Shown here piece by piece: positions 1 to 64,000 of a DNA stretch of 64,000 nucleotides; the stretch's first letter is position 1; each line of letters begins with the position of its first letter. The stretch is from positions 578,122 to 642,121 of the forward strand of contig JACKFA010000002.1 of assembly GCA_020632715.1 (NCBI GenBank). The letters are read 5' to 3'. The stretch comes from Deltaproteobacteria bacterium (GTDB taxonomy: Bacteria > Myxococcota_A > UBA9042 > PHBI01). The translations under genes and the position numbers were made by a program. The notes below the pieces were generated by a model. The model ran no database searches. It was not told the DNA's origin and saw only the letters and a program-made list of their open reading frames with translations.

Positions 1-948
1 GTAGCGCGTCGTGCCCGGGAGCGCCGTGCCGCCGTCGACCGCGATGGCGTTCAGCGTGGCGGCGCCGGCCTCCGAGCCGGGCAGGCCGATGACGTACGTG
101 CGGATCCCGCTGCTCGCGAGCCCGGAGACGGTGTCCGAGAGCTCGTGGTCGATGCAGGCGTCCTCGTTCGAGCACTGGTTGCAGCTGCCGCCCGAGCAGC
201 CGCCGTCCGTCCAGGCCGTACAGCTCGCGCAGCTCGACGCGCAGGTCGGCTGCCCGTCGGTCGTGAGCACGATGGCCCGCGGGGCGCTCGCGTCCAGCGC
301 GGCGAGGATCTGCCCAGCGGCGACGACGGCGCCACCCGTGGGCGTGCCGCGCATGAGCTGCGAGCCGTTCAGCGCGCCGTTGATGGCGTTCGCCTGCCCG
401 AGCCCGACGGGGACGTGGGGCGTCGCGGCGAGGGTGCACCCCTGGTCCTCTTGCGGGAACATGAGGAGGCCGAGGCGGAGCGAGGACTGGAAGCCGCTCA
501 CGAGCGTCGCGATGGCGCTCTTCGCCGTCGTCCACTTCGCGCCGTCCATGCTGCGCGAGCGGTCGACCACGAGGAGCACGTTCGCGGGCGGCGTCGTGCC
601 GAGCGTCATCGTCTCCTCGCCGCAGCCGGCGACCTCGGTCGCGCCGCCGTCGCCGGCCGCGGGGGGCGCGTCGACGGCGCCCGGGAGCGTGTCGGCGCCC
701 GCGCTGCCGTCGGCCGCGCCCGGGAGCGCGTCGGCGCCCGCGGCGACGGCCGTGTCCGGGTCCGAGCCGCCGTTGCCGCCGAAGATCGGCGACTGCTCGC
801 TCGCGTCGGCCTCGCGCACGACGAAGTGGGCGCCGCCCTCCTCCTCGCTCGCGCACGCCGCGACCGCGGCGGCGAGAGCGATGACGACCAGAGACGCGCG
901 CGCGCCGAGGCGACGCCGACGCGCGGCGGGGGGCGTGAGCAGGACCAT
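1..948 (-). CDS. von Willebrand factor type A (VWA) domain lipoprotein. Its 3' end lies beyond the window's left edge, so this is the N-terminal portion only.
   Basis: Manual translation of the minus strand from ATG at 948..946 gives MVLLTPPAARRRRLGARASLVVIALAAAVAAC. This is an RR signal peptide plus a lipobox Cys. A MIDAS-type VWA motif follows (LLVVDRSRSMDG ... GTPTGGA ... LTTDGQPT), then a Cys-rich segment. The ORF runs off the window edge, which is why it is absent from the ORF track. Confidence 0.55.
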   Translation of the reverse strand, partial: MVLLTPPAARRRRLGARASLVVIALAAAVAACASEEEGGAHFVVREADASEQSPIFGGNGGSDPDTAVAAGADALPGAADGSAGADTLPGAVDAPPAAGDGGATEVAGCGEETMTLGTTPPANVLLVVDRSRSMDGAKWTTAKSAIATLVSGFQSSLRLGLLMFPQEDQGCTLAATPHVPVGLGQANAINGALNGSQLMRGTPTGGAVVAAGQILAALDASAPRAIVLTTDGQPTCASSCASCTAWTDGGCSGGSCNQCSNEDACIDHELSDTVSGLASSGIRTYVIGLPGSEAGAATLNAIAVDGGTALPGTTRY

Positions 949-1096
949 CGGGGGACTCCTCGCGAGCGGGCGCCGCGTAGGTCTCCGCGATCCCTCGGAG
1001 AGCCCGCGTACCCGACTCGAGGTAGCGCCGCGCTCGGCCTCGCGTCAAGCGGCTTCGCGCGCGATACAATGCGATACGGAGACCGCTCGGTCGCGA

Positions 1097-2854
1097 CTAC
1101 GCCGGGCGCGACTCGCCGAGGACGAAGGGGAGGTACTCGGGCTGCCAGAAGTGGCGGCGCACGTAGCCCTCGAGATCGTCGAGCGCGCCGGCCGCGACCC
1201 AGCGCTCGGGGAGCGTCGCGAGCCCCTCCGCGAGCGCGACCTCGAGGACGGCGACGGCGACGCGTACGCTCACCTCGGCGAGATCGGCGACCGGCGGGTA
1301 GACGAGCCCGTCCGGCACGTACTTCTCGGCCGTGTAGGCCGCGAGGGCCTCGGCGGCGGCGTGCACCATGCCGTTCGAGATCGTGCGGACGTAGCCGAGG
1401 ATGGCGCCGAGCCCGAGCCCCGGGAAGATGAAGGCGTTGTTGCCCTGCCCGATGACGTGGCGCGTCTCGCCGCGGACGACCGGGTCGAACGGGCTCCCGG
1501 TCGCGACGATGGCGCGCCCCTCGGTCCAGTCGAGGACCTCCTCGGGGATGGCCTCGCAGCTCGACGTCGGGTTCGAGAGCGGGAAGACGACGGGGCGGTC
1601 CGTGTTCGCGGCGGCGGCGCGGACGACGTCCTCGGTGAAGGCGCCCGGCTGGCCCGAGAGCCCGAGGAGGACCGTGGCCCTGGCCTCGCGGACGGTCTCG
1701 AGCAGGTCCGGCACGGGGCCCGCGCAGGACCAGCCGGCGATGGCGGCGGCGGGCTGCACGAAGCGCGCCTTGTAGCCCGTGATGCCGCGCCCCTCGACCA
1801 TGAGCCCGCCCGAGTCGAGGACGAAGATGCGCGCGGTCGCCTCGTCGCGCGTGAGCCCCTCGCGCTCGAGCCCCTGGCGGATGGCCCAGGCGACGCCCAC
1901 GCCGCCGGCGCCCGCGCCGTGAACGACGAAGCGCTGGTCGGCGAGGCGCTCGCCCTTCAGGCGGCACGCGCTCATGACGCCGGCGAGGGCGACGGCGCCG
2001 GTGCCCTGGATGTCGTCGTTGAACGAGGGGTGGCGGGCGCGGTAGCGGTCGAGCACCTCGAAGGCGACGTCCTTCGCGAGGTCCTCCCACTGGATGACCG
2101 CTTGCGGCCAGTGCTTCTCGACCATGGCGACGAAGCGGTCGACGAAGTCGAGGTAGGCCTCGCCGCGGAGGCGCTCCTGGCGGACGCCGAGGTAGTCGGG
2201 GTCGTCGCGGAGGTCGGCGCGGCCGGTGCCGACGTCGAGCGAGACGGGGAGGGTGTGGAACGGGGAGACGCCGCCGCCGACCGTGTAGAGGGCGAGCTTG
2301 CCGATGGGGATGGCGAGGCCGCCGTAGCCCTGGTCACCGATGCCGAGGATGGCGGAGCTGTCGGTCACGACGATCATCCGCACGTCCTCCATGGGGTAGG
2401 CGCGGGCGACGTCGTCGGTGCGGTCGATGTTCTGCGGGGAGAGCGAGATCCCGCGCGGGTACTGGTAGAGCGCGTGGAACTTCTGCACGGCCTCGCCGAC
2501 GGTCGGCGTGTAGACGACCGGCAGCATCTCCTCGAGGTGCTCGGCGAGGAGCGCGTAGAAGAGGATCTCGTGGCGCTCCTGGAGGGCGCGCAGGAACTCG
2601 TAGCGCGCGATGGGGGTCGCGCGCGCGAGGTAGCCCTTGTAGACGCGGGCGACCTGCTGCGCGAGCGTGTTCACGGCCGAGGGGAGGAGCCCGTCGAGGC
2701 CGAGCTCGGCGCGCTCCGCGAGGGTGAACGCGGTGCCCTTGTTCGTGAGCACGAGCCGGAGGAGCGCGATGCCCTTCAGGTAGACCACCATCGTCTGGCG
2801 GCCGTCGGCGTCCTCGAGGATGTCGAAGTAGGGAGAGATGGGGCGTGTGCGCAC
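1097..2854 (-). CDS. maeA: NAD-dependent malic enzyme (malate dehydrogenase, oxaloacetate-decarboxylating)
   Basis: 585-aa ORF with malic-enzyme hallmarks (VYTPTVGEA, FNDDIQGTGAVALAG, VVHGAGAGGVG, FPLSNPTS). Its length fits the NAD-ME (SfcA/MaeA) class and not the MaeB-PTA fusion. Confidence 0.85.
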   Translation of the reverse strand: MRTRPISPYFDILEDADGRQTMVVYLKGIALLRLVLTNKGTAFTLAERAELGLDGLLPSAVNTLAQQVARVYKGYLARATPIARYEFLRALQERHEILFYALLAEHLEEMLPVVYTPTVGEAVQKFHALYQYPRGISLSPQNIDRTDDVARAYPMEDVRMIVVTDSSAILGIGDQGYGGLAIPIGKLALYTVGGGVSPFHTLPVSLDVGTGRADLRDDPDYLGVRQERLRGEAYLDFVDRFVAMVEKHWPQAVIQWEDLAKDVAFEVLDRYRARHPSFNDDIQGTGAVALAGVMSACRLKGERLADQRFVVHGAGAGGVGVAWAIRQGLEREGLTRDEATARIFVLDSGGLMVEGRGITGYKARFVQPAAAIAGWSCAGPVPDLLETVREARATVLLGLSGQPGAFTEDVVRAAAANTDRPVVFPLSNPTSSCEAIPEEVLDWTEGRAIVATGSPFDPVVRGETRHVIGQGNNAFIFPGLGLGAILGYVRTISNGMVHAAAEALAAYTAEKYVPDGLVYPPVADLAEVSVRVAVAVLEVALAEGLATLPERWVAAGALDDLEGYVRRHFWQPEYLPFVLGESRPA

Positions 2855-2880
2855 GGGTTCCCGCTGGCTGCTGGTGTGTC

Positions 2881-2939
2881 CGACCGGTCAGGTCGGTAAC
2901 CACGGTGTGTCCGAACCGGTCAGGTCGGTAACCACGGAG
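2881..2939. repeat. Tandem direct repeat, 2 units of ~30 bp: ccga(a)ccggtcaggtcggtaaccacgg.
   Basis: Read directly from the sequence: ccgaccggtcaggtcggtaaccacggtgtg is followed by tccgaaccggtcaggtcggtaaccacggag. It sits immediately upstream of palindromic element copy 1. Confidence 0.7.
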
Positions 2940-3023
2940 ACACGGAGACACGGAGGGGGCACGGAGGGCGTGTCATACCTCTGAACCCTCCGTGCTCCTC
3001 CGTGTCCTCCGTGTCTCCGTGGT
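2932..3023. repeat. Palindromic intergenic repeat element, copy 1. A long imperfect GC hairpin with arms ccacggagacacggag / ctccgtgtctccgtgg, followed on the + strand by an A8 run.
   Basis: Inverted arms at 2932-2947 and 3008-3023 around a ~60-nt imperfectly paired core. A second, inverted copy lies at 9013-9094. Located between the leuB stop and the malic enzyme start. Confidence 0.75.
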
Positions 3024-3077
3024 AAAAAAAAGCATGGAATATCGATGCTTATGTCGGTGGCCGCGGCGACGCTGGTG

Positions 3078-4139
3078 TCAGCCCAGCTGCGCGAGCACCA
3101 GGTCCGTCACGGCGCTCGTGCCGAGCTCGCCGCCGAGGTCGACCGTGCGGGCGCCGTTCGCGATGACCGCGTCCACGGCGCGCTCGATGGCGGCCGCCGC
3201 CTCCTCCTGGTGGAGGCTGTGGCGGAGCAGCATCGCCGCCGAGAGGATGGCGCCGATGGGGTTCGCGATGCCCTTCCCGGCGATGTCCGGGGCCGAGCCG
3301 TGCACCGGCTCGTAGAGCCCGGGGCCGGCCGCGCCGAGCGACGCGCTCGGGAGGAGCCCGAGCGACCCCGGGAAGACCGCGGCCTCGTCGGAGAGGATGT
3401 CGCCGAACATGTTCTCGGCGACGATCACGTCGAAGTCCTGCGGGTGCGTCACGAGCCGCATCGCGGTCGAGTCGACCAGCCGATGCTCCACGACGACGCC
3501 CGGGTGCTCCGTCGCGACCTCGTCGACGACCTTCCGCCAGAGCCGCGACGACATCAGCACGTTCGCCTTGTCGACGCTCGTGACCTTGTTGCGGCGCTTC
3601 CCGGCCAGCTCGAAGGCGATGCGCGCGATGCGGCGGATCTCGTGCTCGGCGTACTCGAGCGTGTCCACGCCGCGCCGCCCGGTGGGCGTGTCCTCGATGA
3701 ACTTCGGCTGCCCGAAGTAGATCCCGCCCGTGAGCTCGCGCACGAAGACGAGGTCGACCCCCGCGAGGCGCTCGCTCTTGAGCGGCGAGACCGCGGCGAG
3801 CTCGGGGTACGCCTTCACCGGGCGCAGGTTCGCGAAGAGCTCGAGCCCGCGGCGGAGCCCGAGGAGCCCGGCCTCGGGGCGCACCTTGGCCGTCGGGCCC
3901 TCCCACTTCGGGCCGCCGACGGCGCCGAGGAGCACGGCGTCCGCGGACTCGCAGGCGGCGACTGTCTCGGCGGGCAGGGGGTCGCCGACCTCGTCGATGG
4001 CGTGGCCGCCGACGAGCTGCGGGTCGAGGGTGATGGCGACATCGAACTTGCGCGCGGCGGCGACGAGCACCTGGCGCGCGGCCTCCGTCACCTCGGCGCC
4101 GATACCGTCGCCTGGGAGGAGAACGACTCGTGCGGTCAT
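3078..4139 (-). CDS. leuB: 3-isopropylmalate dehydrogenase
   Basis: 353-aa ORF with MTARVVLLPGDGIGAEV... and NLRPV, LVFVRELTGGIYFG, NMFGDILSDEAA, GSAPDIAGKGIANP. Start ATG at 4139 and stop at 3078 were both checked in the sequence. Confidence 0.95.
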   Translation of the reverse strand: MTARVVLLPGDGIGAEVTEAARQVLVAAARKFDVAITLDPQLVGGHAIDEVGDPLPAETVAACESADAVLLGAVGGPKWEGPTAKVRPEAGLLGLRRGLELFANLRPVKAYPELAAVSPLKSERLAGVDLVFVRELTGGIYFGQPKFIEDTPTGRRGVDTLEYAEHEIRRIARIAFELAGKRRNKVTSVDKANVLMSSRLWRKVVDEVATEHPGVVVEHRLVDSTAMRLVTHPQDFDVIVAENMFGDILSDEAAVFPGSLGLLPSASLGAAGPGLYEPVHGSAPDIAGKGIANPIGAILSAAMLLRHSLHQEEAAAAIERAVDAVIANGARTVDLGGELGTSAVTDLVLAQLG

Positions 4140-4169
4140 GTCAGGGAGCCTTATGGGGTCTGTGCTGCT

Positions 4170-4757
4170 TCAGGGATGCTTTGCTTCGAAAGCGGTGATC
4201 TGCGGGTCGTGGGCGAGCAGGTAGCCGAGCTCGTCGAGGCCCGTGAGGAGGCAGTGGTGGACGAAGTCGTCGAGGGGGAAGGCCGCGCGCTCGCCCGACG
4301 GCAGGACGAGCTCGCGCGCGGGCAGGTCGACCTCGAGCTCGGCCGCCGGGTCGGCCTCGAGCGCGGCCACGACGCGCGCGTGGACCGCCGGCGGGACGAT
4401 GACCGGGAGGAGCCCGTTCTTGTGGGCGTTGTTCCGGAAGATGTCGGCGAAGCTCGTCGCGACGATGGCGCGGAAGCCCCACCCGACGAGCGCCCACGGG
4501 GCGTGCTCGCGCGAGCTCCCGCAGCCGAAGTTGTCGCCCGCGACGAGGATCCGCGCGTCGCGCGCGCCCGGCTGGTTCAGCGCGAACGCCGGGTCCTTCC
4601 GCCAGTCGCAGAAGAGCACCTCGCCGAGCCCGGCCTTGTCGGTGCTCTTGAGGAAGCGGGCCGGGGTGATCTGGTCCGTGTCGATGTTGTCGAGGAGCAC
4701 CCGCACCGCGCGCGAGCGCAGCGGCACCGGGTAGCCGCTCGGGTTCTCCGCGCTCAT
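4170..4757 (-). CDS. leuD: 3-isopropylmalate dehydratase small subunit
   Basis: Internal start [30 protein letters not shown]..., 195 aa, in the frame of ORF 4170..5705. The upstream part of that ORF is Arg-rich junk. The ATG overlaps the leuC stop codon (ATGA). Confidence 0.88.
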
Positions 4758-6181
4758 CGCGCACCTCCCGCGTCGAGGAGGGGCCGCGGATCGGCCACGG
4801 CGCCCGCGACCGCGCTCGCGGCGGCCGTCGCCGGCGACGCGAGGAACGTGCGCGAGCCCGGGCCCTGGCGCCCCTCGAAGTTCCGGTTCGACGTGCTCAC
4901 GGCGTAGCGCCCGGGCGCGAGCATGTCGCCGTTCATCGCGATGCACATCGAGCAGCCCGTCTCGCGCCACTCGGCGCCCGCGGCGAGGAAGGTCTCGTGC
5001 AGCCCCTCGGCCTCGGCGTCGCGCTTGACGGCCTCGCTCCCCGGGACGACCAGCATCCGGACGCCGTCCTTGACCTTCCGCCCGCGGAGGACCGCGGCGG
5101 CCTCGCGCAGATCGGAGAGGCGCGCGTTGGTGCAGGACCCCACGAAGACGACGTCGATGGGCTTGCCGAGGAGGGGCTTGCCCGCCTCGACCTGCATGTA
5201 GTCGAGGGCCTTCCCGAGCGCCGTCCGGCTCGCCGCGTCGGGCATCGCGTCCGGCGACGGCACCGCCTCGTCGACCCCCGCCCCCATGGCCGGGTTCGTG
5301 CCGAACGTGACCATCGGCGAGAGCCGCGCCACGTCGACCGTGATCTCGCGGTCGAAGGTCGCCCCGTCGTCCGTCGGGAGGGCCCGCCAGCGCGCGACGG
5401 CCGCGTCCCAGGCGGCGCCCGCCGGCGCGAGCTCGCGCCCCTGCAGGTAGGCGTAGGTCGTGTCGTCGGGGGCGACCATCCCGGCGCGCGCGCCCGCCTC
5501 GATGCTCATGTTGCAGAGCGTCATCCGCGCCTCCATGGAGAGCCCGCGGACGGCCTCCCCCTGGTACTCGAAGACGCTCCCCGTGCCGCCGCCGATGCCG
5601 ACCTGCGCGATGAGGCGGAGCACCATGTCCTTCGCGCCGACCCCCGCCGGGAGGCGCCCCTCGAAGCGCACGCGCGCGGACTCGGGGCGGCGCTGGAGGA
5701 GGCACTGCGTCGCGAGGACGTGCCCGACCTCGCTCGAGCCGATGCCGAACGCGAGCGCGCCCATGGCGCCGTGCGTCGAGGTGTGGCTGTCGCCGCAGAC
5801 GATGGTCATCCCGGGCTGCGAGAGGCCGAGCTCGGGGCCGATGACGTGGACGATGCCGCGCCGCCGGTCGCCGACCGCGTAGAGGCGCACGCCGTGCTTC
5901 CGGCAGTTCGCCTCGAGGGTCGAGAGCGTCTTCGTCACGACCTCCTCGAGCCCCTGCGCGTACGCGCCGGGGTCGGTCGGCGTGATGTGGTCCATCGTGG
6001 CGACGGTGCGCTCGGGGCGGCGCACCATGAGGCCGCGCTCGTCGAGCGCGAGGAACCCCTGCGCCGAGGTGACCTCGTGCACGAGGTGGAGGTCGACGTA
6101 GAGGACCGCGGGGCGGCCGGGCTCCTGGGCGACGACGTGCGCGTCCCAGACCTTGTCGAAGAGGGTGCGGGGCGCGCTCAC
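4754..6181 (-). CDS. leuC: 3-isopropylmalate dehydratase large subunit
   Basis: Aconitase-family sequence begins at [17 protein letters not shown] (GTG start), in the frame of ORF 4754..7357. The upstream part of that ORF is a frame shadow of leuA. The GTG start overlaps the leuA TGA stop (GTGA at 6178-6181). Confidence 0.88.
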
Positions 6182-7809
6182 GCCTGCACCCGCGCGGTCG
6201 GCTCCGGGCGCGCGCGCTTCTGCGCGTGCAGGAGGCGGTTCAGCGCCACGAGGTACGCCTTCGCGCTCGCGACGATGATGTCGGTGTCGGCGCCGTGCCC
6301 GTGGAAGACGCGCGGTTGCGCCGCGCCCTGGGCGGTGTGGCGCTCGTCGCCGCCGGCGCCCTCGCCGCGGATCCGCACGCTCACCTCGCCGATGGCGTCG
6401 ATGCCGGCGGTGACGCCCTGGACGAGGTACTCGAGGAGGCGGCACTCCGCCTTCACGATGCCGTCGATGGCCTTGTACGCGGCGTCGACCGGGCCCGTGC
6501 CGACCTCGGCGCGCACCTCGCGCGCGCCGTCGGGGCCGATGAGCTCGACGGTCGCCGTCGGGAGGCCCATCGAGCCGCACGCGACCTGGAGCCCCTGGAG
6601 CCGGTAGAACGGCTCCGGCTGCGAGATCTCGCTCGCGACGAGGGCCTCGATGTCGGCGTCCGTGAGGGTCTTCTTCTTGTCGGCGAGGACCTTGAAGCTC
6701 TGGAACGTGCGGTCGAGCTCGTCCTGCTCGAGGGCGTGGCCGAGCTCCGCGAGGCGCGCCGAGAACGCGGCGCGACCCGAGTGCTTGCCGAGGACGAGCG
6801 TCGTCTGCGTCGCGCCGACCGTCTCGGGGCGCATGATCTCGTAGGTCTCGTGGTGCTTGAGCATCCCGTCCTGGTGGATGCCCGACTCGTGCGCGAAGGC
6901 GTTGGCGCCGACGATGGCCTTGTTCGCCTGCACGGTCATGCCGGTGATGGTGCTCACGAGCTTGCTCGCGCGCGCGAGCTGGCTCCGGTCGATGCCGGTC
7001 TGTAGCCCGAAGAGCGGCCCGCGCACGGACAGCGCCATCACGACCTCCTCGAGCGCCGTGTTCCCCGCGCGCTCGCCGATGCCGTTGATCGTCACCTCCG
7101 CCTGGCGCGCGCCCGCGAGGATCCCGGCGAGGGAGTTCGCCGTCGCGAGGCCGAGGTCGTTGTGGCAGTGCACCGAGAGGATGACGCCGTCGATGCCCGG
7201 CACGTGCTGCTTCAGGTAGGCGATGCGCGACGCCATCTCGTCGGGCGTCGTGTATCCGACTGTATCCGGGATGTTGAGGGTCGTCGCGCCCGCCTCGATG
7301 GCCGCCTGCACGGCGATCGCGAGGAAGTCGAGCTCGGTGCGGCACGCGTCCTCGCACGAGAACTCGACGTCCGGGCAGAGGCTCCGCGCGAGGCCGACCA
7401 TCTCGCGGATCCGCGCGAGCACCTGGTCCTTGTCCATCCGGAGCTTGTGCTCGCGGTGGATGGGCGAGGTCGCGATGAACGTGTGGATCCGCGGGTGCGC
7501 GGCCGGCTCGACCGCCGTCCAGGCGCGCTCGATGTCGGTCTTCGTGGCGCGCGCGAGCCCGCAGATGATCGGGGGCTCGGCCTGCGGCCGCCCCGCCACC
7601 GCCTCGGCGCCGACGAGCTGGGCGATCTGGTTCACCGCGCGCCAGTCGTCCGGCGAGGCCGCCGGGAAGCCGGTCTCGATGACGTCCACCCCGAGGCGCG
7701 CGATGGCGCGGGCCACCTCGAGCTTCTCGGCGGACGTCATCGTGGCGCCTGGGGACTGCTCCCCGTCGCGGAGCGTCGTGTCGAAGATGCGGACGTAGTT
7801 CGGGTCCAT
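6178..7809 (-). CDS. leuA: 2-isopropylmalate synthase (long form with C-terminal LeuA regulatory domain)
   Basis: [21 protein letters not shown] ... [16 protein letters not shown] plus a LeuA dimerisation/regulatory C-terminus. The chosen internal ATG at 7809 is preceded by the SD-like GGGAGGGGAGGA. The ORF-track start at 7878 adds 23 unsupported residues. Confidence 0.9.
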
Positions 7810-7939
7810 CGGACCGTCCTCCCCTCCCGGCGCCGCGTCGCGAGCCCGCCGCCCGCGCCGGGTGTGAACGTCATTCACACTCAGAAAGGGTCCGGCCGGC
7901 GCGCGCCAGCGCGGCGCGCCCGCGGCCGGAGGAGCTCGC

Positions 7940-8944
7940 TCAGTCGACCTCGACCGCCTTCACGAAGCTCATCATGCTGCGGAGCTTCTTCCCGACCTGC
8001 TCGATCGGGTGCTCCTTGTCGGCGAGGCGCGCCTTCTTGAAGTCCGGCTGGCCGTTCCGGTTCTCCGCGATCCAGCGGTTCGCGAACGTGCCGTCCTTGA
8101 TCTCGGCGAGGAGCTGCTTCATCTCGGCCTTGGTCGCGTCGGTCACGAGCCGCGGCCCGGCCGTGTAGTCGCCCCACTCGGCGGTGTCGCTGATCGAGTA
8201 GCGCATGTAGTTGAGGCCGCCCTGGTACATGAGGTCCACGATGAGCTTCAGCTCGTGGAGGCACTCGAAGTACGCGAGCTCCGGCTCGTACCCGGCGTCG
8301 GTCAGCGTCTCGAAGCCGGCCTTCACGAGGGCCGACACGCCGCCGCAGAGGACCGCCTGCTCGCCGAAGAGGTCCGTCTCGGTCTCGTCGGAGAACGTGG
8401 TCGTGAGGACGCCGGCCTTGCCGCTCCCGATGGCGCTCGCGTAGCTCAGGGCGAGCGCGTCGGCCGAGCCGCTCGCGTCCTGGTGCACCGCGAGGAGCGC
8501 CGGCACGCCGCCGCCCTCCTGATAGGTCTCGCGCACGCGGTGCCCCGGCGACTTCGGCGCGATCATGCTCACGTCGACGTCCTCGGGCGGCGAGATCGTC
8601 TCGTAGCGGATGTTGAAGCCGTGCGCGAACATGAGGGTCTTCCCGGGCGCGAGCGACGGCTTGATGGCCTCGGCGTAGACCGCCGGCTGCGCCGTGTCGG
8701 GCACGAGCACCATGATCACGTCGGCCTCGGCGGCGGCCTCGCGCGGCGAGAGCACGCGGAGCCCGTGGGCCGTGGCCTTCGGTCGGCTCTTCGAGCTCTC
8801 GGGGAGCCCGACGCGCACGTCGACGCCGCTGTCGTGCAGGTTCAGCGCGTGCGCGTGGCCCTGCGAGCCGTAGCCGATGATCGCGACCTTCTTGCCCCGG
8901 ATGAGGTCGAGATCGGCGTCCTTGTCGTAGCGAATCGTCACCAT
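7940..8944 (-). CDS. ilvC: Ketol-acid reductoisomerase
   Basis: [36 protein letters not shown]... (334 aa). The ATG at 8944 is preceded by AGGGG. The ORF-track start at 8977 is a TTG that adds 11 residues. Confidence 0.9.
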
Positions 8945-9012
8945 CGCGCTGCCCCTGCTGTCGTTGGCCGGCGCCAACTGCTTGTTCGTGGATATGAAAG
9001 GCTTTTTTTCAC

Positions 9013-9094
9013 CACGGAGACACGGAGGGCGCGGAGGTGCACGGAGAGCGACGATGCCCCCTCCGTGCTCCTCCGTGTCTCCGTGTCTCCGTGG
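9013..9094. repeat. Palindromic intergenic repeat element, copy 2, inverted relative to copy 1 and preceded on the + strand by a T7 run.
   Basis: Same arms as copy 1 (ccacggagacacggag ... ctccgtgtctccgtgg) at 9013-9028 and 9079-9094, with a similar GC core. Located between the ilvN stop (9140) and the ilvC start. Confidence 0.75.
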
Positions 9095-9139
9095 TCTCGT
9101 TCATCGACCTGCACCGGTTGCGTCGCCGAGCCCCTGGGC

Positions 9140-9676
9140 TCACGCGACCTGGATCTCGCGGACCGGCCGCCGCCGCTCCGCCTTCGGCACGCTCCCGCGC
9201 GTCATCGCGATGGCGCCGCTCTGCACCATCTCCTCGATGCCGAACGGCTCGAGCACGGTCAGGAGCCCCTGGATCTTCCCGGGGGCGCCCACCGCCTCGA
9301 TCGTCAGGCTCTCCGGCGCGACGTCCACGACGCTCGCCCGGAACATCTCGCAGAGCTGGATGAGCTCGGCGCGCGCCGCGCGGTCCGCCCGCACCTTGAT
9401 GAGCGCGAGGCAGCGCTCGATGCGCGGCTTGTGCGTGATCTCGTCGACCTCGAGCACGTTCACGAGCTTGTAGACGTTCGCCTCGATGCGCTTGGCGGTG
9501 TCCTCGTTCGCGAGGCACACGACCGTGATGCGCGACACGCCCGGCTCGTGCGACTCCGACACCGTGAGCGACTCGATGTTGAAGTCGCGCCGCCGGAAGA
9601 GGGAGGTCACCCGGTTCAGGACGCCCGGGCGGTCCTCGACGAAGATGACGAAGGTGCGCTTGACGACGTCGCTCAA
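9140..9676 (-). CDS. ilvN: Acetolactate synthase small (regulatory) subunit
   Basis: 178 aa with TFVIFVEDRPGVLNRVTSLFRRRDFNIESLTV (ACT domain) and a C-terminal ALS_ss_C-like region. The apparent TTG start overlaps the ilvB TGA stop (TTGA at 9673-9676). Confidence 0.85.
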   Translation of the reverse strand: MSDVVKRTFVIFVEDRPGVLNRVTSLFRRRDFNIESLTVSESHEPGVSRITVVCLANEDTAKRIEANVYKLVNVLEVDEITHKPRIERCLALIKVRADRAARAELIQLCEMFRASVVDVAPESLTIEAVGAPGKIQGLLTVLEPFGIEEMVQSGAIAMTRGSVPKAERRRPVREIQVA

Positions 9677-11487
9677 CGGTCCTCTCCGGTCTCGAAGATC
9701 GGGTTGTGCTGCGCCACGCGCCCATCGACGCGGCGCGGGCGCTTGATCATGTCGCCGAGGTCGGCGCCGGCGGGGACCATCGGGTAGACCGAGTCCTCCT
9801 GCTCGACGCGGAAGTCGATGACGACCGTGCCCGGGTGGGCCTCGGCCTCACGCACGGCCGCGGCGAGGTCCGCGCGGCTCTCGACGCGCATCCCCTTGAG
9901 CCCGTGCGCGTCCGCGAGCTTCACGAAGTCGGGGCTCTTGATGGGCGTCGCGACGTAGCGCCCGCCGTAGAAGAACTCCTGCCACTGGCGGACCATCCCG
10001 AGGAAGCCGTTGTTGATGATGGCGATGTTGACCTTGATGTCCTCCTGGACGCAGGTCGTGAGCTCGCACGCCGTCATCTGGAAGCCGCCGTCGCCGACGA
10101 CGACCCACACGGACTTGCCGGGGTCCGCCGCGAAGCGCGCGCCGATGGCGGCGGGGAGGGCGAAGCCCATCGTCCCGAGGCCGCCCGACGTGATGAGCGA
10201 GCGCGGCTCGTCGTGATGGTAGTACTGCGCCTCCCACATCTGGTGCTGGCCGACGTCCGTGACGACGACGGCGCGCCCCTCGGTGAGGCGCCAGAGGTCG
10301 TGGATGACGTGCGCGGCGTAGAGCTTGCCGAGGTCGGGGAGGTGCTGGATGTCGCGGACGGCGCTGTCGCCCTTGAGCTCGGCGATGCGCGCGGTCCACG
10401 CGGGGCGCTCGACCCCGGTGAGGCCCGGCTGCATGAGCTCGAGCACCTTCTTCAGGTCGCCGATGATGGGCACGTCGACCTTCACGTTCTTGTTGATCTC
10501 GCTCGGATCGAGCTCGACGTGCACCTTGCGCGCGCCGGGGGCGAAGGTCTTCAGGTTGCCCGTGACGCGGTCGTCGAAGCGCATCCCGAACGCGAGGAGG
10601 AGGTCGGCCTCCTGGATGGCCGTGTTGACCCACGCTTCGCCGTGCATGCCCATCATGCCGAGGTTCTGCGCGTGGCTCGCAGGGAAGCCGCCGAGGCCGA
10701 GGAGCGTGCAGGCGACCGGGATCCCGCTCGCGTCGACGAAGCGCGTGAGGGCCTCGGTGGCGCCCGACTTCACGACGCCCTGGCCGGCGAGGATGACCGG
10801 GCGCTTCGCCTTCGCGATGAGCTCGAGGGCCTGCGCGACGTGGTCGTCCTTCGGGACGTAGACCGGGCGGTACCCCGGGAGGGTGACCGGCTCGTCGCTC
10901 CACTCGAACGTCGTCGACTCCTGCTGCGCGTTCTTGCAGATGTCGACGAGGACGGGGCCCGGGCGGCCCGAGCGGGCGATGTAGAACGCCTCGCGCATGA
11001 CGGGGACGATCTCGTCGACGCTCGTCACGAGGTAGTTGTGCTTCGTGATGGGGAGCGTGACGCCGGTGATGTCGATCTCCTGGAAGGCGTCGCTCCCGAG
11101 GAGGTTCGCGCCGACCTGGCCCGTGATGCAGACGATCGGGCTCGAGTCGAGCATGGCGGTCGCGATGCCCGTGACGAGGTTCGTGGCGCCGGGGCCCGAG
11201 GTCGCGACGCACACGCCGACCTGCCCGGAGGCGCGCGCGTAGCCGTCGGCCATGTGGGAGGCGCCCTGCTCGTGGCGCACGAGCACGTGCCGGATGGGGT
11301 ACTGGATCATGGCGTCGTAGGCCGGCATGATCGCGCCGCCCGGGTAGCCGAAGACGACGTCCACGCCTTCGCGCAGGAGCACCTCCCAGATGATCTGCGC
11401 GCCGGTGAGCACCTCGCCGCGGCGGTCGGGCATGGTCTCGCGGGAGAGGGGCGCGGGCTCGGTCGGGTTCGGCGCGTTGCTGGACAT
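9673..11487 (-). CDS. ilvB: Acetolactate synthase large (catalytic) subunit
   Basis: 604-aa TPP enzyme with GYPGGAIMP, GPGATNLVTGIATA, GDGGFQMT. The ATG at 11487 is preceded by GAGGTCC. Confidence 0.9.
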   Translation of the reverse strand: MSSNAPNPTEPAPLSRETMPDRRGEVLTGAQIIWEVLLREGVDVVFGYPGGAIMPAYDAMIQYPIRHVLVRHEQGASHMADGYARASGQVGVCVATSGPGATNLVTGIATAMLDSSPIVCITGQVGANLLGSDAFQEIDITGVTLPITKHNYLVTSVDEIVPVMREAFYIARSGRPGPVLVDICKNAQQESTTFEWSDEPVTLPGYRPVYVPKDDHVAQALELIAKAKRPVILAGQGVVKSGATEALTRFVDASGIPVACTLLGLGGFPASHAQNLGMMGMHGEAWVNTAIQEADLLLAFGMRFDDRVTGNLKTFAPGARKVHVELDPSEINKNVKVDVPIIGDLKKVLELMQPGLTGVERPAWTARIAELKGDSAVRDIQHLPDLGKLYAAHVIHDLWRLTEGRAVVVTDVGQHQMWEAQYYHHDEPRSLITSGGLGTMGFALPAAIGARFAADPGKSVWVVVGDGGFQMTACELTTCVQEDIKVNIAIINNGFLGMVRQWQEFFYGGRYVATPIKSPDFVKLADAHGLKGMRVESRADLAAAVREAEAHPGTVVIDFRVEQEDSVYPMVPAGADLGDMIKRPRRVDGRVAQHNPIFETGEDR

Positions 11488-11545
11488 CGGAGGACCTCGG
11501 CGGGTCGCGGGAGGGACGGCGCGGCGCGCGTCACCCTCCCGGTGC

Positions 11546-11569
11546 GAAAAACCCCCGCGCGGGCGGGGG
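11546..11569 (-). terminator. Intrinsic-terminator-like GC hairpin plus T5 run on the minus strand, ~58 nt upstream of the ilvB start. Either a candidate attenuator or the terminator of the upstream OPT gene.
   Basis: The minus strand reads cccccgc-ccgc-gcggggg followed by ttttt; the + strand shows aaaaacccccgcgcgggcgggggt. Stem and U-run are in the correct order for minus-strand transcription. Confidence 0.4.
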
Positions 11570-11805
11570 TCGATGAGTGCTCGAAGGGGTGCTCGTCATC
11601 GACGTCCGCGGCGCATGCGCAGGCGTACGAGGGCGAGGAAGCGCGGGTCGACGTGCCGCGGCAGGCGGGCCGGGGCGAGGGGACGGGTGTCGGGAAACGT
11701 GCGCTCCACGCTGTCAGACTGAGGTTTATGACGCGCTGTGTCAACCTTCACAGCGGCCGCCTCCGCGCCCGAGGCGGGGGCCTCGGGCGGCGGGGCGGGG
11801 GGCGC

Positions 11806-11820
11806 GTGAACGTCGTTCAC
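11806..11820. promoter_or_regulatory. Perfect 15-bp palindrome GTGAACGTCGTTCAC in the ilvB upstream region. Candidate dimeric-regulator operator.
   Basis: Read from the sequence. It lies between the OPT stop (11906) and ilvB, next to the AT-richer stretch ggttgacacagcgcgtcataaacctcagtct (minus sense). Confidence 0.3.
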
Positions 11821-11905
11821 CGTGGGCGAGGCGGCCGCGGCGCGCGCGGCCCGACGCTGTCTCCGAAGCGAGGACTCACGCCCCAAGCGCGCCTCCGTGA
11901 CCGGG

Positions 11906-13918
11906 TCAGCCGGTGAAGACCAGGTTGTTCAGGATCGCCGAGATGACGCCGATGATCGACACGCCCGCGATGAGGCCGGCGGCGACCGGGATGAGGTACG
12001 TCTCCGCGTGCTCCGGCGCGCGGCGCTTCCAGGCCCACGCGATCGCGGCGCCGAGGAAGATGGAGAACGGGTACTGGAACGGGAGGATCATCCCGAGGCC
12101 GATGCCGGTCGCGGACGGGATCGGGTTCCACTTCCAGCTCTTCGGCCGCACCTTCTCGAGCAGCACGAGGACGACGCCGACGAGGCCGCCCCAGAGCATG
12201 AGGCTTCGGTGGGTCGGGTGCATGTTGTCGAAGCCGAGGGCGAACACCTCCGCGACGGCCTTCCAGGCCTGCGCGGCGGGGGCCGGGAAGCGCGGCGCGG
12301 CCTCGCCGACGCCGGTGAGCGCGGTCGCGTCGGGGACGAGGAGGTAGAAGCCGCCGACCATGGCGGCCGTGCCGGCGAAGATACCGAGGAACTGGGCGAC
12401 GAACTGGCGGCGCGGGTTCGCGCCGAGGAGGTAGCCGGACTTCAGGTCGGTCAGGAGATCGGCCGAGGACGTCGCGCAGTTCGACGTGATCGACGCGGTC
12501 ATGAGGTTCGCGGCCGTCGACTGCGGGATGAGCACGCCGTAGGTGAGCTGCGTGATCTTCCCCATCGCGCCGATCGGGGTGATGTCCGTCTCGCCGGTGG
12601 CGCGGGCGGCGACCAGGGCGAGGAAGAAGGTCATGAGCACGGCGAGGATCCCGAAGTACCAGGGGATGCCGAACCACACCTCGCCGACGATGGCGATGCC
12701 GACGCCGAAGAGGGCGACGCCGCCGATGAACCAGCGCCCCGGAACCTCCGTGGCGTTGACGAGGTCGTCCGCGCCGCCGCCGCCGCCGAAGCCGCGGAAC
12801 GCGCGCGCGATGGTGCGCCAGCCGAGCGCGAACGCGAGGAGCCCGGACGTGACCATCATCGGCACGCCGAACCAGATCCCGCTCTCCTTCCACGCCTTCC
12901 AGGGCTTCGACACGGCCATGACGGTCGCACCGGCGGCGTTCGTCCAGGCGTCGGTCAGGCCCTCGGGACCGAGCGCGTAGTTGAGCGCGAGGTTCCCGAT
13001 GAGCATCCAGAAGGCGATGCGGATCCCGATGATCGCGCCGGCGCCGATCATGACGGGGTTGTGGTCCATGACGAGCGTCCAGTCGCTCGGCTTGTAGTGC
13101 TCGGTCTTGCCGTCGACGACGTGCGTCCCGAAGGCCGGGATCCAGTCGAAGAGCTTCGAGTCGGCGGGGAGGAGGGCCGCCCGGACGCGCTCGCCAGCCT
13201 CGACGGCCCAGGTGAGCTTCATGTCGATGAAGACCGGGAACACGCCGCCCGCGGCCATCGCCCAGAGGAGCGCCTTCGCCTTCTTCGCGGCGATGGCGCC
13301 CTGCGAGTATAGGGCCTGGAGCGTCGCGGCGGCGGCCGTGCCCGACGGGAAGCGGAGGCGCTCGCGGTTGATGAGGTTCCGCTTCATCGGGATGGCCATG
13401 ACCGTGCCGAGCGCGCCGAGGAGCAGCGTCCAGAGCACGAGCGAGATCGGCTCGAGCTCGTGGCCGAGCATGAGCATGGCGGGGATCGCGGAGACCATCG
13501 TGCTGCCGGTCGCGTAGCCGGCGGCGCTCGCGGTGGACTGCATGCAGTTCGTCTCGAGGATGGTCATGGGCGAGCGCGCGATGCCGATCGCCATGAAGCC
13601 GTTCCAGAGCGCGAACGACAGGATGCAGGCGGTGAGCGCGACGCCGAGACCCCAGCCGGTCATGAGCCCGACGTAGAGGTTCGTGAAGGCGAGGAAGAAC
13701 CCGAGGAACGTGCCGAGGAGCACCGCGCGGATGGTGAGCTGCGGGACGTGGGCGCCGCGGTAGACCTTCGCGTACCACTCGTCCTCGTCCATCTCGAGGA
13801 CCTGGTCCGGCGGGATGTCGAGGGGGCCGAAGCGGGCGGCCTCCTCGGCGTTCTTCGGCGCCTTCTGGAAGAGCGGCTCGCGGCGCGGGCGGGTCGGCAT
13901 CGGGGGGGATGAGGACAT
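11906..13918 (-). CDS. OPT-family oligopeptide transporter
   Basis: Polytopic membrane protein (~16 TM segments) with OPT-family character. Start chosen at MSSSPPMPTRPRREP (ATG 13918, GAGGAG upstream). The ORF-track start at 14014 adds an Arg-rich extension. Confidence 0.8.
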   Translation of the reverse strand: MSSSPPMPTRPRREPLFQKAPKNAEEAARFGPLDIPPDQVLEMDEDEWYAKVYRGAHVPQLTIRAVLLGTFLGFFLAFTNLYVGLMTGWGLGVALTACILSFALWNGFMAIGIARSPMTILETNCMQSTASAAGYATGSTMVSAIPAMLMLGHELEPISLVLWTLLLGALGTVMAIPMKRNLINRERLRFPSGTAAAATLQALYSQGAIAAKKAKALLWAMAAGGVFPVFIDMKLTWAVEAGERVRAALLPADSKLFDWIPAFGTHVVDGKTEHYKPSDWTLVMDHNPVMIGAGAIIGIRIAFWMLIGNLALNYALGPEGLTDAWTNAAGATVMAVSKPWKAWKESGIWFGVPMMVTSGLLAFALGWRTIARAFRGFGGGGGADDLVNATEVPGRWFIGGVALFGVGIAIVGEVWFGIPWYFGILAVLMTFFLALVAARATGETDITPIGAMGKITQLTYGVLIPQSTAANLMTASITSNCATSSADLLTDLKSGYLLGANPRRQFVAQFLGIFAGTAAMVGGFYLLVPDATALTGVGEAAPRFPAPAAQAWKAVAEVFALGFDNMHPTHRSLMLWGGLVGVVLVLLEKVRPKSWKWNPIPSATGIGLGMILPFQYPFSIFLGAAIAWAWKRRAPEHAETYLIPVAAGLIAGVSIIGVISAILNNLVFTG

Positions 13919-14114
13919 GGTGGCGCGGTCTCCTCGCCGGGGGAGACGATCCGATGCCACGGATGCGCGCCGTTGAAAAGGCGGTCCCGCGCCCGGCGCG
14001 CCGCGCGTCGACACCGGGCCGGGCCCGAGACGCCGCGAGGCGACCCGAAGGCCGCCTCGCAGGGGGTTCGATGTGGCGAACGGCGCGCCGCCTACGCGCG
14101 CCGCCTACGCGCGA

Positions 14115-14504
14115 TCAGTCGTCGTCGTCGCCGCCGCCGTCGTCCTCGATCTCGCCGCCGTCGTCGTCGCCGCCGTCATCGCCGTCGCTGTCCCCGTCGC
14201 CGTCGCCGTCGTCGAGCGACTCGAAGACGCGGTCCATGTCGTCGAGCTCGGCCATGGCGATCTCTTCGTCGTCGAGGCCGCCGAGGATGCGCGAGCGCTT
14301 CTGGTCGTCGTCCTCGTCGCTCGCGTCCTTCGACGACGTCGCGACCCACTTGGCCGGCTCCGGCGGCTTGATGTCCGCGATGGCCGTCTTGCACTTCGGG
14401 CAGGCAGCGACCTTCCCGTTCAGGTCGTAGAAGCGCGCGCCGCAGTTGCAGACGTGCTTCGTGCCGAGGTCCTTCGAGACCTTGGATGCAGACGCGATGA
14501 CCAC
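14115..14504 (-). CDS. FYDLN_acid family protein (TIGR02300-like). A zinc-ribbon CxxC...CxxC around an RFYDLN motif, followed by a Asp/Glu-rich low-complexity tail.
   Basis: ...KDLGTKHVCNCGARFYDLNGKVAACPKCKT... then DASDEDDDQ...DDGDGDGDSDGDDGGDDDGGEIEDDGGGDDDD. Putative GTG start at 14504 with AGGAG 11 nt upstream. The ORF-track N-terminal 34 residues are unsupported. Confidence 0.6.
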   Translation of the reverse strand: MVIASASKVSKDLGTKHVCNCGARFYDLNGKVAACPKCKTAIADIKPPEPAKWVATSSKDASDEDDDQKRSRILGGLDDEEIAMAELDDMDRVFESLDDGDGDGDSDGDDGGDDDGGEIEDDGGGDDDD

Positions 14505-14897
14505 TGTTCGGTTGCTCCTGGTGAGGGGCGGGTACGCTTTCGCGCGGCAGCCGAAACGCTCGAGCGGGAGGCCACCGCGACCCCCGCGCCCTGCAACGAC
14601 GAGCATCGGGCGCCCGTCGTAGCTACTTTAGCGCCGAGCGGGGCTTTTCAAGCAAAAAAGGACACCGGGTGGCAAGTACTTACGAGCGCGAGACGAACGT
14701 TCGCGAGGCGGCGCCAGCGTCGTCGCCGAGGGACCGGGCGCTCGGCCGCCTGCGGAGCGGCCGCGCGACGTGTCGCCGCGCCGCGATCGCCGCGCCCTGG
14801 AGACCGGTCCGGGGAGGTTCTGCTTGCCTTGGGGCCCCGCGGTGTCGCATTTGACCCCCACGCAGTCGCCGGTCGCGCGGGGAGCGAACGGCGCGGG

Positions 14898-15968
14898 ATG
14901 GGGAAAATGGCTCACGGGAAGCCCGACTACTACGCGATCCTCGGGGTCGCGCGGGACGCCGACGACGCGACGATCAAGGCCGCCTTCCGGAAGCTCGCGC
15001 GCGAGCACCACCCGGATCGGAACCGCGACGCCGGCGCCGAGGACCGCTTCAAGGAGGTCAACGAGGCCTACGCCGTGCTGTCCGACCCGGACAAGCGCCG
15101 CGCCTACGACCTCGGAGACCAACTCGGGGGCGGCTTCGGCGGCTTCGGGGGGGGCGGCGGCGGCTTCGGCGGCTTCGGCTCGTTCTTCGACGAGATCTTC
15201 GGCCGCGGGGGCGGTCAGCGGCGCCCGTCGGGGCCGCGCCCGGGGCGGAACGCGGTCGTCGAGATCGAGGTGCCGCTCGAGACGATCTTCGCGGGCGGCA
15301 AGCACGACGTGCACCTCCGCCGCGAGGAGGAGTGCCACACCTGCGGCGGCAATGGCGCCGCCCCCGGGACGTCGCCCGTCACCTGTGACGAGTGCGGCGG
15401 GGCCGGGCAGAAGGTGGTGCGCCGGCGCCAGGGGAGCGTCGTCTTCCAGCAGGTCTCGCCGTGCGATCGCTGCGGCGGCAGCGGGCACATGGTCAAGGAC
15501 CCGTGCCCGAGCTGCGATGGCTCCGGGACCGAGGAGTCCGACCAGGAGATCACGGTGACGATCCCGATCGGCATCGACGACGGGACGGCGCTGCGCGTGC
15601 CGGGCCTCGGCGAGGCGAGCCCCGACAAGGGCGGGATCCCGGGCGATCTGCACGTCGTCGTGCGCGGGCACGACGAGCGCTTCGAGCGGCGCGGGCAGCA
15701 CCTCATCGTGCGCGAGGAGGTGTCGGTGGTCGACGCGGCGCTCGGCGCGAAGCGGAAGCTCCAGACGCCGTGTGGCACGGTCTCGCTCGAGATCCCCGCG
15801 GGCGTGCAGCCCGGGCACACCATCAAGCTCACGCGCGAGGGGTTGCCGGGGCTCCACGGACGCGGGGGGCGCGGCGACCTCTACGTCGCGGTCGAGGTGA
15901 AGGTGCCGGAGAAGCTCTCGCGCGAGCAGAAGAAGCTCTACGAGCAGCTGAGGAAGCTCGAGAAGTAG
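14898..15968 (+). CDS. dnaJ: DnaJ-family molecular chaperone (J domain, G/F region, four CxxCxGxG zinc-finger repeats, C-terminal substrate domain)
   Basis: DYYAILGVARDADDATIKAAFRKLAREHHPDRN (HPD motif), a GGFGGFGGGGGGFGGFG linker, then CHTCGGNG / CDECGGAG / CDRCGGSG / CPSCDGSG. In-frame ATG at 14898; an alternative start lies at 14907. Confidence 0.8.
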   Translation: MGKMAHGKPDYYAILGVARDADDATIKAAFRKLAREHHPDRNRDAGAEDRFKEVNEAYAVLSDPDKRRAYDLGDQLGGGFGGFGGGGGGFGGFGSFFDEIFGRGGGQRRPSGPRPGRNAVVEIEVPLETIFAGGKHDVHLRREEECHTCGGNGAAPGTSPVTCDECGGAGQKVVRRRQGSVVFQQVSPCDRCGGSGHMVKDPCPSCDGSGTEESDQEITVTIPIGIDDGTALRVPGLGEASPDKGGIPGDLHVVVRGHDERFERRGQHLIVREEVSVVDAALGAKRKLQTPCGTVSLEIPAGVQPGHTIKLTREGLPGLHGRGGRGDLYVAVEVKVPEKLSREQKKLYEQLRKLEK

Positions 15969-16017
15969 CCGAATCGGCGCGCCTTTCCGGAAGGTTGGCG
16001 ACGCCGTCCGGGGGGCT

Positions 16018-16941
16018 GTGTATCATGCCGACATGGTCCCCATGACGGCTCACCGGCTCACCGCGCTCGTGGAAGCGAACGCGGCAGGGCGGCCCCTCGA
16101 CATCGAGACGTACCTCGATGACCTCGACGGGGACGGCGTCGCCGCCGTGGAGCGCGCCGCGCGGGAGCGGCTCGCCGAGCTCCCGACGCCGCTCCACGCC
16201 TCGGAGAGCCCGCTCGCGCTGAGGCGCGCGGCGCTCGAGCGGCTCGCGGCCTTCGCGGCGGATCGGCTCGGGCGGCCCGAGGGCCTGATGGACGTGCTGC
16301 GGCGCGACTGGCTGCGCGGGGACAGCGTGATCCCCTTGCTCCTCGCGCTCGATGAGCGCGGGCGCGGCGACGAGGCGCACTTCACGGCGCGGCTCGCGCT
16401 CATCGGCGCCGAGGGGGACGAGGAGGAGCGCATCGAGCGCTTCCTGTCGGAGGGGGGCGCGCCGCCGGACGGGTGGCCGGACGCGGTGCGGGCGTTCGCG
16501 CGGAGCCCGAGCGTCGAGCGGTTCCGGGATCTGCTGCGCTTCACGCCGCCGGCGGTGTACGAGGCGCGCGTGCGCGGGACGCTGCGCTACCTGCGGCGGC
16601 TCGGGGTGCCGTCGGACACGGTGTTCAAGCTCGCGACGGTCGACGGGATCCGCTCGGAGGCCATCGAGCTCGTCGAGAGCGGGCTCGTCTCGGTGGAGGC
16701 GGTGCTCGCGCGGATCGCGGAGTCGCCGCCCGAGACGGCGCCGTTCTGGTGGGGGCTCGCGGCGCGCGCGGCGTTCGCGCAGGGCGACCACTTCGGGACG
16801 GTGCGCTACCTCGCGGAGGCGTACAAGCGGCCGGAGTCCGAGTACCTGCCGACGATCCAGGCGTTCGACATCCGCGAGCAGGCGAGCGCCGAGCTGCACG
16901 AGATGCTCGACCGAGCCGGCGTGCCGCGCTTCGGGAGGTAG
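16018..16941 (+). CDS. Hypothetical protein of ~307 aa, immediately downstream of dnaJ.
   Basis: Long ORF with coding-like high GC3 and no recognisable motifs. Start ambiguous between MYHADM and MVPMTAHR. Confidence 0.45.
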   Translation: MYHADMVPMTAHRLTALVEANAAGRPLDIETYLDDLDGDGVAAVERAARERLAELPTPLHASESPLALRRAALERLAAFAADRLGRPEGLMDVLRRDWLRGDSVIPLLLALDERGRGDEAHFTARLALIGAEGDEEERIERFLSEGGAPPDGWPDAVRAFARSPSVERFRDLLRFTPPAVYEARVRGTLRYLRRLGVPSDTVFKLATVDGIRSEAIELVESGLVSVEAVLARIAESPPETAPFWWGLAARAAFAQGDHFGTVRYLAEAYKRPESEYLPTIQAFDIREQASAELHEMLDRAGVPRFGR

Positions 16942-17068
16942 CCATCGGGCCTCGCTGACCAGCGCCGGAGCGCCCCCGACCAAGGCCGCGTCGCGGCCGA
17001 CTCGGGGTCGCGCAGGCGCAGGGCAGCGAGGCTTACGTCAGCGATCGGGCCTCGCTGACCAGCGCCGG
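16942..17068. repeat. Two 25-bp direct repeats (atcgggcctcgctgaccagcgccgg) bracketing a 73-bp spacer.
   Basis: Copies at 16943-16967 and 17044-17068. The second copy abuts the stop codon of the AbrB-like gene. Confidence 0.7.
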
Positions 17069-17314
17069 TCAACTGCCGTCTTGCATCCCCAGCGCCGCGT
17101 CGATCTCTGCCAAGGAGAGCGAGCGCGCTACGGAGGGCTGACCTGCGAAGAGCTCGTCGGGCTCGAGCCCGGCCGGGGTCACGACGAGCCGGCCCGTGGC
17201 GTCCGCATGCACGACGACCCGGTCCCCGGCGCGCAGGCGCATCCGCTCGCGCATGTGCCTCGGGATGGTGATTCGGCCTCTCGAGTCTATGACCAGGGGT
17301 TCCATGGTCAGCAT
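17069..17314 (-). CDS. SpoVT/AbrB-domain (MazE/AbrB-like) small DNA-binding protein
   Basis: ...VIDSRGRITIPRHMRERMRLRAGDRVVVHADATGRLVVTPAG is a swapped-hairpin AbrB-type motif. No adjacent toxin gene. Start uncertain (ATG at 17314 or 17305); no clear SD. Confidence 0.45.
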   Translation of the reverse strand: MLTMEPLVIDSRGRITIPRHMRERMRLRAGDRVVVHADATGRLVVTPAGLEPDELFAGQPSVARSLSLAEIDAALGMQDGS

Positions 17315-17452
17315 GGTAGCCGGACCCGGGTCGGCGGGCGAGGGTTGGCAGGTCGACGGGGCGGCCATGCGTTGGCGCCGGCCGCGTCCATCCACGGGTG
17401 CCATCTCGTGCTCGCTCCGCCGCGGCCGAGCGAACGCGCTGGCTCGGGTGCG

Positions 17453-19517
17453 CTACGGCGCGCCCGGGCCCACCGTGAGCGCCCCGTCGGCCCCGATCCT
17501 CACGAGCGGGTGCACGTTCACGCGGTTCGCCCACGCGAGCGCCTCGGCCTCCGTGCCCTCGACCACGTAGAAGACCCAGCTCGCGCCTGCGCCCTCGGGG
17601 ATCGTGCGGTCGATGAAGCGCACGCGGTCGTCGTCCGGCGCCACCCGCGCCGCGATGTGCGCCGTCCGCGTGTCCTTCACGAGCCACCGACCCCCGCCGA
17701 GCCCGATGAGCCCGTTCGCGAGCGGCAGGTACGCCTCGCCCTTCTGCAGCGTGAAGTCGGACAGCGCGTAGCTCCGCACCTCGTCCTCGATGAGGCCCGG
17801 GCAGTACGCGAGCGCGTCGCCCGCCCGCGCGAAGGCCGCCGACACGTCGCGCGCGTCGCAGGCGTCGTCCCCCTCCGCGCACGGGGTCGCCGCCGACCAC
17901 GTGAGCGTCCAGCGCGTGATGGCGCCCGCCACCGCCGCCGTCGCGCTCGCGTCGCGGTTGTCGCCCGCGAGCTCGGGCGCCCCCGTCGCGGGCGTCGCGG
18001 CGACCCACTCGGGCTCGAGGGCCGTGGCCGCGTCGACCAGCGCGCGCTCCTTCAGGTCGACGACGACGTCGCCCGCGGCCTCGCCGAGGGCCTCCCGCGC
18101 CGCGGCGATGACGGCGTCGGCGTGCGCCGCGGCCGCCTCGCTCTTCTGGAGCCCGTAGCGGATCTCACCCTTCCACGGGTTCACGCCGCTCGCGTCGCTC
18201 ACCTCGGCGTTCCAGAGCTCGCGCCACGCGTCGGCGAGGTCGGCCCGCCACGCGCTCGTCGCGACCCCGCGCGCGCCCGCGACCTCGTCGAGCACCTGCG
18301 CCGCCATCACGTGGAGCCGCGCCCGCGCGTTCGTCGTCCGGACGCGGTTGTCCTCGTCCTGCCCCACGAAGACCTGGTTCCGCCCGCCGAGCCAGCGGTG
18401 GATGCTGTCCGTGCTCGGCGGCTGCCACGTGCCGTCGAGGAGCGGCGGCGCCGGCTTCTTCTCGACGCCGAGCGCCGCGAGCTGCGCGACGTAGCTCCCG
18501 ATCGTGGCGACGCTGTAGCCCGCGGCCTCCTGCGCCTCGACGGCCTCCTCGTACTCGGCGATGCGCGCCGGGTCGGCGTCGCCGAGGGGGGCCGTGTAGG
18601 GGTTCACGTAGTTCGCGACCGCGCGCAGCTCACCGTCGTCGAAGAACGTCCACGCGACGTCGACGCCGCTCTCGGGGTCCACGCCGCCCGGCCCCACGAT
18701 GAGCGTGCCGCCCTCGCTCTCGTACCAGGGCCACCAGGCGCCGTCGCCGCGCACGTAGCGCCAGAGGTTCTTCGGGTACACGCCCACCTCGTAGCCCTCG
18801 GCGACCAGCATCCGCTGCCGCCCCTCGCCGGCCTGCCCCTCCTGGTTGAAGACCACCGCCGAGAGCGGGAGGCAGCTCTCCGCGAAGACCTCCCTCGTGC
18901 GCGCGATGGAGCGCGCGAGGTCCTCCGCGGGGAACGCGAGGAAGAGCTGGTCCGAGTAGTGGAAGCTCACGATCTCGGCCTGGCCGCGCTCGGCGAGGCG
19001 CCGGAGCTTGTCGAGCACGTCCGGGTGGCGCGCCGCCATGACCTCGACCATGTACGCCTGCATCTCGAGGTCGACGCCCCAGGTCGGGTGGCGGTCGTAG
19101 ACGTCGAGGATCGGCTCGAAGGTCTGCCGGATGATCCAGTCCTCGACCTTGTCGTTGTCCCAGCCGGCGACGAGCTCGCCCGCGTCGGCGAGCGTCTGGA
19201 GCACACCGTCCTCGTCGGTGTACTCGAGCCCGCCCGCGACGTACTGCAGGTTGAAGTGGAAGAGCGCGAGCGCCATCTTCGTCTGCCCCGCCGGGAGCGT
19301 CACCGGCGGGACGCGCGAGTAGCAGACGGGGGAGCTGTCGGGCTCGGGGGCCGTGTCCGCCGCGATGTCGCCGGCGCCGTCGGCCCCGTCGACGTCGGCG
19401 GGCGCGGTGTCCGCGTCGGTCAGCGTGTCCGCGACGGCGTCCGCGCCGCCGTTCGCCCCGTCGTCGCCGCACGCGGCGCCGAGCGCGAGCCCGAGCCCGA
19501 GCGCCGTGAGCGCGACC

Positions 19518-19534
<17 letters not shown>
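17453..19534 (-). CDS. Secreted lipoprotein, possibly glycoside-hydrolase-like (weak GH57-like motifs)
   Basis: Lipoprotein signal MAARIEVALTALGLGLALGAAC, then an Asp/Ala-rich linker, then a ~600-aa domain with FHFNLQYVAGG, HPTWGVDLEMQAYM and SFHYSDQLF. Function is a weak inference. Confidence 0.5.
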
Positions 19535-20976
<1,442 letters not shown>

Positions 20977-21102
20977 AGGCGCTCGGGAGCATTCGCCAAG
21001 GAGTCCCGTGTTTCAACCGGCGTCACGGGCGGATGGGCGATTTTGGAATCCGGCCGGGCGACCGTGATAGCGTCGAGAGGCGAAGACGATCGGGGTGCCG
21101 CG

Positions 21103-21828
21103 ATGGGCTTTTCATGGACGGTGCGGGGGATGGCGCTCGGGGTGGTGGCGCTCGGGGCGCTCCTCGCCGGGGCGGCGTCGGCGCGCGCGGGCATCGCGCT
21201 CGACCGGGTGATCGTGGACTTCCGGGCGGGCGGGGAGATCGCGCAGGACATCGTGGTGACCAACACGGGAGACGACCGGCAGTACGTGCTGGTCGAGCCG
21301 CGCGAGATCGTCGAGCCCGGGACGCCCAACGAGCACGAGGAGGTCAAGAAGGACCCGAACGAGCTCGGCTTGCTGGTGACGCCGAACCGGCTCGTGCTCG
21401 ACCCGGGGCAGCGGAAGATCGTGCGGCTCGTGGTGGTGACGAAGGACCGGCGGAAGGAGCGGATCTACCGGGTGCGGGTGCGGCCGGTGGAGGCGCCGAA
21501 CCGGGGGGACGAGAAGGAGGGGGCGCAGGTCCGGATCCTCGTCGCGTACGACGCGCTCGTGATGGTGAGGCCGCCGGGCGCCGAGGCGCGCGTCGTGAGC
21601 GAGCGGCGGGGGGACACGATCACGTTCCAGAACGCCGGCACGACGAACGCGCTGCTCACGGGCGAGCCGCAGTGCGACGCGAGCGGGAAGGCGTGCGCGC
21701 CGCCCGAGGCCGCGCGGCTCTACGCGGGCACCATCAAGAAGGTGACCGTGAAGCACCCGACGGCGGTGACGTATCGCGTGCAGTGGATGGACGAGAGCGA
21801 GGTCGTCACGATCCCGGCGGCGAAGTAG
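21103..21828 (+). CDS. Periplasmic pilus-assembly chaperone (PapD/CsuC-like)
   Basis: Signal peptide MGFSWTVRGMALGVVALGALLAGAASARA. RVIVDFRAGGEIAQDIVVTNTGDDRQYVLVEP and LVTPNRLVLDPGQRKIVRLVVV match the chaperone N-domain donor-strand and F1/G1 patterns. Confidence 0.55.
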   Translation: MGFSWTVRGMALGVVALGALLAGAASARAGIALDRVIVDFRAGGEIAQDIVVTNTGDDRQYVLVEPREIVEPGTPNEHEEVKKDPNELGLLVTPNRLVLDPGQRKIVRLVVVTKDRRKERIYRVRVRPVEAPNRGDEKEGAQVRILVAYDALVMVRPPGAEARVVSERRGDTITFQNAGTTNALLTGEPQCDASGKACAPPEAARLYAGTIKKVTVKHPTAVTYRVQWMDESEVVTIPAAK

Positions 21829-22915
21829 CGCGGCGGCGGGCGAGGGCGAGCGCGAGGAGCAGGGCGAAGGCGAGGGCGGCGAGGGGCTCGGCGCCGGCGC
21901 CCTGGCAGCCGCTGCCGACCGTGGTCGTCGGGCGGACGGTGGCGGAGGCGTCGTCGCCGCCCGCGCGCGTGTCTTCGCCTGTCGTGCCCGCGTCCTCGCC
22001 TGTCGCGCGCGTGTCCTCGCCGTTCGTGCCCGGGTCGGCGCAGACGCTCTCGCCGAGGGTCGGGTCGTACGCCGCGACGCTCGCCCGGCAGTCCTCGGAG
22101 CGGAGCGCGTCGATGTACACATCGAGCGGCAGCGAGACCCTGGCGGTGGCGCCGAACTGACCGCTCTCGCACGTGACCCCGGCGTCGGAGACGGTCTGGT
22201 GCGAGCGCGGGAGTGGGTCGTAGCCGCTCGTGACGACGACGAGGGCGCGACGCCCGACGACGTCGTCGATGACCGGCGTCACGTCGATGAGATCGCCCAC
22301 CGCGACGAGCGAGTCGCCGTGGAGCGCGTCGACGCGGAGCGTGGCCGGGTGTGACGCGTCACCGAGCGACTCGAGCCTCCCGTCGGCGATGGCCGCGTCC
22401 GGTCCCGTCCCGGAGATGTTGCAGAGGCACGCCGAGCGCTCGACGAAGCAGTACTCGGGCTGGATGCGCGCGGCCTCGTGCCAGGAGAGGCCGGCGCGGG
22501 CGAGCCAGGCGTCGACCTCGGGGTCGCCTGCGAGCTCCTGGATGGTCGCGGTGAGGTGGGTCCTCCGGATGCGCTCGACGAGGGCGTCCTCGCCGTCGTC
22601 GGCCATGAGCTGTCCGACGGCGCAGTGGACGCCTCGCTCGTCGACGAAGATGGGCACGAGGCGCCCGGGGAACGCGGTGTTCTCGGGGAAGACGCAGGCC
22701 TCCCGATAGGCCCGGAGCGCGTCGATGTGGCGGGCGCGGCTCGCGCGCTGCGCGGGCGTGAGCGCCGAGACGTCGGCCGCGAGGAGCTCCGCCTCGACGA
22801 CCCGCAGGTGCGCCTGGATCTCGGGCCGGTCGCAGGGCGCCGGGGCGGCGGCCTGGGCGGGCGCCGCGAGGAGGAGGAGCAGGGCGACGAGAGAGCGCGA
22901 CGACACGCAGCGCAA
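21806..22915 (-). CDS. Secreted protein with C-terminal MYXO-CTERM sorting signal
   Basis: N-terminal signal MRCVSSRSLVALLLLLAAPAQAAAP. C-terminus ...GSGCQGAGAEPLAALAFALLLALALARRRATSPPGS: Cys, then Gly/Ala, a hydrophobic helix, then RRR. Preceded by a (TGEDTRA)-like repeat. Confidence 0.65.
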   Translation of the reverse strand: MRCVSSRSLVALLLLLAAPAQAAAPAPCDRPEIQAHLRVVEAELLAADVSALTPAQRASRARHIDALRAYREACVFPENTAFPGRLVPIFVDERGVHCAVGQLMADDGEDALVERIRRTHLTATIQELAGDPEVDAWLARAGLSWHEAARIQPEYCFVERSACLCNISGTGPDAAIADGRLESLGDASHPATLRVDALHGDSLVAVGDLIDVTPVIDDVVGRRALVVVTSGYDPLPRSHQTVSDAGVTCESGQFGATARVSLPLDVYIDALRSEDCRASVAAYDPTLGESVCADPGTNGEDTRATGEDAGTTGEDTRAGGDDASATVRPTTTVGSGCQGAGAEPLAALAFALLLALALARRRATSPPGS

Positions 22916-23095
22916 CAGGGCCTCCGCGGGGTGTGGTGGTAGTCGCCTACATGTCTCGGGGATCGCGCGGCCCGAGTCAACGCTCTGGCGGCGCGGTCTC
23001 GCCAGCGCGCGCGGTCGTGAACCTCGCGATCGCGGAGCTCGACTCCGTGCTCGCGAGGCTGGCCCCGCGCGCCGGCTGGCGCCCCGGCCCCCCGA

Positions 23096-23869
23096 TCACG
23101 CCGGCGCGGGCAGGATCATCGTCGCCTCGTCGTCCTCCCCGTCCACGCTCTTCTGCGCCCGCCGCTGCGCGTCCGCGTTCATCTTCTTCCAGCCGTGGAG
23201 GAGCCGCGCGCACCGCTCCGCCCGCTCGGGCCCCGCCGTCTTCATCACGAACTCCACGTTCTGCGCGAAGTTCGACAGCGCCGAGTACGCGTTCCGCCGC
23301 GTCTCGAAGAGCTCGTGCACCGGCGAGACCAGCGTCGTCTTCGCGTCGAGATCCGCGAGCTTCGCGAGCTTCACCCGCATCGCCTCGACCGCCTCCCGCG
23401 CCTCCCGCTCGGCCTCCCGCACCTGCGGCACCGCCGCCTCCACGATCGCCATCCCCGGCCGCACCGCGTCGCCCTGGAGCCGGTTCGTGAACGCCGTCGC
23501 CTCCGCGACCTCCCGCTCGTACGACACCGTGATCGACGAGAGCCCGCCCGGGTAGAGCGTCGCCCGCGCCCGCGCCACCGCCGCCCGCTCCTCCGAGGTC
23601 CCGCGCGACTCGAACGCCGCGAGCACGCCGTGGATGAAGCGGTGCGCGTCGTCGTGCTTCGCGTCCTCGTACATGAGCTGCGCGCGCAGCGTGCGCCCGC
23701 CGTCGTCCTCGCGCTGCCGCCCGACGAGCCGCTCGAGGCTCTTCGCGTACTCCTCGAGCTGCGGGAGCTGCCAGGCGAGCCCGGGCTCCGCCTCCGCCGA
23801 CGCGCGCGTCGGGCCGGTGGTCAGATCGCGCAGCACAGAAAGGATCTCCGTCGCCGTGGGCGTCGCCAT
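23096..23869 (-). CDS. Hypothetical protein of 257 aa, Glu/Arg/Ala-rich and predicted helical
   Basis: Internal start MATPTATEILSVLRDL. The ORF-track N-terminal extension is Gly/Arg junk and would overlap the usher gene. No recognisable motifs. Confidence 0.45.
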   Translation of the reverse strand: MATPTATEILSVLRDLTTGPTRASAEAEPGLAWQLPQLEEYAKSLERLVGRQREDDGGRTLRAQLMYEDAKHDDAHRFIHGVLAAFESRGTSEERAAVARARATLYPGGLSSITVSYEREVAEATAFTNRLQGDAVRPGMAIVEAAVPQVREAEREAREAVEAMRVKLAKLADLDAKTTLVSPVHELFETRRNAYSALSNFAQNVEFVMKTAGPERAERCARLLHGWKKMNADAQRRAQKSVDGEDDEATMILPAPA

Positions 23870-23997
23870 CTCGCGCCTCCATCGCTGTGGTGGGGTCTCG
23901 ACGCCCGTAGCTGGCCAGGCGCGTCCGTCGACTCTCGACCTTCCCGCGCCCCCGCGCAAGGGACGGCCAAGTTCGATCGGGGGCGGCGCCCCCGAGC

Positions 23998-26565
23998 TCA
24001 GCGGCAGGTGCGCGCCCCGACCGACGTGAAGCTCTCGTCGAGCGCGACCGCGCCGAGCGAGACGCGGCACCCGGCGCCCTCCTTCGGCTGCAGCACGAGG
24101 TCCACGCCCGGCGTCACCACGACCTGGAACCACCCCTCGTCGTCCGTGAGCGTCACGTCGCGCCCGCCCGTGACCACCGCGCCCGCGACCGGCCGCCCCT
24201 CGGGCGTCACCGCCTGCCCGAACACCGTCGTGTAGGCGCGCGCGTCCCACGTGAGCGTCTCGACGCAGCCCGGGAAGAGCGTGACCGTCCGCGGCGCGAG
24301 GTCCACGTCGACGAAGTGCGGCCCCGGCACCGGCGCGAGCGTGACCTGGTACTCGCGGTAGGGCAGGAGGTAGAAGATCCGCCGCTCGCCCGCTCGCAGC
24401 GTGCGGCGGTCGCCCCCGGAGACGCCGCCGGCGCCTGTCTGATCGCGGATCGTCACCGCGAACTCCGCGCCCGCCGGGTAGCGCTTCTGCTGCGCGTCCA
24501 CCTCGACGATGAGCGCCGAGTCGCCCACGAAGCGCCCGCCGAAGAGGGCGCCGTCGCCGTCGATGGCGCCGGAGAGGCGGAAGCTCCCGAAGTAGCGGGT
24601 CGCGGCGTTGTCGGCCGCGAGGTCGCGGTCGACCGCGGCGTAGAGCTCGCCCAGGACGCCGCGGTAGGAGGCGTCGAGGTGGCCGTCGGTCTGCTCGGCG
24701 TGGCGGTCGGCGATGGCGCGGACGCGGATCTCGTCGTCGAGCCAGTCCCCGTCGTCGAGCTGGAGGTCCACGCGGGCGCGCGGGGTCACCTGGGGCTCGC
24801 TCTGCGCGACGGCGCCGTCGTCGTCGCGGTAGTCGGCGCCGCCGGCGAGGGTGCCGAGGAGGTGCGGGAGGCTCACGCGCAGCTGGAGGAGCGCCGAGCC
24901 CGTGATGGCGGCGTTCTCGGACCAGTCGGCGTTCGCGAGGAGCTCGAGGCCGGCGACGCGCCCCTGGGTGACGGCCCAGCGGAGGCGCCCGGCGGCGGCG
25001 AGGCGGCCGTCGTCGCCGAAGCGCTGGTAGCTGCCCTGGAGGTTCAGGCTCACGGGGCCGAGGGAGAGGCCGGCGGAGGCGCCGAGGGAGGTCCCGTCGG
25101 CCGGGAGGACGGGGGAGAGCGTGTCGGGGTCGTGGCGGGCGACGTGGCGGCCGTAGAGCGAGGCGTAGACGGGGCCGAGGCGCGCGAGGAGGGAGCCCGT
25201 GAGGCCCCAGTCGAGGTCGCTCGAGACGAGGCCCGTGAGGACGAGCTCGAGGGGCTCCGTGACGACGACGAGCTTCGGCTCGGCGGTGAGGGCGAGGTCC
25301 TCGCGGCCGACGACATCGGCGCCGAGGCCGAGCCAGGGGAGGACGCGGTGGAGGGTGACGGCGCGCGCGTAGGCGATGCGCTCGCCGCCGTCGAAGGTGA
25401 AGCCGAGCTCGCCGAGCCAGAGCGGGTGCGAGCCGGGCGGCATGCGGTACGTGCGGATGAGGAAGCGCTCCTCGTAGCGGGGCTCGCCGCCGGCCTCCTC
25501 GCGGATCTCGAGGGTGACCGGGTAGGCGCCGAGCGGGAGGGAGTCGGTGTCGAGGACCTGCGGGCCCTGGTCGTATTCGCGCGTGGCGTAGCGGCGGCCG
25601 TCCTTCAGGATGGTGACGACCGAGGGGCGCGCGAGGAGGACGACGAGGTCGTTCCCGATGGCCTGGCGCGGGCGGTAGAGCGTGTCGGTGGGGGTGGAGA
25701 GGGAGAGGGAGACGGTGCGCGGGAGCGAGGAGAAGGCGGTGCCGTGGGGGGCGATGAGGCCGGCCTCGAAGTGGAAGCCGTCGGCGTCGTGCTCGGCGGC
25801 GGCTTCGTCGACGCGGGGGTCGGTGCGCGACATGAAGGAGAGGTCGGCGCGGAGGCGCGAGGCGTCGAAGGCGAGGAGGGTGCGGCTCCGGAGGGCGAGG
25901 GTGGGCTCCTGCACGCCGCCGGTCGAGCCGTAGACGGAGCCCTGCACGGTCTCGAGGAGGGAGAGGCCGGTGTCGGGGCTGTCGAGGTACTCGCGCGGGC
26001 GGCCGGCGAGGGAGGAGAGGAAGACGGGGGCCACGAAGACCGTGACCTTGTACTTCGAGCTGTCGAAGAGGATGGCGGCGACCTCGGGCTCGAGGCGGCC
26101 GCAGCCGGGGGCCTTCGTGCGGGTGCCGCAGACCTTGCCCTCGTGGGCGTCGAGGTCGCCCGTGAGGGCCTGCGTGACCTCGGCCTTGCCGATGACGTTC
26201 GGGACCTTGGCGACGACCGCGGCGGGGTCCTCGAAGCGGAGGCGGCCTTGGCCGAAGGTGGCGCGGAACTGGCCGAGGCGGAGCCCCGCCCAGTAGACGT
26301 CGACGAAGGTGGTCTCGGGGCCGGCGAGGTCCTCGAAGCCGGGCGGGACGTCGCTCCGCGGCGGCGGGCCCGGCGGGGGAGGGGGCGCGTCGTCGGGATC
26401 GAGGGGGGCGTCCGGCGAGGCGGCGGGCGGGCCGGCGGCGCCGGCGGGAGGCGCGTGCGCGAGCCCCAATACGACGAAGAGCAGGGCCAGCGCTGGACCT
26501 GCTCTTCGGAGGGTGCCGCGCGCCGCGATGGGACGCGGCGCCGCGGGGTGAAGGGTTCGCGTCAC
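23998..26565 (-). CDS. Fimbrial usher protein (outer-membrane usher of a chaperone-usher pilus)
   Basis: 855 aa with a signal peptide. The N-terminal and plug regions resemble FimD/PapC (VDVYWAGLRLGQFRATF...RLRFEDP; CGTRTKAPGCGRL). The C-terminus ...GCRVSLGAVALDESFTSVGARTCR has the usher-typical terminal Cys pair ending in CR. Confidence 0.6.
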   Translation of the reverse strand: MTRTLHPAAPRPIAARGTLRRAGPALALLFVVLGLAHAPPAGAAGPPAASPDAPLDPDDAPPPPPGPPPRSDVPPGFEDLAGPETTFVDVYWAGLRLGQFRATFGQGRLRFEDPAAVVAKVPNVIGKAEVTQALTGDLDAHEGKVCGTRTKAPGCGRLEPEVAAILFDSSKYKVTVFVAPVFLSSLAGRPREYLDSPDTGLSLLETVQGSVYGSTGGVQEPTLALRSRTLLAFDASRLRADLSFMSRTDPRVDEAAAEHDADGFHFEAGLIAPHGTAFSSLPRTVSLSLSTPTDTLYRPRQAIGNDLVVLLARPSVVTILKDGRRYATREYDQGPQVLDTDSLPLGAYPVTLEIREEAGGEPRYEERFLIRTYRMPPGSHPLWLGELGFTFDGGERIAYARAVTLHRVLPWLGLGADVVGREDLALTAEPKLVVVTEPLELVLTGLVSSDLDWGLTGSLLARLGPVYASLYGRHVARHDPDTLSPVLPADGTSLGASAGLSLGPVSLNLQGSYQRFGDDGRLAAAGRLRWAVTQGRVAGLELLANADWSENAAITGSALLQLRVSLPHLLGTLAGGADYRDDDGAVAQSEPQVTPRARVDLQLDDGDWLDDEIRVRAIADRHAEQTDGHLDASYRGVLGELYAAVDRDLAADNAATRYFGSFRLSGAIDGDGALFGGRFVGDSALIVEVDAQQKRYPAGAEFAVTIRDQTGAGGVSGGDRRTLRAGERRIFYLLPYREYQVTLAPVPGPHFVDVDLAPRTVTLFPGCVETLTWDARAYTTVFGQAVTPEGRPVAGAVVTGGRDVTLTDDEGWFQVVVTPGVDLVLQPKEGAGCRVSLGAVALDESFTSVGARTCR

Positions 26566-26577
26566 GCGAACCGGACG

Positions 26578-27096
26578 TTAGATAGGGGCGACAGTAAGCG
26601 TCAAGGTCGTCGTGTAGTGACCAGTCGTGGCGGTATCCACGTCAGCCTGCACGGGTGTGATGTGGAGAGCGGCGTTGGAGGCAGAACAGCTCACGTCCGT
26701 CGTCCCGATGAACGGACCGGCGTTGGCACCGACGGTCACGGTGTTCCCGGTGGTGGTCGCGTCGTCCCAGGTAGCCGTGAAGCCGATGGTGACGCCGGTG
26801 TCGTCCACGTTGTCGAGCGTGAAGTCGCCACCGTTGGAGGTCGAAGCGATGTCGAGCGTGTACTGGGCTCCCGGCGACGAGCTGTACACGCAGATGCCGT
26901 TGGCGTCCGCTGTTGTCACACCGTTTCCCGGAACGAGCGTGAGGCTCAAGTTCGCGTTGACGCCGCTGATGCTGACCGCGGGGTTCACATCCCCCTGCAG
27001 CGTGATGGTGGCGTCGGGCGCAGCGAGCGCCGCACCAGCCAAGATCGTGACAAACGCGACCGCGATCCCCTGAACCGCACGCATCAGTGAACGCAT
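26578..27096 (-). CDS. Spore coat protein U (SCPU) domain pilin subunit (Csu/archaic chaperone-usher family)
   Basis: 172 aa with signal peptide MRSLMRAVQGIAVAFVTILAGAALA. The mature region is a Thr/Gly/Asn-rich beta sequence typical of SCPU/CsuA-B subunits (ATITLQGDVNPAVSISGVNANLSLTL...). Lies directly upstream of the usher. Confidence 0.65.
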   Translation of the reverse strand: MRSLMRAVQGIAVAFVTILAGAALAAPDATITLQGDVNPAVSISGVNANLSLTLVPGNGVTTADANGICVYSSSPGAQYTLDIASTSNGGDFTLDNVDDTGVTIGFTATWDDATTTGNTVTVGANAGPFIGTTDVSCSASNAALHITPVQADVDTATTGHYTTTLTLTVAPI

Positions 27097-27493
27097 CGTT
27101 TTCCCCCGCTTTTCGTTCTGTGACTGATGACGGTGGGAGGTCCCCCACCTGGTTCACCCACGGTAAGGGACCCCCGAGAGCCGGATCCATAGCCTTCCAG
27201 GCGGCCGCGCCGTACCCGGATACGGCCGATCGGGCGCTCACCCCGCTCTTTGGCGGCTCATCCGTGATCGGCGATAACGCAGCGATTACATTTTCTTACG
27301 CTTTCCGTCTTCAGCCGCGCGCCGTCGGCCGCCCGCGCCGGATCGTGGCGCGTCGTACTCATGACCGCGCTACGGGCCGCCCCGAGCCCCTCGGTCACCC
27401 GGTTCGAGCCCCGGTCCCAGAAAGCCGAAGGCCCGCCGGCGCTGACGCCGACGGGCCCTCCGTCATCTCACCGGGCGAACAGCCCGGACCGCG

Positions 27494-30400
27494 CTACCAG
27501 TTCCTGTTCGACGCCGACCCGTCCGCGCCCGCCTGGCCGGCCTGCCCGACGGACGTCCCGCCGAACCCGCCGCGCCCGCCGAAGCCGCCCGAGAGGAACG
27601 TGTTGAAGTTCTGGAAGGTCGGCGTCCCGCTGTAGTTGTGCAGGTAGATGCCGAACGAGGCGCCGCCCTGGCCGCCGCCGCCGCCACCGCCGTGGCCGCC
27701 GTCGCCGCCCTGGCCGCCGCGGCCGCCGAAGCCCATCGCGTAGGTCCAGCGCCCGTAGGTGAGGCCGCCGTCGCCGCCGTTGCCGCCGAGGCCGCCCTTG
27801 CCGCCGCTGCCGCCGGCGCCGCCGTCGCCGCCCGTGCCGCGCGTCACCGTGTTGCCCGTGATGACCGGCAGGCTCCCGATGGCCGTCGACGCCGTGTTCG
27901 TGATGAAGATGCCGAACGACCCGCCACCCGGCTGCCCGCCGGTGCCCGCCGTGCCGCCGCAGCCGCCCGCGCCGCCGCCACCACCCGACCCGCCGAGCGA
28001 GTCGTCGGTGTTGTCGCCGCCCGACGAGCAGTCGCTCGTCACGTCCGCGCCGCCGCCGGCGCCACCGCCGCCGCCGCCGCCGCCGTGCGTGCCCGCCGTG
28101 CCGGCCGAGCCCGCGTAGCCCTTCCACTCGAACGACGTGACCTGACCGTTGTTCGCCGCCGCGCCCGCGCCGCCCGACCGGTCCGTCCCGCGCCCGCCGT
28201 TCGCGCCCGGGAGACCCGTCGCCGAGTAGCCGCCCGTGCCGAACGTGCCGCAGTTCGTGCTCTTCCGGTCGTGGCCGCCCTCGCCGCCGCCGCCCGCCGT
28301 GCCGTTGCCGGTGCCGGCCGTGCTGCCGCCGCCGCCCGAGGGCTGCTGGTCGTAGTCGGTGCCGCTCTCGAGCGTGTTCGGGCACTTCGCCGAGGCGCCG
28401 CCGCCGCCCGCGACGCTCGTGCCGCCGCAGGTGTTGCTGCCGCCGCCGCCGCAGCTCGTCGCGTCCTTCGTGTTCGTGTCCGAGTTCCAGCAGTTCGGCA
28501 CGTTGCCAGGGACGTCCGCGGCGCTCGTGCAGTTGTTGTACGTGTTCGTGAGGATCGAGCGCTCGCCGATCTGCCCGTTGCCGCCGTCGCTCCCGAGCGT
28601 CCCGTTCGAGCCGTTGGTGCCGACGCCGCCCGAGCCGCCGAAGATCACGTTGCTCCGGATCTCGAGCTTGTTGTTCGAGTCCTTCACCCAGATCGCGTAG
28701 CTGTTGCCGCTCGGCGCGAAGCTCGACTGCCCGTCGATGATGAAGCCCTCGAGGACGGTGGTCTTCGTCGTGATGCCCTGCGCGATGATGGTCTTCACGT
28801 GCGTCACGATGGACGACGCCCCGCGGATCGTCGTGTTCGTCGCCGCCACGTTCCGCTCCCACGTGTCCGCGCGGTAGCCGCCGAGGAGCGACACGCCGTC
28901 GACGAGCGACACCGTCTCCTCGTAGAGCCCGTCCGCCACGAGCACCTTCGTCCGGCCCGCCGCCACCGCGCGCGTGATGCCGTAGCCGATGGTGCGGCAC
29001 GGGAAGTTCCCGCCGCCCGTGCCCGTCCCGACCGGGCCGAGGCCGCAGCCCGCCGTGTCCTGCGCGAGCGCCTGCGTGTTCGACACGTAGATCGCGACCG
29101 GGTCGAGCATGAACTCGCAGCCGTCGTCCGGGACGCCGTTCAGGTTGTAGAAGTAGTTCGTCACACCCGCGCAGCGCGGGTTCGTGCTCCCCGGCGCGCA
29201 GCACTGGAGCCCGCACGTCGGCGTGCCCGTCGCGTTGCACGTGCCGTAGCCGTTCGCCTTCGCGAAGATCGTCGTACAGTCGGTGAAGCAGTTCCCGCAG
29301 AAGTCATCGCGGTAGTACTTGCCCTGCGCGTTGACGAAGCCGTTGTCGGTGACGCCGTTGCAGTCGTTGTCGAGGAGGTCGCAGGTCTCCGTGCCCGCGG
29401 TGCCGGCCGTCGCCGAGCAGGACACGCCGTTGCCGCCCGCGTTGCAGATGTAGTTGCCGAACGCCTTGCACGTGCCGACGCCGACGCTGCAGAGCTGCCC
29501 CTTCGTCGGGTAGTCCTCGTCGATGGCGCCGTCGCAGTCGTCGTCGAGGTTGTTGCAGAGCCCCGTCTCGTTCGACACCGCCGGCGTCCCGCCGCTCTTG
29601 CTGCACTCCGTCGCGCTCCCGTTCGCCGAGCACTGGTAGACGCCCGTCTGCTGGCACACGCCCTGGCCCATCGTGCACGGCTGGCCCTTGTTCGCCCACG
29701 CCGCGTTCTCGTCGACCTGCCCGTTGCAGTCGTTGTCGACGCCGTCGCAGATCTCCGTCGACGCCGCCCCCGCGACCGCGTTGCACGTCGTGCTCGCGCC
29801 GTTCGCCGTGCACACGTAGAACCCGAAGCGCTGGCAGGCGCCGACGCCGTTGCTGCAGCTCTGGTTCAGGTTGCCGAAGCCCTCGTCGGTCGTGCCGTCG
29901 CAGTCGTCGTCCTGGTAGTTGCAGATCTCGGCCGCCGGGGTCTTGCCGACGCACGTGAGGCCCGACGACCCGCCCGCGCAGTCCTGGACACCGGCGCACG
30001 AGCCGAACCCGTTCGTGATGCTGCAGCTCTGGCCGCGCCCGGCGACGTCGTCGATGGCGCTGTTGCAGTTGTTGTCGACGTTGTCGCAGATCTCCGTCGC
30101 GGGCGTGAGCGCCGTGCAGGAGCTCCAGCCGGTCGACGGGTTGCACGTCTCGCTGCCGTAGCAGGTGCCGATCGCGTTCGACTTCAGGCAGGTGCGGGTC
30201 TTCCCGGTGTCACCCGCGAGGCACGTGCACGACGCCGACTGCGGCACGCACTGCTTGAAGCCGCCCGTCACGTCCTGGCACGTGTAGCCGCTCGGGCACA
30301 CGCCCGCCGCCGTCCCGTGCAGGTTGCCCGCGCTGCAGTCGATGCCGCAGTACTGGCCGCCGTCGAGCGCGAGGCACTTGTCGCCCGGGGTCGGGCAGTT

Positions 30401-33400
30401 CGAGTCCGACGCGCACGACTGGCACGCAGCGCTCGTCGCCGGGAGGCACGTCAGCGGCCCCGCCTTGTAGTACCCGGCCGCGCACGTCGCCACCTCGCAG
30501 CGCGGGGCGCCGCCGTTCTCGACGCACGTCGCCGTCGCGTTCGGGATGGACCCGGCGCACGACACGCCGCACGTCCCGCAGTTCGCGTTGTTCACGTAGT
30601 AGCCGTTCGCGTTCTTGAAGGACTCGTCGATCTGCCCATCGCAGTTGTCGTCCTTGAAGTTGCACGTCTCGGCCGCCGGCGTCGCCGCCGGGCACTGCCA
30701 GCCGCCCGTGCCGCCGCACGTCCAGCTCGCCGAGCACGTCCCGTTCGCGTTCGTCACCGCGCACGCCGTCGTCGGCGCCGTCGCCCCCTCGTCGACGGAG
30801 CTGTTGCAGTTGTCGTCGAGGCCGTTGCACGTCTCGGCCGCCGGGACCTTGGCGTTGCAGCCCGTCCACCCGACCGACGGGTTGCACGTCTCGTTGCCGT
30901 AGCACGTGCCGTTGCCGTTCGTGCTCGAGCAGAGGCGCGTCTTCCCAGCGTCGCCCGCGAGGCAGTCACACGCCCCCGACTGCGGCACGCACTGGTTCGG
31001 CCCGCCCGCGAACGCCTGGCACACGAAGCCCGCGTTCTGGCAGCTCCCGGCCGCCGTCCCGTGCACGTTGCCCGCGCTGCAGTCCTGCCCGCAGAACTTC
31101 CCGCTCCCGATGGTGAGGCAGCGGTCGCCCGGGTTCCCGCAGTCGCCGTCGACCACGCACGGCGAGCACGCCGTCGCCGTCGCCGGGAGGCACGACGTCG
31201 CGCCCGCCACGTAGTAGCCGACGTCGCAGCTCTCGACCTCGCAGCGCGGGGTGCCGTTGTTCAGGCGGCACGTCGCCGTCGCGTGCGGGAGGACGCCCGT
31301 GCACGACGAGCCGCACGTCCCGCAGTTCTGGTCGTTCACGTACTTCCCGCTCTGCTTGAAGTCCTCGTCGACCTGCCCATCGCAGTCGTTGTCCGCGAAG
31401 TCGCACGTCTCGGCCGCCGGCGTCGCCGCCGGGCACACCCAGCCGCCCGCGCCCTGGCACTGCCAGCCCGCCGAGCACGTCCCGTACGCGTTCGTCACGG
31501 CGCACGGGTCCGTCGGCGCCGCGACGCTCTCGTCCGCCTGGCCGTTGCAGTTGTCGTCGAGGCCGTTGCAGGTCTCGGCCGCCGGCGTCTTCGCCGAGCA
31601 CCCGTACCAGCCGCTCGTCGGGTTGCAGGTCTCGCTGCCGAAGCACGTCCCGCTCGCGTTCGTCGCCTGGCAGGTGCGGGTCTTCCCGCTGTCACCGGCG
31701 CGGCACGCGCAGCTGTGCGACGTCGGCACGCACACGTTCGCGCCGCTCGCCTGCGCCTCGCAGCTGTAGCCCGACGGGCACTGCCCCGCCGGCGTCCCAT
31801 AGGCGTTGCCGGCGTCGCAGGAGCGGGCGCACACGTTCGCCCCGTCGAGCGCGATGCACTTGTCGCCGGGCGTCCCGCAGTTCGCGTCGGTGGCGCACGC
31901 GAGGCACGTGTTGTCCGTCGCCGGGAGGCACGTCAGCGCGCTCGCCTTGTAGTAGCCCGTCGCGCACGTCGCGACCTCGCAGCGCGGGGCGCCGCTCGCC
32001 GCCGAGCACGTCGCCGTCGCGTTCGCGATGCTGCCGGCGCAGGAGATCCCGCACGCGCCGCAGTTCGCGTCGCTCACGTACTGGCCGGACGCGTTCTTGA
32101 ACGCCTCGTCGACCTGGCCGTTGCAGTTGTCGTCGAGGTAGTTGCAGGTCTCGGCCCCGGGCGTCGCCGCCGGGCACTGCCAGCCGCTCGCCCCGCCGCA
32201 CGTCCAGCTCGCCGAGCACGTCCCGTTCCCGTTCGTGTTCGCGCAGGACTGCGTCGGCTGCACGGCGCCCTCGTCGACCTGGCTGTTGCAGTTGTCGTCG
32301 AGGCCGTTGCACGTCTCGGCCGCCGGGACCTTCGCGTTGCACGTCCCCCAGCCGCTCGTCGCGTTGCAGGTCTGCGTGCCGTAGCACGTGCCGTTGCCGT
32401 TCGCGTTGGAGCAGAGCCGCGTCTTGCCGTCGTCGCCCGCGAGGCAGTCGCACGCCCCGGACTGCGGCACGCACTGGTTCGGGCCGCCCGCGAACGCCTG
32501 GCACGTGAAGCCGCTCGTCGCGCACGTCCCGGCCGCCGTGCCGTGCACGTTCCCGGCGCTGCAGTCCTGCCCGCAGAACTGGCCGCCGCCGATGGTGAGG
32601 CAGCGGTCGCCCGGGTTCCCGCAGTCCGCGTCGACCGAGCACGGCGAGCACGCCGTGACCGTCGCCGGGAGGCACGCCGTGGCGCTCGCCTTGTAGTAGC
32701 CGACGTCGCACGTCAGCACCTCGCAGCGCGGCGTCGTGCCGTTCAGCTTGCACGTCGCGGTCGCGTTCGGCAGCACCCCGTCACACGACGCGCCGCACGT
32801 CCCGCAGTTCTGGTCGTTCACGTACTTGCCGTTGACCTTGAAGGTCTCGTCGACCTGCCCATTGCAGTTGTCGTCGACGAAGTTGCAGGTCTCGGCCCCG
32901 GGCGTCGCCGCCGGGCACTGCCAGCCGCTCGCCCCGCCGCACGTCCAGCTCGCCGAGCACGTCCCGTTCGCGTTCGTCGCCTGGCACGGGTCGGTCGGCG
33001 CGGTCACCGCCTCGTCGACGGCGCCGTTGCAGTTGTCGTCCTGGCCGTTGCACGTCTCGGCCGCCGGCGTCTTCGCCGAGCACCCGAACCACCCGCTCGC
33101 CGGGTTGCAGGTCTCCGTCCCGAAGCACGTGCCGCTCGTGTTCGCCTTCTGGCAGGTCCGCGTCTTGCCGTTGTCCGCCGTGAGGCACGAGCAGCTGTGC
33201 GAGCTCGGCACGCACACCTGCGCGCCGCTGCCCTGCGTCTCGCACGCGTACCCGGCCGGGCACTGGCCCGCCGGCGTCCCGTAGGCGTTGCCGGCGCCGC
33301 AGCTCCGGGCGCACACGTTCGCCCCGTCGAGCGCGATGCACTTGTCGCCGGGCGTCCCGCAGTTCGCGTCGGTGGCGCACGCGAGGCACGAGTTGTCCGT

Positions 33401-36400
33401 CGCCGGGAGGCACGTCAGCGCGCTCGCCTTGTAGTAGCCCGCCGAGCACGTCGCCACCTCGCAGCGCGGGGTGCCGCTCTGAGCCGAGCACGTCGCCGTC
33501 GCGTTCGCGATGCTGCCGGCGCAGGAGATCCCGCAGGCGCCGCAGTTCTGGTCGTTCACGTACTGGCCGGCCGCGTTCTTGAACGCCTCGTCGACCTGCC
33601 CATCGCAGTTGTCGTCCTGGCCGTTGCACGTCTCGGTGACCGGCGTCGCGGGGCTGCACTGCCAGCCGCTCGCCCCGCCGCACGTGTACGCCGCCGAGCA
33701 CGTCCCGACGCCCGCGACCGTGTTGTCGCAGGTGGCCGGCGTGTGCGCGACGCCCTCGTCCGCCTGCCCGTTGCAGTTGTCGTCGACGCCGTTGCACGTC
33801 TCGGCCGCCGGCGTCCGCGCCGAGCACCCGACCCAGCCCTGCGTCGAATCACACGTCTCCGCGCCGTAGCACGTCCCCTGCGCGTTCGAGCTCGAGCACG
33901 TCCGCGTCTTCCCGTTGTCGCCCGGGAGGCAGTCGCACGTCCCGCTCTGCGGCACGCACTGCTGCATCCCGCCGCCGAAGTCGTTGCACGTGAAGCCCGC
34001 CTCCTGGCAGGTCCCCGCCGGCACGCCGTGGAGGTTCCCCGCCGAGCAGTCCTGCCCGCAGACCTGCTGCGTGCCGACCGTGAGGCACCTGTCCCCCGGC
34101 GTCGGGCAGTCCCCGTCGCCCGTGCACGTCCGGCACACGTTCGAGCTCGACGCCGCGCACGAGAGCGGCCCCGTCTGGAAGTAGCCGCTGTCGCACGCCA
34201 TGACCTCGCAGCGCGGGTTGCCGCCGTTGTACGCGCACCCGGCCGTCGCGTTCGGGATGGCCCCGGCGCACGAGATCCCGCACGACCCGCAGTTCTGGTC
34301 GTTCACGTACTTGCCGTTCTGCTTGAAGTCCTCGTCGGTCGACCCATCGCAGTCGTTGTCCGCGAAGTCGCAGGTCTCCGCCGCGGGCGCCGCCGCCGGG
34401 CACTGCCAGCCGCTCGCCCCGCCGCACGTCCACGCCGCCGAGCAAGTGCCGTTCGCGTTCGTCGCCTGGCACGCCGTCGTCGGCTGCGTCGGCGACTCGT
34501 CGATCTGCCCGTTGCAGTTGTCGTCCGCGCCGTTGCACGTCTCGGCCGCCGGCGTCTTCGCCGTGCAGCCGCCCCAGCCCGTCGCCGGGTCGCACGTCGC
34601 CGTCCCGAAGCACGTCCCCTGCGTGTTCGTCGCCGAGCAGGTGCGCGTGTTCCCCGCGTTGCCCGGGAGGCACGAGCAGCTGCCGCTCGTCGGCATGCAC
34701 TGCTGGCTCCCGTCGAACGCGCCGCACGTGTAGCCCGTCGGGCACTGGCCCGCCGCGTAGCCGTGCGCGTTCCCGGCGCTGCAGTCGCGGCCGCAGAAGT
34801 TGCCGCCGTCCATCGGGATGCAGCGGTCGCCCGGCGTCGGGCAGTTCGCGTCGGTCACGCACGGCGTGCACTGCGAGTCCACGGCCGGCAGGCACGTGAG
34901 CGGGCTCACCTGGTAGTAGCCCGGGTCACACGTCGCCACCTCGCAGCGCGGGGCGCCATTGTGCACCGCACACGTCTCGGTCGCGTTCGGGATCTTCCCA
35001 GAGCACGAGACCCCGCAAGAACCGCAGTTGTCGACGTCCGTGTAGAGCCCTTGTGCGTTGCGGAAGGACTCGTCCACCTGGCCGTTGCAGTTGTTGTCCT
35101 GGAAGTCGCAGCTCTCCGCGACGGGCGTCGCCGCCGGGCACTGCCAGCCGCTCGCCCCCTGGCACACGTAGCTCGCCGAGCACGTCCCGACGCCCGCGAC
35201 CACGTTGTCGCAGGTGGCCGGCGAGTGCGTCACGGCCTCGTCGATCTGCCCGTTGCAGTTGTCGTCCTGGCCGTTGCAGCTCTCGGCCGCCGGCGTCCGC
35301 GCCGTGCACGTCCCCCAGCCGCTGTGCGAGTCGCACGTCTCGGTCCCGAAGCACGTCCCCTGCGCGTTCGCGACGCTGCAGGTGCGCTGCTTCCCGTCGT
35401 TCGCCGGCAGGCAGTCGCACGCGCCGCTCTCCGGCACGCACTGGTACACGCCGCCGCCCGTGATGTCGTTGCAGACGAAGCCCGCGACGTCGCACGATCC
35501 CGGCGTCAGCCCGTGCAGGTTCCCCGGGCCGCAGTCCTTGCCGCAGTAGCCGCCGCCGTCGAGCGGCACGCACACGTCACCCGGCGTCGGGCAGTCGTTG
35601 TCGGTCGCGCACGACGTGCAGAGCGAGTTCGTCGCCGGCGAGCACGAGAGCGGCCCGGTCTTGTAGTAGCCGCTGTCGCACTCGCGCACGACGCAGCGCG
35701 GCTGCCCGCTCGCGTTGACCTCGCACATCGCCGACGCGTTCGGGATGGCGCCGTCGCACGACACGCCGCAGCTCCCGCAGTTCTCGTCGTCGACGTACTT
35801 CCCGGCCGCGTTCTTGAACGACTCGTCGATCTGCCCATTGCAGTTGTTGTCCGCGAAGTCGCACGTCTCGGCGACCGGCGTCGCGACGTCGCACTGCCAG
35901 CCGCTCGCCCCGCCGCACACGTAGGTCGCCGAGCACGTCCCGACGCCCGCGACGGTGTTGTCGCACGTCGCCGGCGAGTGCGTGACGCCTTCGTCGATGG
36001 CGCCGTTGCAGTTGTCGTCCGCGCCGTTGCAGCTCTCGGCCGCCGGCGTCTTCGCCGTGCACGTCGTCCAGCCCGACGCCTCATGGCACGTGGAGCTCCC
36101 GAAGCACGTCCCGTCCGTGTTCGTGTTCGAGCACGTCCGCGTCCGCCCCTCGTCGCCCGGGAGGCACGAGCAGCTGTTGGTCGTCGGGATGCACTGCATG
36201 CCGCCGTCGAACGCCGAGCACTGGTAGCCGCTCGGGCACTCGCCGGCCGCGTAGCCGTGCTTGTTGCCGGCGCTGCAGTCGCGCCCGCAGAAGCTCCCGC
36301 CGTCCATCGGGATGCAGCGGTCGCCCGGCGTCGGGCACTGCGCGTCGGTCACGCAGGGCGTGCACTGCGAGTCCGTCGCCGGGAGGCACGTGAGCGCGCT

Positions 36401-39400
36401 CACCTGGTAGTAGCCGGCGTCGCACGACCCGACCTCGCAGCGCGGCGCCCCGTTCGTCACGGCGCACGTCTCGGTCGCGTTCGGGATCCGCCCGGTGCAG
36501 GAGATCCCGCAGCTCCCGCAGTTGTCGACGTCCGTATAGAGGCCGGCCGCGTTCCGGAACGGCTCGTCGGCCTGCCCGTCGCAGTTGTTGTCCTGGAAGT
36601 CGCACGTCTCGGCGACCGGCGTCGCGACCGGGCACTGCCAGCCGCTCGTCCCCTGGCACGTGTACGTCGCCGAGCACGTCCCGACCCCCGCGACCGCGTT
36701 GTCGCACGTCGCCGGCGAGTGGGTGACCTCCTCGTCGATGCGCCCGTCGCAGTTGTCGTCGAGGCCGTTACAGGTCTCGGTCGCGGGCGTCTTCGCCGTG
36801 CACGTGCTCCAGCCCATCGTCGACTCGCAGGTCTCCGTCCCGAAGCACGTCCCGCTCGTGTTCGTCGTGCTGCACGTCCGCTGCTTGCCCTGGTTCGCCG
36901 GGAGGCAGTCGCACGCGCCGCTCTCTGGCACGCACTGGAAGACCGTCCCCGCCCCGCCGATGTCCTGGCACTCGAAGCCGGCGACGTCACACGTCCCGGG
37001 CGTGAGCCCGTGGAGGTTGCTCGGGCCGCAGTCCTTGCCGCAGAAGCCACCCGTCGCGAGCGGCACGCAAACGTCGCCCGGCGTCGGGCAGTCGTCGTCC
37101 GTCGCGCACGGCAGACACAGGTCGCTCGTCGCCGGCTGGCAGCTGAGCGGCCCCGTCTGGAAGTAGCCGAAGTCGCACTCGCGCACGACGCAGCGCGGCT
37201 GCCCGCTCGACCCGACCGCGCACATCGCGACCGCGTTCGGGATGGCACCCTCGCAGCTGATCCCGCAGCTCCCGCAGTTCTCGTCGTCGACGTACTTGCC
37301 GGCGCCGTTCTTGAACGTCTCGTCGACCTGCCCATCGCAGTTGTTGTCCGCGAAGTCGCAGCTCTCGGCCTCGGGCGTCCCCGGGTCGCACTGCCACCCG
37401 CTCGCGCCGCCGCACGTGTAGCTCGCCGAGCACGAGCCGACCCCGATCACCGCGTTCGAGCACGTCGCCGGGTCGTGCGTGACCCCCTCGTCGATGCGCC
37501 CGTCGCAGTTGTCGTCGACGCCGTTGCACGTCTCGACCGCCGGCACGCGCGCCGTGCAGCCCGACCAGCCCGCCGCCGGGTCGCACGTCTCCGACCCGAA
37601 GCAGCTCCCGCTCGCGTTCTGGTTGATGCAGGTCCGGGTCTTCCCGCCGTCGCCCGGGAGGCACGAGCAGCTGTTCGACGTCGGCACGCACTGCGCCACG
37701 CCGGCGCCGAGGTCCTGGCACGTGAAGCCCGCGTCACACTCGCCCGCGGGGCGCCCGTGCACGTTCGTCGCCGAGCAGTCGCGCCCGCAGTAGTTGCCGC
37801 CGTCCATCGGGAGGCACTTGTCGCCCGGGGTCGGGCAGTTGGCGTCGGTCGCGCACGCGAGGCAGCTCGAGTCCTGCGACGGGAGGCACGTCGACGCGTT
37901 CGCCCGGTAGTACCCCTCGGCGCACGCGGCCACCTCACAGCGGGGTGTGCCATTTCGCACAATGCACTGCGTCATCGCGTTCGGGATGGCGCCGACGCAG
38001 CTGATCCCGCAGCTCCCGCAGTTCTCGTCGTCGACGTACTGCCCGCTCGCGTTCTTGAAGTCCTCGTCGACCTGCCCATCGCAGTCGTTGTCCTTGTTGT
38101 CGCAGACGTCCTCGGCGGGCGTCGCCGCGACGCAGCTCCAGCCGTTCGCCCCCTTGCAGCTGTAGTCGGCCGTGCACGTGCCCCAGGTGTTCGTCACCTC
38201 GCACGTCGGCGGCGAGTGCACGACGCCCTCGTCCGCCTGGCCGTTGCAGTTGTCGTCGACGCCGTTGCACGTCTCGGCCGACGGCTCGAGCGCCGTGCAG
38301 CCCTCCCAGCCGTTGCCGCTCCCGGCGCCGCAGGTCTCGGTGCCGAAGCACGTCCCGAAGTCGTTCTGCTTCCGGCACGTCCGCATGTCGCCGTCGTTCG
38401 GCTCGAGGCACGTGCAGCTCCCGCTGTCGGGGGCGCACTGCCGCGCCCCGCCCGCCACGTCGACGCAGCTGTAGCCGGGGGCGCAGACCCCCTCGGGCAC
38501 GCCGTGCGCGTTGCCGGCGCTGCAGTCGCGCCCGCAGAACTTGCCGCCGTCGAGCGAGAGGCACTTGTCGCCCGGGGTCGGGCAGTTCGCGTCGGTCACG
38601 CACGGCACGCAGGTCGTGTCGGTCGCCGGGAGGCACGTGAGCGGCCCCACCTGGTAGAAGCCCTCCTCGCAGCTCGCGACCTCGCAGCGCGCGCGCGTCC
38701 CGCTCACGACGCAGTGGCTCGTCGCGTTCGGCAGGAGCCCGTCGCACGAGACGCCGCAGGTGCCGCAGTTCTCGTCGTCCACGTAGAGCCCGGCCGCGTT
38801 CTTGAACGCCTCGTCGACCTGGCCATCGCAGTTGTCGTCCTGGAAGTTGCAGAGCTCGGCGACGGGGGTCTGCACCGGGCACTCCCAGCCGCTCGCCCCG
38901 CTGCACACGTACTGCGCGGCGCACGTGCCGCTCGCGTTCGACTCGGTGCAGCTGACCGGGTCGTGCGCGACGCCCTCGTCCGCCTGCCCGTTGCAGTTGT
39001 CGTCGACGCCGTTGCAGGTCTCGGCCGCCGGCGTCCGCGCCGAGCACGCCGACCACCCGGGCGACTGCGCCGGGTCGCACTCGCTCGTGCCGGTGCACGC
39101 GCCGAAGCCGTTCTGGTTCACGCAGGGGCGGAGGCGCCCCTCCATGCCGGGGAGGCACGTGCAGGACTTCGTCTCGGGGATGCAGCGCCCGGCCTCGCAG
39201 GAGAAGCCGTTGCCGCAGTCGCTCGTGTCCGAGCAGCCGCGCGTGCAGAAGCTGCCGCCGTCGAGGCTCGTGCACTGGCCGCCGGGGAGCTCGGCGCACT
39301 GGGCGTTGTCGGAGCACGGCGAGCACGCCACGGCGCCGGTCGTCGGGATGCAGACGCGGTTCGTGTCCGGCGGGACGTAGAAGCCGTCGAGGCAGGAGAG

Positions 39401-41230
39401 GGCGACGCAGACGGGGACGCCGTTATCGACCACGCACTGGGTGCTCGACGAGAAGAGGATGGCCTCGTCGCAGCCGCGCCCGCAGATCCCGCAGTTGTCG
39501 TCGCTGTCGTAGGGGCCCGTCGGGCTCTCGCGGAAGTCCTCGTCCGTGGCCCCGTCGCAGTCGTTGTCGATGACGTCGCACACCTCGGCGGCCGGCGTCT
39601 TCGCGTCGCAGACCCAGCCGTTCGCGCCCGCGCACTGCCACTGCCCCGAGCACGTGCCGAACTCGTTCGTCACCTGGCAGGGCTCGGTCGGCGGCGTGAC
39701 CGCCTCGTCGACGCGCCCGTTGCAGTTGTCGTCGATGCCGTTACAGGTCTCGGGCGACGGCACGTAGGCGCTGCACTGGCTCCAGCCGTTCGCCGGGCCG
39801 CCGCACGTCTGGAGGCCGGCGCACGTGCCGTACTCGTTCGACTCGGTGCAGGGGCGCGACTTGCCCTGGTCGCTCGTGCGCGAGCAGCTGCAGCTGTTGC
39901 TGTACGGCAGGCACTGGTGGCGCCCGTCGCCGAGCTCGGTGCAGGTGTAGCCGTTCGGGCAGCTCCCCTCGTTGTAGCCGTTGAGGTTGTCGGCGCCGCA
40001 GTCCTGGCCGCAGAAGAGGCCGCCGTCGAGCGGCACGCAGGCGTTGCCCGGGACGACGCAGTTCGCGTCCTCGGTGCAGGGGAGGCAGGCCGCCTCGATG
40101 ACCGGGAGGCAGGTCGTGGGGCCGGCGAGGTAGAAGCCGGGGGCGCAGGAGGTCACGACGCAGCGGGCGACGCCGCTCTCGACGCGGCAGCCGCTGACGG
40201 CGTTCGGGAAGAAGCCCTCGCAGCTGTTGCCGCAGACGCCGCAGTCGGTGTCGAGCGTGTAGAGGCCGGTCGCCTGGTCGCGGAAGCCCTCGTCGATGTG
40301 GCCGTCGCAGTTGTTGTCCTCGTAGTCGCAGGACTCGTTCCGCGCCTCCTGACCGACGCAGGTCCACCCCTCGGCGCCGCTGCAGACGCGGTGGCCGGCG
40401 CACACGCCGAACTCGTTCGTCACCTCGCAGGGGGTGTCGTCGACGAGGTTCTCGTCCGTGAGGAGGTTGCAGTTGTCGTCCATGCCGTTACAGATCTCGG
40501 CGGTCGGGACGTGCGCGTCGCACTCGCTCCAGCCGTCCTCACCGAGGCAGGTGCGGAGGCCGAAGCAGGTGCCGGCGTCGTTCTTGGCGCTGCAGGGCTC
40601 CTGGACGCCCTCGTTGCCGACGGTGCAGGCGCAGGTGCCCGTGACCGGCACGCACTGCGAGCTCGACGCGCCCGACGCGCCCTCGGAGGTCACCTGCTCG
40701 CAGGCGTAGCCGCTCGGGCACTCCTCCTGCGAGTTGCACGCCTGGGTGCAGCGCTGGCCGTCCTCGAAGGTGAGGCACATGCCCTGGCCGCACTGCGTGT
40801 CGATGGTGCACGCCTGGCAGAGGCGGCTCGCCTTCGGGACGCACACGAAGGTGACGTCCTGCTGGCCCGAGATCCCGACGCAGCTCCAGCCGTCGGGGCA
40901 GTCCTCCTCGCAGAGCTTGGTGCAGACGGGGCCGAGGCTCGAGTCGACGCACCACCCCGAGAGGCAGTCGGTGTTCTCGAAGCACGGGGCGCCGAACTCG
41001 CCGGTGCCCGCGGTGGTGTCGCCGTCGCTCGTGTCAGCCTGCGTGTCGGGCTGCACGTTGATGTCGATCGGCGTGAACGTGTCCGCGTCGACGGCCGAGT
41101 CGACGGCCTCGCTCGTGTCCTTCGAGACGACGTCCGAGTCGGTCTCGTCCGCCGAGTCGTGGCAGGCCGCGAGCGCGCTCGTGAGCGCGAAGGCGGCCGC
41201 GAGGCACGCAATACGATGGCTGCGGGTCAT
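27494..41230 (-). CDS. Giant (4578-aa) Cys-rich repeat lipoprotein. About 14 tandem ~265-aa modules, each carrying two MopE-like putative metal-binding motifs, then a right-handed beta-helix region and a Gly-rich C-terminal tail.
   Basis: Lipoprotein signal MTRSHRIACLAAAFALTSALAAC. Recurring module: CxCLPGD-G-TRTC...GTCFG-ETC...TPAAETCNGVDDNCNGQADEG...GTCSA-Y-C-GASGWQC...ETCDFADNNCDGQVDE-FKN--G-YVDDENCGSCG-SC...RCEV--C--GYY...CLPCATD--CPTPGD-C-P-DGG-FCG-DC. The C-terminal ~800 aa include a pectate-lyase-like beta-helix (ILVADGLYEETVSL...GFIIDG...) and GGxGG repeats. The + strand 4557-aa ORF is an antisense artefact. Confidence 0.8.
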   Translation of the reverse strand: MTRSHRIACLAAAFALTSALAACHDSADETDSDVVSKDTSEAVDSAVDADTFTPIDINVQPDTQADTSDGDTTAGTGEFGAPCFENTDCLSGWCVDSSLGPVCTKLCEEDCPDGWSCVGISGQQDVTFVCVPKASRLCQACTIDTQCGQGMCLTFEDGQRCTQACNSQEECPSGYACEQVTSEGASGASSSQCVPVTGTCACTVGNEGVQEPCSAKNDAGTCFGLRTCLGEDGWSECDAHVPTAEICNGMDDNCNLLTDENLVDDTPCEVTNEFGVCAGHRVCSGAEGWTCVGQEARNESCDYEDNNCDGHIDEGFRDQATGLYTLDTDCGVCGNSCEGFFPNAVSGCRVESGVARCVVTSCAPGFYLAGPTTCLPVIEAACLPCTEDANCVVPGNACVPLDGGLFCGQDCGADNLNGYNEGSCPNGYTCTELGDGRHQCLPYSNSCSCSRTSDQGKSRPCTESNEYGTCAGLQTCGGPANGWSQCSAYVPSPETCNGIDDNCNGRVDEAVTPPTEPCQVTNEFGTCSGQWQCAGANGWVCDAKTPAAEVCDVIDNDCDGATDEDFRESPTGPYDSDDNCGICGRGCDEAILFSSSTQCVVDNGVPVCVALSCLDGFYVPPDTNRVCIPTTGAVACSPCSDNAQCAELPGGQCTSLDGGSFCTRGCSDTSDCGNGFSCEAGRCIPETKSCTCLPGMEGRLRPCVNQNGFGACTGTSECDPAQSPGWSACSARTPAAETCNGVDDNCNGQADEGVAHDPVSCTESNASGTCAAQYVCSGASGWECPVQTPVAELCNFQDDNCDGQVDEAFKNAAGLYVDDENCGTCGVSCDGLLPNATSHCVVSGTRARCEVASCEEGFYQVGPLTCLPATDTTCVPCVTDANCPTPGDKCLSLDGGKFCGRDCSAGNAHGVPEGVCAPGYSCVDVAGGARQCAPDSGSCTCLEPNDGDMRTCRKQNDFGTCFGTETCGAGSGNGWEGCTALEPSAETCNGVDDNCNGQADEGVVHSPPTCEVTNTWGTCTADYSCKGANGWSCVAATPAEDVCDNKDNDCDGQVDEDFKNASGQYVDDENCGSCGISCVGAIPNAMTQCIVRNGTPRCEVAACAEGYYRANASTCLPSQDSSCLACATDANCPTPGDKCLPMDGGNYCGRDCSATNVHGRPAGECDAGFTCQDLGAGVAQCVPTSNSCSCLPGDGGKTRTCINQNASGSCFGSETCDPAAGWSGCTARVPAVETCNGVDDNCDGRIDEGVTHDPATCSNAVIGVGSCSASYTCGGASGWQCDPGTPEAESCDFADNNCDGQVDETFKNGAGKYVDDENCGSCGISCEGAIPNAVAMCAVGSSGQPRCVVRECDFGYFQTGPLSCQPATSDLCLPCATDDDCPTPGDVCVPLATGGFCGKDCGPSNLHGLTPGTCDVAGFECQDIGGAGTVFQCVPESGACDCLPANQGKQRTCSTTNTSGTCFGTETCESTMGWSTCTAKTPATETCNGLDDNCDGRIDEEVTHSPATCDNAVAGVGTCSATYTCQGTSGWQCPVATPVAETCDFQDNNCDGQADEPFRNAAGLYTDVDNCGSCGISCTGRIPNATETCAVTNGAPRCEVGSCDAGYYQVSALTCLPATDSQCTPCVTDAQCPTPGDRCIPMDGGSFCGRDCSAGNKHGYAAGECPSGYQCSAFDGGMQCIPTTNSCSCLPGDEGRTRTCSNTNTDGTCFGSSTCHEASGWTTCTAKTPAAESCNGADDNCNGAIDEGVTHSPATCDNTVAGVGTCSATYVCGGASGWQCDVATPVAETCDFADNNCNGQIDESFKNAAGKYVDDENCGSCGVSCDGAIPNASAMCEVNASGQPRCVVRECDSGYYKTGPLSCSPATNSLCTSCATDNDCPTPGDVCVPLDGGGYCGKDCGPGNLHGLTPGSCDVAGFVCNDITGGGVYQCVPESGACDCLPANDGKQRTCSVANAQGTCFGTETCDSHSGWGTCTARTPAAESCNGQDDNCNGQIDEAVTHSPATCDNVVAGVGTCSASYVCQGASGWQCPAATPVAESCDFQDNNCNGQVDESFRNAQGLYTDVDNCGSCGVSCSGKIPNATETCAVHNGAPRCEVATCDPGYYQVSPLTCLPAVDSQCTPCVTDANCPTPGDRCIPMDGGNFCGRDCSAGNAHGYAAGQCPTGYTCGAFDGSQQCMPTSGSCSCLPGNAGNTRTCSATNTQGTCFGTATCDPATGWGGCTAKTPAAETCNGADDNCNGQIDESPTQPTTACQATNANGTCSAAWTCGGASGWQCPAAAPAAETCDFADNDCDGSTDEDFKQNGKYVNDQNCGSCGISCAGAIPNATAGCAYNGGNPRCEVMACDSGYFQTGPLSCAASSSNVCRTCTGDGDCPTPGDRCLTVGTQQVCGQDCSAGNLHGVPAGTCQEAGFTCNDFGGGMQQCVPQSGTCDCLPGDNGKTRTCSSSNAQGTCYGAETCDSTQGWVGCSARTPAAETCNGVDDNCNGQADEGVAHTPATCDNTVAGVGTCSAAYTCGGASGWQCSPATPVTETCNGQDDNCDGQVDEAFKNAAGQYVNDQNCGACGISCAGSIANATATCSAQSGTPRCEVATCSAGYYKASALTCLPATDNSCLACATDANCGTPGDKCIALDGANVCARSCGAGNAYGTPAGQCPAGYACETQGSGAQVCVPSSHSCSCLTADNGKTRTCQKANTSGTCFGTETCNPASGWFGCSAKTPAAETCNGQDDNCNGAVDEAVTAPTDPCQATNANGTCSASWTCGGASGWQCPAATPGAETCNFVDDNCNGQVDETFKVNGKYVNDQNCGTCGASCDGVLPNATATCKLNGTTPRCEVLTCDVGYYKASATACLPATVTACSPCSVDADCGNPGDRCLTIGGGQFCGQDCSAGNVHGTAAGTCATSGFTCQAFAGGPNQCVPQSGACDCLAGDDGKTRLCSNANGNGTCYGTQTCNATSGWGTCNAKVPAAETCNGLDDNCNSQVDEGAVQPTQSCANTNGNGTCSASWTCGGASGWQCPAATPGAETCNYLDDNCNGQVDEAFKNASGQYVSDANCGACGISCAGSIANATATCSAASGAPRCEVATCATGYYKASALTCLPATDNTCLACATDANCGTPGDKCIALDGANVCARSCDAGNAYGTPAGQCPSGYSCEAQASGANVCVPTSHSCACRAGDSGKTRTCQATNASGTCFGSETCNPTSGWYGCSAKTPAAETCNGLDDNCNGQADESVAAPTDPCAVTNAYGTCSAGWQCQGAGGWVCPAATPAAETCDFADNDCDGQVDEDFKQSGKYVNDQNCGTCGSSCTGVLPHATATCRLNNGTPRCEVESCDVGYYVAGATSCLPATATACSPCVVDGDCGNPGDRCLTIGSGKFCGQDCSAGNVHGTAAGSCQNAGFVCQAFAGGPNQCVPQSGACDCLAGDAGKTRLCSSTNGNGTCYGNETCNPSVGWTGCNAKVPAAETCNGLDDNCNSSVDEGATAPTTACAVTNANGTCSASWTCGGTGGWQCPAATPAAETCNFKDDNCDGQIDESFKNANGYYVNNANCGTCGVSCAGSIPNATATCVENGGAPRCEVATCAAGYYKAGPLTCLPATSAACQSCASDSNCPTPGDKCLALDGGQYCGIDCSAGNLHGTAAGVCPSGYTCQDVTGGFKQCVPQSASCTCLAGDTGKTRTCLKSNAIGTCYGSETCNPSTGWSSCTALTPATEICDNVDNNCNSAIDDVAGRGQSCSITNGFGSCAGVQDCAGGSSGLTCVGKTPAAEICNYQDDDCDGTTDEGFGNLNQSCSNGVGACQRFGFYVCTANGASTTCNAVAGAASTEICDGVDNDCNGQVDENAAWANKGQPCTMGQGVCQQTGVYQCSANGSATECSKSGGTPAVSNETGLCNNLDDDCDGAIDEDYPTKGQLCSVGVGTCKAFGNYICNAGGNGVSCSATAGTAGTETCDLLDNDCNGVTDNGFVNAQGKYYRDDFCGNCFTDCTTIFAKANGYGTCNATGTPTCGLQCCAPGSTNPRCAGVTNYFYNLNGVPDDGCEFMLDPVAIYVSNTQALAQDTAGCGLGPVGTGTGGGNFPCRTIGYGITRAVAAGRTKVLVADGLYEETVSLVDGVSLLGGYRADTWERNVAATNTTIRGASSIVTHVKTIIAQGITTKTTVLEGFIIDGQSSFAPSGNSYAIWVKDSNNKLEIRSNVIFGGSGGVGTNGSNGTLGSDGGNGQIGERSILTNTYNNCTSAADVPGNVPNCWNSDTNTKDATSCGGGGSNTCGGTSVAGGGGASAKCPNTLESGTDYDQQPSGGGGSTAGTGNGTAGGGGEGGHDRKSTNCGTFGTGGYSATGLPGANGGRGTDRSGGAGAAANNGQVTSFEWKGYAGSAGTAGTHGGGGGGGGAGGGADVTSDCSSGGDNTDDSLGGSGGGGGAGGCGGTAGTGGQPGGGSFGIFITNTASTAIGSLPVITGNTVTRGTGGDGGAGGSGGKGGLGGNGGDGGLTYGRWTYAMGFGGRGGQGGDGGHGGGGGGGQGGASFGIYLHNYSGTPTFQNFNTFLSGGFGGRGGFGGTSVGQAGQAGADGSASNRNW
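29740..40660. repeat. Coding tandem-repeat array, period ~0.8 kb with ~14 copies, inside the giant lipoprotein gene.
   Basis: The protein-level periodicity of the Cys-rich modules maps to these DNA coordinates (approximate). Copies are diverged (roughly 60-80% identical by eye), which suggests an old expansion. Confidence 0.6.
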
Positions 41231-41350
41231 CAGGATCCCCGAGTCTGCGAGAGAGGTCTACGCGCGAACGTGAGGGCGTCCGCTCGTCGGAATGTCGATC
41301 GTGAGGGCTGAAGGAAAACTTGAGGCTTTCTTGTAACGATCCTTCAGGTC

Positions 41351-41656
41351 ATGCTCCCGGGCATGGCCGCCATCGAGGACGATCCCATCGGCTGTCGCGT
41401 GCTCCTCCACGTGTCGCCGCGCGCCAGCAGGACGCGCGTCGTCGGGCTCCACGACGGGCGCGTGAAGCTCCAGGTCGCCGCCCCCCCGGTCGACGGCGAG
41501 GCGAACGCCGAGGTCGAGCGCTTCCTCGCGCGGGCGCTCGACGTGCCGCGCGACCGCGTGGCGATCGTCGCGGGCGCGACGGGCAAGCGGAAGGCGGTGC
41601 GCGTCGAGGGCGTGACGGCGGCGGCGGCCGCGGCGGCGCTCGGCGTCGAGAGCTGA
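41351..41656 (+). CDS. DUF167 (YggU/UPF0235) family protein
   Basis: 101 aa with ...RVLLHVSPRASRTRVVGLHDGRVKLQVAAPPVDGEANAEVERFLARALDVPRDRVAIVAGATGKRKAVRVEG, which matches the YggU family pattern. Confidence 0.7.
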   Translation: MLPGMAAIEDDPIGCRVLLHVSPRASRTRVVGLHDGRVKLQVAAPPVDGEANAEVERFLARALDVPRDRVAIVAGATGKRKAVRVEGVTAAAAAAALGVES

Positions 41657-41745
41657 GGCGCGCGCGGCGTCGTCGCGCGGGCGGCGGGCGACGATTCCGT
41701 TCGGAGCGACGCCGTGGTACCACAGCCCCGCTCCGGAGGTGCCCC

Positions 41746-43779
41746 ATGCGAATCGCGTTCACGCACAACCTGCAGAAGAAGGGCGGCGAGGAGGAGGCCG
41801 AGTTCGACTCGCCCGAGACCGTCGTCGCCATCACGCGGGCGCTCGAGTCGCTCGGTCACGACGTCGTCCCGGTCGACGTCGACATGTCGGTGACGCGCCT
41901 CATCTCGCTCCTCGAGGGCGCGCGCCCCGACCTCATCCTGAACACCGCCGAGGGGTGGCGCGGCGCCTTCCGCGAGGCCCTCTTCCCCGCGCTCTTCGAG
42001 ACGCTGGGGCTCCCGTTCGTCGGCCCGGACGCGCACGCCTGCGCGCTCGCGCTCGACAAGCACGCCACGAAGGCGCTCGTCGCGGAGCTCGGCGTCCCGA
42101 TGGCGCCGTCGGTGTTCGTGCAGCGGCACGTCCCGGCGGACCTCTCGAAGCTCGAGCTGCCGGTCATCGTGAAGCCGAACTTCGAGGGCAGCTCGAAGGG
42201 CATCGAGGACAGCTCGGTCGTCACGGACCGGGCCGACCTCGAGCCGCGCGTGGCCGAGGCGCTCGCCCGCTACCCCGACGGCGTGCTCGTCGAGGAGCTC
42301 ATCCCCGGCGTCGACATCGTCGTGCCCTTCATCGCCGGGCTCGGCCCCGACGGCGGCGCGCTCACGCCCGCGACCTACCGCTTCTCGGAGGAGGCGCGCG
42401 CGACGTCGCGCCACGGCCTCTACGGCTACGAGCTCAAGAACCACTCGGCGGCCGCGGTGGACGTCGTCCCCGCCGCGCTCGACGCGGCGCAGGCCCGCGA
42501 CGCGCGCGCCTGGACGCGGGCCATCGCGGCGCAGCTCGGCCTGCACGACATGGCGCGCATCGACTTCCGCCTCACGCCCGAGGGGCAGCTCCTCTTCATC
42601 GAGGCGGAGCCGCTCCCGAGCCTCGAGCTCGGCGCGAGCCCGCACGTGTCGGCGGCGCTCGCGGGCGCGACGACCACGGCCGCGGTGCTCGAGGCCATCC
42701 TGAAGGCGTCGTGCGCGCGGCAGGGGCTCGCGTACAAGGGGAGCGGGAAGGCGGCGCGGAGCCGCTCGTACAAGGTGGGGCTCGTCTACAACCTGAAGCG
42801 GGTGAAGCCGAAGAAGGACGGCGAGAACGACGCCGAGGCCGAGTTCGACGCGCCCGAGACCATCGACGCCATCGCGGGCGCGATCGAGGGCCTCGGGCAC
42901 ACGGTGGTGCGGCTCGAGGCGGACCGGACGCTCTTGAACCGCATCGGCCACGCCGGGGTCGACGTGGTGTTCAACATCGCCGAGGGGGTGCGCGGGCGCG
43001 GGCGCGAGGCCCTGGTGCCGGCGATCCTCGAGCTGCTCGACATCCCGTACACCGGGAGCGACCCGGCGACGCTCGCGCTGACGCTCGACAAGGCGCTCGC
43101 GAAGCGGCTCGTGCGCGAGGCGGGGGTGCGGACGCCCGACTTCGTCGTGATGACGGCGGTGAAGCAGAAGCTGCCGCCGAACATGACGTTCCCGCTGGTC
43201 GTGAAGCCGGTCGCCGAGGGGAGCTCGAAGGGGGTCCTGAAGACGAGCGTCGTGCGCGACGACGCGGAGCTGCGCGCGCTCGTGACGGAGATCCTCGCGC
43301 GTTACGATCAGGGCGCGCTCGTCGAGGAGTTCCTGCCCGGGCGCGAGTTCACGGTGGGGATCCTCGGCGGCACGGGGCAGAAGCCGCGCGTGCTGCCGCC
43401 GATGGAGATCGTGTTCAACGCGTCGGCCGGGGAGAACCCGGTGTACACCTTCGAGCACAAGCAGGACTTCACGCCGCAGGTGACCTACCAGGTGCCGGCG
43501 CACACGACGCGGGAGCTCGCCGACGACCTCGCGCGAGCGGCGCGGCTCGCGTGGGACGCGCTCGGGTGCCGCGACGTGTCGCGCATGGATCTGCGGCTCG
43601 ACCACGAGGGGCGCGTGTCGTTCATCGAGTGCAACCCCCTGCCGGGGCTGACGCCCGACTGGTCGGACCTGTGCCTCATCGCGAAGGGGGCGGGGCTCGG
43701 CTATCAGGAGCTCATCGCGGAGATCCTCGCGCCGGCGGTGCGGCGCCTCGAGCGGCGGCTCGGGCGCAAGGGGCGCTGA
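41746..43779 (+). CDS. Tandem (duplicated) D-alanine--D-alanine ligase-like ATP-grasp fusion protein
   Basis: 677 aa, two ~330-aa Ddl-like halves. Half 1: MRIAFTHNLQKK...LGLPFVGPD...VIVKPNFEGSSKGI. Half 2: YKVGLVYNLKRVK...LDIPYTGSD...LVVKPVAEGSSKGV. The ATG at 41746 is preceded by GGAGGTG. Confidence 0.75.
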   Translation: MRIAFTHNLQKKGGEEEAEFDSPETVVAITRALESLGHDVVPVDVDMSVTRLISLLEGARPDLILNTAEGWRGAFREALFPALFETLGLPFVGPDAHACALALDKHATKALVAELGVPMAPSVFVQRHVPADLSKLELPVIVKPNFEGSSKGIEDSSVVTDRADLEPRVAEALARYPDGVLVEELIPGVDIVVPFIAGLGPDGGALTPATYRFSEEARATSRHGLYGYELKNHSAAAVDVVPAALDAAQARDARAWTRAIAAQLGLHDMARIDFRLTPEGQLLFIEAEPLPSLELGASPHVSAALAGATTTAAVLEAILKASCARQGLAYKGSGKAARSRSYKVGLVYNLKRVKPKKDGENDAEAEFDAPETIDAIAGAIEGLGHTVVRLEADRTLLNRIGHAGVDVVFNIAEGVRGRGREALVPAILELLDIPYTGSDPATLALTLDKALAKRLVREAGVRTPDFVVMTAVKQKLPPNMTFPLVVKPVAEGSSKGVLKTSVVRDDAELRALVTEILARYDQGALVEEFLPGREFTVGILGGTGQKPRVLPPMEIVFNASAGENPVYTFEHKQDFTPQVTYQVPAHTTRELADDLARAARLAWDALGCRDVSRMDLRLDHEGRVSFIECNPLPGLTPDWSDLCLIAKGAGLGYQELIAEILAPAVRRLERRLGRKGR

Positions 43780-43781
43780 GC

Positions 43782-44927
43782 GTGGTGCCGGGGGAGCCGC
43801 GGCGGCGGCTGCGGGAGCTCGGGATCGCCATCGGGCGGTTCGAGCCGGGGCCGTTCAACGCCATCACGGACGTCGAGGGGGTGCGGGTCGGGCACACGAC
43901 GCTCCACACCGGGTCGGGGCCGCTCGTGGTGGGCGAGGGGCCCGTGCGCACCGGGGTCACCGCGATCCTCCCGAACGAGGGGACGGTGTTCAACGAGCGG
44001 CTCATCGCGGGGACGTTCGTCTTGAACGGCGCGGGCGAGCTCGCGGGGCTGACGCAGCTCAACGAGTGGGGGCTCCTCGAGACGCCGATCCTGCTCACGA
44101 ACACGCTCTCGGTGGGGGCGGCGTCGCAGGGGATGATCGAGCACCTGCTCGAGCGGTTCCCGAGCATCGGGGTCGAGCACGACGTGATCATCCCGGTGGT
44201 CGGGGAGTGCGACGACTCGTTCCTGAACGACATCGGCGGCGGGCACGTCACGGCGGAGCACGCGCGGCGGGCGCTCGAGTCGGCGACGGGGGGGCCGGTC
44301 GAGGAGGGCTGCGTCGGCGGCGGGACGGGGATGGTGTGCTTCGATCTGAAGGGCGGGATCGGCACGTCGTCGCGGGTCCTGCCCGAGGAGCTCGGCGGCT
44401 TCAGGCTCGGCGTGCTGGTGATGACGAACTTCGGGCGCATCGCGGACCTGCGCGTCGACGGGGTGCCGGTGGGCGAGGAGCTCGCGTCGTACTTCGCGCG
44501 CGAGGAGAAGCGGCCGAACCTCTACGGGAGCATCATCGCGGTGCTGGCGACGGACGCGCCGCTGTCGACGTCGCAGCTGAACCGGGTGTGCAAGCGGGTG
44601 AGCCTCGGGCTCGGGCGGATGGGGTCCTACGCGGCGCACGGCTCGGGGGAGATCATCGTCGGGTTCTCGACGGCGAACACGGTGCCGCGCGGGAAGGCGC
44701 GGCGCATCCATCGGCTGCACATGCTGGCCGACTGGGCCATCGACCCGCTCTACCAGGCGGCCATCGAGTGCGCCGAGGAGGCCGTGCTGAACGCGCTCTG
44801 CATGGCGGTGCCGACCGACGGGGCCGACGGGCGCCATGTGAGGGCGCTCCCGCTCGCGGCGGTGACGGAGCTCTGGCAGCGGCACCGGGGTCGGCTCGGT
44901 CGACCCATCAAGTCGCTCCGCTCGTAG
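43782..44927 (+). CDS. DmpA/BapA-family (peptidase S58) aminopeptidase
   Basis: 381 aa from GTG 43782, 2 nt after the ligase stop, with AAGGGG upstream. ITDVEGVRVGHTTL and GTGMVCFDLKGGIGTSS match the S58 N-terminal-nucleophile hydrolase family. Confidence 0.75.
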   Translation: MVPGEPRRRLRELGIAIGRFEPGPFNAITDVEGVRVGHTTLHTGSGPLVVGEGPVRTGVTAILPNEGTVFNERLIAGTFVLNGAGELAGLTQLNEWGLLETPILLTNTLSVGAASQGMIEHLLERFPSIGVEHDVIIPVVGECDDSFLNDIGGGHVTAEHARRALESATGGPVEEGCVGGGTGMVCFDLKGGIGTSSRVLPEELGGFRLGVLVMTNFGRIADLRVDGVPVGEELASYFAREEKRPNLYGSIIAVLATDAPLSTSQLNRVCKRVSLGLGRMGSYAAHGSGEIIVGFSTANTVPRGKARRIHRLHMLADWAIDPLYQAAIECAEEAVLNALCMAVPTDGADGRHVRALPLAAVTELWQRHRGRLGRPIKSLRS

Positions 44928-45065
44928 AGAGCGCGATCGTCGCGCGGTCGCCGTTCGCAACGGATGGAATTCTATCGTCTCGGTAGGTTTCTTCGCCGAG
45001 CGGACGGCGTCGGACGCCGCGGAGGCGCTCAGGATGACGTGGCGAGCCATGTCGGGATGAATTGG

Positions 45066-45089
45066 CACGACCATTATATAATGGTCGTG
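45066..45089. promoter_or_regulatory. Perfect 24-bp palindrome CACGACCATTATATAATGGTCGTG, AT-rich core, ~145 bp upstream of the CarH-like gene. Candidate operator/promoter.
   Basis: Read from the sequence. TATATAAT is a striking AT island in a ~70% GC genome. Confidence 0.45.
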
Positions 45090-45233
45090 ATCCCGCGAGC
45101 CTTTGCGTGACCTCCAAACAAAGGCGGACAGCAGAGGGTGGTTCATGACAAAATCGGTCATCTTTCGGCAACGGATGTCGCAGCGTCCAGCGCGGAAGGG
45201 AGAGAGCTTGCAGCCACGATCCCGGGAGGAGAC

Positions 45234-46169
45234 ATGATTCGGAGTGAGGAGCCGCAGGCGCTCTATCCGATGCGTGTCGTGACGCGGCTCACGGGGTTGC
45301 ATCCGGACACGATCCGCGCGTGGGAGCGTCGCTACGACGCGGTGATCCCGCAGCGCACGAACGGGAACACGCGGATGTTCTCGGCGGGGGACGTGCGGCG
45401 GCTGTCGATCCTGCGGGAGCTCGTCGACCATGGGCACGCCATCGGCCACATCGCGTCGCTGAGCGACGAGGCGTTGGCGGTGCTGGTGGAGGAGCACCGG
45501 GCGGAGCGGGCGGCGGCGAGCGCGCGGGCGCTGGGTCAGGTCGTGACGGTGCCGGCGATCGTGAAGCCGTACCTCGGGGCCATCGCGCGGTTCGACGTGA
45601 GGCGGGCGCACGACCTGTTGTCGCGGGCGGCGGCGGTGTTGCCGCCGCGGGAGTTCGTGTTCGACGTGGCGCTGCCGATCCTGAGGACGGTGGGCGAGCG
45701 TTGGAGCAACGAGGAGCTCGGGGTGGCGCAGGAGCACCTGGTGACGGCGCACATCCAGGGGTTGCTCGAGACGTTCGGGCGCTTCCACCCGCACGACGCG
45801 GGGGCGCCGCGCATCGTGGCGACGACGCCGGGCGGTCAGCGGCACGCGATGGGGGTGCTCATCGGGAGCATGCTGGCGGCGGCGCGGGGTCTGGACGTGG
45901 TGTACCTGGGGCCGGACCTGCCGGCGGCGGACATCATCTGGGCGGTGGACGCGAGTGAGGCGCAGGTGCTGCTCCTGGGCCTGATGATGGATCTCGACGA
46001 GCGCGAGACCGAGCAGCTGACAGACCTCCTCGACCGCCTCCCGAGCCGCTGTGAGCCCTGGCTGGGCGTCCCGCCGTACCACACGTTCAGCCACCGTCGA
46101 GCCCGCCGGATGACGGACTTCGAGGCCCTCGAGGTCGCGTTGGTCGAGCTCGCCGCCCGGGCGCGTTAG
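45234..46169 (+). CDS. MerR-family transcriptional regulator with C-terminal cobalamin (B12)-binding domain (CarH/LitR-like)
   Basis: MerR HTH region MRVVTRLTGLHPDTIRAWERRYDAVIPQRTNGNTRMFSAGDVRRLSILREL. B12-binding module with EHLVTAH and GGQRHAMGV (approximating the DxHxxG His-on motif), followed by a Rossmann-like LDVVYLGPDLP... The ATG at 45234 is preceded by GGGAGGAG. Confidence 0.7.
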   Translation: MIRSEEPQALYPMRVVTRLTGLHPDTIRAWERRYDAVIPQRTNGNTRMFSAGDVRRLSILRELVDHGHAIGHIASLSDEALAVLVEEHRAERAAASARALGQVVTVPAIVKPYLGAIARFDVRRAHDLLSRAAAVLPPREFVFDVALPILRTVGERWSNEELGVAQEHLVTAHIQGLLETFGRFHPHDAGAPRIVATTPGGQRHAMGVLIGSMLAAARGLDVVYLGPDLPAADIIWAVDASEAQVLLLGLMMDLDERETEQLTDLLDRLPSRCEPWLGVPPYHTFSHRRARRMTDFEALEVALVELAARAR

Positions 46170-46177
46170 CGGGAGCG

Positions 46178-46224
46178 CCCGCCTCCGCCTCCGCTTCCGC
46201 TTCCGCTTCCGCCTCCGCCTCCGC
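46178..46224. repeat. Hexanucleotide SSR (GCCTCC/GCTTCC)n, ~8 units
   Basis: gcctccgcctccgcttccgcttccgcttccgcctccgcctccgc, immediately after the stop of the CarH-like gene. Inverted partner at 47003-47054. Confidence 0.8.
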
Positions 46225-46593
46225 GCGGTCGGAGTTCGTGGGTGTGATGGGCTGACGTGCCCGCGTGCGGCGGTTCCGGTCAGGGATGTTGACGCGGCTG
46301 GGGCTTGGTCGCGTTCGAGGTTCGCGGCCGCGCCCACCGGCGCCGTCTCGCCACGCCGCTTCGCGTCGTCGGCGAGACGCCGCCTACGGGGAGGGCCGTT
46401 TCGTTGATGCCTGATTCTGGCAGCGTGCTCGGGCCCCGCAAGGCCGAGCCGTCCTCGCCGTCCTCGCGGCTTCGCCGCTCCGGGCGGCTCCGGGCGGTGG
46501 CCGCTTCGCGGCCAGCCTTGCAGGGCCCTGCGCGCGCTGCCCTTGGGGGTGCATCAACGGAAACCGCCGGGCACACCGGCAAAGGAAATCGCC

Positions 46594-46911
46594 ATGTTGC
46601 GCATCTACTCGGACGCTCTCCAGGTCACCAAGGCCGCCGTCGCCCTCTCCCGCCAACTCGCCGCCAGCGACGCGACGCTCGCCGATCAGCTCCGCCGCGC
46701 CGCCATCTCCATCCCCCTCAACATCGCCGAGGGCTCCGGCGTCATCGGCGGCAACCAGCGCCTCCGCTACAGCACCGCGCTCGGCTCCGCGTGCGAGGTC
46801 CGCTCCTGCGTCGACGTGGCCGCCACCTGCGGCTACTGCGGCAGCCTCGATCCCGTCGCGGCGGACCGCCTCGACAAGGTCATCGCCACCCTCTTCAAGC
46901 TCACCCGCTGA
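46594..46911 (+). CDS. Four-helix-bundle protein (TIGR02436 family; the type often found in 23S rRNA intervening sequences)
   Basis: 105 aa with MLRIYSDALQVTKAAVALSRQLAASDATLADQLRRAAISIPLNIAEGSGVIGGNQRLRYSTALGSACEV..., which matches the family signature (R-AA-SI--NIAEG ... A-GS--E). AAAGGAAA SD upstream. Confidence 0.7.
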   Translation: MLRIYSDALQVTKAAVALSRQLAASDATLADQLRRAAISIPLNIAEGSGVIGGNQRLRYSTALGSACEVRSCVDVAATCGYCGSLDPVAADRLDKVIATLFKLTR

Positions 46912-47002
46912 GTCACCCGTGCCGGCGAGCGCCGGCACCCCTACGCACCGCGACGTGGCTCGTCCGCGGGCAGGAGCGCCATCGAGCCTCGTATGCATCC
47001 GC

Positions 47003-47054
47003 GCGGAGGCGGAGGCGGAGGCGGAGGCGGAAGCGGAGGCGGAGGCGGAGGCGG
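47003..47054. repeat. Hexanucleotide SSR (GCGGAG)n, ~9 units, reverse complement of the 46178-46224 array
   Basis: gcggaggcggaggcggaggcggaggcggaagcggaggcggaggcggaggcgg. Lies between the convergent stops of the four-helix-bundle gene and the TerB-like gene. Confidence 0.8.
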
Positions 47055-47055
47055 C

Positions 47056-47445
47056 CTACAGCTCGTACTCGATGACCATCAACTCCTCAGGAGGCAAATC
47101 CAGCATATCGGCGACCTCCTCGAGGAAGGCGTCCTCCTCGTCGACGACGACGCCGTCGGCGTCGAGCACGCGCAGCACCGCGCACAAGAGCGCCCGCCGC
47201 TGGGTCAGCCCCTGGAGGCCGAGCGCGTCGACCGCCGCCTCCACGTCGATGAGGCCCGCGTCGCGGTCCGCGATGTGCTTCGCGACCTGCGCCGGGAGCT
47301 CCTCCCGCCCCATCGCCTCGCGCACCGCAGCCTCGATGGTCCGCGCCTCGACCTCCTCGTACACGTGGTCCGAGTGGGCCGCCGCCAACAGGATGTCAGC
47401 CAGCGCGCACGCCTGCTCCGTGGTCTCGATGACCATCCGCCCCAT
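47056..47445 (-). CDS. TerB-domain (tellurite-resistance TerB-like) small protein
   Basis: Internal start MGRMVIETTEQACALADILLAAAHSDHVYEEVE...LLCAVLRVLDADGVVVDEEDAFLEEVADMLDLPPEEL (129 aa). GGAGG lies 6 nt upstream of ATG 47445. Confidence 0.5.
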   Translation of the reverse strand: MGRMVIETTEQACALADILLAAAHSDHVYEEVEARTIEAAVREAMGREELPAQVAKHIADRDAGLIDVEAAVDALGLQGLTQRRALLCAVLRVLDADGVVVDEEDAFLEEVADMLDLPPEELMVIEYEL

Positions 47446-47721
47446 CCGAACCTCCGCTCTCGATGGAGAGCCTACCCGACCCGCACCCGGCCTTCTACCG
47501 CCGCGTCGCCGCGTCGCCGGCCCCAGCGGCCACCTCGTGTGCGTTGCATCAAAACGGGCCCTCAGCTCGGCCAACTCGCCGCCTTCCGTGAGCCCGTCAG
47601 GCCATCTCGCAACCGCGAAGCGGCCGCGCCAGGGAGCCTTCTTCATACCCCGAACTACGGGACCCGCGCCCCATGGACGTAACTCCACGGTCCCGCGCCG
47701 GTAACCGCGCCCAGCGGGCGC

Positions 47722-48636
47722 TCACGCCGACGTCGACGCGCGCACCCCCGCCGCGAACGCCCGCAGCTCGCCCATCGAGTCGAGGCGGTGCACCCGCGCT
47801 GGCAGCGGCCCGAGCGGTGGCACGCCGCGACCCCCGACGACCACGTCCCCCCGCCACGGCGCGACCGCCGCGGCGAGGCTCGCGAGCTCCGCCTCGAGGG
47901 CGCGCGCGCTCGCCGGGGGCACCGAGCACGTCAGCCACAGCACGCGCGGACGGTAGCGCGCCGCGGCGTGGGTGAGCGCGGCGATCGGCGTGCTCGCGCC
48001 GAGGTTCCGGTCGACGAAGCCCGCCTCCGCGAGCACGAGGCTCGCCATGAGGGAGGGCAGCAGGTACGGGTCATCCGGGGACGCGCCACCGAGCGCGACC
48101 GGCGACCCGGCCGGCGCGGGCTCGAGGAGCGCCCGCAGCTCGGCGAACGCGTGGACGCACATGTCGGTGGCGCGGTGCTCGATGAAGATGCCGGCGTCGT
48201 CGTGGTGCCAGAGCTCGCCCACGCGCGTCATCACCTCGCGGACAGGGCCGTCGCAGAGGGCCGCGAGCGTCCAGCCCCCGACGTAGAGCGCGAGCAGAAT
48301 CGCCCGCGCCGCCTCCGGCTCGTCCTCGTGCACCGCGCGCCACAGCGCCTCCGTCGCCGCGCCCGCCGCGACCGCGTCCTCGGGCGCGACGGACACCTCG
48401 GCCGGCAGCGCCGCGCCGACCAGGGCGGCCGGGAGCCGCACCGCCGCGCCCGTCCGACGCACGAAGCGCACCGCCTCGGCGAGCGCGATGCGGCGGTGGC
48501 CGCCGGCCGTCTTCACCGCGGCGAGCGCCCCGTCGTCGACCCAGCGCTTGACGGACGACTCGGAGACCCCCAGCGCCCGGCCGAGCTCACGCGGGGAGAG
48601 GACCGGCCCGGGCCCGCTCTGGGAGTTCAGGGTCAT
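47722..48636 (-). CDS. Excisionase-family HTH DNA-binding protein with C-terminal B12-binding-like domain lacking the canonical His (CarA-like analogue)
   Basis: N-terminal LSPRELGRALGVSESSVKRWVDDGALAAVKTAGGHRRIA is an excisionase/MerR-type HTH. The C-terminus follows the B12-binding Rossmann pattern (VALGGASPDDPYLLPSLMASLVLAEAGFVDRNLG...VVVGG) but has DDPY where DxHxxG would sit. Confidence 0.55.
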   Translation of the reverse strand: MTLNSQSGPGPVLSPRELGRALGVSESSVKRWVDDGALAAVKTAGGHRRIALAEAVRFVRRTGAAVRLPAALVGAALPAEVSVAPEDAVAAGAATEALWRAVHEDEPEAARAILLALYVGGWTLAALCDGPVREVMTRVGELWHHDDAGIFIEHRATDMCVHAFAELRALLEPAPAGSPVALGGASPDDPYLLPSLMASLVLAEAGFVDRNLGASTPIAALTHAAARYRPRVLWLTCSVPPASARALEAELASLAAAVAPWRGDVVVGGRGVPPLGPLPARVHRLDSMGELRAFAAGVRASTSA

Positions 48637-48843
48637 CAGGCGACTTCATCTCCGTGTCTGGACGTTTTGACTGTTTTTTGGCGCGCTACCCCGCGCCCCT
48701 CCGCCAGCGATATCGATATGACTAAATCAGGCCGATCCAGAAAACAAGCAGGTCGGCATTGACCAGCGAGTCCCGCGGTGCCAGATTCGTCGTGAACGTT
48801 TTGAACGTTTTCATCTCCAGCGCCTCTTCGCCCAGGATACCCG

Positions 48844-49503
48844 ATGACCTTCGCGCTTGCTCCCTCGGTGACGTGTCCCCCCGATGTCCGCCGACTCCCT
48901 GGTCGCGCGCCCCAGGCAGACGCCGGGCCGCCGGAGGTCGATCTGCCGCGCATCGAGGCCGCCGTGCGCGAGATCCTGGCCGCCGTGGGCGAGGACCCCG
49001 ACCGCGAGGGGCTGCTCGACACCCCGGCGCGCGTGGCGCGCGCCTACCGCGACCTCTTCGCCGGGCTCCGCGAGGACCCGGGCGTCCACCTCGCGCGCCA
49101 GTTCGAGCACGAGACGGGCGGCGACGACGCCGTGGTGCTCCGCAACATCGAGTTCTCCTCCACATGCGAGCATCACCTCCTCCCCTTCCTCGGCCGCGCG
49201 CACGTCGCCTACCTGCCCGCGGACGGCCGCGTGACCGGGCTCAGCAAGCTCGCCCGCACGGTGGACGTCTTCGCGCGCCGACCGCAGCTCCAGGAGCGCC
49301 TGACGTCGCAGATCGCGGACGCCCTCATGGGGCACCTCGGCGCCCGCGGCGCCGCGGTGGTCGTGGAAGGCGAGCACCTCTGCATGCGCTCCCGGGGCGC
49401 CAGGAAGCGCGACGCCATGATGGTCACCACGGCGCTCCGCGGCGTCTACCGCGACGACAAGGCGCTCCGGAAGGAGATCCTCGGCCTCCTCCGAGGCAAG
49501 TAG
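48844..49503 (+). CDS. folE: GTP cyclohydrolase I
   Basis: 219 aa with ...[23 protein letters not shown]...[23 protein letters not shown]... These are classic FolE motifs. Confidence 0.9.
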
Positions 49504-49572
49504 TCATCGGCGGCCGCCGCAGCCGCCAGATTGGTCAAGCGCTCCTGACAATCGGCGCGTCGCCGCAGCGAC

Positions 49573-50556
49573 CTACGTCTCCCAGGGCGCCCCGTAGCGC
49601 GCGAGCCGCTCGCAGAGCTCCCACAGCGCCTGCCGCTCGTCCGCCGTCGCCCGCGTCCACGGCAGCACGTGCGTCCGCCGCGGCTCCCGGTCGAAGAAGA
49701 GCTGCCCTGTCACCCCGCGCACCTCGTCGCTCGCCGCGAGCCACACGATCGTGTCCGCGCCGCCCTCGCCGTCCCGGAGGAGCGGCTTCATCACCCGCCG
49801 GAACCGCGGCAGCGCCTCGGCCACCCCCGGCGTGTCCACCCACCCGGGGTGCATCGCGTTCGACGTGATCCCCGTCGCCGCGAGGTGCTCCCCCCACTGC
49901 TCCGACAGGACCACCTGCGCCCGCTTCGTCTCCGCGTACGCCTTCACCCCGTCGAACGCCCGCCGCTCCCACATCGGATCCCCGACCTCGAGCCGCCGCG
50001 CGTACATCCCGCCCGACGTCACGTTCACGATCCGCCCGCGCCCGGCCTCGAGCTGCCGCCGCAGCGCCCGCGTCAGCGCGAACCCGCCGAGCACGTTCGT
50101 CGCGAACGTGAGCTCGACCCCGTCCACCGAGAGCCGCCGCGCCTTCTCGAGCACCCCCGCGTTGTGCACGAGCGCGTGCACCGCCGGGAACCCGACCGCC
50201 ACCTGCCGCGCGAACTGCCGCACCGAGTCGAGCGAGCTCACGTCGAGCTCGAGCACCTCGACCTCCGCCCGCGACACGGCCCGCTGCACCTCCGCGCGCG
50301 CCGCCTCCCCGCGCCCCATCTTGTCGCGGCACCCGAGCACCACCGTCGCCCCGCACCGCGCGAGCCCCTTCGCCGCCGCGAGGCCTATCCCGCGCGTCGC
50401 CCCCGTCACGATCGCGACCTTCCCGCGCATGTCCCCGGGCGGCCCGTCCCCGAACCGCCGCCGCCGCACGAGCCAGCCCGGCTTCCCGTAGGCGAGCGCC
50501 ACCGTCCCCTCGAGCACCGCGTCCACCGCGCGCCGCCGCAGATCCCGCAGCTTCAC
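49573..50556 (-). CDS. Short-chain dehydrogenase/reductase (SDR), retinol-dehydrogenase-like subfamily
   Basis: GKVAIVTGATRGIGLAAAKGLARCGATVVLGCRD..., NAG and a YxxxK-type Y/K pair. The GTG start at 50556 overlaps the kinase TGA stop (GTGA). An alternative ATG (MRGKV) lies at 50430. Confidence 0.75.
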   Translation of the reverse strand: MKLRDLRRRAVDAVLEGTVALAYGKPGWLVRRRRFGDGPPGDMRGKVAIVTGATRGIGLAAAKGLARCGATVVLGCRDKMGRGEAARAEVQRAVSRAEVEVLELDVSSLDSVRQFARQVAVGFPAVHALVHNAGVLEKARRLSVDGVELTFATNVLGGFALTRALRRQLEAGRGRIVNVTSGGMYARRLEVGDPMWERRAFDGVKAYAETKRAQVVLSEQWGEHLAATGITSNAMHPGWVDTPGVAEALPRFRRVMKPLLRDGEGGADTIVWLAASDEVRGVTGQLFFDREPRRTHVLPWTRATADERQALWELCERLARYGAPWET

Positions 50557-51905
50557 GACAGGAGCCTCACGAGCACGAGCAGGAGCAGGACCAGCGTCAC
50601 GACGTGCAGGATCAGGTAGATCGCCGACGGCCGCCGCGCCACCGCGTCCGCGAGCGCCGCCGCCACCTCCTCGAGCGACTGCTGCGCCGCCGCCTCGGCC
50701 GCCGCCTCGGCCGCCGCGTCCGGCGCCGCCTCCGCCCCCATCGCGGTGCCCATCACCGTCGCCGCCGGCGGCCGCTCCTTCCTCACGAGCTTCGCCTTCT
50801 CGAGCACCGGCATCGCCTGCGTCGCCGCCCCATGGAACCCGCGCGCGGCCTCGGCCTCGCGGATCGCCACGCTCGCCTCGAGCGCCACCGTCTTCGTCGC
50901 GTCCTCCACGTCGCCCGTCGGCGCCGCCCCGGGAGCTCCGCCCTCGAGGCCCGGCATCAGCATCGTCTGCCGCCCGCCCTCGGTCTCCGCGCGGAGCCCC
51001 GGCGGGTCCAGCCGCCGGTCGAGCGTCTCCTCGCGCGGGTCGATGTCGAGGAGCTTCGGGTCGAGGTGGTTCAGCGCGTTCAGGAACTCGCGCGCGCTCT
51101 GGAAGCGCTCGCTCGCGTCCTTCGCGCACGCCTTCTCGATGATCGCCGCGATCTCCGGCGCGAGCCCCGCCGACGGCGGCACCTTCAGCGTCGGCGACTC
51201 CATCACGCTCACCGCCACGTCGACCGCCGTGTCGCCCGTGAACGCCGGGATCCCCATCAGCATCTCGTACAGCACGAGCCCCGTCGCGTAGAGGTCCGTC
51301 GCCGGCGTGAGCTCCGCCCCCTTGAGCTGCTCGATCGGCATGTAGCGCGGCGTCCCGAGGGTGATCCCCGCCTGCGTCAAGCTCTCGCCGCCGTGCACCA
51401 TCTTCGCGATCCCGAAGTCCATGACCTTCACGAACTCCGGGTCGTACCCGAGCGGCACGAGCATGATGTTGTCGGGCTTGATGTCGCGGTGCACGATCCC
51501 GCGCGAGTGCGCCTCCATCATGGCGTGCAGCACCTGCCGGACCACGTGGATGCTGCGCCGCACACCGAGCCGCCCCTCGCGCGCGATGACGTGCGTCAGG
51601 TCCTTGCCCTGCACGAACTCCATGATCAGGTAGAAGACGCCGTCGTCCGTCTCGCCGTAGTCGAACACGCGCACCGTGTTCGGGTAGTCGAGCGACGCCG
51701 CGATGGTCGCCTCGCGCCGGAAGCGGTCGACCGCGCTCGGGTCCTTCCGCGCGTAGGTCGCGAGCAGCACCTTCAGCGCGACCACGCGGTCGATGTCGAG
51801 GTGGCGCGCCTTGAACACGACGCCGAAGCCGCCGCGGCCGAGCTCGCTCTCGATGATGTAGTTGTGGCCGATGATCTCGCCGGGGCGGGGTTCCTGGACC
51901 TCCAT
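50553..51905 (-). CDS. Ser/Thr protein kinase with C-terminal transmembrane anchor
   Basis: Internal start MEVQEPRPGEIIGHNYIIESELGRGGFGVVFKARH...HRDIKPDNIML...DFGIAK...GTPRYMPIE, and the C-terminal helix AIYLILHVVTLVLLLLVLVRLLS. GGGAGG SD upstream. The first ~300 aa of the ORF-track entry are a frame shadow. Confidence 0.8.
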   Translation of the reverse strand: MEVQEPRPGEIIGHNYIIESELGRGGFGVVFKARHLDIDRVVALKVLLATYARKDPSAVDRFRREATIAASLDYPNTVRVFDYGETDDGVFYLIMEFVQGKDLTHVIAREGRLGVRRSIHVVRQVLHAMMEAHSRGIVHRDIKPDNIMLVPLGYDPEFVKVMDFGIAKMVHGGESLTQAGITLGTPRYMPIEQLKGAELTPATDLYATGLVLYEMLMGIPAFTGDTAVDVAVSVMESPTLKVPPSAGLAPEIAAIIEKACAKDASERFQSAREFLNALNHLDPKLLDIDPREETLDRRLDPPGLRAETEGGRQTMLMPGLEGGAPGAAPTGDVEDATKTVALEASVAIREAEAARGFHGAATQAMPVLEKAKLVRKERPPAATVMGTAMGAEAAPDAAAEAAAEAAAQQSLEEVAAALADAVARRPSAIYLILHVVTLVLLLLVLVRLLS

Positions 51906-51907
51906 GC

Positions 51908-52801
51908 TCAGCCTCCCGTGCCTGAATCCACCACGCGCGTCGCAGGCGCGCCCGCGGGCTCCGCGAGCCCGAAGACCGCCCGCGCGTTCTCGGAGAGGAA
52001 GCGCCGCCGCGCCGCGTCCGACAAGCCCAGCGCCGGCACCTCCGCGAGGCACGCCGCCGGCGCGAGCATCGGCGCGTTGCTCCCGAAGAGCACCTTGTGC
52101 GCGCGGCTCGTGCGCAGGTACTCGACGAGCGCCGCCGGGTAGCGGCTCGGCTTGTACGCGCTCGTGTCGATCCACACGTTCTCGTGCTTCCGCGCGAGCG
52201 CGATCATCTCCTCGGTCCACGGGTAGCCGATGTGGCCGCCCACGATGACGAGCTCGGGGAAGTCGAGCGCCACGCGGTCGAGGTACGGGATGGGCCGCCC
52301 CCACTCGCTCGGCGCGAGCGGCCCCGTGTGCCCGACCTGCAGGCAGAACGGGACGCCCAGGTCCACGCACGCCGCGTAGAGCGGGTAGTAGAGCCGATCG
52401 TCGGGCGGCCTGTCCCAGAGCCACGGCAGCATCCGCAGCGCCTTGAAGCCGAGCTCCCCGACGGCCCGCCGCAGCTCGCGCACGGCGGCCACGGGGCGCG
52501 AGAGATCCACGCTCGCGACGCCCGAGAGGCGCCCCGGCATGGCGGCGACGTAGGCGGCGACCTCGTCGTTGGAGACGAGCGGCCCGCGCGGCCCGTACCA
52601 GGCCGTGATGAGCGCGTGGTCGACCCTCCCGGCGTCGAGGAGGCCGCGCGTCAGCGCGAGCGGGAAGCCGCCCGGCGGGAGCGCGTCCGCGCCGATCCAG
52701 CGCCGGAGGCTGTCGAACATCGGATCGCGCAGCATCGCCGGGGTCGGGTGTTGGATCCAGGCGTCGATGACCGGATCGCGCGGGGGCTCGTGGGTCGCCA
52801 T
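51908..52801 (-). CDS. Amidohydrolase-2 (PF04909-like) metal-dependent TIM-barrel hydrolase
   Basis: Internal start MATHEPPRDPVIDAWIQHPT...ALITAWYGPRG...LQVGHTGP...VIVGGHIGYPWTEEMIALARKHENVWIDTSA. A His-rich metal-ligand pattern. GGAG SD upstream. Confidence 0.65.
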   Translation of the reverse strand: MATHEPPRDPVIDAWIQHPTPAMLRDPMFDSLRRWIGADALPPGGFPLALTRGLLDAGRVDHALITAWYGPRGPLVSNDEVAAYVAAMPGRLSGVASVDLSRPVAAVRELRRAVGELGFKALRMLPWLWDRPPDDRLYYPLYAACVDLGVPFCLQVGHTGPLAPSEWGRPIPYLDRVALDFPELVIVGGHIGYPWTEEMIALARKHENVWIDTSAYKPSRYPAALVEYLRTSRAHKVLFGSNAPMLAPAACLAEVPALGLSDAARRRFLSENARAVFGLAEPAGAPATRVVDSGTGG

Positions 52802-52881
52802 CGGCTCCGAGCATAGCGCCTCGCGCGGCGGGTGTCCCCCCGCGGTGAGCGGTGACCCGCGCGCCGGCGCGCTACCCTCGG

Positions 52882-53403
52882 CTACCCCTGGGCGCTCGCG
52901 GTCGCCGCCGCGGCACCCCCCTCCGGCGCGCCGATCGCGACGGCGGCGTCGCTCGCGCGGAGCGTCGCGCGGCGCCCGAGCAGGAAGCCGCCGAGGAAGA
53001 GCGCGCCGATGAGGCCACCGAGGATCGGCAGCGCGAGCGCGAGGATGCTCTCGAGGCCGGTCGCCCACACGACGCCCGCCCCGAAGACCCCGAGGATGAG
53101 CAGGGCGACGGCCACGGTGACCAGGTGGAAGCGCGTCACCGCGGGCGCCGAGCGCAGGTTGCAGGCGGGGCAGCGCGCGAGCGCGATCTGCGACTTCCCG
53201 AGGCTCGCCGCGTTCTTCTCGGCGTTCCGCTCGGCCCGCGCGAGGGCGCTCTTCATGCCGATCCAGAGGAAGGCCGTGGCCGATCCCTCGGCGCCCGCCA
53301 CGACGCGCATCGGCGTCGCGGCCTGGCAGTGGGGGCAGGTGTGCGTGTCGACGACGGGGAGGGCGGCGGACGCGGTGAAGGTGGCGCCGTAGGGGATGCG
53401 CAT
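52882..53403 (-). CDS. Small membrane protein with N-terminal zinc-ribbon (CPHC...CPAC) and two TM helices. Hypothetical.
   Basis: 173-aa ORF with very high GC3. AGGAG lies 8 nt upstream of the ATG. Confidence 0.45.
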   Translation of the reverse strand: MRIPYGATFTASAALPVVDTHTCPHCQAATPMRVVAGAEGSATAFLWIGMKSALARAERNAEKNAASLGKSQIALARCPACNLRSAPAVTRFHLVTVAVALLILGVFGAGVVWATGLESILALALPILGGLIGALFLGGFLLGRRATLRASDAAVAIGAPEGGAAAATASAQG

Positions 53404-53514
53404 GACTCGTCTCCTGGGGTTCTCGTGGTCGCGTTGAGGCGCCCGTCTCCCACACCAGGCACGCTAAAGCAACCCGCAGGTCATAAAAAATTACAACGGG
53501 TCGGTTTTGGTCGC

Positions 53515-55209
53515 TCAGCCTCGCGGTGACTCCTCCGCGCCCGCCTTCACCACGACCCAGTCGCCGATCGCGCACGCGTCGAGCCCGGTCGCGAGGAGGC
53601 ACCGGAGCGCGTCCGCGGGCGTCTCGACGAGCGGCTCCCCCGCCGCGTTGAACGACGTGTTCAGCACCATCGGGACCCCGGTCCGCGCGAGGAACGCCGC
53701 GAGCAGCCGCGCGAACGGCGAGCCGTCCGCCGGCACGGTCTGCGGGCGCGCGCTCCCGTCGACGTGCACGATCGCCGGCACGAGCGCGCGCTTCTCGGGC
53801 CGCACCGGCACGACGCGCAGCATGTACGGGCTCTCCGCCGGCCCCCGCCCGAAGTCGAAGAAGGCCGCCGCGTGCTCGGCGAGCACCGCCGGCGCGAACG
53901 GCCGGAACGCCTCACGCCGCTTCACGCGCGCGTTCAAGTGGTCCTTCGCCTCGGCGCGGCGCGGGTCGCAGAGGATGCTGCGCTGCCCGAGCGCCCGCGG
54001 GCCGAGCTCCGAGCGCCCCTGGTGCCAGCCGACCGTGAGCCCGCGCTCGAGGAGCCCGGCGACCGCGTGGGCGACGTCGCCCTCGCGCCGCGCGACCACC
54101 CCCGCGCCCGCCGGCAGCGCCGCGATCGCCGCCGCGATCTCCGCCTCGCCGTACGCGCGCCCGAGCCCGTCCCCCACGAGCGGCCCGAGCGCCCCGCCGA
54201 CCCCGAGCGCGAGCGCCCCGTGGACCCCCGCGCCGAGCGCCGTCCCCGAGTCCTCCGCCGCCGGGATCACGAACACCTCGTCGAAGAGCCCGCTCTGGAT
54301 GATGGCCTCGTTCGCGATGCCGTTCAGCCCCACGCCCCCCGCGATCGCGAGCCGCCGCGCCCCCGTGAGCGCCCGCGCGCGCGCGGCGAGGTGCAGCATC
54401 CCCGCCGTGCAGGCCGCCTGCACGCTCGCGGCGAGGTCCGCGTACGCCTCCTGGTGCGCGGGCCACGGCTCCCGGAGCCACATCGCGCGCCGCGCGCCGT
54501 CGCCGAACACGAGCCGCGGCCCCTCGAACCCGAGCCACGCCTCGGCCGGCAGCCGCGCCGTCCCGTAGGGCGCGAGCCCCATCACCTTCCCCGCGTCGAA
54601 CCACCCGCCGAACACGTGCCGCGCGACCGACTGGAACATCGTCCCGAGGCTCGCGAACGGCGCGAGCAGCGGCCGCGGGCGCCCGCGCGGTGTCGCGTCG
54701 GGGGCGAGCTGCCCGAGCTGCTTCTCGACCGCCGCGAGGCGCCCGCCCGACCACGCGTAGACGCTCGCGGTCTCGCGGCCCTCCCGGGGGCCGACGATCG
54801 CGGCGCGCTCGGCGTCGTCGAGGTCCGACACCTCCGAGCCCATGCCGTCGACGACCAGCACGGCTGCCTCGTCGTAGCCGCTCGCGAGCACCGCCGAGAG
54901 CGCGTGCGCCCGGTGGTGCCCGACGAACGCGCGCGGCACCCCCCCGAGCCGCGGGTGAAGCGCCACGCGGCAGTCCTCGGCCTCGCGCGTCCGGAGCGGG
55001 CACACCACCACCAGCTCGAGCGCCTCGACCCCGATCCCGGCCTCCCCGAGCACGTAGTCGAGCGCCCGGAACTCGCCGGCCGGCGCGAGCTTCGCCCGCT
55101 TCTCGCGCGTGAGCCGCTCCTCCTGCACCGCCACGACGAGCTCGCCGTCGCGGAAGAGGGCGGCGGCGCCGTTGTGGGAGGCCGCGAGCCCGAGGATCCA
55201 GGCGCTCAC
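53515..55209 (-). CDS. Carbamoyltransferase (NodU/CmcH family)
   Basis: Start VSAWILGLAASHNGAAALFRDGELVVAVQEERLTREK... (GTG) with a YrdC/Kae1-like N-domain and the CmcH C-domain (...VNTSFNAAGEPLVETPADALRCLL). The GTG overlaps the upstream gene's TGA (GTGA at 55206-55209). Confidence 0.8.
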   Translation of the reverse strand: MSAWILGLAASHNGAAALFRDGELVVAVQEERLTREKRAKLAPAGEFRALDYVLGEAGIGVEALELVVVCPLRTREAEDCRVALHPRLGGVPRAFVGHHRAHALSAVLASGYDEAAVLVVDGMGSEVSDLDDAERAAIVGPREGRETASVYAWSGGRLAAVEKQLGQLAPDATPRGRPRPLLAPFASLGTMFQSVARHVFGGWFDAGKVMGLAPYGTARLPAEAWLGFEGPRLVFGDGARRAMWLREPWPAHQEAYADLAASVQAACTAGMLHLAARARALTGARRLAIAGGVGLNGIANEAIIQSGLFDEVFVIPAAEDSGTALGAGVHGALALGVGGALGPLVGDGLGRAYGEAEIAAAIAALPAGAGVVARREGDVAHAVAGLLERGLTVGWHQGRSELGPRALGQRSILCDPRRAEAKDHLNARVKRREAFRPFAPAVLAEHAAAFFDFGRGPAESPYMLRVVPVRPEKRALVPAIVHVDGSARPQTVPADGSPFARLLAAFLARTGVPMVLNTSFNAAGEPLVETPADALRCLLATGLDACAIGDWVVVKAGAEESPRG

Positions 55210-56132
55210 AGCGCGTGCTCGGGCTCGACCCACCACCCGGTCAAGGACCGCCGCGTCCCCGCGGTCACGGGCTCCACGCAGTGCCACGTGTCGTTCGCCG
55301 GCGCGAAGAGGCACGCGTCGCCGAGGTGCGGCAGGAAGCGGTCGGACACGGCGAAGCCCCCGCCGGGCGACGGCTCGCCGAACGCGATGGCGCCGCCCTG
55401 CGAGGCGGTCCACCCCTCGCAGAGCCCGAGCGAGAGCGTGCCGTGGTACTGCGGCCCGTCCGGGTGGACGCCCATGTGGTCGCCCGCGCCGAGCCGCCAC
55501 GCGTTGACGACCGTCCCCGCGGGCAGCGCGCGCCCGAGCGCCGCCCCCATGAGCGCCCGGAGCGGCGCGCTCTCCATGAGGTCCCGCCACGCGCGCACCT
55601 CGTCGCCGGCGAGGAGCCGCCGGTGCGCCTTCACGAGGTCCGTCTCGAGCCGCGCCCACGGGAGCGCCTCGACGGCCTCGCCGATGGCCCGCGCCGCGTC
55701 GCGCGCGACGAGCCCCGGCAGGAGCAGGTAGCGCCGCCCCGCCGCCCCGTCCTCGGCGAGGCGCCGCCAGCGCTCCGGGTCGCGCCAGGGGGCGGCGATC
55801 GCGTCCGGCAGGCCCTCGGCGAGCGCCCAATCCGCCTCGACGGGCGCGCCGGCGCGCACGGGCGCGGGCTTCTCGCGGGTCCGCGCGGCGAACGCGCGCG
55901 CGCGCAGCGCCTCGGCGGCCGGGTCCTCGAGGAGCCCGGCCCGCGCGAGCTCGAGCTCCACGAGCCGGTCGCCGCGGTCGAGGCCGCGCCGCGCGCGCGG
56001 GCTCAGCTCGAGGAGGCGGTCCGTGAGGGGATCGAGGAGCGCGAGCCCGCCGTCGGGGCGCTCCTGAAGCAGCACCTCGCGGCGGAGGCGGTCGGCGAGG
56101 CGCGGCGGAGCATCTTCGGAGCCAGGGGCCAT
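55206..56132 (-). CDS. 2OG-Fe(II) oxygenase / cupin superfamily protein (putative hydroxylase)
   Basis: Internal start MAPGSEDAPPRLADRL.... C-terminal ...GAGDHMGVHPDGPQYHGTLSLGL...AIAFGEP...WHCVEPV resembles an HxD...H facial triad in a jelly-roll fold. Function assigned with low confidence. Confidence 0.5.
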   Translation of the reverse strand: MAPGSEDAPPRLADRLRREVLLQERPDGGLALLDPLTDRLLELSPRARRGLDRGDRLVELELARAGLLEDPAAEALRARAFAARTREKPAPVRAGAPVEADWALAEGLPDAIAAPWRDPERWRRLAEDGAAGRRYLLLPGLVARDAARAIGEAVEALPWARLETDLVKAHRRLLAGDEVRAWRDLMESAPLRALMGAALGRALPAGTVVNAWRLGAGDHMGVHPDGPQYHGTLSLGLCEGWTASQGGAIAFGEPSPGGGFAVSDRFLPHLGDACLFAPANDTWHCVEPVTAGTRRSLTGWWVEPEHAL

Positions 56133-56305
56133 GGCGCGATCATGCCACAGCTCCCCGGGCGCCGGAACGCGCCGCGGCACCGCGGAGAGCGCGGTGGGGA
56201 CGATACAATCCGACACGTTCGCGATCGCGAACCCGCCGTCCTTTCCGTTGCGAGCGCTTGCTCGGATGGCTACCGTTCCGCCGTTCGAAGCCCAGGAGAC
56301 TCGAT

Positions 56306-58771
56306 ATGCGCCGGTCGGCAGCCCTCGCAATCCTCGTCCTCGCGCTCGGCGCGTGTCAGCAGCAGGGGCTCGACCCCGCCTCCGGCGGCGGCGCCCCGGT
56401 CGGCGTCGCCGAGCTGCCCATCGTCAACGGCCAGACCGAGACGGGCTACCCCGGCGTCGGCGCGTTCGTCTCGGTGCTCCCGTTCTGGGGCTACCAGGGG
56501 GCGTTCTGCACGGGCACCCTCATCGCCCCGCAGTGGGTCCTCACGGCCGGCCACTGCCTCTCGACGCAGAGCAACGAGGGCGTCGCCCCGTCGAACACGC
56601 GCTTCATGATCGGCAACGACGCGCGCCCGAACAACGCCGGGAACCCGACGAACGGCACGCTCTACGCGGTCGACGCGTTCTACGTGCACCCGCAGTACAG
56701 CGCGAGCCAGCTCACGAACGACATCGCCATCGCGCACCTCTCGCAGGCCGTGCCGAACGCGCAGACGTTCCAGCCGAACTCGACCTACCTGAACCAGACC
56801 GGCCAGACCGGCTTCTACGTCGGCTTCGGCGCCGTCGAGGGCGTCAACTCGAGCGGCTCGGGGCTCAAGCGCTCGACGTCGTTCCCGATCACCTGGATCT
56901 ACAACGACAGCTACATCAGCGACTTCACGACCACGGGCACCTGCTTCGGCGACTCCGGCGGCCCCGGCTTCCTCAGCATCGGCGGCTCGCAGAAGATCAT
57001 CGGCATCACCTCGGCCGGCGCGGGCTGTAACCCCAACACCGACCCGAGCTGCGACCCCGACCCCTGCCGCCGCCCCACGATCCACACGCGCGTCGACCAC
57101 TACGCGACGTGGATCGCGCAGGTCACGAACAGCACGCCGCCGTCGTGCACGACGAACGCCTCGATCTGCGCCTGCGCGCAGGCCTGCCAGGCCAACGGCA
57201 CCTGCAACGACGCCGTCTGCCAGACGAACGACTGCGAGGGCGCCTACGACTGCCTCGTGAGCTGCGGCAGCAACGAGGGGTGCCAGTCGAACTGCTACAG
57301 CCAGGCCACGCCGACCGCGCAGTCGCAGATCGACGCGCTCTTCCAGTGCAGCGACAGCCACTGCGCGAACGCGTCGGGCGACGCCTACGCGACCTGCATG
57401 GGCAACCAGTGCGGGAGCCAGATCGCGGCGTGCTTCCCGGTCGGCACCGGGCCGCTCAGCTGCCGCGACGCCTACGGCTGCATGTACGACTGCGCGGACA
57501 ACGACAGCGCCTGCCAGAACGACTGCTACGAGCAGGGCACGGCGGTCGCGCAGGGGCAGCTCGACGCGATGTTCTCCTGCTTCGACGCCCAGTGCGCCAA
57601 CGCGAGCGACTTCAGCGCGTGCGCGAACCAGAACTGCGCCTCGCAGATCGACACGTGCTTCCCGACCGTCACCGGCCCCGAGTCCTGCGAGACCGTCGCG
57701 GGCTGCCTCTTCGACTGCCCCGACAACGACTCGGCCTGCGGCAACGCCTGCTACGAGAGCGGCACGGCGCAGGCGCAGGCGCAGTACGACGCCATCGTCG
57801 ACTGCGTCATCGCCAACTGCGACAACCTCACGGGCTCGGCCTACAGCCAGTGCGTCGACGACCACTGCGCGGCGCAGTACAACGCCTGCTTCCCGCCGGC
57901 GAACTGCCCCATCGTCGGCGGCGGCTGCCCGAGCGGCGAGGCCTGCTACCCGACCGGCGCGAACCAGACGGACTGCTTCCCGTCGAACAACAAGGTGCTC
58001 GGCGCCGCCTGCGCCGACACGAACACGACGCTCGACTGCGGTGACGGCGCCATCTGCGTCGACGGCACCTGCCAGCGCTTCTGCGCGAGCGACGCGAGCT
58101 GCGGCGCCGGCGCGAGCTGCGACATCCCGCTCGATCCGTCGACGCCGAACATCGGCGTGTGCGGCTGCGCCGACGCCGACAACGACGGGAGCTGCGCCGA
58201 CGTCGACTGCAACGACGGCGCGTCGGCCGTGCACCCCGGCGCCGCCGAGGCCTGCGGCAACAACGTCGACGACGACTGCAACAACCAGACGGACGAGGGC
58301 TGCGCGAGCTGCGTCGACGACGACCACGACGGCTACTGCCAGCCGGCCGACTGCAACGACGGCGACGCGGCCATCCACCCGTCGGCGACCGAGAAGTGCG
58401 GCGACAACGTCGACAACGACTGCAACTCGCAGACGGACGAGGGCTGCAACGGCTGCGTCGACGGCGACAACGACGGCTACTGCGCGCAGGTCGACTGCCG
58501 CGACGGCGACCCGGCGTCGCACCCGGGGGCGGCGGAGATCTGCGGCGACGGCATCGACCAGAACTGCAGCGGTGCTGCCGACGAGGGCTGCGGCGGCACG
58601 GGCGACCCGAACGGCGACGTCATCGGCGGCGGGGACACGACCGGCGGGAGCCAGTTCACGGGCGGCGGCAAGAGCTCGGGCGGCTGCGCCGGCGGCGGGG
58701 CGGCGCTCCCGCTCTGGATGGCCGCGGCGGCCCTCGCGCTGCTCGCCCTCGCGCGCCGTCGCCGCGCGTGA
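56306..58771 (+). CDS. Trypsin-like (S1) serine protease lipoprotein with a Cys-rich region, three MopE-like motifs and a MYXO-CTERM sorting signal
   Basis: Lipoprotein signal MRRSAALAILVLALGAC. Catalytic triad context TAGHC, DIAI, GDSGGP. Later CGNNVDDDCNNQTDEGC, CGDNVDNDCNSQTDEGC, CGDGIDQNCSGAADEGC. Ends ...GGCAGGGAALPLWMAAAALALLALARRRRA. AGGAG lies 8 nt upstream of the ATG. Confidence 0.8.
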   Translation: MRRSAALAILVLALGACQQQGLDPASGGGAPVGVAELPIVNGQTETGYPGVGAFVSVLPFWGYQGAFCTGTLIAPQWVLTAGHCLSTQSNEGVAPSNTRFMIGNDARPNNAGNPTNGTLYAVDAFYVHPQYSASQLTNDIAIAHLSQAVPNAQTFQPNSTYLNQTGQTGFYVGFGAVEGVNSSGSGLKRSTSFPITWIYNDSYISDFTTTGTCFGDSGGPGFLSIGGSQKIIGITSAGAGCNPNTDPSCDPDPCRRPTIHTRVDHYATWIAQVTNSTPPSCTTNASICACAQACQANGTCNDAVCQTNDCEGAYDCLVSCGSNEGCQSNCYSQATPTAQSQIDALFQCSDSHCANASGDAYATCMGNQCGSQIAACFPVGTGPLSCRDAYGCMYDCADNDSACQNDCYEQGTAVAQGQLDAMFSCFDAQCANASDFSACANQNCASQIDTCFPTVTGPESCETVAGCLFDCPDNDSACGNACYESGTAQAQAQYDAIVDCVIANCDNLTGSAYSQCVDDHCAAQYNACFPPANCPIVGGGCPSGEACYPTGANQTDCFPSNNKVLGAACADTNTTLDCGDGAICVDGTCQRFCASDASCGAGASCDIPLDPSTPNIGVCGCADADNDGSCADVDCNDGASAVHPGAAEACGNNVDDDCNNQTDEGCASCVDDDHDGYCQPADCNDGDAAIHPSATEKCGDNVDNDCNSQTDEGCNGCVDGDNDGYCAQVDCRDGDPASHPGAAEICGDGIDQNCSGAADEGCGGTGDPNGDVIGGGDTTGGSQFTGGGKSSGGCAGGGAALPLWMAAAALALLALARRRRA

Positions 58772-58784
58772 TAGAGCGTCGCGC

Positions 58785-59516
58785 ATGAGCCCCCGCGCGA
58801 CCAAGAAGACGAAGCTCGCGGCGGAGGTCGAGGAGCGCCTCGCGAAGGCGCTCCCGACCCCGGTCGTGGAGCTGGATTTCGACGATGCCTGGCAGCTGCT
58901 CGTCGCGACGATGCTCGCGGCGCAGAGCACCGACAAGCTCGTCAACACGGTGACCCCGAAGCTCTTCGCGCGCTGGGCGACGCCCGCGGCGCTCGCGGCG
59001 GCCGACCTCGAGGAGGTCGAGCAGGTCGTGCGCAGCACGGGCTATTACCGGCAGAAGGCCAAGGCCATCGTGACGGCCGCGCAGAAGCTCGTGGCGGACT
59101 TCGACGGCGTCGTGCCGCGCGACATCGACGCGCTCGTGACGCTCCCGGGGGTCGCGCGGAAGACGGCGAACGTCGTCATCGGCTGCGCCTACGGGCTCCC
59201 GACGGGCGTCGTCGTGGACACGCACGTCACGCGCGTCTCCGAGCGGCTCGGGCTCTCGACCGAGAAGAAGAGCGACCAGGTCGAGGCCGAGCTGATGCGC
59301 CTCTTCCCGCGGGACGCGTGGATCGCGATGAGCCACAGGCTCGTGCTCTTCGGGCGCTACCTCTGCAAGGCGAAGTCGCCGCAGTGCGCGAGCTGCCCGC
59401 TGAACGAGCTCTGCCGCGCGCGGGAGGCCGAGCCGGTGGGCCCGTGGGAGGCCCGCGCCGACGCGCTCGGGGCGCTCGTGCCGCCGCGGCCGGTCCGCGC
59501 GCCCGCCGCAGGCTGA
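58785..59516 (+). CDS. nth: Endonuclease III
   Basis: HhH-GPD motif (LVTLPGVARKTANVVIG...VDTHV) and a C-terminal [4Fe-4S] Cys cluster CKAKSPQCASCPLNELC. Confidence 0.9.
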   Translation: MSPRATKKTKLAAEVEERLAKALPTPVVELDFDDAWQLLVATMLAAQSTDKLVNTVTPKLFARWATPAALAAADLEEVEQVVRSTGYYRQKAKAIVTAAQKLVADFDGVVPRDIDALVTLPGVARKTANVVIGCAYGLPTGVVVDTHVTRVSERLGLSTEKKSDQVEAELMRLFPRDAWIAMSHRLVLFGRYLCKAKSPQCASCPLNELCRAREAEPVGPWEARADALGALVPPRPVRAPAAG

Positions 59517-59587
59517 GGTCGCTCGGATACGCCGCGACGGTCGAAATCGTTGACGCGAGCGGAGCGCTTTGGCGATGGTCCCGCGCG

Positions 59588-61048
59588 ATGCGTACCCGAC
59601 CCGCCGTGAAGCCCCTCCTCGCGCTCCTCGCGCTCGCCTCGCTCTCCGCCGCCGCCGCGTGTGGCGACGACGGCGGCGCGAGCGGCTTCGTCGCGGACAC
59701 GGCCTCCGCCGCGGACGCGGACACGGCCTCCGCCGCGGACACCGCCGCCGCCGACGCGGTCGCCGACGCCGCCTCCGACGCCGACGCGGTCGCCGACGCC
59801 GACGCCGACGCCGACGCCGCCGCCGCGGACACCGCCACCGTCGCCGACACCGCCACCGTCGCCGACACCGCCACCGCCTCCGACGCCGCCTCCGACGCCG
59901 CCACCGACACCTCGAAGGCCGACACGAGCGCCACCGCCGACACGGACACCGCCGGCCCCGCCACCGGCTGCCCGCGCGCGCTCCGCCCCGCCGAGGGCGC
60001 CCGGTACTTCGTGGTCTCCTACCCCTACGACGTCGACGAGGCCCTCGGCTACGGCTACCGCGTCGGCACCCTCGCCGCCGACGGCGCGAGCATCGACATC
60101 GCGGGCGAGCGCTTCCGCCTCGGCGACCGCGCCTACTTCGGCAAGATCGTCTTCACCCCCGACGGCGAGATCGGCGTCGTCGCCACCGATCGCGGGAAGC
60201 TCGCGGTCTTCTCCCTCGACGCGGCCGGCCACCCGACCGTCGTCCACGCGGCGCTCGACGCGGGCATGTACGCCGGCACCCTCGAGATGGCCCCGGACGG
60301 CGCCCAGGTCTACGTCGCCGACACCGAGTGGCCGAACACCGGCGGCGGCATCTACGCGGTCCCCATCGGCTGCGACGGCACCCTCGGCGAGGCGCGCCTC
60401 GTGCTCTCGGCGAAGCTCCCGAACGGCTTCCGCCTCGTCCCCGGCGACCCGAGCCGCGGCGTCCTCATGGGCCTCGAGCTCGCCGGCGCCCCCGCGGGCG
60501 CCACGGCCCACCTCCTCGACGTCGGCGCGACGCCGACCGCGCGCCTCGCGAGCCTCGACGTCTTCGGCGACACCGCGTTCGTCCTCGGCGGCGCGACCTT
60601 CACGGGCGACGGTGCCTACTACCTCGCCGGCGACATCAACGAGCTCGAGAACGGCGACCGCCTCGCCATCGTGCCGCGCGACGGCGCCGCGCTCGGGCCC
60701 GCCACCGTCCTCACGGTGCGCGACCCCATCGACGTCGTCCCGTCGCCCTACGGCCGCGCCGCCATGGTGGTCAGCGGCTACGGGAACAAGGTCGTCTACG
60801 TGCATCAGGACGCCGGCGGCGCCTGGGTCGCCGACGAGCCGCCCGCCTTCGTCGGGGCCCGCCCGCAGCTCCCCGCCGCCGCCGCCGTCGTCACGCGCGG
60901 CGCCGCGAAGGGCGCGGTCGTCCTCGCCGAGAACGTCGCCGTCCGCCTCATGCGCTTCTCCCCCGAGGGCGGCGTCGTCGACGTCGGCGCCGTCGGCACG
61001 GGGGGCGGCAACGCCGGCATCGTGGGGATCCTCGGGCTCCAGCCGTGA
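59588..61048 (+). CDS. Lipoprotein with a low-complexity Asp/Ala/Thr linker and a beta-propeller-like domain. Hypothetical, possibly lactonase-like.
   Basis: Lipoprotein signal MRTRPAVKPLLALLALASLSAAAAC, then (ADTAS/ADA)n low complexity, then repeated beta-strand blocks (VYVADTEWPNTGGGIYAVPIG...). Confidence 0.55.
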   Translation: MRTRPAVKPLLALLALASLSAAAACGDDGGASGFVADTASAADADTASAADTAAADAVADAASDADAVADADADADAAAADTATVADTATVADTATASDAASDAATDTSKADTSATADTDTAGPATGCPRALRPAEGARYFVVSYPYDVDEALGYGYRVGTLAADGASIDIAGERFRLGDRAYFGKIVFTPDGEIGVVATDRGKLAVFSLDAAGHPTVVHAALDAGMYAGTLEMAPDGAQVYVADTEWPNTGGGIYAVPIGCDGTLGEARLVLSAKLPNGFRLVPGDPSRGVLMGLELAGAPAGATAHLLDVGATPTARLASLDVFGDTAFVLGGATFTGDGAYYLAGDINELENGDRLAIVPRDGAALGPATVLTVRDPIDVVPSPYGRAAMVVSGYGNKVVYVHQDAGGAWVADEPPAFVGARPQLPAAAAVVTRGAAKGAVVLAENVAVRLMRFSPEGGVVDVGAVGTGGGNAGIVGILGLQP

Positions 61049-61146
61049 CCTGAGCCGCTCAGCGATTGTGCGCTGCACAATCGCCGAGCATTGCTCAGCA
61101 GGCCGCTTCGGGCTGATTCTATGCTGCGCTGCACAAGCGCGTCGAC

Positions 61147-64000
61147 CTACCGCGCGGCGACCAGCCGCAGCGGCCCGCTGCTCCCGCGCCTCGACGGGTC
61201 GTAGTACGCGTAGGCCACCGCCGGGCGCTGCATCACGGTCGCCGCCGTCGTCGCCTCGAGCCGATAGTCGAGCACCACGGCCTCGCCGGCGTCGAGCCCG
61301 TCGAGATAGAGCGCGACGCGGTCGCCGAGGTCGTCGAAGCGGCTCACGCGGCGCGCCTTCACGAGCGCCTCGAGCGACGCCCGGTCGGGGGCGAACCCGG
61401 CCGGCACCGGCAGGATCACCGTCGGTGACGCCACCGGCTGCTCCCCCGGGTTCAGGACGCCCACCTTCATCGCCGCGAGCGCGCCGACCGCGGTGGGCCC
61501 GCTCCCCTCGGTCTCGAGGTGCACGACCAGCCCGCGGCTCTCGGGCGTCGGCTCCGACGTCCGCCGCCACGCCGCGCGCAGCTCCGCGCGGAGCGCGCCC
61601 GCGCCGCCCTCGAGGGTGACGACGTGCTTGCCGGGCCCGAGCGCGAGCTCGAGCGTCGGCACCCCGGCCTCCGACAGCGGCAGCGTCGCGGGCGGCCCGC
61701 CGTCGACCCGCACCACGAGCGGCGCGTCCGGCAGCGTCGCGGGCTCCTCGACGCCCATCGTCGCGGCGCGCAGCGCGAGCACCGTCGCCTGCGTCGAGCC
61801 CCAGCCGTACTTCGGGTCGCGGGCCTTCCAGAGCCAGGAGAGCGCGGTCTCCGCGTCCTCGAGGCTCCCGCCGAGCCGCGCCGCCGCGCTCGCGAGCGCC
61901 GTCGTCTCCACGTTCGCGGCCGCCCCCGTGCTCGAGAACGCGGTCGTCGCGCCCGTCGTGTAGAACGCCCCGTCCCCGTCGCGCTCCTGCAGCGCCAGCA
62001 TGCGGCCCAGCGCCTCACCCGGGCGACCGTCGAGCCGCGCCTCGGCCGCCGCGAGCAACGCGGTGACGTAGCTGTTCTTCGCGGCGCCAGGCCCCCGCTC
62101 GGCGCGCCGCACCCACGCGATGGCGCGCCGCGCGGCCTTCTCCGCGTGCCCCGCCTCGGCGAGGGCGTAGGCGATGTAGGCCGTCGCCTCGAGCGTCGTG
62201 GCCGTCCCGTGCCACGTCCCGACCGGCGGGAAGGACCCGTCTCCGTCCTGCTGCGCGAGGAGCCACTTGCGCGTGCGCGCGATGAGCGCCGGGTCCACGG
62301 GATACACGGCGGCCATGTCCGTGAACTCGACGAGCCCGTACGCCGTCAGCACCGTGCTCGCCGGGGCCTGCCCGTACCAGGAGAAGCCGCCCGACGGCAC
62401 CTCGTAGCCGATGAGCCGCTGGTAGCCCTTCGCGACGAGCTCCCGCGCCCGCGCGACGTCCTCGCCGCGGGCGTTCTGCGCGCCCTTCAGGAGGCGCAGG
62501 ACGAGGAGGTTCGGGTAGGTGGTGCTGCTCGTCTGCTCGAAGCAGCCGTAGGGCTCGCGCAGCATGCCCTCGACGCCGTCGAGGGCGAGGTCCGCGGGGC
62601 CCCGGAAGGCGCGGATCCGGCCCGTGATCGTGTGCGGATCGGCGTCCGCGGGCACCTCGATCTCGAGCCTCGCCTTCCCCTTCGAGACGCGCACCGGCGC
62701 CACGATCCGCTCCTCGAGCCCACGCGCGGCCACGTCGAGCCGCTTCCGGAGGGCGTCGATCTCGCGGCCCTCGGCGTCCCGCACGCGCACCTCGACGGTC
62801 GCCTCGCCGGTCGCCCGCGCCGTGAGCGGGAGCGGCACGGCCCGCGTCGCCCCCGGCGCGACGTCGACGACGCTGGCCGCGAGCGGGCCCCCGAGGGCCA
62901 CGGCGCCGACCGCCGACACCTCGACGGTCAGCCGCTCGGCGGCGCCGCGGTGGTTCGCGAGGATGACGCTCGCCTCGACGCGATCGCCCTCCGCGAGCCG
63001 CTCGGGGGCCTGGAGCTCGGCGTGCACGGGCAGCGCCGTCTCGAAGCGCCCGACGGCGCGCCCGGTCGCCCCGTTGGCCGCGATCGCCGCCACCTCGACC
63101 TCCCAGCCGGTGACCGAGTCCGGCACGCGGAAGCCGAAGCGGGCGCGCCCGTCGGCGCCGGTCTCCTCGCCGACGACCCAGAGCGCGGTCTCGTCGAAGC
63201 GCTCGCGCACGGCCGCCGGCCCGGCCTCGACGCCGGCCATCGCGTAGCCGCGGCTGCCCTTGAGGGACCCGATGCTCCCGCCGCCGCCGGCGCCCGAGCC
63301 GTAGCAGCCGATGCCGCTGCTCCCGTAGCCCACGACCCGCTCCTCGGCGAGCACGTCGTCGTGGAGGACGTCGTCCGCGGTGTCGAAGCGCCCGTCGGCG
63401 CCCGCCGAGCGCGCCACGAGCACCGCCGCGGCGCTCGTCCGCTCGAGCCGCACCGCCTGCCCCCACGCGTCGAGGGCGTGGTGCGCCACGAGGTCCGGCG
63501 CGCTCCAGGTGCCGCGCTTCTTCAGCTCGCGGCGCGCCTTGCCGCCGAGCGCGCGCACGGCGGTCGCGAGGAGGTCGAGGCGCCTCATCGTCACCTGGGC
63601 TCCGATCGCGTCCGCGCCGAGGTCCTCGCCCATCGTCGCGAGGTAGGCCCAGGTGCGCGCGCGGCCCCAGGGGTCGGCGAGGTCGATCGCGCGGCCCCGC
63701 TGGCCCTCGAAGAGCACACTCGGCTCCGGGGCGACGGTGCGCCCGCCGGCTGGCGCCGCGACGACCACGGCGTCGTCCCGCTTGGCGAGCAACGGCACGG
63801 CGCTGGCGCGGATCGTGCGGCCGGCCTGGAGCTCGGCGGCGAAGCGCGGCGCCGCCGGCAGCGACACGGTCGTCGCGCGCGGCGCGACGGGGACGCTCTC
63901 GATGAGCGCGTTCATGACGAGGAGCGCGTCGGGGCCGCCGTCACCGCGCGCGAGGAGCCGCCCGAAGAGGGCGCCGCGGTCGCCGACGGCCTTGATCTCC
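61147..64000 (-). CDS. Alpha-2-macroglobulin family protein. Only the C-terminal ~950 aa are inside the window; the N-terminus lies beyond the right edge.
   Basis: Thioester motif GCFEQTSS (CxEQ) in ...LREPYGCFEQTSSTTYPNLLVL..., plus an A2M receptor-binding-like C-terminus. The reading frame stays open to position 64000. Confidence 0.8.
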   Translation of the reverse strand, partial: EIKAVGDRGALFGRLLARGDGGPDALLVMNALIESVPVAPRATTVSLPAAPRFAAELQAGRTIRASAVPLLAKRDDAVVVAAPAGGRTVAPEPSVLFEGQRGRAIDLADPWGRARTWAYLATMGEDLGADAIGAQVTMRRLDLLATAVRALGGKARRELKKRGTWSAPDLVAHHALDAWGQAVRLERTSAAAVLVARSAGADGRFDTADDVLHDDVLAEERVVGYGSSGIGCYGSGAGGGGSIGSLKGSRGYAMAGVEAGPAAVRERFDETALWVVGEETGADGRARFGFRVPDSVTGWEVEVAAIAANGATGRAVGRFETALPVHAELQAPERLAEGDRVEASVILANHRGAAERLTVEVSAVGAVALGGPLAASVVDVAPGATRAVPLPLTARATGEATVEVRVRDAEGREIDALRKRLDVAARGLEERIVAPVRVSKGKARLEIEVPADADPHTITGRIRAFRGPADLALDGVEGMLREPYGCFEQTSSTTYPNLLVLRLLKGAQNARGEDVARARELVAKGYQRLIGYEVPSGGFSWYGQAPASTVLTAYGLVEFTDMAAVYPVDPALIARTRKWLLAQQDGDGSFPPVGTWHGTATTLEATAYIAYALAEAGHAEKAARRAIAWVRRAERGPGAAKNSYVTALLAAAEARLDGRPGEALGRMLALQERDGDGAFYTTGATTAFSSTGAAANVETTALASAAARLGGSLEDAETALSWLWKARDPKYGWGSTQATVLALRAATMGVEEPATLPDAPLVVRVDGGPPATLPLSEAGVPTLELALGPGKHVVTLEGGAGALRAELRAAWRRTSEPTPESRGLVVHLETEGSGPTAVGALAAMKVGVLNPGEQPVASPTVILPVPAGFAPDRASLEALVKARRVSRFDDLGDRVALYLDGLDAGEAVVLDYRLEATTAATVMQRPAVAYAYYDPSRRGSSGPLRLVAAR

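Follow-up and report, generated by a model that had tools for sequence, protein, structure and literature searches.

A 4578-residue predicted lipoprotein of Myxococcota with tandem 30-cysteine modules and a C-terminal beta-helix domain

[quoted passage not shown] Another described system, MopE*/CorA of methanotrophs, is the namesake of the Pfam motif PF11617 (Cu-binding_MopE). These are surface-associated copper proteins (PMC3423442, PMC3912023) whose copper site involves two His and a Trp-derived kynurenine (PMC3423442); their Ca2+ is regarded as structural (PMC3912023). Motif-level similarity to PF11617 also appears in the teneurin literature (PMC3278476). Our search of the literature on PF11617, "MopE-related protein" and giant Cys-rich lipoproteins of Myxococcota found no paper on the family analyzed here.

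The present analysis deals with a giant protein encoded in a 64-kb stretch of Myxococcota DNA (hereafter the window, i.e. the whole stretch that was analyzed). Our best reading, to which we give a probability of roughly 0.5, is that this protein is a surface-tethered rigid stalk presenting a glycan- or matrix-binding head. It retains the giant surface adhesin put forward in a previous sequence-only reading of this DNA, with a presumed surface location.

The gene and its predicted envelope anchor

The interval 27494-41230 of the minus strand is one uninterrupted ORF with an ATG start (ORF list); with 13.7 kb, it takes about a fifth of the window. It had been proposed to be a single gene, and its base composition confirms this: GC is 0.56, 0.61 and 0.985 at codon positions 1, 2 and 3, whereas the overlapping plus-strand ORF (27638-41311, 4557 aa) has a position-1 GC of 0.98 and a junk translation rich in Ala, Arg and Val. 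Therefore, the minus strand was considered as coding and the plus-strand ORF was rejected as an antisense artefact. The features of the gene, all on the minus strand, are the following:

27494..41230, minus strand: complete CDS of the predicted lipoprotein (stop codon 27494-27496), based on the ORF list, GC3 and about 28 full-length relatives of the same architecture
41162..41230, minus strand: lipoprotein signal peptide, aa 1-23 (MTRSHRIACLAAAFALTSALAAC), with lipobox LAAC and Cys23 as predicted lipidated N-terminus
41000..41161, minus strand: acidic Asp/Ser/Thr-rich linker, aa 24-77 (13 Asp, 9 Thr, 6 Ser, 0 Cys), predicted flexible tether
40634..40999, minus strand: N-terminal Cys domain (17 Cys), aa 78-199, in which the last sub-domain of the module is present twice more (module HMM)
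37670..40633, minus strand: modules W1-W4, aa 200-1187, ancestral part of the array (30 Cys each; best-hit mapping and NJ tree)
30230..37669, minus strand: modules W5-W14, aa 1188-3667, expanded part of the array (identity matrix, nucleotide identity, best-hit mapping and tree)
34679..35419, minus strand: module W8, aa 1938-2184, chosen for modelling (all beta-hairpins, 30 Cys, two PF11617 motifs)
29129..30229, minus strand: truncated 15th module followed by three short MopE-plus-hairpin units and a CGNC sub-domain, aa 3668-4034 (module HMM and motif pattern)
28559..29128, minus strand: right-handed parallel beta-helix (pectin-lyase fold) with an N-terminal capping helix, aa 4035 to about 4224
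27497..28558, minus strand: Gly-rich continuation (35% Gly) with runs of GGX triplets, aa ~4225-4578 (pLDDT mostly >90, conserved Gly columns)

The encoded protein has a mass of 455 kDa and its mature form is strongly acidic (pI 4.05, 500 Asp and Glu versus 174 Lys and Arg). As previously claimed, the ORF opens with a lipoprotein signal: the N-terminus displays a basic n-region, a hydrophobic core (mean Kyte-Doolittle value of 2.13) and a lipobox that fits the pattern [LVI][ASTVI][GAS]C closing the signal peptide, i.e. all the features of a bacterial lipoprotein cleaved by signal peptidase II, and a lipobox-like Cys is found at the equivalent place in most relatives. The protein has no second hydrophobic segment beyond the signal peptide. 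Export by Sec, cleavage at the lipobox and acylation of Cys23 would thus fix the N-terminus in a membrane. A sorting rule based on residue +2 of lipoproteins is known from work on Myxococcus xanthus; since this residue is His and not Lys, the membrane would by default be the outer one. The linker that comes next (54 residues) is predicted from its composition to be disordered and flexible.

The cysteine modules and the growth of the array

Fourteen complete modules follow the N-terminal Cys domain. As initially described, they are Cys-rich and carry paired PF11617 motifs, but their period is ~247 aa (243-252 aa each) and not ~265 aa. Each contains exactly 30 Cys, all of which are invariant among 30 modules from 10 proteins. 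A pattern search detected 33 MopE-like motifs (15 pairs and three singles) in the protein, and the three other motifs noticed before were recovered 13 times (EGF-like head), 12 times (YVDDENCGSCG) and 12 times (CLPCxTDxxC). The module profile also accounts for both ends of the stalk: its positions 172-246 match the N-terminal Cys domain twice (i-E 5e-5 and 1e-10), a domain that shows 38-70% identity with the equivalent place in relatives, while the 15th module keeps the first 120 profile positions, with HMM domains 1-120, 13-89 and 25-166 within aa 3668-4034 and five MopE motifs in aa 3715-3950.

PF11617 is the only Pfam family that matches the giant protein (409 bits for a cut-off of 27, E 2e-125, 26 stretches), and the whole protein matches no NCBIfam family at E<=0.01. 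Therefore, of the known models that the modules had been expected to hit, PF11617 does match whereas the NCBIfam repeat models, including TIGR04201, do not. In the PDB, neither the module sequence (E<=1) nor the module profile (E<=10) matches any chain, MopE* included. The possibility, raised by the sequence-only reading against itself, that the modules are ordinary domains of a well-characterised family does not hold, since Pfam models nothing beyond the 14-residue motif; all the named relatives are "hypothetical proteins". The predicted structure of W8 (pLDDT 95.1) consists of beta-hairpins only. Membership of EGF/cbEGF arrays was rejected because neither Pfam models nor the structure reveal a six-Cys EGF domain, and membership of the TSP3 repeats was also rejected.

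Besides, the pattern D-x-[DN]-C-[DN]-G-x-x-D-[DE] fits 28 of the 33 motifs. Ca2+ loops of the DxDxDG type have Asp or Asn at positions 1, 3 and 5 and Gly at position 6, with an acidic pair downstream. Binding of Ca2+ by the motif loops is therefore plausible. An alternative is that the protein is an extracellular metal sponge or metallochaperone, whose 33 "Cu-binding_MopE" motifs bind copper or another transition metal. The strength of the PF11617 match, the very acidic character of the protein and the fact that MopE and CorA are surface copper proteins (PMC3423442, PMC3912023) would fit this proposal. However, no column of conserved His or Met was found in the motif region of the 30 modules, whereas two His and kynurenine are the ligands given for MopE*/CorA (PMC3423442), and the profile search mentioned above did not retrieve MopE*. 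Furthermore, the Cys residues occur in even, invariant sets that are typical of disulfides and not of free thiol ligands, the pattern of oxygen donors (Asp, Asn and Glu) suits Ca2+, and the metal binding of PF11617 is merely "putative" in Pfam's own wording. The metal sponge is thus improbable, MopE-type copper binding is not supported and the "metal-binding matrix protein" of the sequence-only reading has to be abandoned in its copper sense. This should also serve as a caution: a "Cu-binding_MopE" annotation is not evidence of copper binding.

Comparison with relatives points to how the stalk of the proposed surface-tethered adhesin reached its present length. Best-hit mapping and the NJ tree show that W1-W4 are one-to-one orthologous to modules 1-4 of relatives, that W9, W11 and W13 derive from ancestral module 5 and W10, W12 and W14 from module 6 (mapping and tree), and that (W5,W7) and (W6,W8) are a further duplicated pair. 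The syntenic orthologue (P0006) has six modules instead of 14, which amounts to a difference of 1988 aa (8 x 247) in protein length; other relatives have 7-15 modules, with both protein ends unchanged. These data indicate that eight modules were gained in the lineage of the window after its split from P0006, in two-module steps, so that the stalk doubled. The nucleotide identity between modules does not exceed 85%, their third positions are near saturation and no exact repeat is longer than 89 nt; the added modules are thus old copies, and the previous exclusion of a recent slippage agrees with this. By contrast, the "ancient, maintained array" proposed together with it has to be qualified: modules 1-4 are orthologous across relatives and the copies are old, but eight of the 14 modules are lineage-specific additions.

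Assembly is notoriously error-prone in repeat arrays, the DNA comes from a metagenome-assembled genome, and the exact protein is absent from a collection of 15 billion proteins in which IlvC from the same contig is present. The assembler might therefore have expanded, collapsed or chimerised the repeats, which would make the length of 14 modules wrong. Several observations make this very improbable. The identity and exact-repeat values given above leave no pair of modules above 85%, Tandem Repeats Finder detects no module-scale repeat in the gene, no stop codon interrupts the 13.7-kb frame, whose GC3 is maintained throughout, and every module keeps its 30 Cys. Moreover, the excess over P0006 is an integral number of modules, and relatives with 11 and 15 modules come from independent assemblies.

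The C-terminal domain, its family and the neighbouring genes

The last 544 aa are predicted to form a single solenoid-like domain. The switch to a beta-helix and then to a Gly-rich part had been correctly noticed, but it spans these 544 aa and not ~800 aa. Furthermore, the Gly-rich part is not of low complexity as had been stated: most of its 10-residue blocks are modelled with pLDDT >90, and the alignment of the domain has 107 conserved Gly columns as well as invariant C, W335, H479 and N426. Modelling of one module and of the C-terminal part, as suggested earlier, thus provided confident folds for both. The predicted head is similar in three-dimensional fold to solved members of the pectin-lyase fold (right-handed parallel beta-helix); about one third of the head aligns structurally with solved beta-helix proteins. 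A search of BFVD structures with the head found nothing past the ~170-residue beta-helix part (TM <=0.18), and the Gly-rich continuation has no match, and hence no solved counterpart, in Pfam, PDB or BFVD. Sequence and profile searches of the PDB with the head gave Gly-linker noise only, and no Pfam carbohydrate-binding model matches its sequence.

This fold is also that of polysaccharide lyases, hydrolases or epimerases, and the protein could be a stalk-mounted enzyme acting on prey walls or on exopolysaccharide, either foreign or made by the cell itself, catalysis being its primary function. This seems unlikely, since no Pfam enzyme or beta-helix model (Beta_helix, NosD, DUF1565 and Pel9A-like included) matches the head of the window or the heads of 14 relatives at E<=1. 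In addition, if hydrophobic and cap residues are set aside, E71, D88, R92 and N160 are the only non-Gly residues of the beta-helix part conserved at >=80% among these 15 diverse heads; these four lie in motifs typical of beta-helix caps or Asn ladders, and no catalytic constellation (Asp/Asp/Asp or Ca-site/Arg) was identifiable.

The protein ends with ...GADGSASNRNW and has no C-terminal hydrophobic segment. Several known types of surface protein were considered and rejected. There is no Autotransporter Pfam match, the C-terminal model is one solenoid-like domain and the terminal aromatic residue is not conserved, which excludes an autotransporter (T5SS); this residue varies family-wide (37 Phe, 24 Pro, 23 Asn and others) and was thus also discarded as an outer-membrane beta-signal. 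The protein carries no GGxGxDxUx nonapeptide, its Gly runs are GGX triplets and it has no HemolysinCabind match, so it is not an RTX adhesin (T1SS). Finally, MYXO-CTERM proteins (TIGR03901) end in Gly-Cys, a hydrophobic helix and an Arg-rich tail; the absence of any NCBIfam family and of a C-terminal hydrophobic segment excludes membership of this group.

A search with the C-terminal domain retrieved 1960 hits, of which 310 (as clusters) reach E<=1e-30, and the domain is located at the extreme C-terminus of 139 of the 145 representatives, mostly with 0-4 modules ahead of it. It defines a large unnamed family without Pfam model, throughout which this head is the conserved element. About 28 full-length relatives have the matching architecture, and the giant protein is the longest member among those found here. 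In other giant proteins of Myxococcota, sub-domains of the stalk precede other distal domains (TIG/LTD, NHL, beta-propeller or RHS), but only the present family has the 544-aa head and the 247-aa, 30-Cys module in complete form. A scan of the genome contigs with the head alignment responded mainly to Gly-run patterns and gave only three weak loci. Some genomes carry tandem paralogues, and the large downstream genes in two of the relatives' loci (L007 and L009) belong to the family; those in two others (L001 and L008) are unrelated to it.

These paralogues, the unusual and highly conserved Gly-rich surface, which could be an oligomerisation face, and the statement in PMC3325183 that proteins with Cys-rich repeats are characteristic of extracellular matrices would suit a released matrix scaffold. 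The lipobox would then serve for export only, or the protein would be shed, and the Gly-rich heads would self-associate into fibres or a mesh, as in fibrillin. We consider this as quite improbable because the family as a whole has kept the lipobox, as expected if the anchor is retained.

The genes around the giant gene provide no partner for the proposed anchored adhesin. The distance of 397 bp that separates it from the next gene (27097-27493) had been correctly measured, and a scan of this gap, downstream of the giant gene, for promoters and terminators found nothing. The adjoining locus, described before as an SCPU pilin/usher operon, does contain an usher (CooC_C/TcfC) and a PapD/TcfA-like chaperone; however, it is Tcf/CS1-like and its 172-aa "pilin" matches no SCPU model. 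Homologues of the usher, chaperone and pilin are absent from the loci of P0010, P0006, P0025, P0022 and P0016 and from the syntenic position of L002. Since co-occurrence is not conserved at the orthologous position and in the five other relatives' loci, this pilus locus was rejected as a functional partner and the association proposed earlier does not stand. More generally, no conserved export partner or other partner gene was found beside seven family loci. The other neighbours reported before were all recovered: Ddl-Ddl at 41320-43779, DmpA/Peptidase_S58 at 43782-44927, and a trypsin-like protease with the MopE motif at 56258-58771, whose tail looks MYXO-CTERM-like by eye (no NCBIfam model scored).

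Proposed role and comparison with known systems

In the stalk-and-head adhesin that we favour, about 85% of the protein (aa 78-4034) would be stalk: two tail sub-domains, 14 modules and a tapering end. Within each module, small sub-domains made of beta-hairpins would follow one another, held together by 15 disulfides, and two DxDxDG-like acidic loops would probably bind Ca2+. An array of this kind is expected to form a rod (455 kDa, pI 4) that is stiff, strongly acidic and resistant to proteases. Its far end would bear the beta-helix continuing into the Gly-rich region, a head type that phage tailspikes, the PfbA adhesin and polysaccharide-active enzymes use for extended glycans, which suggests glycan binding. 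The number of modules would set the distance between head and cell, and would change through unequal recombination in steps of two modules (about 1.5 kb).

A bolder version, which we regard as speculative and unlikely, would make the 247-aa module a new higher-order fold, i.e. a bacterial rod rigidified by Ca2+ in the manner of fibrillin or Notch, and the module count an evolvable molecular ruler that sets, in two-module steps, the reach of a new Gly-rich beta-solenoid head to glycans of prey or kin. The Gly-rich part, with its GGX-triplet runs and possibly a polyglycine-II-like packing, would then be a new structural type and, if true, the family would be a new class of Myxococcota-specific surface organelle.

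The family, which has no name, comprises several hundred or more sequence clusters in Myxococcota. Neither of its main parts, module or head, has a Pfam/NCBIfam model or a solved structure, and their definitions provide annotators with two new domain families. For structural biology, the interest lies in a confidently predicted disulfide-rich rod unit without PDB relative and in an unusual Gly-rich extension of a beta-helix. The six versus 14 modules of syntenic genes are a tidy natural case of stalk-length evolution through unequal recombination. Should the protein indeed be a surface adhesin, its family would be a candidate system by which uncultured myxobacteria attach to prey, kin or matrix.

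Among known systems, MopE*/CorA resembles what is proposed for the giant protein by its surface association and its structural Ca2+ site (PMC3912023), but it has no detectable sequence relation to the module, its copper ligands have no conserved counterpart there, and its size and architecture are entirely different. The "MopE-related" or "putative metal-binding motif-containing" proteins of Myxococcota share the 14-residue motif C-x3-D-[DN]-[DN]-C-[DN]-G-x2-D-E and the MopE-plus-hairpin sub-domain, and many of them are giants that also have the lipobox and the N-terminal Cys domain of the present family; they differ by carrying sub-domains only and by their distal domains (RHS, SUMF1, TSP3, NHL or LTD). 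The fibrillin/Notch cbEGF arrays, the thrombospondin type-3 repeats and the Cys-rich region of teneurins share a concept, i.e. stiff extracellular rods built from many small tandem units locked by disulfides and bearing acidic Ca2+ loops, as may be the case for the giant protein. With regard to the head, the beta-helix adhesins and tailspikes compared (PfbA of S. pneumoniae, phi29 gp12, the tailspike of cyanophage Pam1 and the autotransporter passenger UpaB) align with a third of it; unlike them, it continues into a Gly-rich part without PDB/BFVD counterpart and has no trimerisation or beta-barrel domain.

Like TraA, the giant protein would be a myxobacterial envelope protein whose tandem Cys-rich repeats separate the membrane anchor from a recognition domain. 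However, the polarity is reversed, with an N-terminal lipobox and a C-terminal head in the giant protein versus a PA14 head and a MYXO-CTERM anchor in TraA. The giant protein has neither MYXO-CTERM nor PA14, and its stalk is about ten times longer. Its repeats are unrelated to those of TraA, since TIGR04201 and the other NCBIfam models give no match.

The giant gene and its product

The GC content of the window is 70-79% throughout, and long ORFs arise on either strand of DNA with such a high GC content. Two almost co-extensive ORFs are found here, one of 4578 aa on the minus strand (27494-41230) and one of 4557 aa on the plus strand (27638-41311). The codon-position GC is 0.56/0.61/0.985 in the minus-strand frame and shows the mirror pattern in the plus-strand frame (0.98 at position 1); therefore, the minus strand carries the real gene. 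The plus-strand translation consists of about half Ala and Arg (25% Ala, 23% Arg, 16% Val). On codon-position GC and composition, this ORF was rejected as a gene and considered an antisense high-GC shadow ORF, which naive gene callers could report. Since the stop-to-stop frame reaches past the ATG at 41230 by only nine codons and GGGGA sits five bases upstream of this ATG, the start is well defined. The ORF list, codon-position GC and start check thus agree with the coordinates and length proposed by the sequence-only reading. The giant protein is absent from the protein collection (best match 56% identical), and IlvC of the window (7940-9100) is present there at 100%. In the deposited MAG, the giant protein may be unannotated or marked as a pseudogene.

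The protein starts with MTRSHRIACLAAAFALTSALAAC, in which a basic n-region is followed by a hydrophobic core of mean hydropathy 2.13 and by the lipobox LAAC; beyond this signal peptide, the whole protein has no further hydrophobic segment. The mature form (4556 aa, 455 kDa, pI 4.05) has 489 Cys, i.e., one lipid-anchor Cys and enough for 244 disulfides.

Segments of the giant protein between the signal peptide and the C-terminal head
Residues 24-77: Cys-free linker rich in Asp, Thr and Ser
Residues 78-199: N-terminal Cys domain, two copies of the last sub-domain of the module
Residues 200-3667: array of 14 complete modules (W1-W14 from the N-terminus) of 243-252 aa, with exactly 30 Cys apiece
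To about residue 4034: taper, a 15th module ending at 120 positions, then three short MopE-plus-hairpin units

The count of about 14 tandem modules with about 30 Cys and paired PF11617 motifs was thus right, and their period, initially given as about 265 aa, was measured at about 247 aa.

Module fold, motif and head

Each module opens with a CxC...RxC hairpin head. Two PF11617 motifs separated by a hairpin come next, then a YVDDxNCGxCG block that includes two hairpins, and last a tail sub-domain of the form CxPCxxDxxC. Of the models expected to match, only the 14-residue motif PF11617 was recovered: it is the sole Pfam match of the protein (26 stretches, E 2e-125), and NCBIfam, where Cys-rich repeat models were anticipated, gave zero matches. 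When the 14 modules of the window were aligned with 16 diverse ones taken from nine relatives, each of the 30 Cys columns proved invariant. From this alignment, AlphaFold2 predicted a fold made only of beta-hairpins (mean pLDDT 95.1, pTM 0.68). Searches of all PDB chains with the module sequence and profile returned no match even at E<=10, so that the EGF-like label given to the hairpin head is unsupported.

The motif consensus is C-[ND]-x-x-D-[DN]-[ND]-C-[ND]-G-x-[VI]-D-E. Its portion D-x-[DN]-C-[DN]-G-x-x-D-[DE], which we take to be the pattern of DxDxDG/EF-hand-like Ca2+ loops, fits 28 of the 33 motif copies; judging from this resemblance, Ca2+ binding by the modules is plausible, and it would suit a very acidic extracellular rod. 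A comparable motif-level comparison exists in the teneurin literature (PMC3278476). By contrast, the MopE-like label is not supported in the copper sense. MopE*/CorA bind copper through a kynurenine and two His (PMC3423442), and their Ca2+ site, which is separate, is regarded as structural (PMC3912023). No His or Met is conserved in the module, which therefore lacks a MopE-type copper site; furthermore, its relation to the crystallised copper protein MopE* is undetectable in the PDB sequence and profile searches (E<=10).

The C-terminal 544 residues, or head, are predicted to be one folded domain. Pfam did not match the head of the window protein or of 14 relatives even at E<=1.

Comparison list for the head (entry, value)
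phi29 preneck appendage gp12, 13.3
Cyanophage Pam1 tailspike, 13.3
Pneumococcal adhesin PfbA, 13.2
Bacteroides glycoside hydrolase (BT_1002), 13.1
Pectate lyase Pel9A, 13.1
Autotransporter passenger UpaB, 12.7

The rest of the head (about 350 residues) has 35% Gly and runs of GGX triplets. Initially described as low complexity, this Gly-rich part is not disordered: pLDDT is above 90 in most of its blocks, and the whole head has 107 conserved Gly columns. Several Cys, one Trp, one His and one Asn are invariant in 15 heads with just 37-64% identity, where no conserved catalytic constellation is evident. The Gly-rich part matched nothing in the PDB or in a viral structure library, and the giant protein contains no RTX nonapeptides.

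Family, array history and genomic neighbourhood

In a whole-protein search, about 28 relatives (2500-4400 aa) were found to have a lipobox, an N-terminal Cys domain, an array of 7-15 modules and the same head in common; their names are absent or "hypothetical protein" throughout. Of all members seen, the window protein is the longest. An exhaustive HMMER search of 1.84 billion representatives with the head alone gave 1960 matches (310 at E<=1e-30); where names are attached, they come from MAGs of Sandaracinaceae and Myxococcota and read solely "hypothetical protein". The head is the very C-terminus in 139 of the 145 representatives examined, most of which have 0-4 full modules before it and many a lipobox. 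The full 247-aa module is essentially confined to proteins bearing this head; other MopE-rich giants share sub-domains only and have different distal domains. Given its constancy, its C-terminal placement and the variable number of modules, the head is therefore the conserved defining element of the family, and the Cys-rich array before it (the stalk) varies in length. In two other loci (L007 16495-22521, L009 17033-22468), the gene directly downstream of a family member is a paralogue with lipobox, N-terminal Cys domain, modules and a ...SF/...NF end; therefore, the family also expands by whole-gene tandem duplication.

Modules of the window array are 42-81% identical in protein and at most 85% in nucleotides, with third positions close to saturated in most pairs. 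Exact repeats reach 89 nt at most, and Tandem Repeats Finder detected no module-scale repeat in the array. As first proposed, the array is not a recent slippage product, nor is it a repeat of the type that assemblers collapse. The 89-nt repeat (CDS positions 8261 and 9002, about 32140-32970 in the window) lies in W11 and W12, adjacent modules 74% identical overall, which suggests a local gene-conversion tract.

Homologues of three window neighbours surround the gene of one relative, P0006 (contig L002), arranged and oriented as in the window, which makes P0006 the positional orthologue of the window protein.

Syntenic genes of the window and L002
53515-55830: carbamoyltransferase, 62% identical
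50553-52814: Ser/Thr kinase, 75% identical
17453-20101 (-): uncharacterised 882-aa ORF, 61-62% identical to the 685-aa ORF at L002 23638-25695 (+)

The 882-aa ORF has no Pfam or NCBIfam match, and its 685-aa homologue is downstream of the orthologous giant gene. With 6 full modules, P0006 falls 1988 aa (8.05 modules) short of the window protein. By best-hit mapping and in a neighbour-joining tree, W1-W4 pair as one-to-one orthologues with modules 1-4 of three relatives, W9/W11/W13 cluster with ancestral module 5, W10/W12/W14 with module 6, and (W5,W7) and (W6,W8) are a further duplicated pair. Therefore, the array grew in the window lineage by two-module (about 1.5 kb) steps. The view of an ancient, maintained array is valid for W1-W4; the other modules are old but lineage-specific additions.

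Genes flanking the giant gene and other loci of the window
20299-21828 (+): chaperone, 509-aa ORF with PapD_N/TcfA-like domain
23998-26565 (-): usher (CooC_C, TcfC)
26578-27096 (-): putative pilin, secreted, 172 aa, no pilin-model match
41320-44927 (+): 819-aa protein with two D-Ala-D-Ala ligase/ATP-grasp halves, then directly a DmpA-type (Peptidase_S58) aminopeptidase
45138-46169 (+) and 47722-48636 (-): two MerR-family regulators with B12-binding domains (CarH-like light/B12 sensors), <3 kb apart, adjoined by GTP cyclohydrolase I (48844-49503)
56258-58771 (+): lipobox-bearing trypsin-like protease, three PF11617 motifs spaced by DGxCxxxDCxD units
61147-63999 (-), past the window end: bacterial alpha-2-macroglobulin (A2M, TED, receptor-binding domains)

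The window is chromosomal (leuA/leuB/ilvBC, malic enzyme). Upstream of the giant gene, the fused double ligase and the peptidase are divergent, and their pairing suggests D-amino-acid dipeptide metabolism. Downstream, a 397-bp gap precedes the 172-aa protein, usher and PapD-like chaperone. The sequence-only reading named these neighbours correctly except for the SCPU label: SCPU models do not match the 172-aa protein, and the usher and chaperone match TcfC/CooC and TcfA models, respectively. The region 20299-27096 of this Myxococcota MAG carries a chaperone-usher locus of the Tcf/CS1 (alternate) type. The window flanking genes are found beside relatives of the giant gene in none of six other loci, syntenic L002 included; therefore, the pilus locus is a lineage-specific neighbour and not a partner, and these loci revealed no conserved partner gene of the family. 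The proteins 56258-58771 (+) and 21806-22915 (-) have MYXO-CTERM-like tails (Gly-Cys, hydrophobic helix, Arg-rich); the NCBIfam MYXO-CTERM model scored neither, and the latter has only a weak Synerg-CTERM match. Taken with the IlvC match and the distribution of the family, these tails place the source of the window in Myxococcota.

Proposed design and known systems

Overall, the giant protein best fits a design of anchor, tether, stalk and head. An N-terminal lipid anchor would be followed by an acidic tether; next would come a long stalk whose modules are locked by disulfides and probably loaded with Ca2+, and at the distal end a beta-helix head like those with which tailspikes and adhesins bind extended glycans. 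Stalk length differs even between syntenic orthologues and both protein ends are preserved; because the head is constant and the stalk variable, the head would do the specific work and the stalk would set the reach. We infer lipidation, an outer-membrane or surface location and export despite the size of the protein, as well as disulfide formation and Ca2+ binding in the modules, stalk rigidity and length, and a ligand for the head.

Giant repetitive surface proteins that combine a stalk with a head are common in bacteria, and annotations of Myxococcota routinely include PF11617 motif arrays. This work newly defines a 247-aa, 30-Cys higher-order module with a confidently predicted fold and no solved relative, and a large family characterised by a Pfam-less beta-helix and Gly-rich head; it also documents stalk doubling relative to a syntenic orthologue. 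Although its repeats and anchor are unrelated to those of the giant protein (NCBIfam matches none), TraA of Myxococcus xanthus, whose Cys-rich repeats have been proposed to form a rigid stalk that displays a surface receptor (PMC3325183), is the closest functional precedent for this stalk.

Follow-up and report, generated by a model that had tools for sequence, protein, structure and literature searches.

The locus described here raises the question of what a fused pair of D-Ala-D-Ala ligase-like (Ddl-like) ATP-grasp modules, encoded immediately upstream of a family S58 aminopeptidase, might make in the cell. It lies in a stretch of 64,000 nucleotides from a Deltaproteobacteria bacterium (hereafter, the window), for which a preliminary description had suggested dedicated synthesis and turnover of an unusual small peptide. 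The best explanation as a whole, to which we assign a probability of about 0.5, is that the locus would encode a coupled two-site peptide ligase and its cognate S58 peptidase, the donor perhaps being beta-lysine.

Layout of the locus and the S58 aminopeptidase

Positions are counted from the first letter of the window.

41351-41656, + strand: DUF167/YggU-family gene, 101 aa (Pfam PF02594, 1e-23; TIGR00251)
41746-43779, + strand: putative tandem AEFD-type Ddl-like ATP-grasp amidoligase, 677 aa (Pfam Dala_Dala_lig_C, PF07478, two matches)
41746-42750, + strand: ligase half 1 (aa 1-335), Ddl-like ATP-grasp module
42763-43776, + strand: ligase half 2 (aa 340-677), Ddl-like ATP-grasp module
43782-44927, + strand: S58 (P1, DmpA/BapA-type) Ntn aminopeptidase, 381 aa (Pfam Peptidase_S58, 5.5e-117)
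44202-44219, + strand: S58 motif GECDDS
44529-44531, + strand: Ser250 codon of the predicted S58 autoprocessing site Gly249/Ser250 (YG/S250IIAV)
44640-44654, + strand: S58 motif GSGEI
44971-44987, + strand: terminator-like hairpin, then T-rich tail (consensus scan), 44 nt 3' of the S58 stop

The DUF167 gene opens the local + strand run of genes, GGAGG is located 5 nt ahead of the ligase ATG, and the ligase stop TGA ends at 43779, with the S58 start GTG at 43782; the 2-nt gap and the S58 assignment of the preliminary description thus agree with the coordinates and the Pfam match. The hairpin is likely the end of the transcription unit, the consensus scan being weak evidence at three terminator-like sites found against 1.3 expected. 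No sigma-70-like promoter was found by consensus scan, and Rfam returned no riboswitch or leader match across 41000-46600. An identity in anti-phage defence was rejected, PADLOC models matching none of the three proteins (DUF167, ligase, S58).

The peptidase matches its family over the full length (PF03576, 391 bits, profile positions 1-306 of 307), with PDB matches to P. horikoshii PH0078 (2DRH, 5e-102), BapA (3N2W, 4e-67) and DmpA (1B65, 1e-65). It shares with DmpA of O. anthropi, BapA of Sphingosinicella, BapF of P. aeruginosa and PH0078 the Gly-Ser site and Ser nucleophile, and the equivalents of BapA Ser250, Glu133, Ser288 and Glu290 align in the window's protein; the motifs YG/S250IIAV, GECDDS and GSGE are conserved in 49 orthologues. 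It differs from these enzymes in forming a distinct orthologous group (about 55% identity to the archaeal PH0078) and in its genomic link to an ATP-grasp ligase. Its sequence shows no hydrophobic signal at the N terminus. Characterised S58 enzymes act on short peptides and amides, and to our knowledge the S58 beta-aminopeptidases, which have found use in biocatalysis, are described as having no known natural substrate.

Fold and substrate-site positions of the ligase

As had been proposed, two complete ATP-grasp modules truly stand in tandem in the 677-aa protein; they share 40% identity (E=8e-56), and each carries a VKPxxEGSSKG signature (aa 142-152 and 486-496). An AF2 model reached a pLDDT of 89.6, with disorder confined to the linker (aa 333-338); its pTM of 0.53 makes the packing between the halves uncertain and counts against our explanation. 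The N, central and C domains of the Ddl fold were all found (PF07478 twice; Foldseek), the best PDB matches being P. aeruginosa DdlA/DdlB (TMt 0.86). The ligase thus resembles Ddl (DdlA/DdlB, EC 6.3.2.4) and the VanA/B/C ligases in its three-domain ATP-grasp fold and in its ATP, Mg and catalytic residues (N272 of half 1 excepted), at about 30-33% identity, but differs in having two modules per chain, AEFD in place of GGxSxE, an S58 peptidase as partner and no cell-wall gene context. Homologues number 2977 at E<=1e-10, with a typical length of about 680 aa. The principal motifs are as follows.

41794-41820, + strand: half 1, EAEFDSPET
41941-41976, + strand: half 1, NTAEGWRGAFRE
42169-42201, + strand: half 1, VKPNFEGSSKG
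42553-42570, + strand: half 1, ARIDFR
42595-42633, + strand: half 1, FIEAEPLPSLELG
42835-42861, + strand: half 2, EAEFDAPET
42973-43008, + strand: half 2, NIAEGVRGRGRE
43201-43233, + strand: half 2, VKPVAEGSSKG
43579-43596, + strand: half 2, SRMDLR
43621-43668, + strand: half 2, FIECNPLPGLTPDWSD

In DdlB numbering, half 1 retains the equivalents of K97, K144, S150, E180, K215, R255, D257 and E270, and the ATP, Mg and catalytic equivalents of half 2, including N272, are invariant in 62 of 62 orthologues. The N272 equivalent of half 1 is Asn in 60 of the 62, and Glu288 in the window and in one other protein (P0002). This N288E change, together with R74A, marks the window's lineage and weighs against our explanation, and the half 1 active site may be altered there.

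The claim that the ligase departs from canonical Ddl at substrate-site positions was borne out. His63 is replaced by Glu and Glu68 by Arg in both halves, the Tyr216 equivalent is mainly Asn/Gln/Leu (N/Q/H/T in half 1; Q/L/F in half 2), and Leu282 has given way to Asp or Gly/Ser, the D-Ala-2 loop Ser281/Leu282 reading Ala-Gly/Ser in half 1 and Ser-Asp, within WSD, in half 2. Residue by residue the picture is mixed: Ser150 is kept in both halves, Tyr216 in neither, and the alignment of Glu15 is ambiguous owing to the AEFD motif. Neither the Ddl D-Ala-1 site (Glu15-Ser150-Tyr216 with His63) nor the D-Ala-2 loop was found intact.

Four motifs define what we here name the AEFD-type clade: AEFD, FN[IV]AEGxxGRxRE, EGSSKG and the C-loop PLPGLxPx[WYF]SD. 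All four are present in half 2, but only the first three in half 1, where ALPSLEPGAG stands in place of the C-loop motif; half 2 shares the C-loop motif with single-domain ligases linked to S58 and with 8 of the 11 examined ligase domains fused to lysine 2,3-aminomutase (LAM). Half 2 is also the closer of the two halves to both groups, among which it nests in a neighbour-joining tree. The ligase is best read, on these motifs, as a member of a Ddl-derived, non-Ddl clade.

Membership of the L-amino-acid ligases (BacD/YwfE, BL00235 type) was rejected, the match to BL00235 (3VOT) reaching only E=4e-4 against 1e-33 for Ddl, and a VanA-type resistance ligase was likewise rejected, NCBIfam Van models scoring 111-178 bits against cut-offs of 495-775 (VanA, 129 against 775) and no Van-related neighbour family recurring. 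The ligase is not set apart from Ddl itself at this level: the NCBIfam D-Ala-D-Ala ligase model PRK01372 scores 298 bits, both halves summed, against a cut-off of 243, which counts against our explanation.

The link to lysine 2,3-aminomutase

Ligase domains 43-51% identical to half 2 repeatedly occur fused to a Radical_SAM plus LAM_C enzyme, whose match to KamA (2A5H) reaches 1e-113 and in which Asp293 and Asp330 are retained. These fusions (for example P0168, P0272 and P0295) share with the window's ligase the AEFD-type domain and its N-domain motifs and, in most examined, the C-loop motif. Their operons likewise bring together two to three ligase modules, in some cases along with a peptidase, but differ in that an aminomutase is fused or adjacent, that the partner is an S51 peptidase, GNAT protein or decarboxylase rather than S58, and that the second Ddl-like ligase mostly belongs to a different type ('type C'). 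The aminomutase-fused cousins come from Nitrospirota, Omnitrophota and others.

A KamA-family gene also adjoins the tandem ligase itself at three loci (L058, in the order LAM, ligase, S58; L073; L077). The AEFD-type ligase clade is therefore linked to lysine 2,3-aminomutase, which lends indirect support to the idea of a beta-aminoacyl product put forward in the preliminary description. Three observations count against this reading: an aminomutase is nearby in only 3 of 85 tandem-ligase loci, no LAM match occurs in the 64-kb window, and only one of 50 generic KamA loci from metagenomes has such a ligase. Because of this last count, the link runs from ligase clade to aminomutase and not the reverse.

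The alternative that survives best, albeit an improbable one, reads the protein as two D-Ala-D-Ala (or D-Ala-D-X) ligases fused into a pseudo-dimer for peptidoglycan precursors or remodelling, with S58 as a D-alanyl amidase or peptidase controlling dipeptide pools in a VanA/VanX-like logic. All nearest solved structures and sequences are Ddl or Van ligases, the PRK01372 score exceeds its cut-off, DmpA is a D-Ala amidase/esterase, and the equivalents of Ser150, Tyr210, Lys215 and Arg255 are kept, as is Ser281 in half 2. Opposed to these are the replaced His63, Glu68, Tyr216 and Leu282 equivalents, the AEFD motif, the low Van scores and the gene context: there are no mur, fts or van genes near the module, and the fusion partner of the nearest relatives is lysine 2,3-aminomutase rather than a cell-wall gene product. 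A canonical ddl was not found in related-locus DNA, which covers only ~18 kb per genome, too little for its absence there to be informative.

Conservation of the pair and its proposed function

Among 77 tandem-ligase loci with at least 1.3 kb of downstream sequence, S58 follows directly on the same strand in 58, with a modal gap of -4 nt and usually overlapping stop and start codons, so the possibility that the two are not conserved as neighbours can be set aside; three further loci, including Enhygromyxa, have S58 in divergent orientation. The pair is present in Myxococcota, Bdellovibrionota and Bradymonadales, and all three single-domain half-2-like ligases looked up (P0390, P0478, P0487) are likewise followed by S58, at 56-59% identity to the window's protein. 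Ligase-S58 coupling is conserved and translational, and in favour of the pairing the pairwise identities of the two proteins are correlated across loci. Against our explanation stand ~16 loci with enough flanking sequence but no S58; tandem-ligase loci without it have an amino-acid ABC importer instead. Since the pair is near-constant across predatory former delta-proteobacteria, it probably serves a core piece of metabolism.

No other neighbour shares this constancy. DUF167, earlier taken as part of the operon, is absent from all 85 other related ligase loci (tblastn) and was rejected as a member, as was a downstream CarH-like regulator, not found in other loci; neither all-vs-all ORF clustering nor a Pfam census of 128 upstream ORFs revealed further conserved neighbours.

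It is slightly better than an even bet, judged from sequence and context, that the ligase is a non-Ddl peptide ligase and S58 its cognate aminopeptidase. The functional unit would be two translationally coupled cytoplasmic genes, the ligase having two complete active sites. Both sites share the N-domain features (AEFD, AEG..GR.RE, EGSSKG) by which Ddl holds the carboxyl-donor amino acid, but not the C-terminal loop, with which Ddl holds the amine acceptor, and two successive or parallel ATP-dependent amide bonds would yield a small non-ribosomal peptide. The self-processing S58 would then cleave off the first residue of this product, whether to turn it over, recycle it or edit it, and the physiological role may be that of an osmolyte, nitrogen store or signal.

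The donor is most likely a cationic or beta-amino acid. Beta-lysine is the leading candidate, tentatively, its chances being well short of even. With a beta-amino acid as donor, the product would carry a beta-aminoacyl residue at its N terminus, which makes it the kind of peptide on which BapA/DmpA enzymes act. It is accordingly conceivable, although we would sooner bet against it, that a natural beta-peptide is both made and hydrolysed by the module: the ligase would activate beta-lysine (3,6-diaminohexanoate), or a comparable beta- or diamino acid, and join it to acceptors in two steps, with S58 as the dedicated beta-aminopeptidase for the product.

Encoding both the formation and the hydrolysis of one bond in a single operon seems futile in the absence of regulation, a further point against our explanation. 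The pair is best read as following a known ligase-plus-peptidase theme, in which CphA/CphB (cyanophycin synthetase/cyanophycinase) and AblA/AblB (N-epsilon-acetyl-beta-lysine osmolyte) likewise set an ATP-dependent amide ligase next to the hydrolase that acts on its product; the enzymes belong to other families and work by another chemistry, making this an analogy, not homology-based membership. Beta-lysine is also used as a building block by AblAB (Pfluger et al. 2003, as cited in PMC2412884). In the full-text literature we found no description of a tandem Ddl and S58 pair or of an aminomutase and Ddl-like ligase system, which may nevertheless be mentioned in the Iyer/Aravind 2009 amidoligase survey or the 2019 beta-aminopeptidase review; PMC2412884 and a negamycin preprint were rejected as prior descriptions, their matches being coincidental.

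Two further alternatives are rather less probable than a D-Ala-D-Ala ligase. In the first, the ligase would attach amino acids to either a protein or some larger acceptor, by a tailing like that of RimK or by acylating lysine side chains much as in EF-P beta-lysylation, and S58 would trim or remove the modification. ATP-grasp ligases with peptidases are a known theme for peptide tags, the module stands in variable contexts without transporter or regulator, like a housekeeping modifier, and both halves have conserved Arg and Glu residues absent from Ddl; yet no adjacent conserved candidate target gene was found, small-molecule Ddl enzymes are closest in fold, and characterised S58 substrates are small.

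In the second, S58 would either act ahead of the ligase, feeding it with an amino acid freed from peptides or amides that the cell has taken up, or serve as a transferase that hands the N-terminal residue of the ligase product to another acceptor via an acyl-enzyme. Given activated donors, BapA and DmpA do carry out aminolysis and synthesise peptides (PMC9235088), and the importer that replaces S58 in some loci hints that S58 and uptake could be alternative substrate supplies; against this, gene order is always ligase then S58, translationally coupled, and S58-containing loci have no conserved importer. Mere synteny without a functional link is scarcely credible: species phylogeny alone could give the correlation of ligase and S58 identities across loci (r=0.82), but adjacency persists across phyla while every other neighbour changes, codons overlap, single-domain ligases show the same pairing, and S58 is divergent in Enhygromyxa.

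Returning to the coupled ligase and peptidase, databases name these ligases 'D-alanine--D-alanine ligase', and because of the substrate-site changes and gene context we argue that, for about 1200 sequence clusters at the least, this name is probably wrong. Should the link to aminomutases mirror substrate use, the module would identify peptides of natural origin that contain beta-lysine and give S58 beta-aminopeptidases the physiological role that they have so far lacked. Were the beta-peptide reading true, it would provide the first physiological substrate for these enzymes and point to a widespread beta-lysyl-peptide metabolism, independent of ribosome and NRPS, in Myxococcota and Bdellovibrionota; either way, the tandem protein would offer a compact ATP-driven two-site ligase for peptide synthesis.

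The ligase–peptidase gene pair and its conservation

Features of the ligase–peptidase region (about 72% GC in the window)
41351-41656, + strand: DUF167/YggU gene, 101 aa (Pfam 1e-23)
41746-43779, + strand: tandem ligase gene, 677 aa (Dala_Dala_lig_C matched twice)
43782-44927, + strand: Peptidase_S58 gene, 381 aa (Pfam E=5.5e-117)
44971-44987: weak terminator-like hairpin

The preliminary description of this region proved right in all details. The two VKPxxEGSSKG motifs of the ligase lie at aa 142-152 and aa 486-496. GGAGG lies ahead of the ligase ATG, and the ligase TGA is followed, after 2 nt, by the GTG start of the S58 gene. The ligase is 100% identical to database protein P0001, from a "Deltaproteobacteria bacterium" MAG.

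The tandem protein of ~680 aa is common, with 2977 database matches at E<=1e-10 and at least 592 matching stretches in species-representative genomes. It occurs in Myxococcota (Myxococcus, Hyalangium, Anaeromyxobacter, Enhygromyxa, Polyangia, Nannocystaceae), in Bdellovibrionota (Bdellovibrio, Bacteriovorax, Halobacteriovorax, Oligoflexia), in Bradymonadales and in a few MAGs labelled otherwise. Among 85 loci, 77 had enough sequence, and in 58 of these an S58 gene lies directly 3' of the ligase on the same strand, most often with a gap of -4 nt (overlapping ATGA) and mostly between -8 and +13 nt; three more loci have it upstream in divergent orientation. Pairwise identities of ligase and S58 correlate across loci (r=0.82), which fits co-inheritance but could arise from species phylogeny alone. 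About 16 loci are without S58, including a subgroup (L018, L029, L030, L043, L044, L076) with the half-1 motif EEDAAFD in which a family-3 solute-binding protein and a polar-amino-acid ABC transporter lie downstream instead (~10200-13200 in each). No further recurrent partner emerged when flanking ORFs were clustered all against all or when 128 upstream ORFs were surveyed with Pfam.

The surroundings in the window include a cysteine-rich repeat protein of 4578 aa (27494-41230, -), typical of Myxococcota, in which Cu-binding_MopE-type motifs (CNGxDDNCNGxxDE) are numerous; the ORF of 4557 aa that runs opposite to it (27638-41311) is its high-GC shadow. Two CarH-like regulators with MerR/HTH and B12-binding domains (45138-46169, +; 47722-48636, -) enclose a four-helix-bundle "23S rRNA IVP" gene (46543-46911) and a TerB-like gene (47056-47688, -). 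Beyond them lie genes for GTP cyclohydrolase I (48844-49503, +) and for a short-chain dehydrogenase whose N-terminal extension is long and rich in Arg and Gly (49573-51129, -). DUF167 and a CarH-like regulator were ruled out as conserved neighbours, both being absent from all 85 other ligase loci; adjacency of the CarH-like regulators to the ligase is not conserved elsewhere.

Active sites of the ligase and the peptidase

The two ligase halves (aa 1-335 and 340-677) share 40% identity (E=8e-56), but identity to Ddl enzymes of solved structure is only ~30% for each; P. aeruginosa DdlA is the top match of both (3.5e-17 for half 1, 3.6e-33 for half 2). An AlphaFold model based on 49 homologues reached a pLDDT of 89.6, with disorder in the linker (aa 333-338) only; at a pTM of 0.53, however, it does not fix how the two halves are placed relative to each other. 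Ddl structures, at TMt values of up to 0.86, headed the results of a Foldseek search of the PDB; none of the matches was a tandem Ddl.

Both halves of 12 family members were mapped onto E. coli DdlB, its sequence checked against 2DLN. The equivalents of K97, K144, S150, E180, Y210, K215, R255, D257, E270 and N272 are retained in both halves, except for N272 in half 1 of the window's protein, and across 62 S58-linked orthologues the catalytic set is invariant in half 2 and nearly invariant in half 1. In the window's lineage, including the 88% identical P0002, half 1 carries Glu at the Mg-ligand Asn272 position (aa 288, 42607-42609) and Ala in place of motif Arg74 (41965-41967), and the activity of the first module may be altered or weakened there.

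The substrate site has changed in both halves, with Glu for His63 and Arg for Glu68 (DdlB numbering). The Tyr216 position holds Asn, Gln or His in half 1 and Gln or Leu in half 2, the Gly276 position holds Ser in half 1, and for Ser281/Leu282 half 1 has Ala-Gly where half 2 has Ser-Asp. Furthermore, both halves share the motifs (E/D)xEAEFDxPxT, FN[TI]AEGxxGRxRE and EGSSKG, which are absent from Ddl, whereas the C-terminal loop reads ALPSLEPGAG in half 1 and PLPGLTPxWSD in half 2. In Ddl, N-domain residues form the site of the first (carboxyl-donor) substrate and the C-terminal loop that of the second (amine) substrate. From the shared N-domain motifs and the differing loops, we infer that the halves would use a common donor type and two different acceptors.

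The S58 protein has PDB matches to P. horikoshii PH0078 (2DRH, 5e-102), BapA (4e-67) and DmpA (1e-65). In 49 orthologues three features are conserved: the processing site with its nucleophile (Gly249/Ser250), the Glu of ECDDS (BapA Glu133 position) and GSGE (BapA Ser288/Glu290 positions). Because neither the ligase nor the S58 sequence has a signal-like hydrophobic N-terminal stretch, both proteins should be cytoplasmic.

Relatives of the ligase and the link to lysine 2,3-aminomutase

A phmmer search of 1.84 billion cluster representatives, with half 2 as query, returned 1215 clusters at E<=1e-30; they are of several architectures, including single-domain relatives of 330-360 aa with 40-56% identity to half 2. 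In all three single-domain loci looked up (L089, L090, L091) an S58 gene lies directly downstream of the ligase, overlapping it in two, and its product is 56-59% identical to the window's S58. Because these ligases also precede S58, the core unit is a half-2-type ligase with S58, the tandem form being this unit plus a further module. Another double ligase (P0155, P0159, P0163; ~660-700 aa) joins an N-terminal half of the same Ddl-derived clade, here termed AEFD-type after its motif, to a different "type C" half. In addition, some tandem or single AEFD ligases have in their vicinity a stand-alone ligase that groups with type C, as in locus L057 (5685-6815), or scores close to it; the one in L091 (6972-7997) is ambiguous. 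Ligase modules are thus repeatedly found in pairs.

An AEFD-type domain is joined to a Radical_SAM and LAM_C enzyme in P0168, P0182, P0198, P0243 and over 35 other proteins; in a rough NJ tree these fusions are scattered across the clade. The fused enzyme matches C. subterminale lysine 2,3-aminomutase (KamA; 2A5H) at 1e-113 and retains Asp293 and Asp330, which in the KamA structure bind the lysine epsilon-ammonium group and which are replaced in glutamate 2,3-aminomutase. In L086 (7001-11321) a KamA::Ddl-like fusion gene is followed by two more Ddl-like ligases; in L092 (Nitrospirota MAG, 6001-9914) and L094 (Omnitrophota MAG, 6001-9754) a type C ligase and an AblB-like GNAT follow the fusion. 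These gene sets look like a beta-lysine peptide pathway conserved across phyla. An aminomutase-fusion operon in L093 includes an Orn/DAP decarboxylase. In L087 (2341-5196) a Ddl-like::KamA fusion adjoins a Peptidase_S51 gene, and in L088 (7001-9835) S51, ligase and LAM are fused in one 944-aa protein (P0279). With S51 the clade has a second ligase-plus-peptidase pairing, independent of that with S58.

A KamA-family gene adjoins the tandem ligase in three loci (L058, L073, L077), the order in L058 being LAM, tandem ligase 3 nt on, then S58. Conversely, an AEFD-type ligase is rare at generic KamA loci (1 of 50), and no aminomutase lies within the 64-kb window.

Proposed function and alternatives

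Fused or adjacent genes usually encode consecutive steps, and the fusions and adjacencies tie the AEFD-type clade to beta-lysine, the product of lysine 2,3-aminomutase. A ligase activating the carboxylate of beta-lysine would give an N-terminal beta-aminoacyl amide, and BapA/DmpA enzymes cleave a bond of this same kind. The favoured reading is a cytoplasmic ligase that would build a peptide in two steps, its product being turned over by the co-translated S58 aminopeptidase. Additional conserved acidic N-domain residues (Glu19, Asp21, Glu69 and their half-2 equivalents) might, speculatively, suit a diamino donor. The title of a review cited in PMC13344977 describes the BapA/DmpA family as lacking a known natural substrate. 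By analogy with AblAB (Pfluger 2003, as cited in PMC2412884) and with cyanophycin synthetase/cyanophycinase, the product could possibly serve as a compatible solute, nitrogen store or signal.

The main rival, a true Ddl acting with a D-Ala peptidase, accords with the Ddl fold and with NCBIfam PRK01372, which scores above cut-off once both halves are summed; however, substrate-site residues are replaced, the gene context is without cell-wall genes and relatives are linked to an aminomutase. In L001 (4446-7926) a D-2-hydroxyacid dehydrogenase, a lactate permease and an M74 murein endopeptidase precede the ligase, recalling VanH logic, but this arrangement is confined to one Bdellovibrionales lineage (L001-L003). 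Alternatively, the ligase may tag a protein or peptide, or S58 may work upstream of the ligase or as a transferase. Chance synteny of the two genes is very unlikely.

The literature searched, with the 2009 amidoligase survey outside that search, gave no account of the tandem ligase and S58 pair or of aminomutase/Ddl-like ligase systems. The pair is a variant of the known "ATP-grasp amidoligase + peptidase" theme, conserved and widely misannotated, and it provides a testable hypothesis joining beta-lysine metabolism to the S58 beta-aminopeptidases.

Follow-up and report, generated by a model that had tools for sequence, protein, structure and literature searches.

The four-helix-bundle (4HB) gene of the window (i.e., the whole 64-kb stretch of DNA analyzed here) lies between two protein genes and is bracketed by two hexanucleotide repeat arrays of opposite orientation. 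This raises the question of whether the gene and the arrays form a unit that was inserted at this site, as the initial annotation suspected, and if so, what kind of unit this might be and what the arrays might contribute to it.

The arrays, the gene and its leader

That the two arrays are reverse complements of each other and enclose the 4HB gene was borne out by TRF and by an inverted-repeat search (Table 1). The latter aligns 46179-46228 with 46999-47048 as inverted arms of 50 nt with 96% complementarity and 770 nt between them, and found no other long repeat pair. Arm length is about 46-52 nt. Both arms are closed on the inner side by the palindrome CCGCGCGG. On the outer side, the left array begins 9 nt past the stop codon of the CarH-like gene (46167-46169), and the stop codon of the TerB-like gene (47056-47058) lies 1 nt beyond the end of the right array. 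A three-unit 18-mer, allowing up to two mismatches, has 14 matches in the window compared to 0.11 expected, and 12 of the 14 fall inside the two arrays. A period-6 detector reported one further array in the 64 kb (59783-59830), located inside an Asp/Ala-rich repeat that reads as coding and is crossed by several long ORFs.

Table 1. Positions of the cassette, its parts and the adjoining host genes in the window
Feature	Position	Strand	Description and evidence
CarH-like MerR/B12-binding regulator, 311 aa, left host gene	45234..46169	+	Pfam MerR_1, B12-binding_2
Left array	46179-46224		(CCGCCT/CCGCTT)7.7; TRF score 71
Left arm	46179..46228	+	hexanucleotide array, inner end is palindrome CCGCGCGG; TRF and inverted-repeat pairs
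Whole indel relative to the L083 empty site	46184..47060	.	877 bp against 15 unaligned bp; blastn breakpoints, junction sequence
Lineage-private spacer	46229..46414	+	imperfect hairpin 46325-46398; inverted-repeat pair
Conserved structured leader	46415..46544	+	fold, covariation, covariance model
Short hairpin, ribosome-binding site AAGGA, ATG	46545..46593	+	sequence and fold
4HB gene, 105 aa, S23p / Xcc0516 / Avd family	46594..46911	+	PF05635, TIGR02436, structure
Terminator-like hairpin GTGCCGGCGAGCGCCGGCAC, then CCTACGC	46917..46936	+	sequence comparison
Right arm	46999..47054	+	CCGCGCGG, then GCGGAG/GCGGAA array, reverse complement of the left arm; TRF and inverted-repeat pairs
Right array	47003-47054		(GCGGAG/GCGGAA)8.7; TRF score 97
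TerB-like gene, 129 aa, right host gene	47056..47445	-	PF05099 at 3e-8

The 4HB gene starts with the ATG at 46594, 8 nt downstream of an AAGGA motif. Its assignment to the TIGR02436 type, made from the letters alone, is upheld by profile scores well above the respective cut-offs: PF05635 matches at 3e-16 (60 bits, curated cut-off 33.8), and TIGR02436 at 3.8e-15 (56 bits, cut-off 24). The sequence also matches PDB entry 2gsc at 3.4e-7. An AlphaFold2 monomer model (pLDDT 96.3) predicts helices at residues 4-22, 27-49, 53-78 and 87-104, and Foldseek superimposes the model on 2gsc (Xcc0516) and 2rld (BT_0352) with TM scores of 0.82 and 0.81, respectively. The signature motif of the S23p/4HB family, RxxxSxxxNxxE (PMC3936711), is present as R35, S39, N43 and E46 within LRRAAISIPLNIAEG. 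None of the PADLOC defense-system profiles matched the 4HB protein. Because dN/dS between paralogues within one genome is 0.01-0.17 (at dS 0.14-0.66), the 4HB paralogues of the Polyangiales are, by this measure, maintained genes under strong purifying selection. Constraint may be relaxed for the copy in the window: relative to a copy of the type designated P0002, its dN/dS is 0.86, and it carries Cys at a position where 27 of 31 relatives have Arg.

Upstream of the gene lies a structured leader, which in the window is predicted to fold into a three-way junction (-116 kcal/mol, z -4.4). The outer stem pairs 46419-46445 with 46515-46541 and encloses two hairpins, one in which (GCCGUCCUC)2 is paired with (GCUCCGGGCG)2, and a second one formed from GGCCGCUUCGCGGCC; the inner helices repeat a CCGUSCUC / GCUCCGSGCGG module with conserved U.G pairs. 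In the Polyangiales, such a leader of ~130 nt (110-170) precedes every 4HB copy, and ~45-50 nt separate its end from the ATG. For 28 sequences aligned with MAFFT, RNAalifold predicts an outer stem of 25 pairs, 18 of which display compensatory double changes, and one U.G pair is invariant in all 28 sequences. Of the alignment cells, 95% are paired, compared to 72.7% in shuffles, and the covariation score is 0.509, compared to 0.116 in shuffled and 0.05-0.09 in slid controls.

A covariance model of the leader yields ~107 sense-strand matches with 38-122 bits, nearly all of them directly upstream of a 4HB gene recognized by tblastn; the remaining matches face a truncated partner gene (locus L074) or are followed by no recognized 4HB gene (locus L067). 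The match in the window scores 93.7 bits and is the sole one there, i.e., the window, as 64 kb of its genome, holds one leader-bearing copy, and the empty-site loci described below hold none. Antisense matches at the same places reach just 26-37 bits. These far lower antisense scores, together with the conserved U.G pairs, favor the reading that the leader works as a sense-strand RNA. A search of Rfam 15 returned no match to the leader and nothing relevant at E values up to 10 over 45900-47300; with Rfam 15 gathering thresholds, neither an rRNA nor any other family was detected in the whole 64-kb window. Judged by alignment and predicted fold, the leader is a strongly covarying, structured RNA motif that appears not to have been described before.

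The other parts of the cassette are less widely shared: the 5′ spacer and the 3′ tail of the window have no similarity to the other 4HB loci compared, and the order of terminator-like hairpin and CCTACGC is common to the window cassette and the P0002-type copy. A scan of the cassette for sigma-70 promoters gave no match, which is uninformative at 75% G+C.

Empty sites and related loci

The labels given earlier to the two host genes fit. The left one combines MerR_1 and B12-binding_2 domains and stays below the threshold of the CarH-like profile NF052513 (112.8 bits against a cut-off of 400), and the right one matches the TerB profile listed in Table 1. Besides these two genes, the neighborhood of the cassette includes a peptidase S58, an ATP-grasp enzyme and a second CarH-like gene. 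Gene order (ATP-grasp, peptidase S58, CarH-like, TerB-like) is conserved in the Logan contigs L083-L088, the CarH-like protein of which is 81% identical to that of the window; the TerB-like orthologue in L083 likewise has 129 aa. In these contigs, however, the stop codons of the CarH-like and TerB-like genes are just 22 bp apart (TAGcgagggtccgccgcgggtcgcgTCA), with no 4HB cassette between them. The proposed empty-site test was thus positive, and the clean absence of the segment from an orthologous spacer supports the view that it is a cassette. In blastn alignments of the window with the empty site, homology ends at 46183 and restarts at 47061; in conjunction with the 22-bp spacer, the 877 bp are therefore an indel that holds exactly the arrays and their payload. 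Relative to L083, the window cassette is a presence/absence polymorphism with conserved flanks. Since a 4HB gene is also missing from two CarH-like loci that are less closely related (47% and 58% identity; downstream spacers of 26 bp and 118 bp), insertion in the lineage of the window is the parsimonious reading. There is no clear target-site duplication at the window junction, where the flanks are 80% identical, and no recombinase, transposase or reverse transcriptase was found encoded beside the cassette, neither among the window neighbors nor at the L083 locus.

Two contigs of essentially the same species (L091 and L092, 99-100% identical) carry the left arm of the cassette. The left array of L091 is identical to that of the window, and L092 stops inside the array. 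After the leader, L091 changes to another 4HB ORF of the P0002 type (73% amino acid identity) and breaks off 70 nt further on. The switch may reflect a genuine exchange of the ORF or an assembly chimera; the window itself stems from a metagenome-assembled genome (MAG), and repeats of this type interrupt assemblies and might lead to false joins.

A scan of species-representative genomes (one per species) returned more than 364 relatives of the 4HB gene. The best 80 loci were kept and belong to Polyangium, Sorangium, Sandaracinaceae, Nannocystis and many MAGs. Five to ten or more 4HB copies are present in several of these genomes, and convergent 4HB gene pairs occur at many Polyangiales loci. 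Arrays with a period of six or a multiple of six adjoin the 4HB gene at nearly every locus. A strict detector applied to 81 loci found 104 period-6 arrays at a distance of up to 500 bp from 4HB genes (87 kb in total) versus 20 in the other 335 kb, i.e., 1.19 compared to 0.06 arrays per kb. This ~20-fold enrichment ties the repeats to the 4HB family, as the initial annotation had supposed, and argues against a generic genome-wide microsatellite.

The 4HB modules within a genome are dispersed repeats with 75-92% identity, and their similarity stops at the arrays. At different loci of one genome, 81% of the array units are within one mismatch of each other, compared to 31% between genomes (permutation p < 0.0005). 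Units are lineage-specific, that of the window (AGGCGG/AAGCGG) being of the Polyangium type. Orthologous loci of Sorangium (hutI, 4HB pair, tex) have arrays with fixed positions and conserved borders that differ in copy number and in unit variants; Chondromyces has hutI, NUDIX and tex at the corresponding place, and no 4HB gene.

Judged against shuffled flanks that keep mononucleotide composition only, the flanks of 64 complete single 4HB genes are inverted in 7 cases, direct in 17 and neither significantly in 40, and those of 17 gene pairs are inverted in 2, direct in 9 and neither in 6. Because the flanking arrays of the Polyangiales are more often direct or one-sided, an inverted stem is not a requirement and cannot be the general function of the arms in this order. 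The orientation of the arrays at these loci is independent of the direction of both the 4HB gene and the neighboring genes. A role in Rho utilization or as an insulator, with arrays that are C-rich toward incoming transcripts, was considered as well; this idea fits the window and one other locus (L022), but fails generally, as 13 of 21 arrays with an inward-pointing neighbor are G-rich inward and 5 are C-rich inward. Likewise, the orientation of flanking genes was considered as a determinant of inverted versus direct arms, and no pattern emerged from a GC3-based gene calling that is patchy.

The Polyangiales 4HB subfamily matches no phage sequence, and among plasmid sequences a single distant match, in Nostoc, was obtained. 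The Nostoc plasmid 4HB ORF has AGGGGAAAAGGGAAAAGGGG... upstream and the reverse complement downstream. With this protein as query, 12 further loci were sampled, and all 13 are on plasmids. Twelve of the 13, from Cyanobacteria, Bacteroidota, Gemmatimonadota and Alphaproteobacteria, have significant inverted flank similarity (z 5.8-17.5 against shuffles of the same mononucleotide kind), and only two of the 13 have significant direct similarity. Inverted arms are hence a minority in the Polyangiales and the rule in this small sample from other phyla. The arms outside the Polyangiales are tandem 6-8-mers of 22-57 nt, mostly abutting the ORF: GGTTTAA/GGTTCAA in Riemerella; AGTCAGG, AGGTGAC, TTAGCTG, AAAAGGG and GGAGATA-like units in cyanobacteria; GGAGGGCA in Gemmatirosa; and GAGGACG/GATGACA in Azospirillum. 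A purine-rich 5′ arm, with many Shine-Dalgarno-like words, is present in 10 of 12 cases.

Several of these cassettes are located between same-strand operon genes, e.g., cas10/cmr3 and cas6/cas4; the occurrence of the 4HB family in cas loci has already been remarked upon (PMC3936711). Two homologous Nostoc plasmid operons with flanks that are 95-99.7% identical differ in their cassettes and in the gene junctions that these occupy, and each has the other's site empty (TAGGTTATG and GGTAATGGG). At the target, these insertions display a possible duplication of either 3 nt (ATG) or ~10 nt. Taken together, the repeat-armed 4HB layout across several phyla points to miniature mobile elements of a kind that has hardly been described.

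What the arms might do

Because arms, ORF family and size are common to the window segment and to ORF-bearing 23S rRNA intervening sequences (IVS), 46184-47060 is probably an inserted, non-autonomous gene cassette of the 23S rRNA IVS type that lies between two protein genes. It would consist of two inverted hexanucleotide-repeat arms, the ~130-nt leader, the 105-aa S23p/Avd-family gene and a small 3′ hairpin, and the enzyme that moves it would be encoded elsewhere. The predicted fold of the whole-cassette RNA has the arms as a closing stem of 50 bp. In a read-through transcript, the arms could thus pair to a duplex of ~50 bp around the ORF. Such a duplex would have the geometry of the IVS stems that are cut by RNase III, and cutting might, by analogy, release the RNA of the cassette from transcripts of the host. 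In double-stranded DNA, the arms are unlikely to be extruded as a cruciform, given the 770 bp between them. At the DNA level, arms that are long and identical within a genome could offer recombination homology for the spread, inversion and loss of the cassette, and they would turn over fast through slippage. Circumstantial support for such homology comes from modules bounded by arrays, from the duplicates at L022 described below, from extra arrays and from common units. The 4HB protein, in turn, might bind its own leader RNA, either for autoregulation or as a ribonucleoprotein, in analogy to the binding of DGR RNA by Avd.

The arrays might also be by-products, i.e., slippage microsatellites that nucleate in neutral border DNA or in host seeds, such as the CCGCC/GCGG palindrome of the empty site, and expand until they meet functional sequence. 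They would then have no role in mobility, RNA processing or regulation. Several observations agree with this: the arrays reach right up to the stop codons of the neighbors, the empty-site spacer CCGCCGCGGGTCGCG looks like one to two repeat units, array orientation is unrelated to the genes, and copy number and unit variants drift fast at orthologous loci. Neutral seeding, however, predicts units that are specific to each locus, whereas the units are common across the loci of one genome. Moreover, different Sorangium species have retained the arrays at orthologous loci, and arms recur in four other phyla, consistently inverted and usually with a purine-rich 5′ arm. On balance, an origin of the arrays as mere by-products is unlikely.

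Somewhat harder to reconcile with the data is a module that acts at the level of DNA recombination alone, a more precise form of the recombination module proposed in the initial annotation, in which the arms are RecA-dependent substrates and no dedicated enzyme is needed: direct arms would lead to excision, inverted arms, as in the window, to inversion, and arrays of the same unit to re-integration. Arrays of the same unit are indeed present at many loci of one genome, with additional ones 0.7-2.5 kb away in several loci, and the homology between dispersed modules stops in the arrays. At L022, a small lipoprotein gene lies between two copies, in direct orientation, of an array with the same 17 nt attached, as a Campbell-type integration predicts, and Polyangium fumosum and Polyangium sp. 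15x6 have the cassette in different orientations relative to an orthologous flank, a candidate inversion. Yet the empty site of L083 has no array to recombine with, and the arms of the window are merely 46-52 bp long. Arms in the other phyla (22-57 nt, inverted, abutting the ORF) would allow inversion but not excision, and the clean insertions at Nostoc gene junctions resemble site-specific or transpositional events. Recombination as the sole basis of the module is therefore quite improbable. Least credible, to the point of being very improbable, is a cassette that was ancestral at this locus, need not be mobile and was deleted in the L083 lineage: this would agree with there being one clean presence/absence comparison for the locus, but two CarH-like outgroup loci with spacers of 26 bp and 118 bp have no 4HB gene, the family is dispersed and multi-copy, and its members do insert, as is evident from the reciprocal empty sites in Nostoc.

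The reading as an inserted cassette of the IVS type could be extended, at a level of conjecture that makes the extension as a whole doubtful, to all PF05635 4HB genes with tandem-repeat arms, which would then represent a separate class of miniature mobile elements across several phyla. ORF-bearing 23S rRNA IVS would be merely the special case that was noticed first, and insertion would occur in RNA helices as well as at gene junctions. Hexamer arms in the Polyangiales and STRR-like heptamer arms in cyanobacteria would be made or maintained by the element's own mechanism, and an Avd-like protein might form a ribonucleoprotein with a structured RNA, e.g., the Polyangiales leader, for processing or mobility, possibly in conjunction with a host reverse transcriptase.

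Relation to known elements

The occurrence of arms around a 4HB ORF outside rRNA, in at least five phyla and with clean empty sites, would make the rRNA IVS one of the places in which a more general selfish cassette has landed, and bears on the question, dating from the 1990s, why S23p genes sit in 23S rRNA intervening sequences. Some of the intergenic microsatellites that are specific to a lineage, among them the heptamer arrays of cyanobacteria, might originate from such cassettes, which also break short-read assemblies of myxobacterial genomes. A description of the leader or of repeat-flanked 4HB genes outside rRNA was not found in the searchable literature, which omits most subscription papers and database family notes, and neither was a connection of STRR arrays with 4HB genes.

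The closest known counterparts are the 23S rRNA IVS of Leptospira, Coxiella, Brucella and others, which resemble the cassette in size (~0.4-0.9 kb) and in having terminal inverted repeats around an ORF of the S23p family. In Coxiella, a terminal stem of 28 bp, which is cut by RNase III, encloses the S23p ORF, and tandem heptamers (GACAGAT) that differ in number between strains are located upstream of the ORF (PMC4990558). By our own comparison, this heptamer is a rotation of the GATGACA unit in the Azospirillum arm. Several differences set the cassette apart: it lies between protein genes and not in an rRNA gene, as the window has no Rfam match, its arms are pure microsatellites of 46-52 nt, and it adds a covarying leader of ~130 nt between the 5′ arm and the ORF. 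Furthermore, the Coxiella ORF is reported to be decaying and probably not expressed (PMC4990558). In contrast, the 4HB genes of the Polyangiales are multi-copy and, as judged from their substitution ratios, under purifying selection.

The protein itself leads to a second system. The S23p/4HB family is very common and often multi-copy, and to our knowledge its sole known function is that of the DGR accessory factor Avd, which binds structured DGR RNA together with the reverse transcriptase (cf. the titles of PDB entries 8ube and 8ub7). The modeled 4HB protein of the window has the fold of Avd (Foldseek TM 0.70 to 4dwl and 8ube), with a sequence identity of just ~10%. Unlike a DGR, the window cassette has neither an adjacent reverse transcriptase nor a pair of template and variable repeats.

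A third comparison concerns MITE-like repeats, such as Correia, ERIC and RUP. These are short and non-autonomous, have inverted ends, insert at intergenic or intercistronic positions and are co-transcribed with their neighbors. In the cassette, however, the inverted ends are tandem repeats, in the cyanobacterial cases tandem heptamers of the STRR type, instead of unique terminal inverted repeats, and unlike Correia, ERIC and RUP, the cassette carries a conserved protein gene that appears to be under selection.

Divergence of the four-helix-bundle gene and the switch behind the leader

The four-helix-bundle (4HB) gene of the window (46594-46911) and its closest relative (L001 81-395) differ with a dN/dS of 0.86, compared to values of 0.01-0.17 elsewhere in the family. 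In addition, the Arg that LGSAREV usually contains is replaced by Cys in the window copy. The sister contig L091 (GCA_020430565.1 JAGQJQ010000077.1) is 99-100% identical to the window across 5.3 kb, but changes abruptly just 3' of the structured leader (L091 5300-5430, corresponding to window 46545 onward) to a different 4HB ORF of the P0002 type, which shares 73% amino acid identity with the window copy. The contig ends 70 nt beyond this switch; either the ORF was exchanged at the leader, or the assembly is chimeric.

Repeat arrays in the Polyangiales

Many draft contigs stop inside an array or at most a few hundred bases from a 4HB cassette (L047, L048, L073, L080, L044, L092, and others); 4HB modules are evidently frequent break points of short-read Polyangiales genome assemblies. 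In Polyangium jinanense (L022 3363-4140), a lower-GC gene for a predicted lipoprotein of 125 aa is flanked on both sides by direct duplicates of a hexamer array together with an identical 17 nt (GGTCTAGCGTTTCTACC), the trace that integration via recombination inside the array would leave. In three Sorangium loci (L021, L026, L036; ~2560-2770 and ~3900-4170), the first triplet of the array unit is always CCG, and the second differs between units, chiefly through transitions (CCGCGT, CCGTGT, CCGCAT, CCGTAT), as expected of CpG-type C-to-T changes spreading along the array.

Neighboring genes and other repeats of the window

The TerB-like gene is flanked by two CarH-like genes, the second of which lies directly past it (see table). 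In L089 (5945-6320), a unit of ~66 bp is repeated six times in tandem 3' of the CarH-like orthologue (57% identical), followed by homopolymer-rich sequence at the contig end. This array, at the position equivalent to that of the hexamer array in the window, is a repeat of another kind.

Flanking genes and hairpin elements in the window
Feature	Position	Strand	Description
CarH-like gene 1	45234-46169		MerR or excisionase-type HTH + B12-binding
CarH-like gene 2	47722-48636	opposite to gene 1	MerR or excisionase-type HTH + B12-binding
Hairpin element, copy 1	2925-3030		inverted octamer arrays (CACGGAGA)n ... (TCTCCGTG/CCTCCGTG)n
Hairpin element, copy 2	9010-9098		inverted octamer arrays (CACGGAGA)n ... 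(TCTCCGTG/CCTCCGTG)n

Both copies of the hairpin element adjoin an A or T run and resemble either REP-like elements or terminators that act in both directions. A tandem duplication of 32 nt (2873-2937) is situated beside copy 1. Elsewhere, a long 99/198-bp tandem repeat (19599-20019, score 457-578), in which GCCGTC-type hexamers are abundant, lies within apparent coding sequence.

Cassettes in cyanobacterial CRISPR-Cas operons

On cyanobacterial plasmids (L102, L103, L110), 4HB cassettes are contained in CRISPR-Cas operons, at the cas10/cmr3 and cas6/cas4 gene junctions. Such cassettes within CRISPR-Cas operons are probably the origin of the "cas-associated" label that the 4HB family bears in earlier reports.
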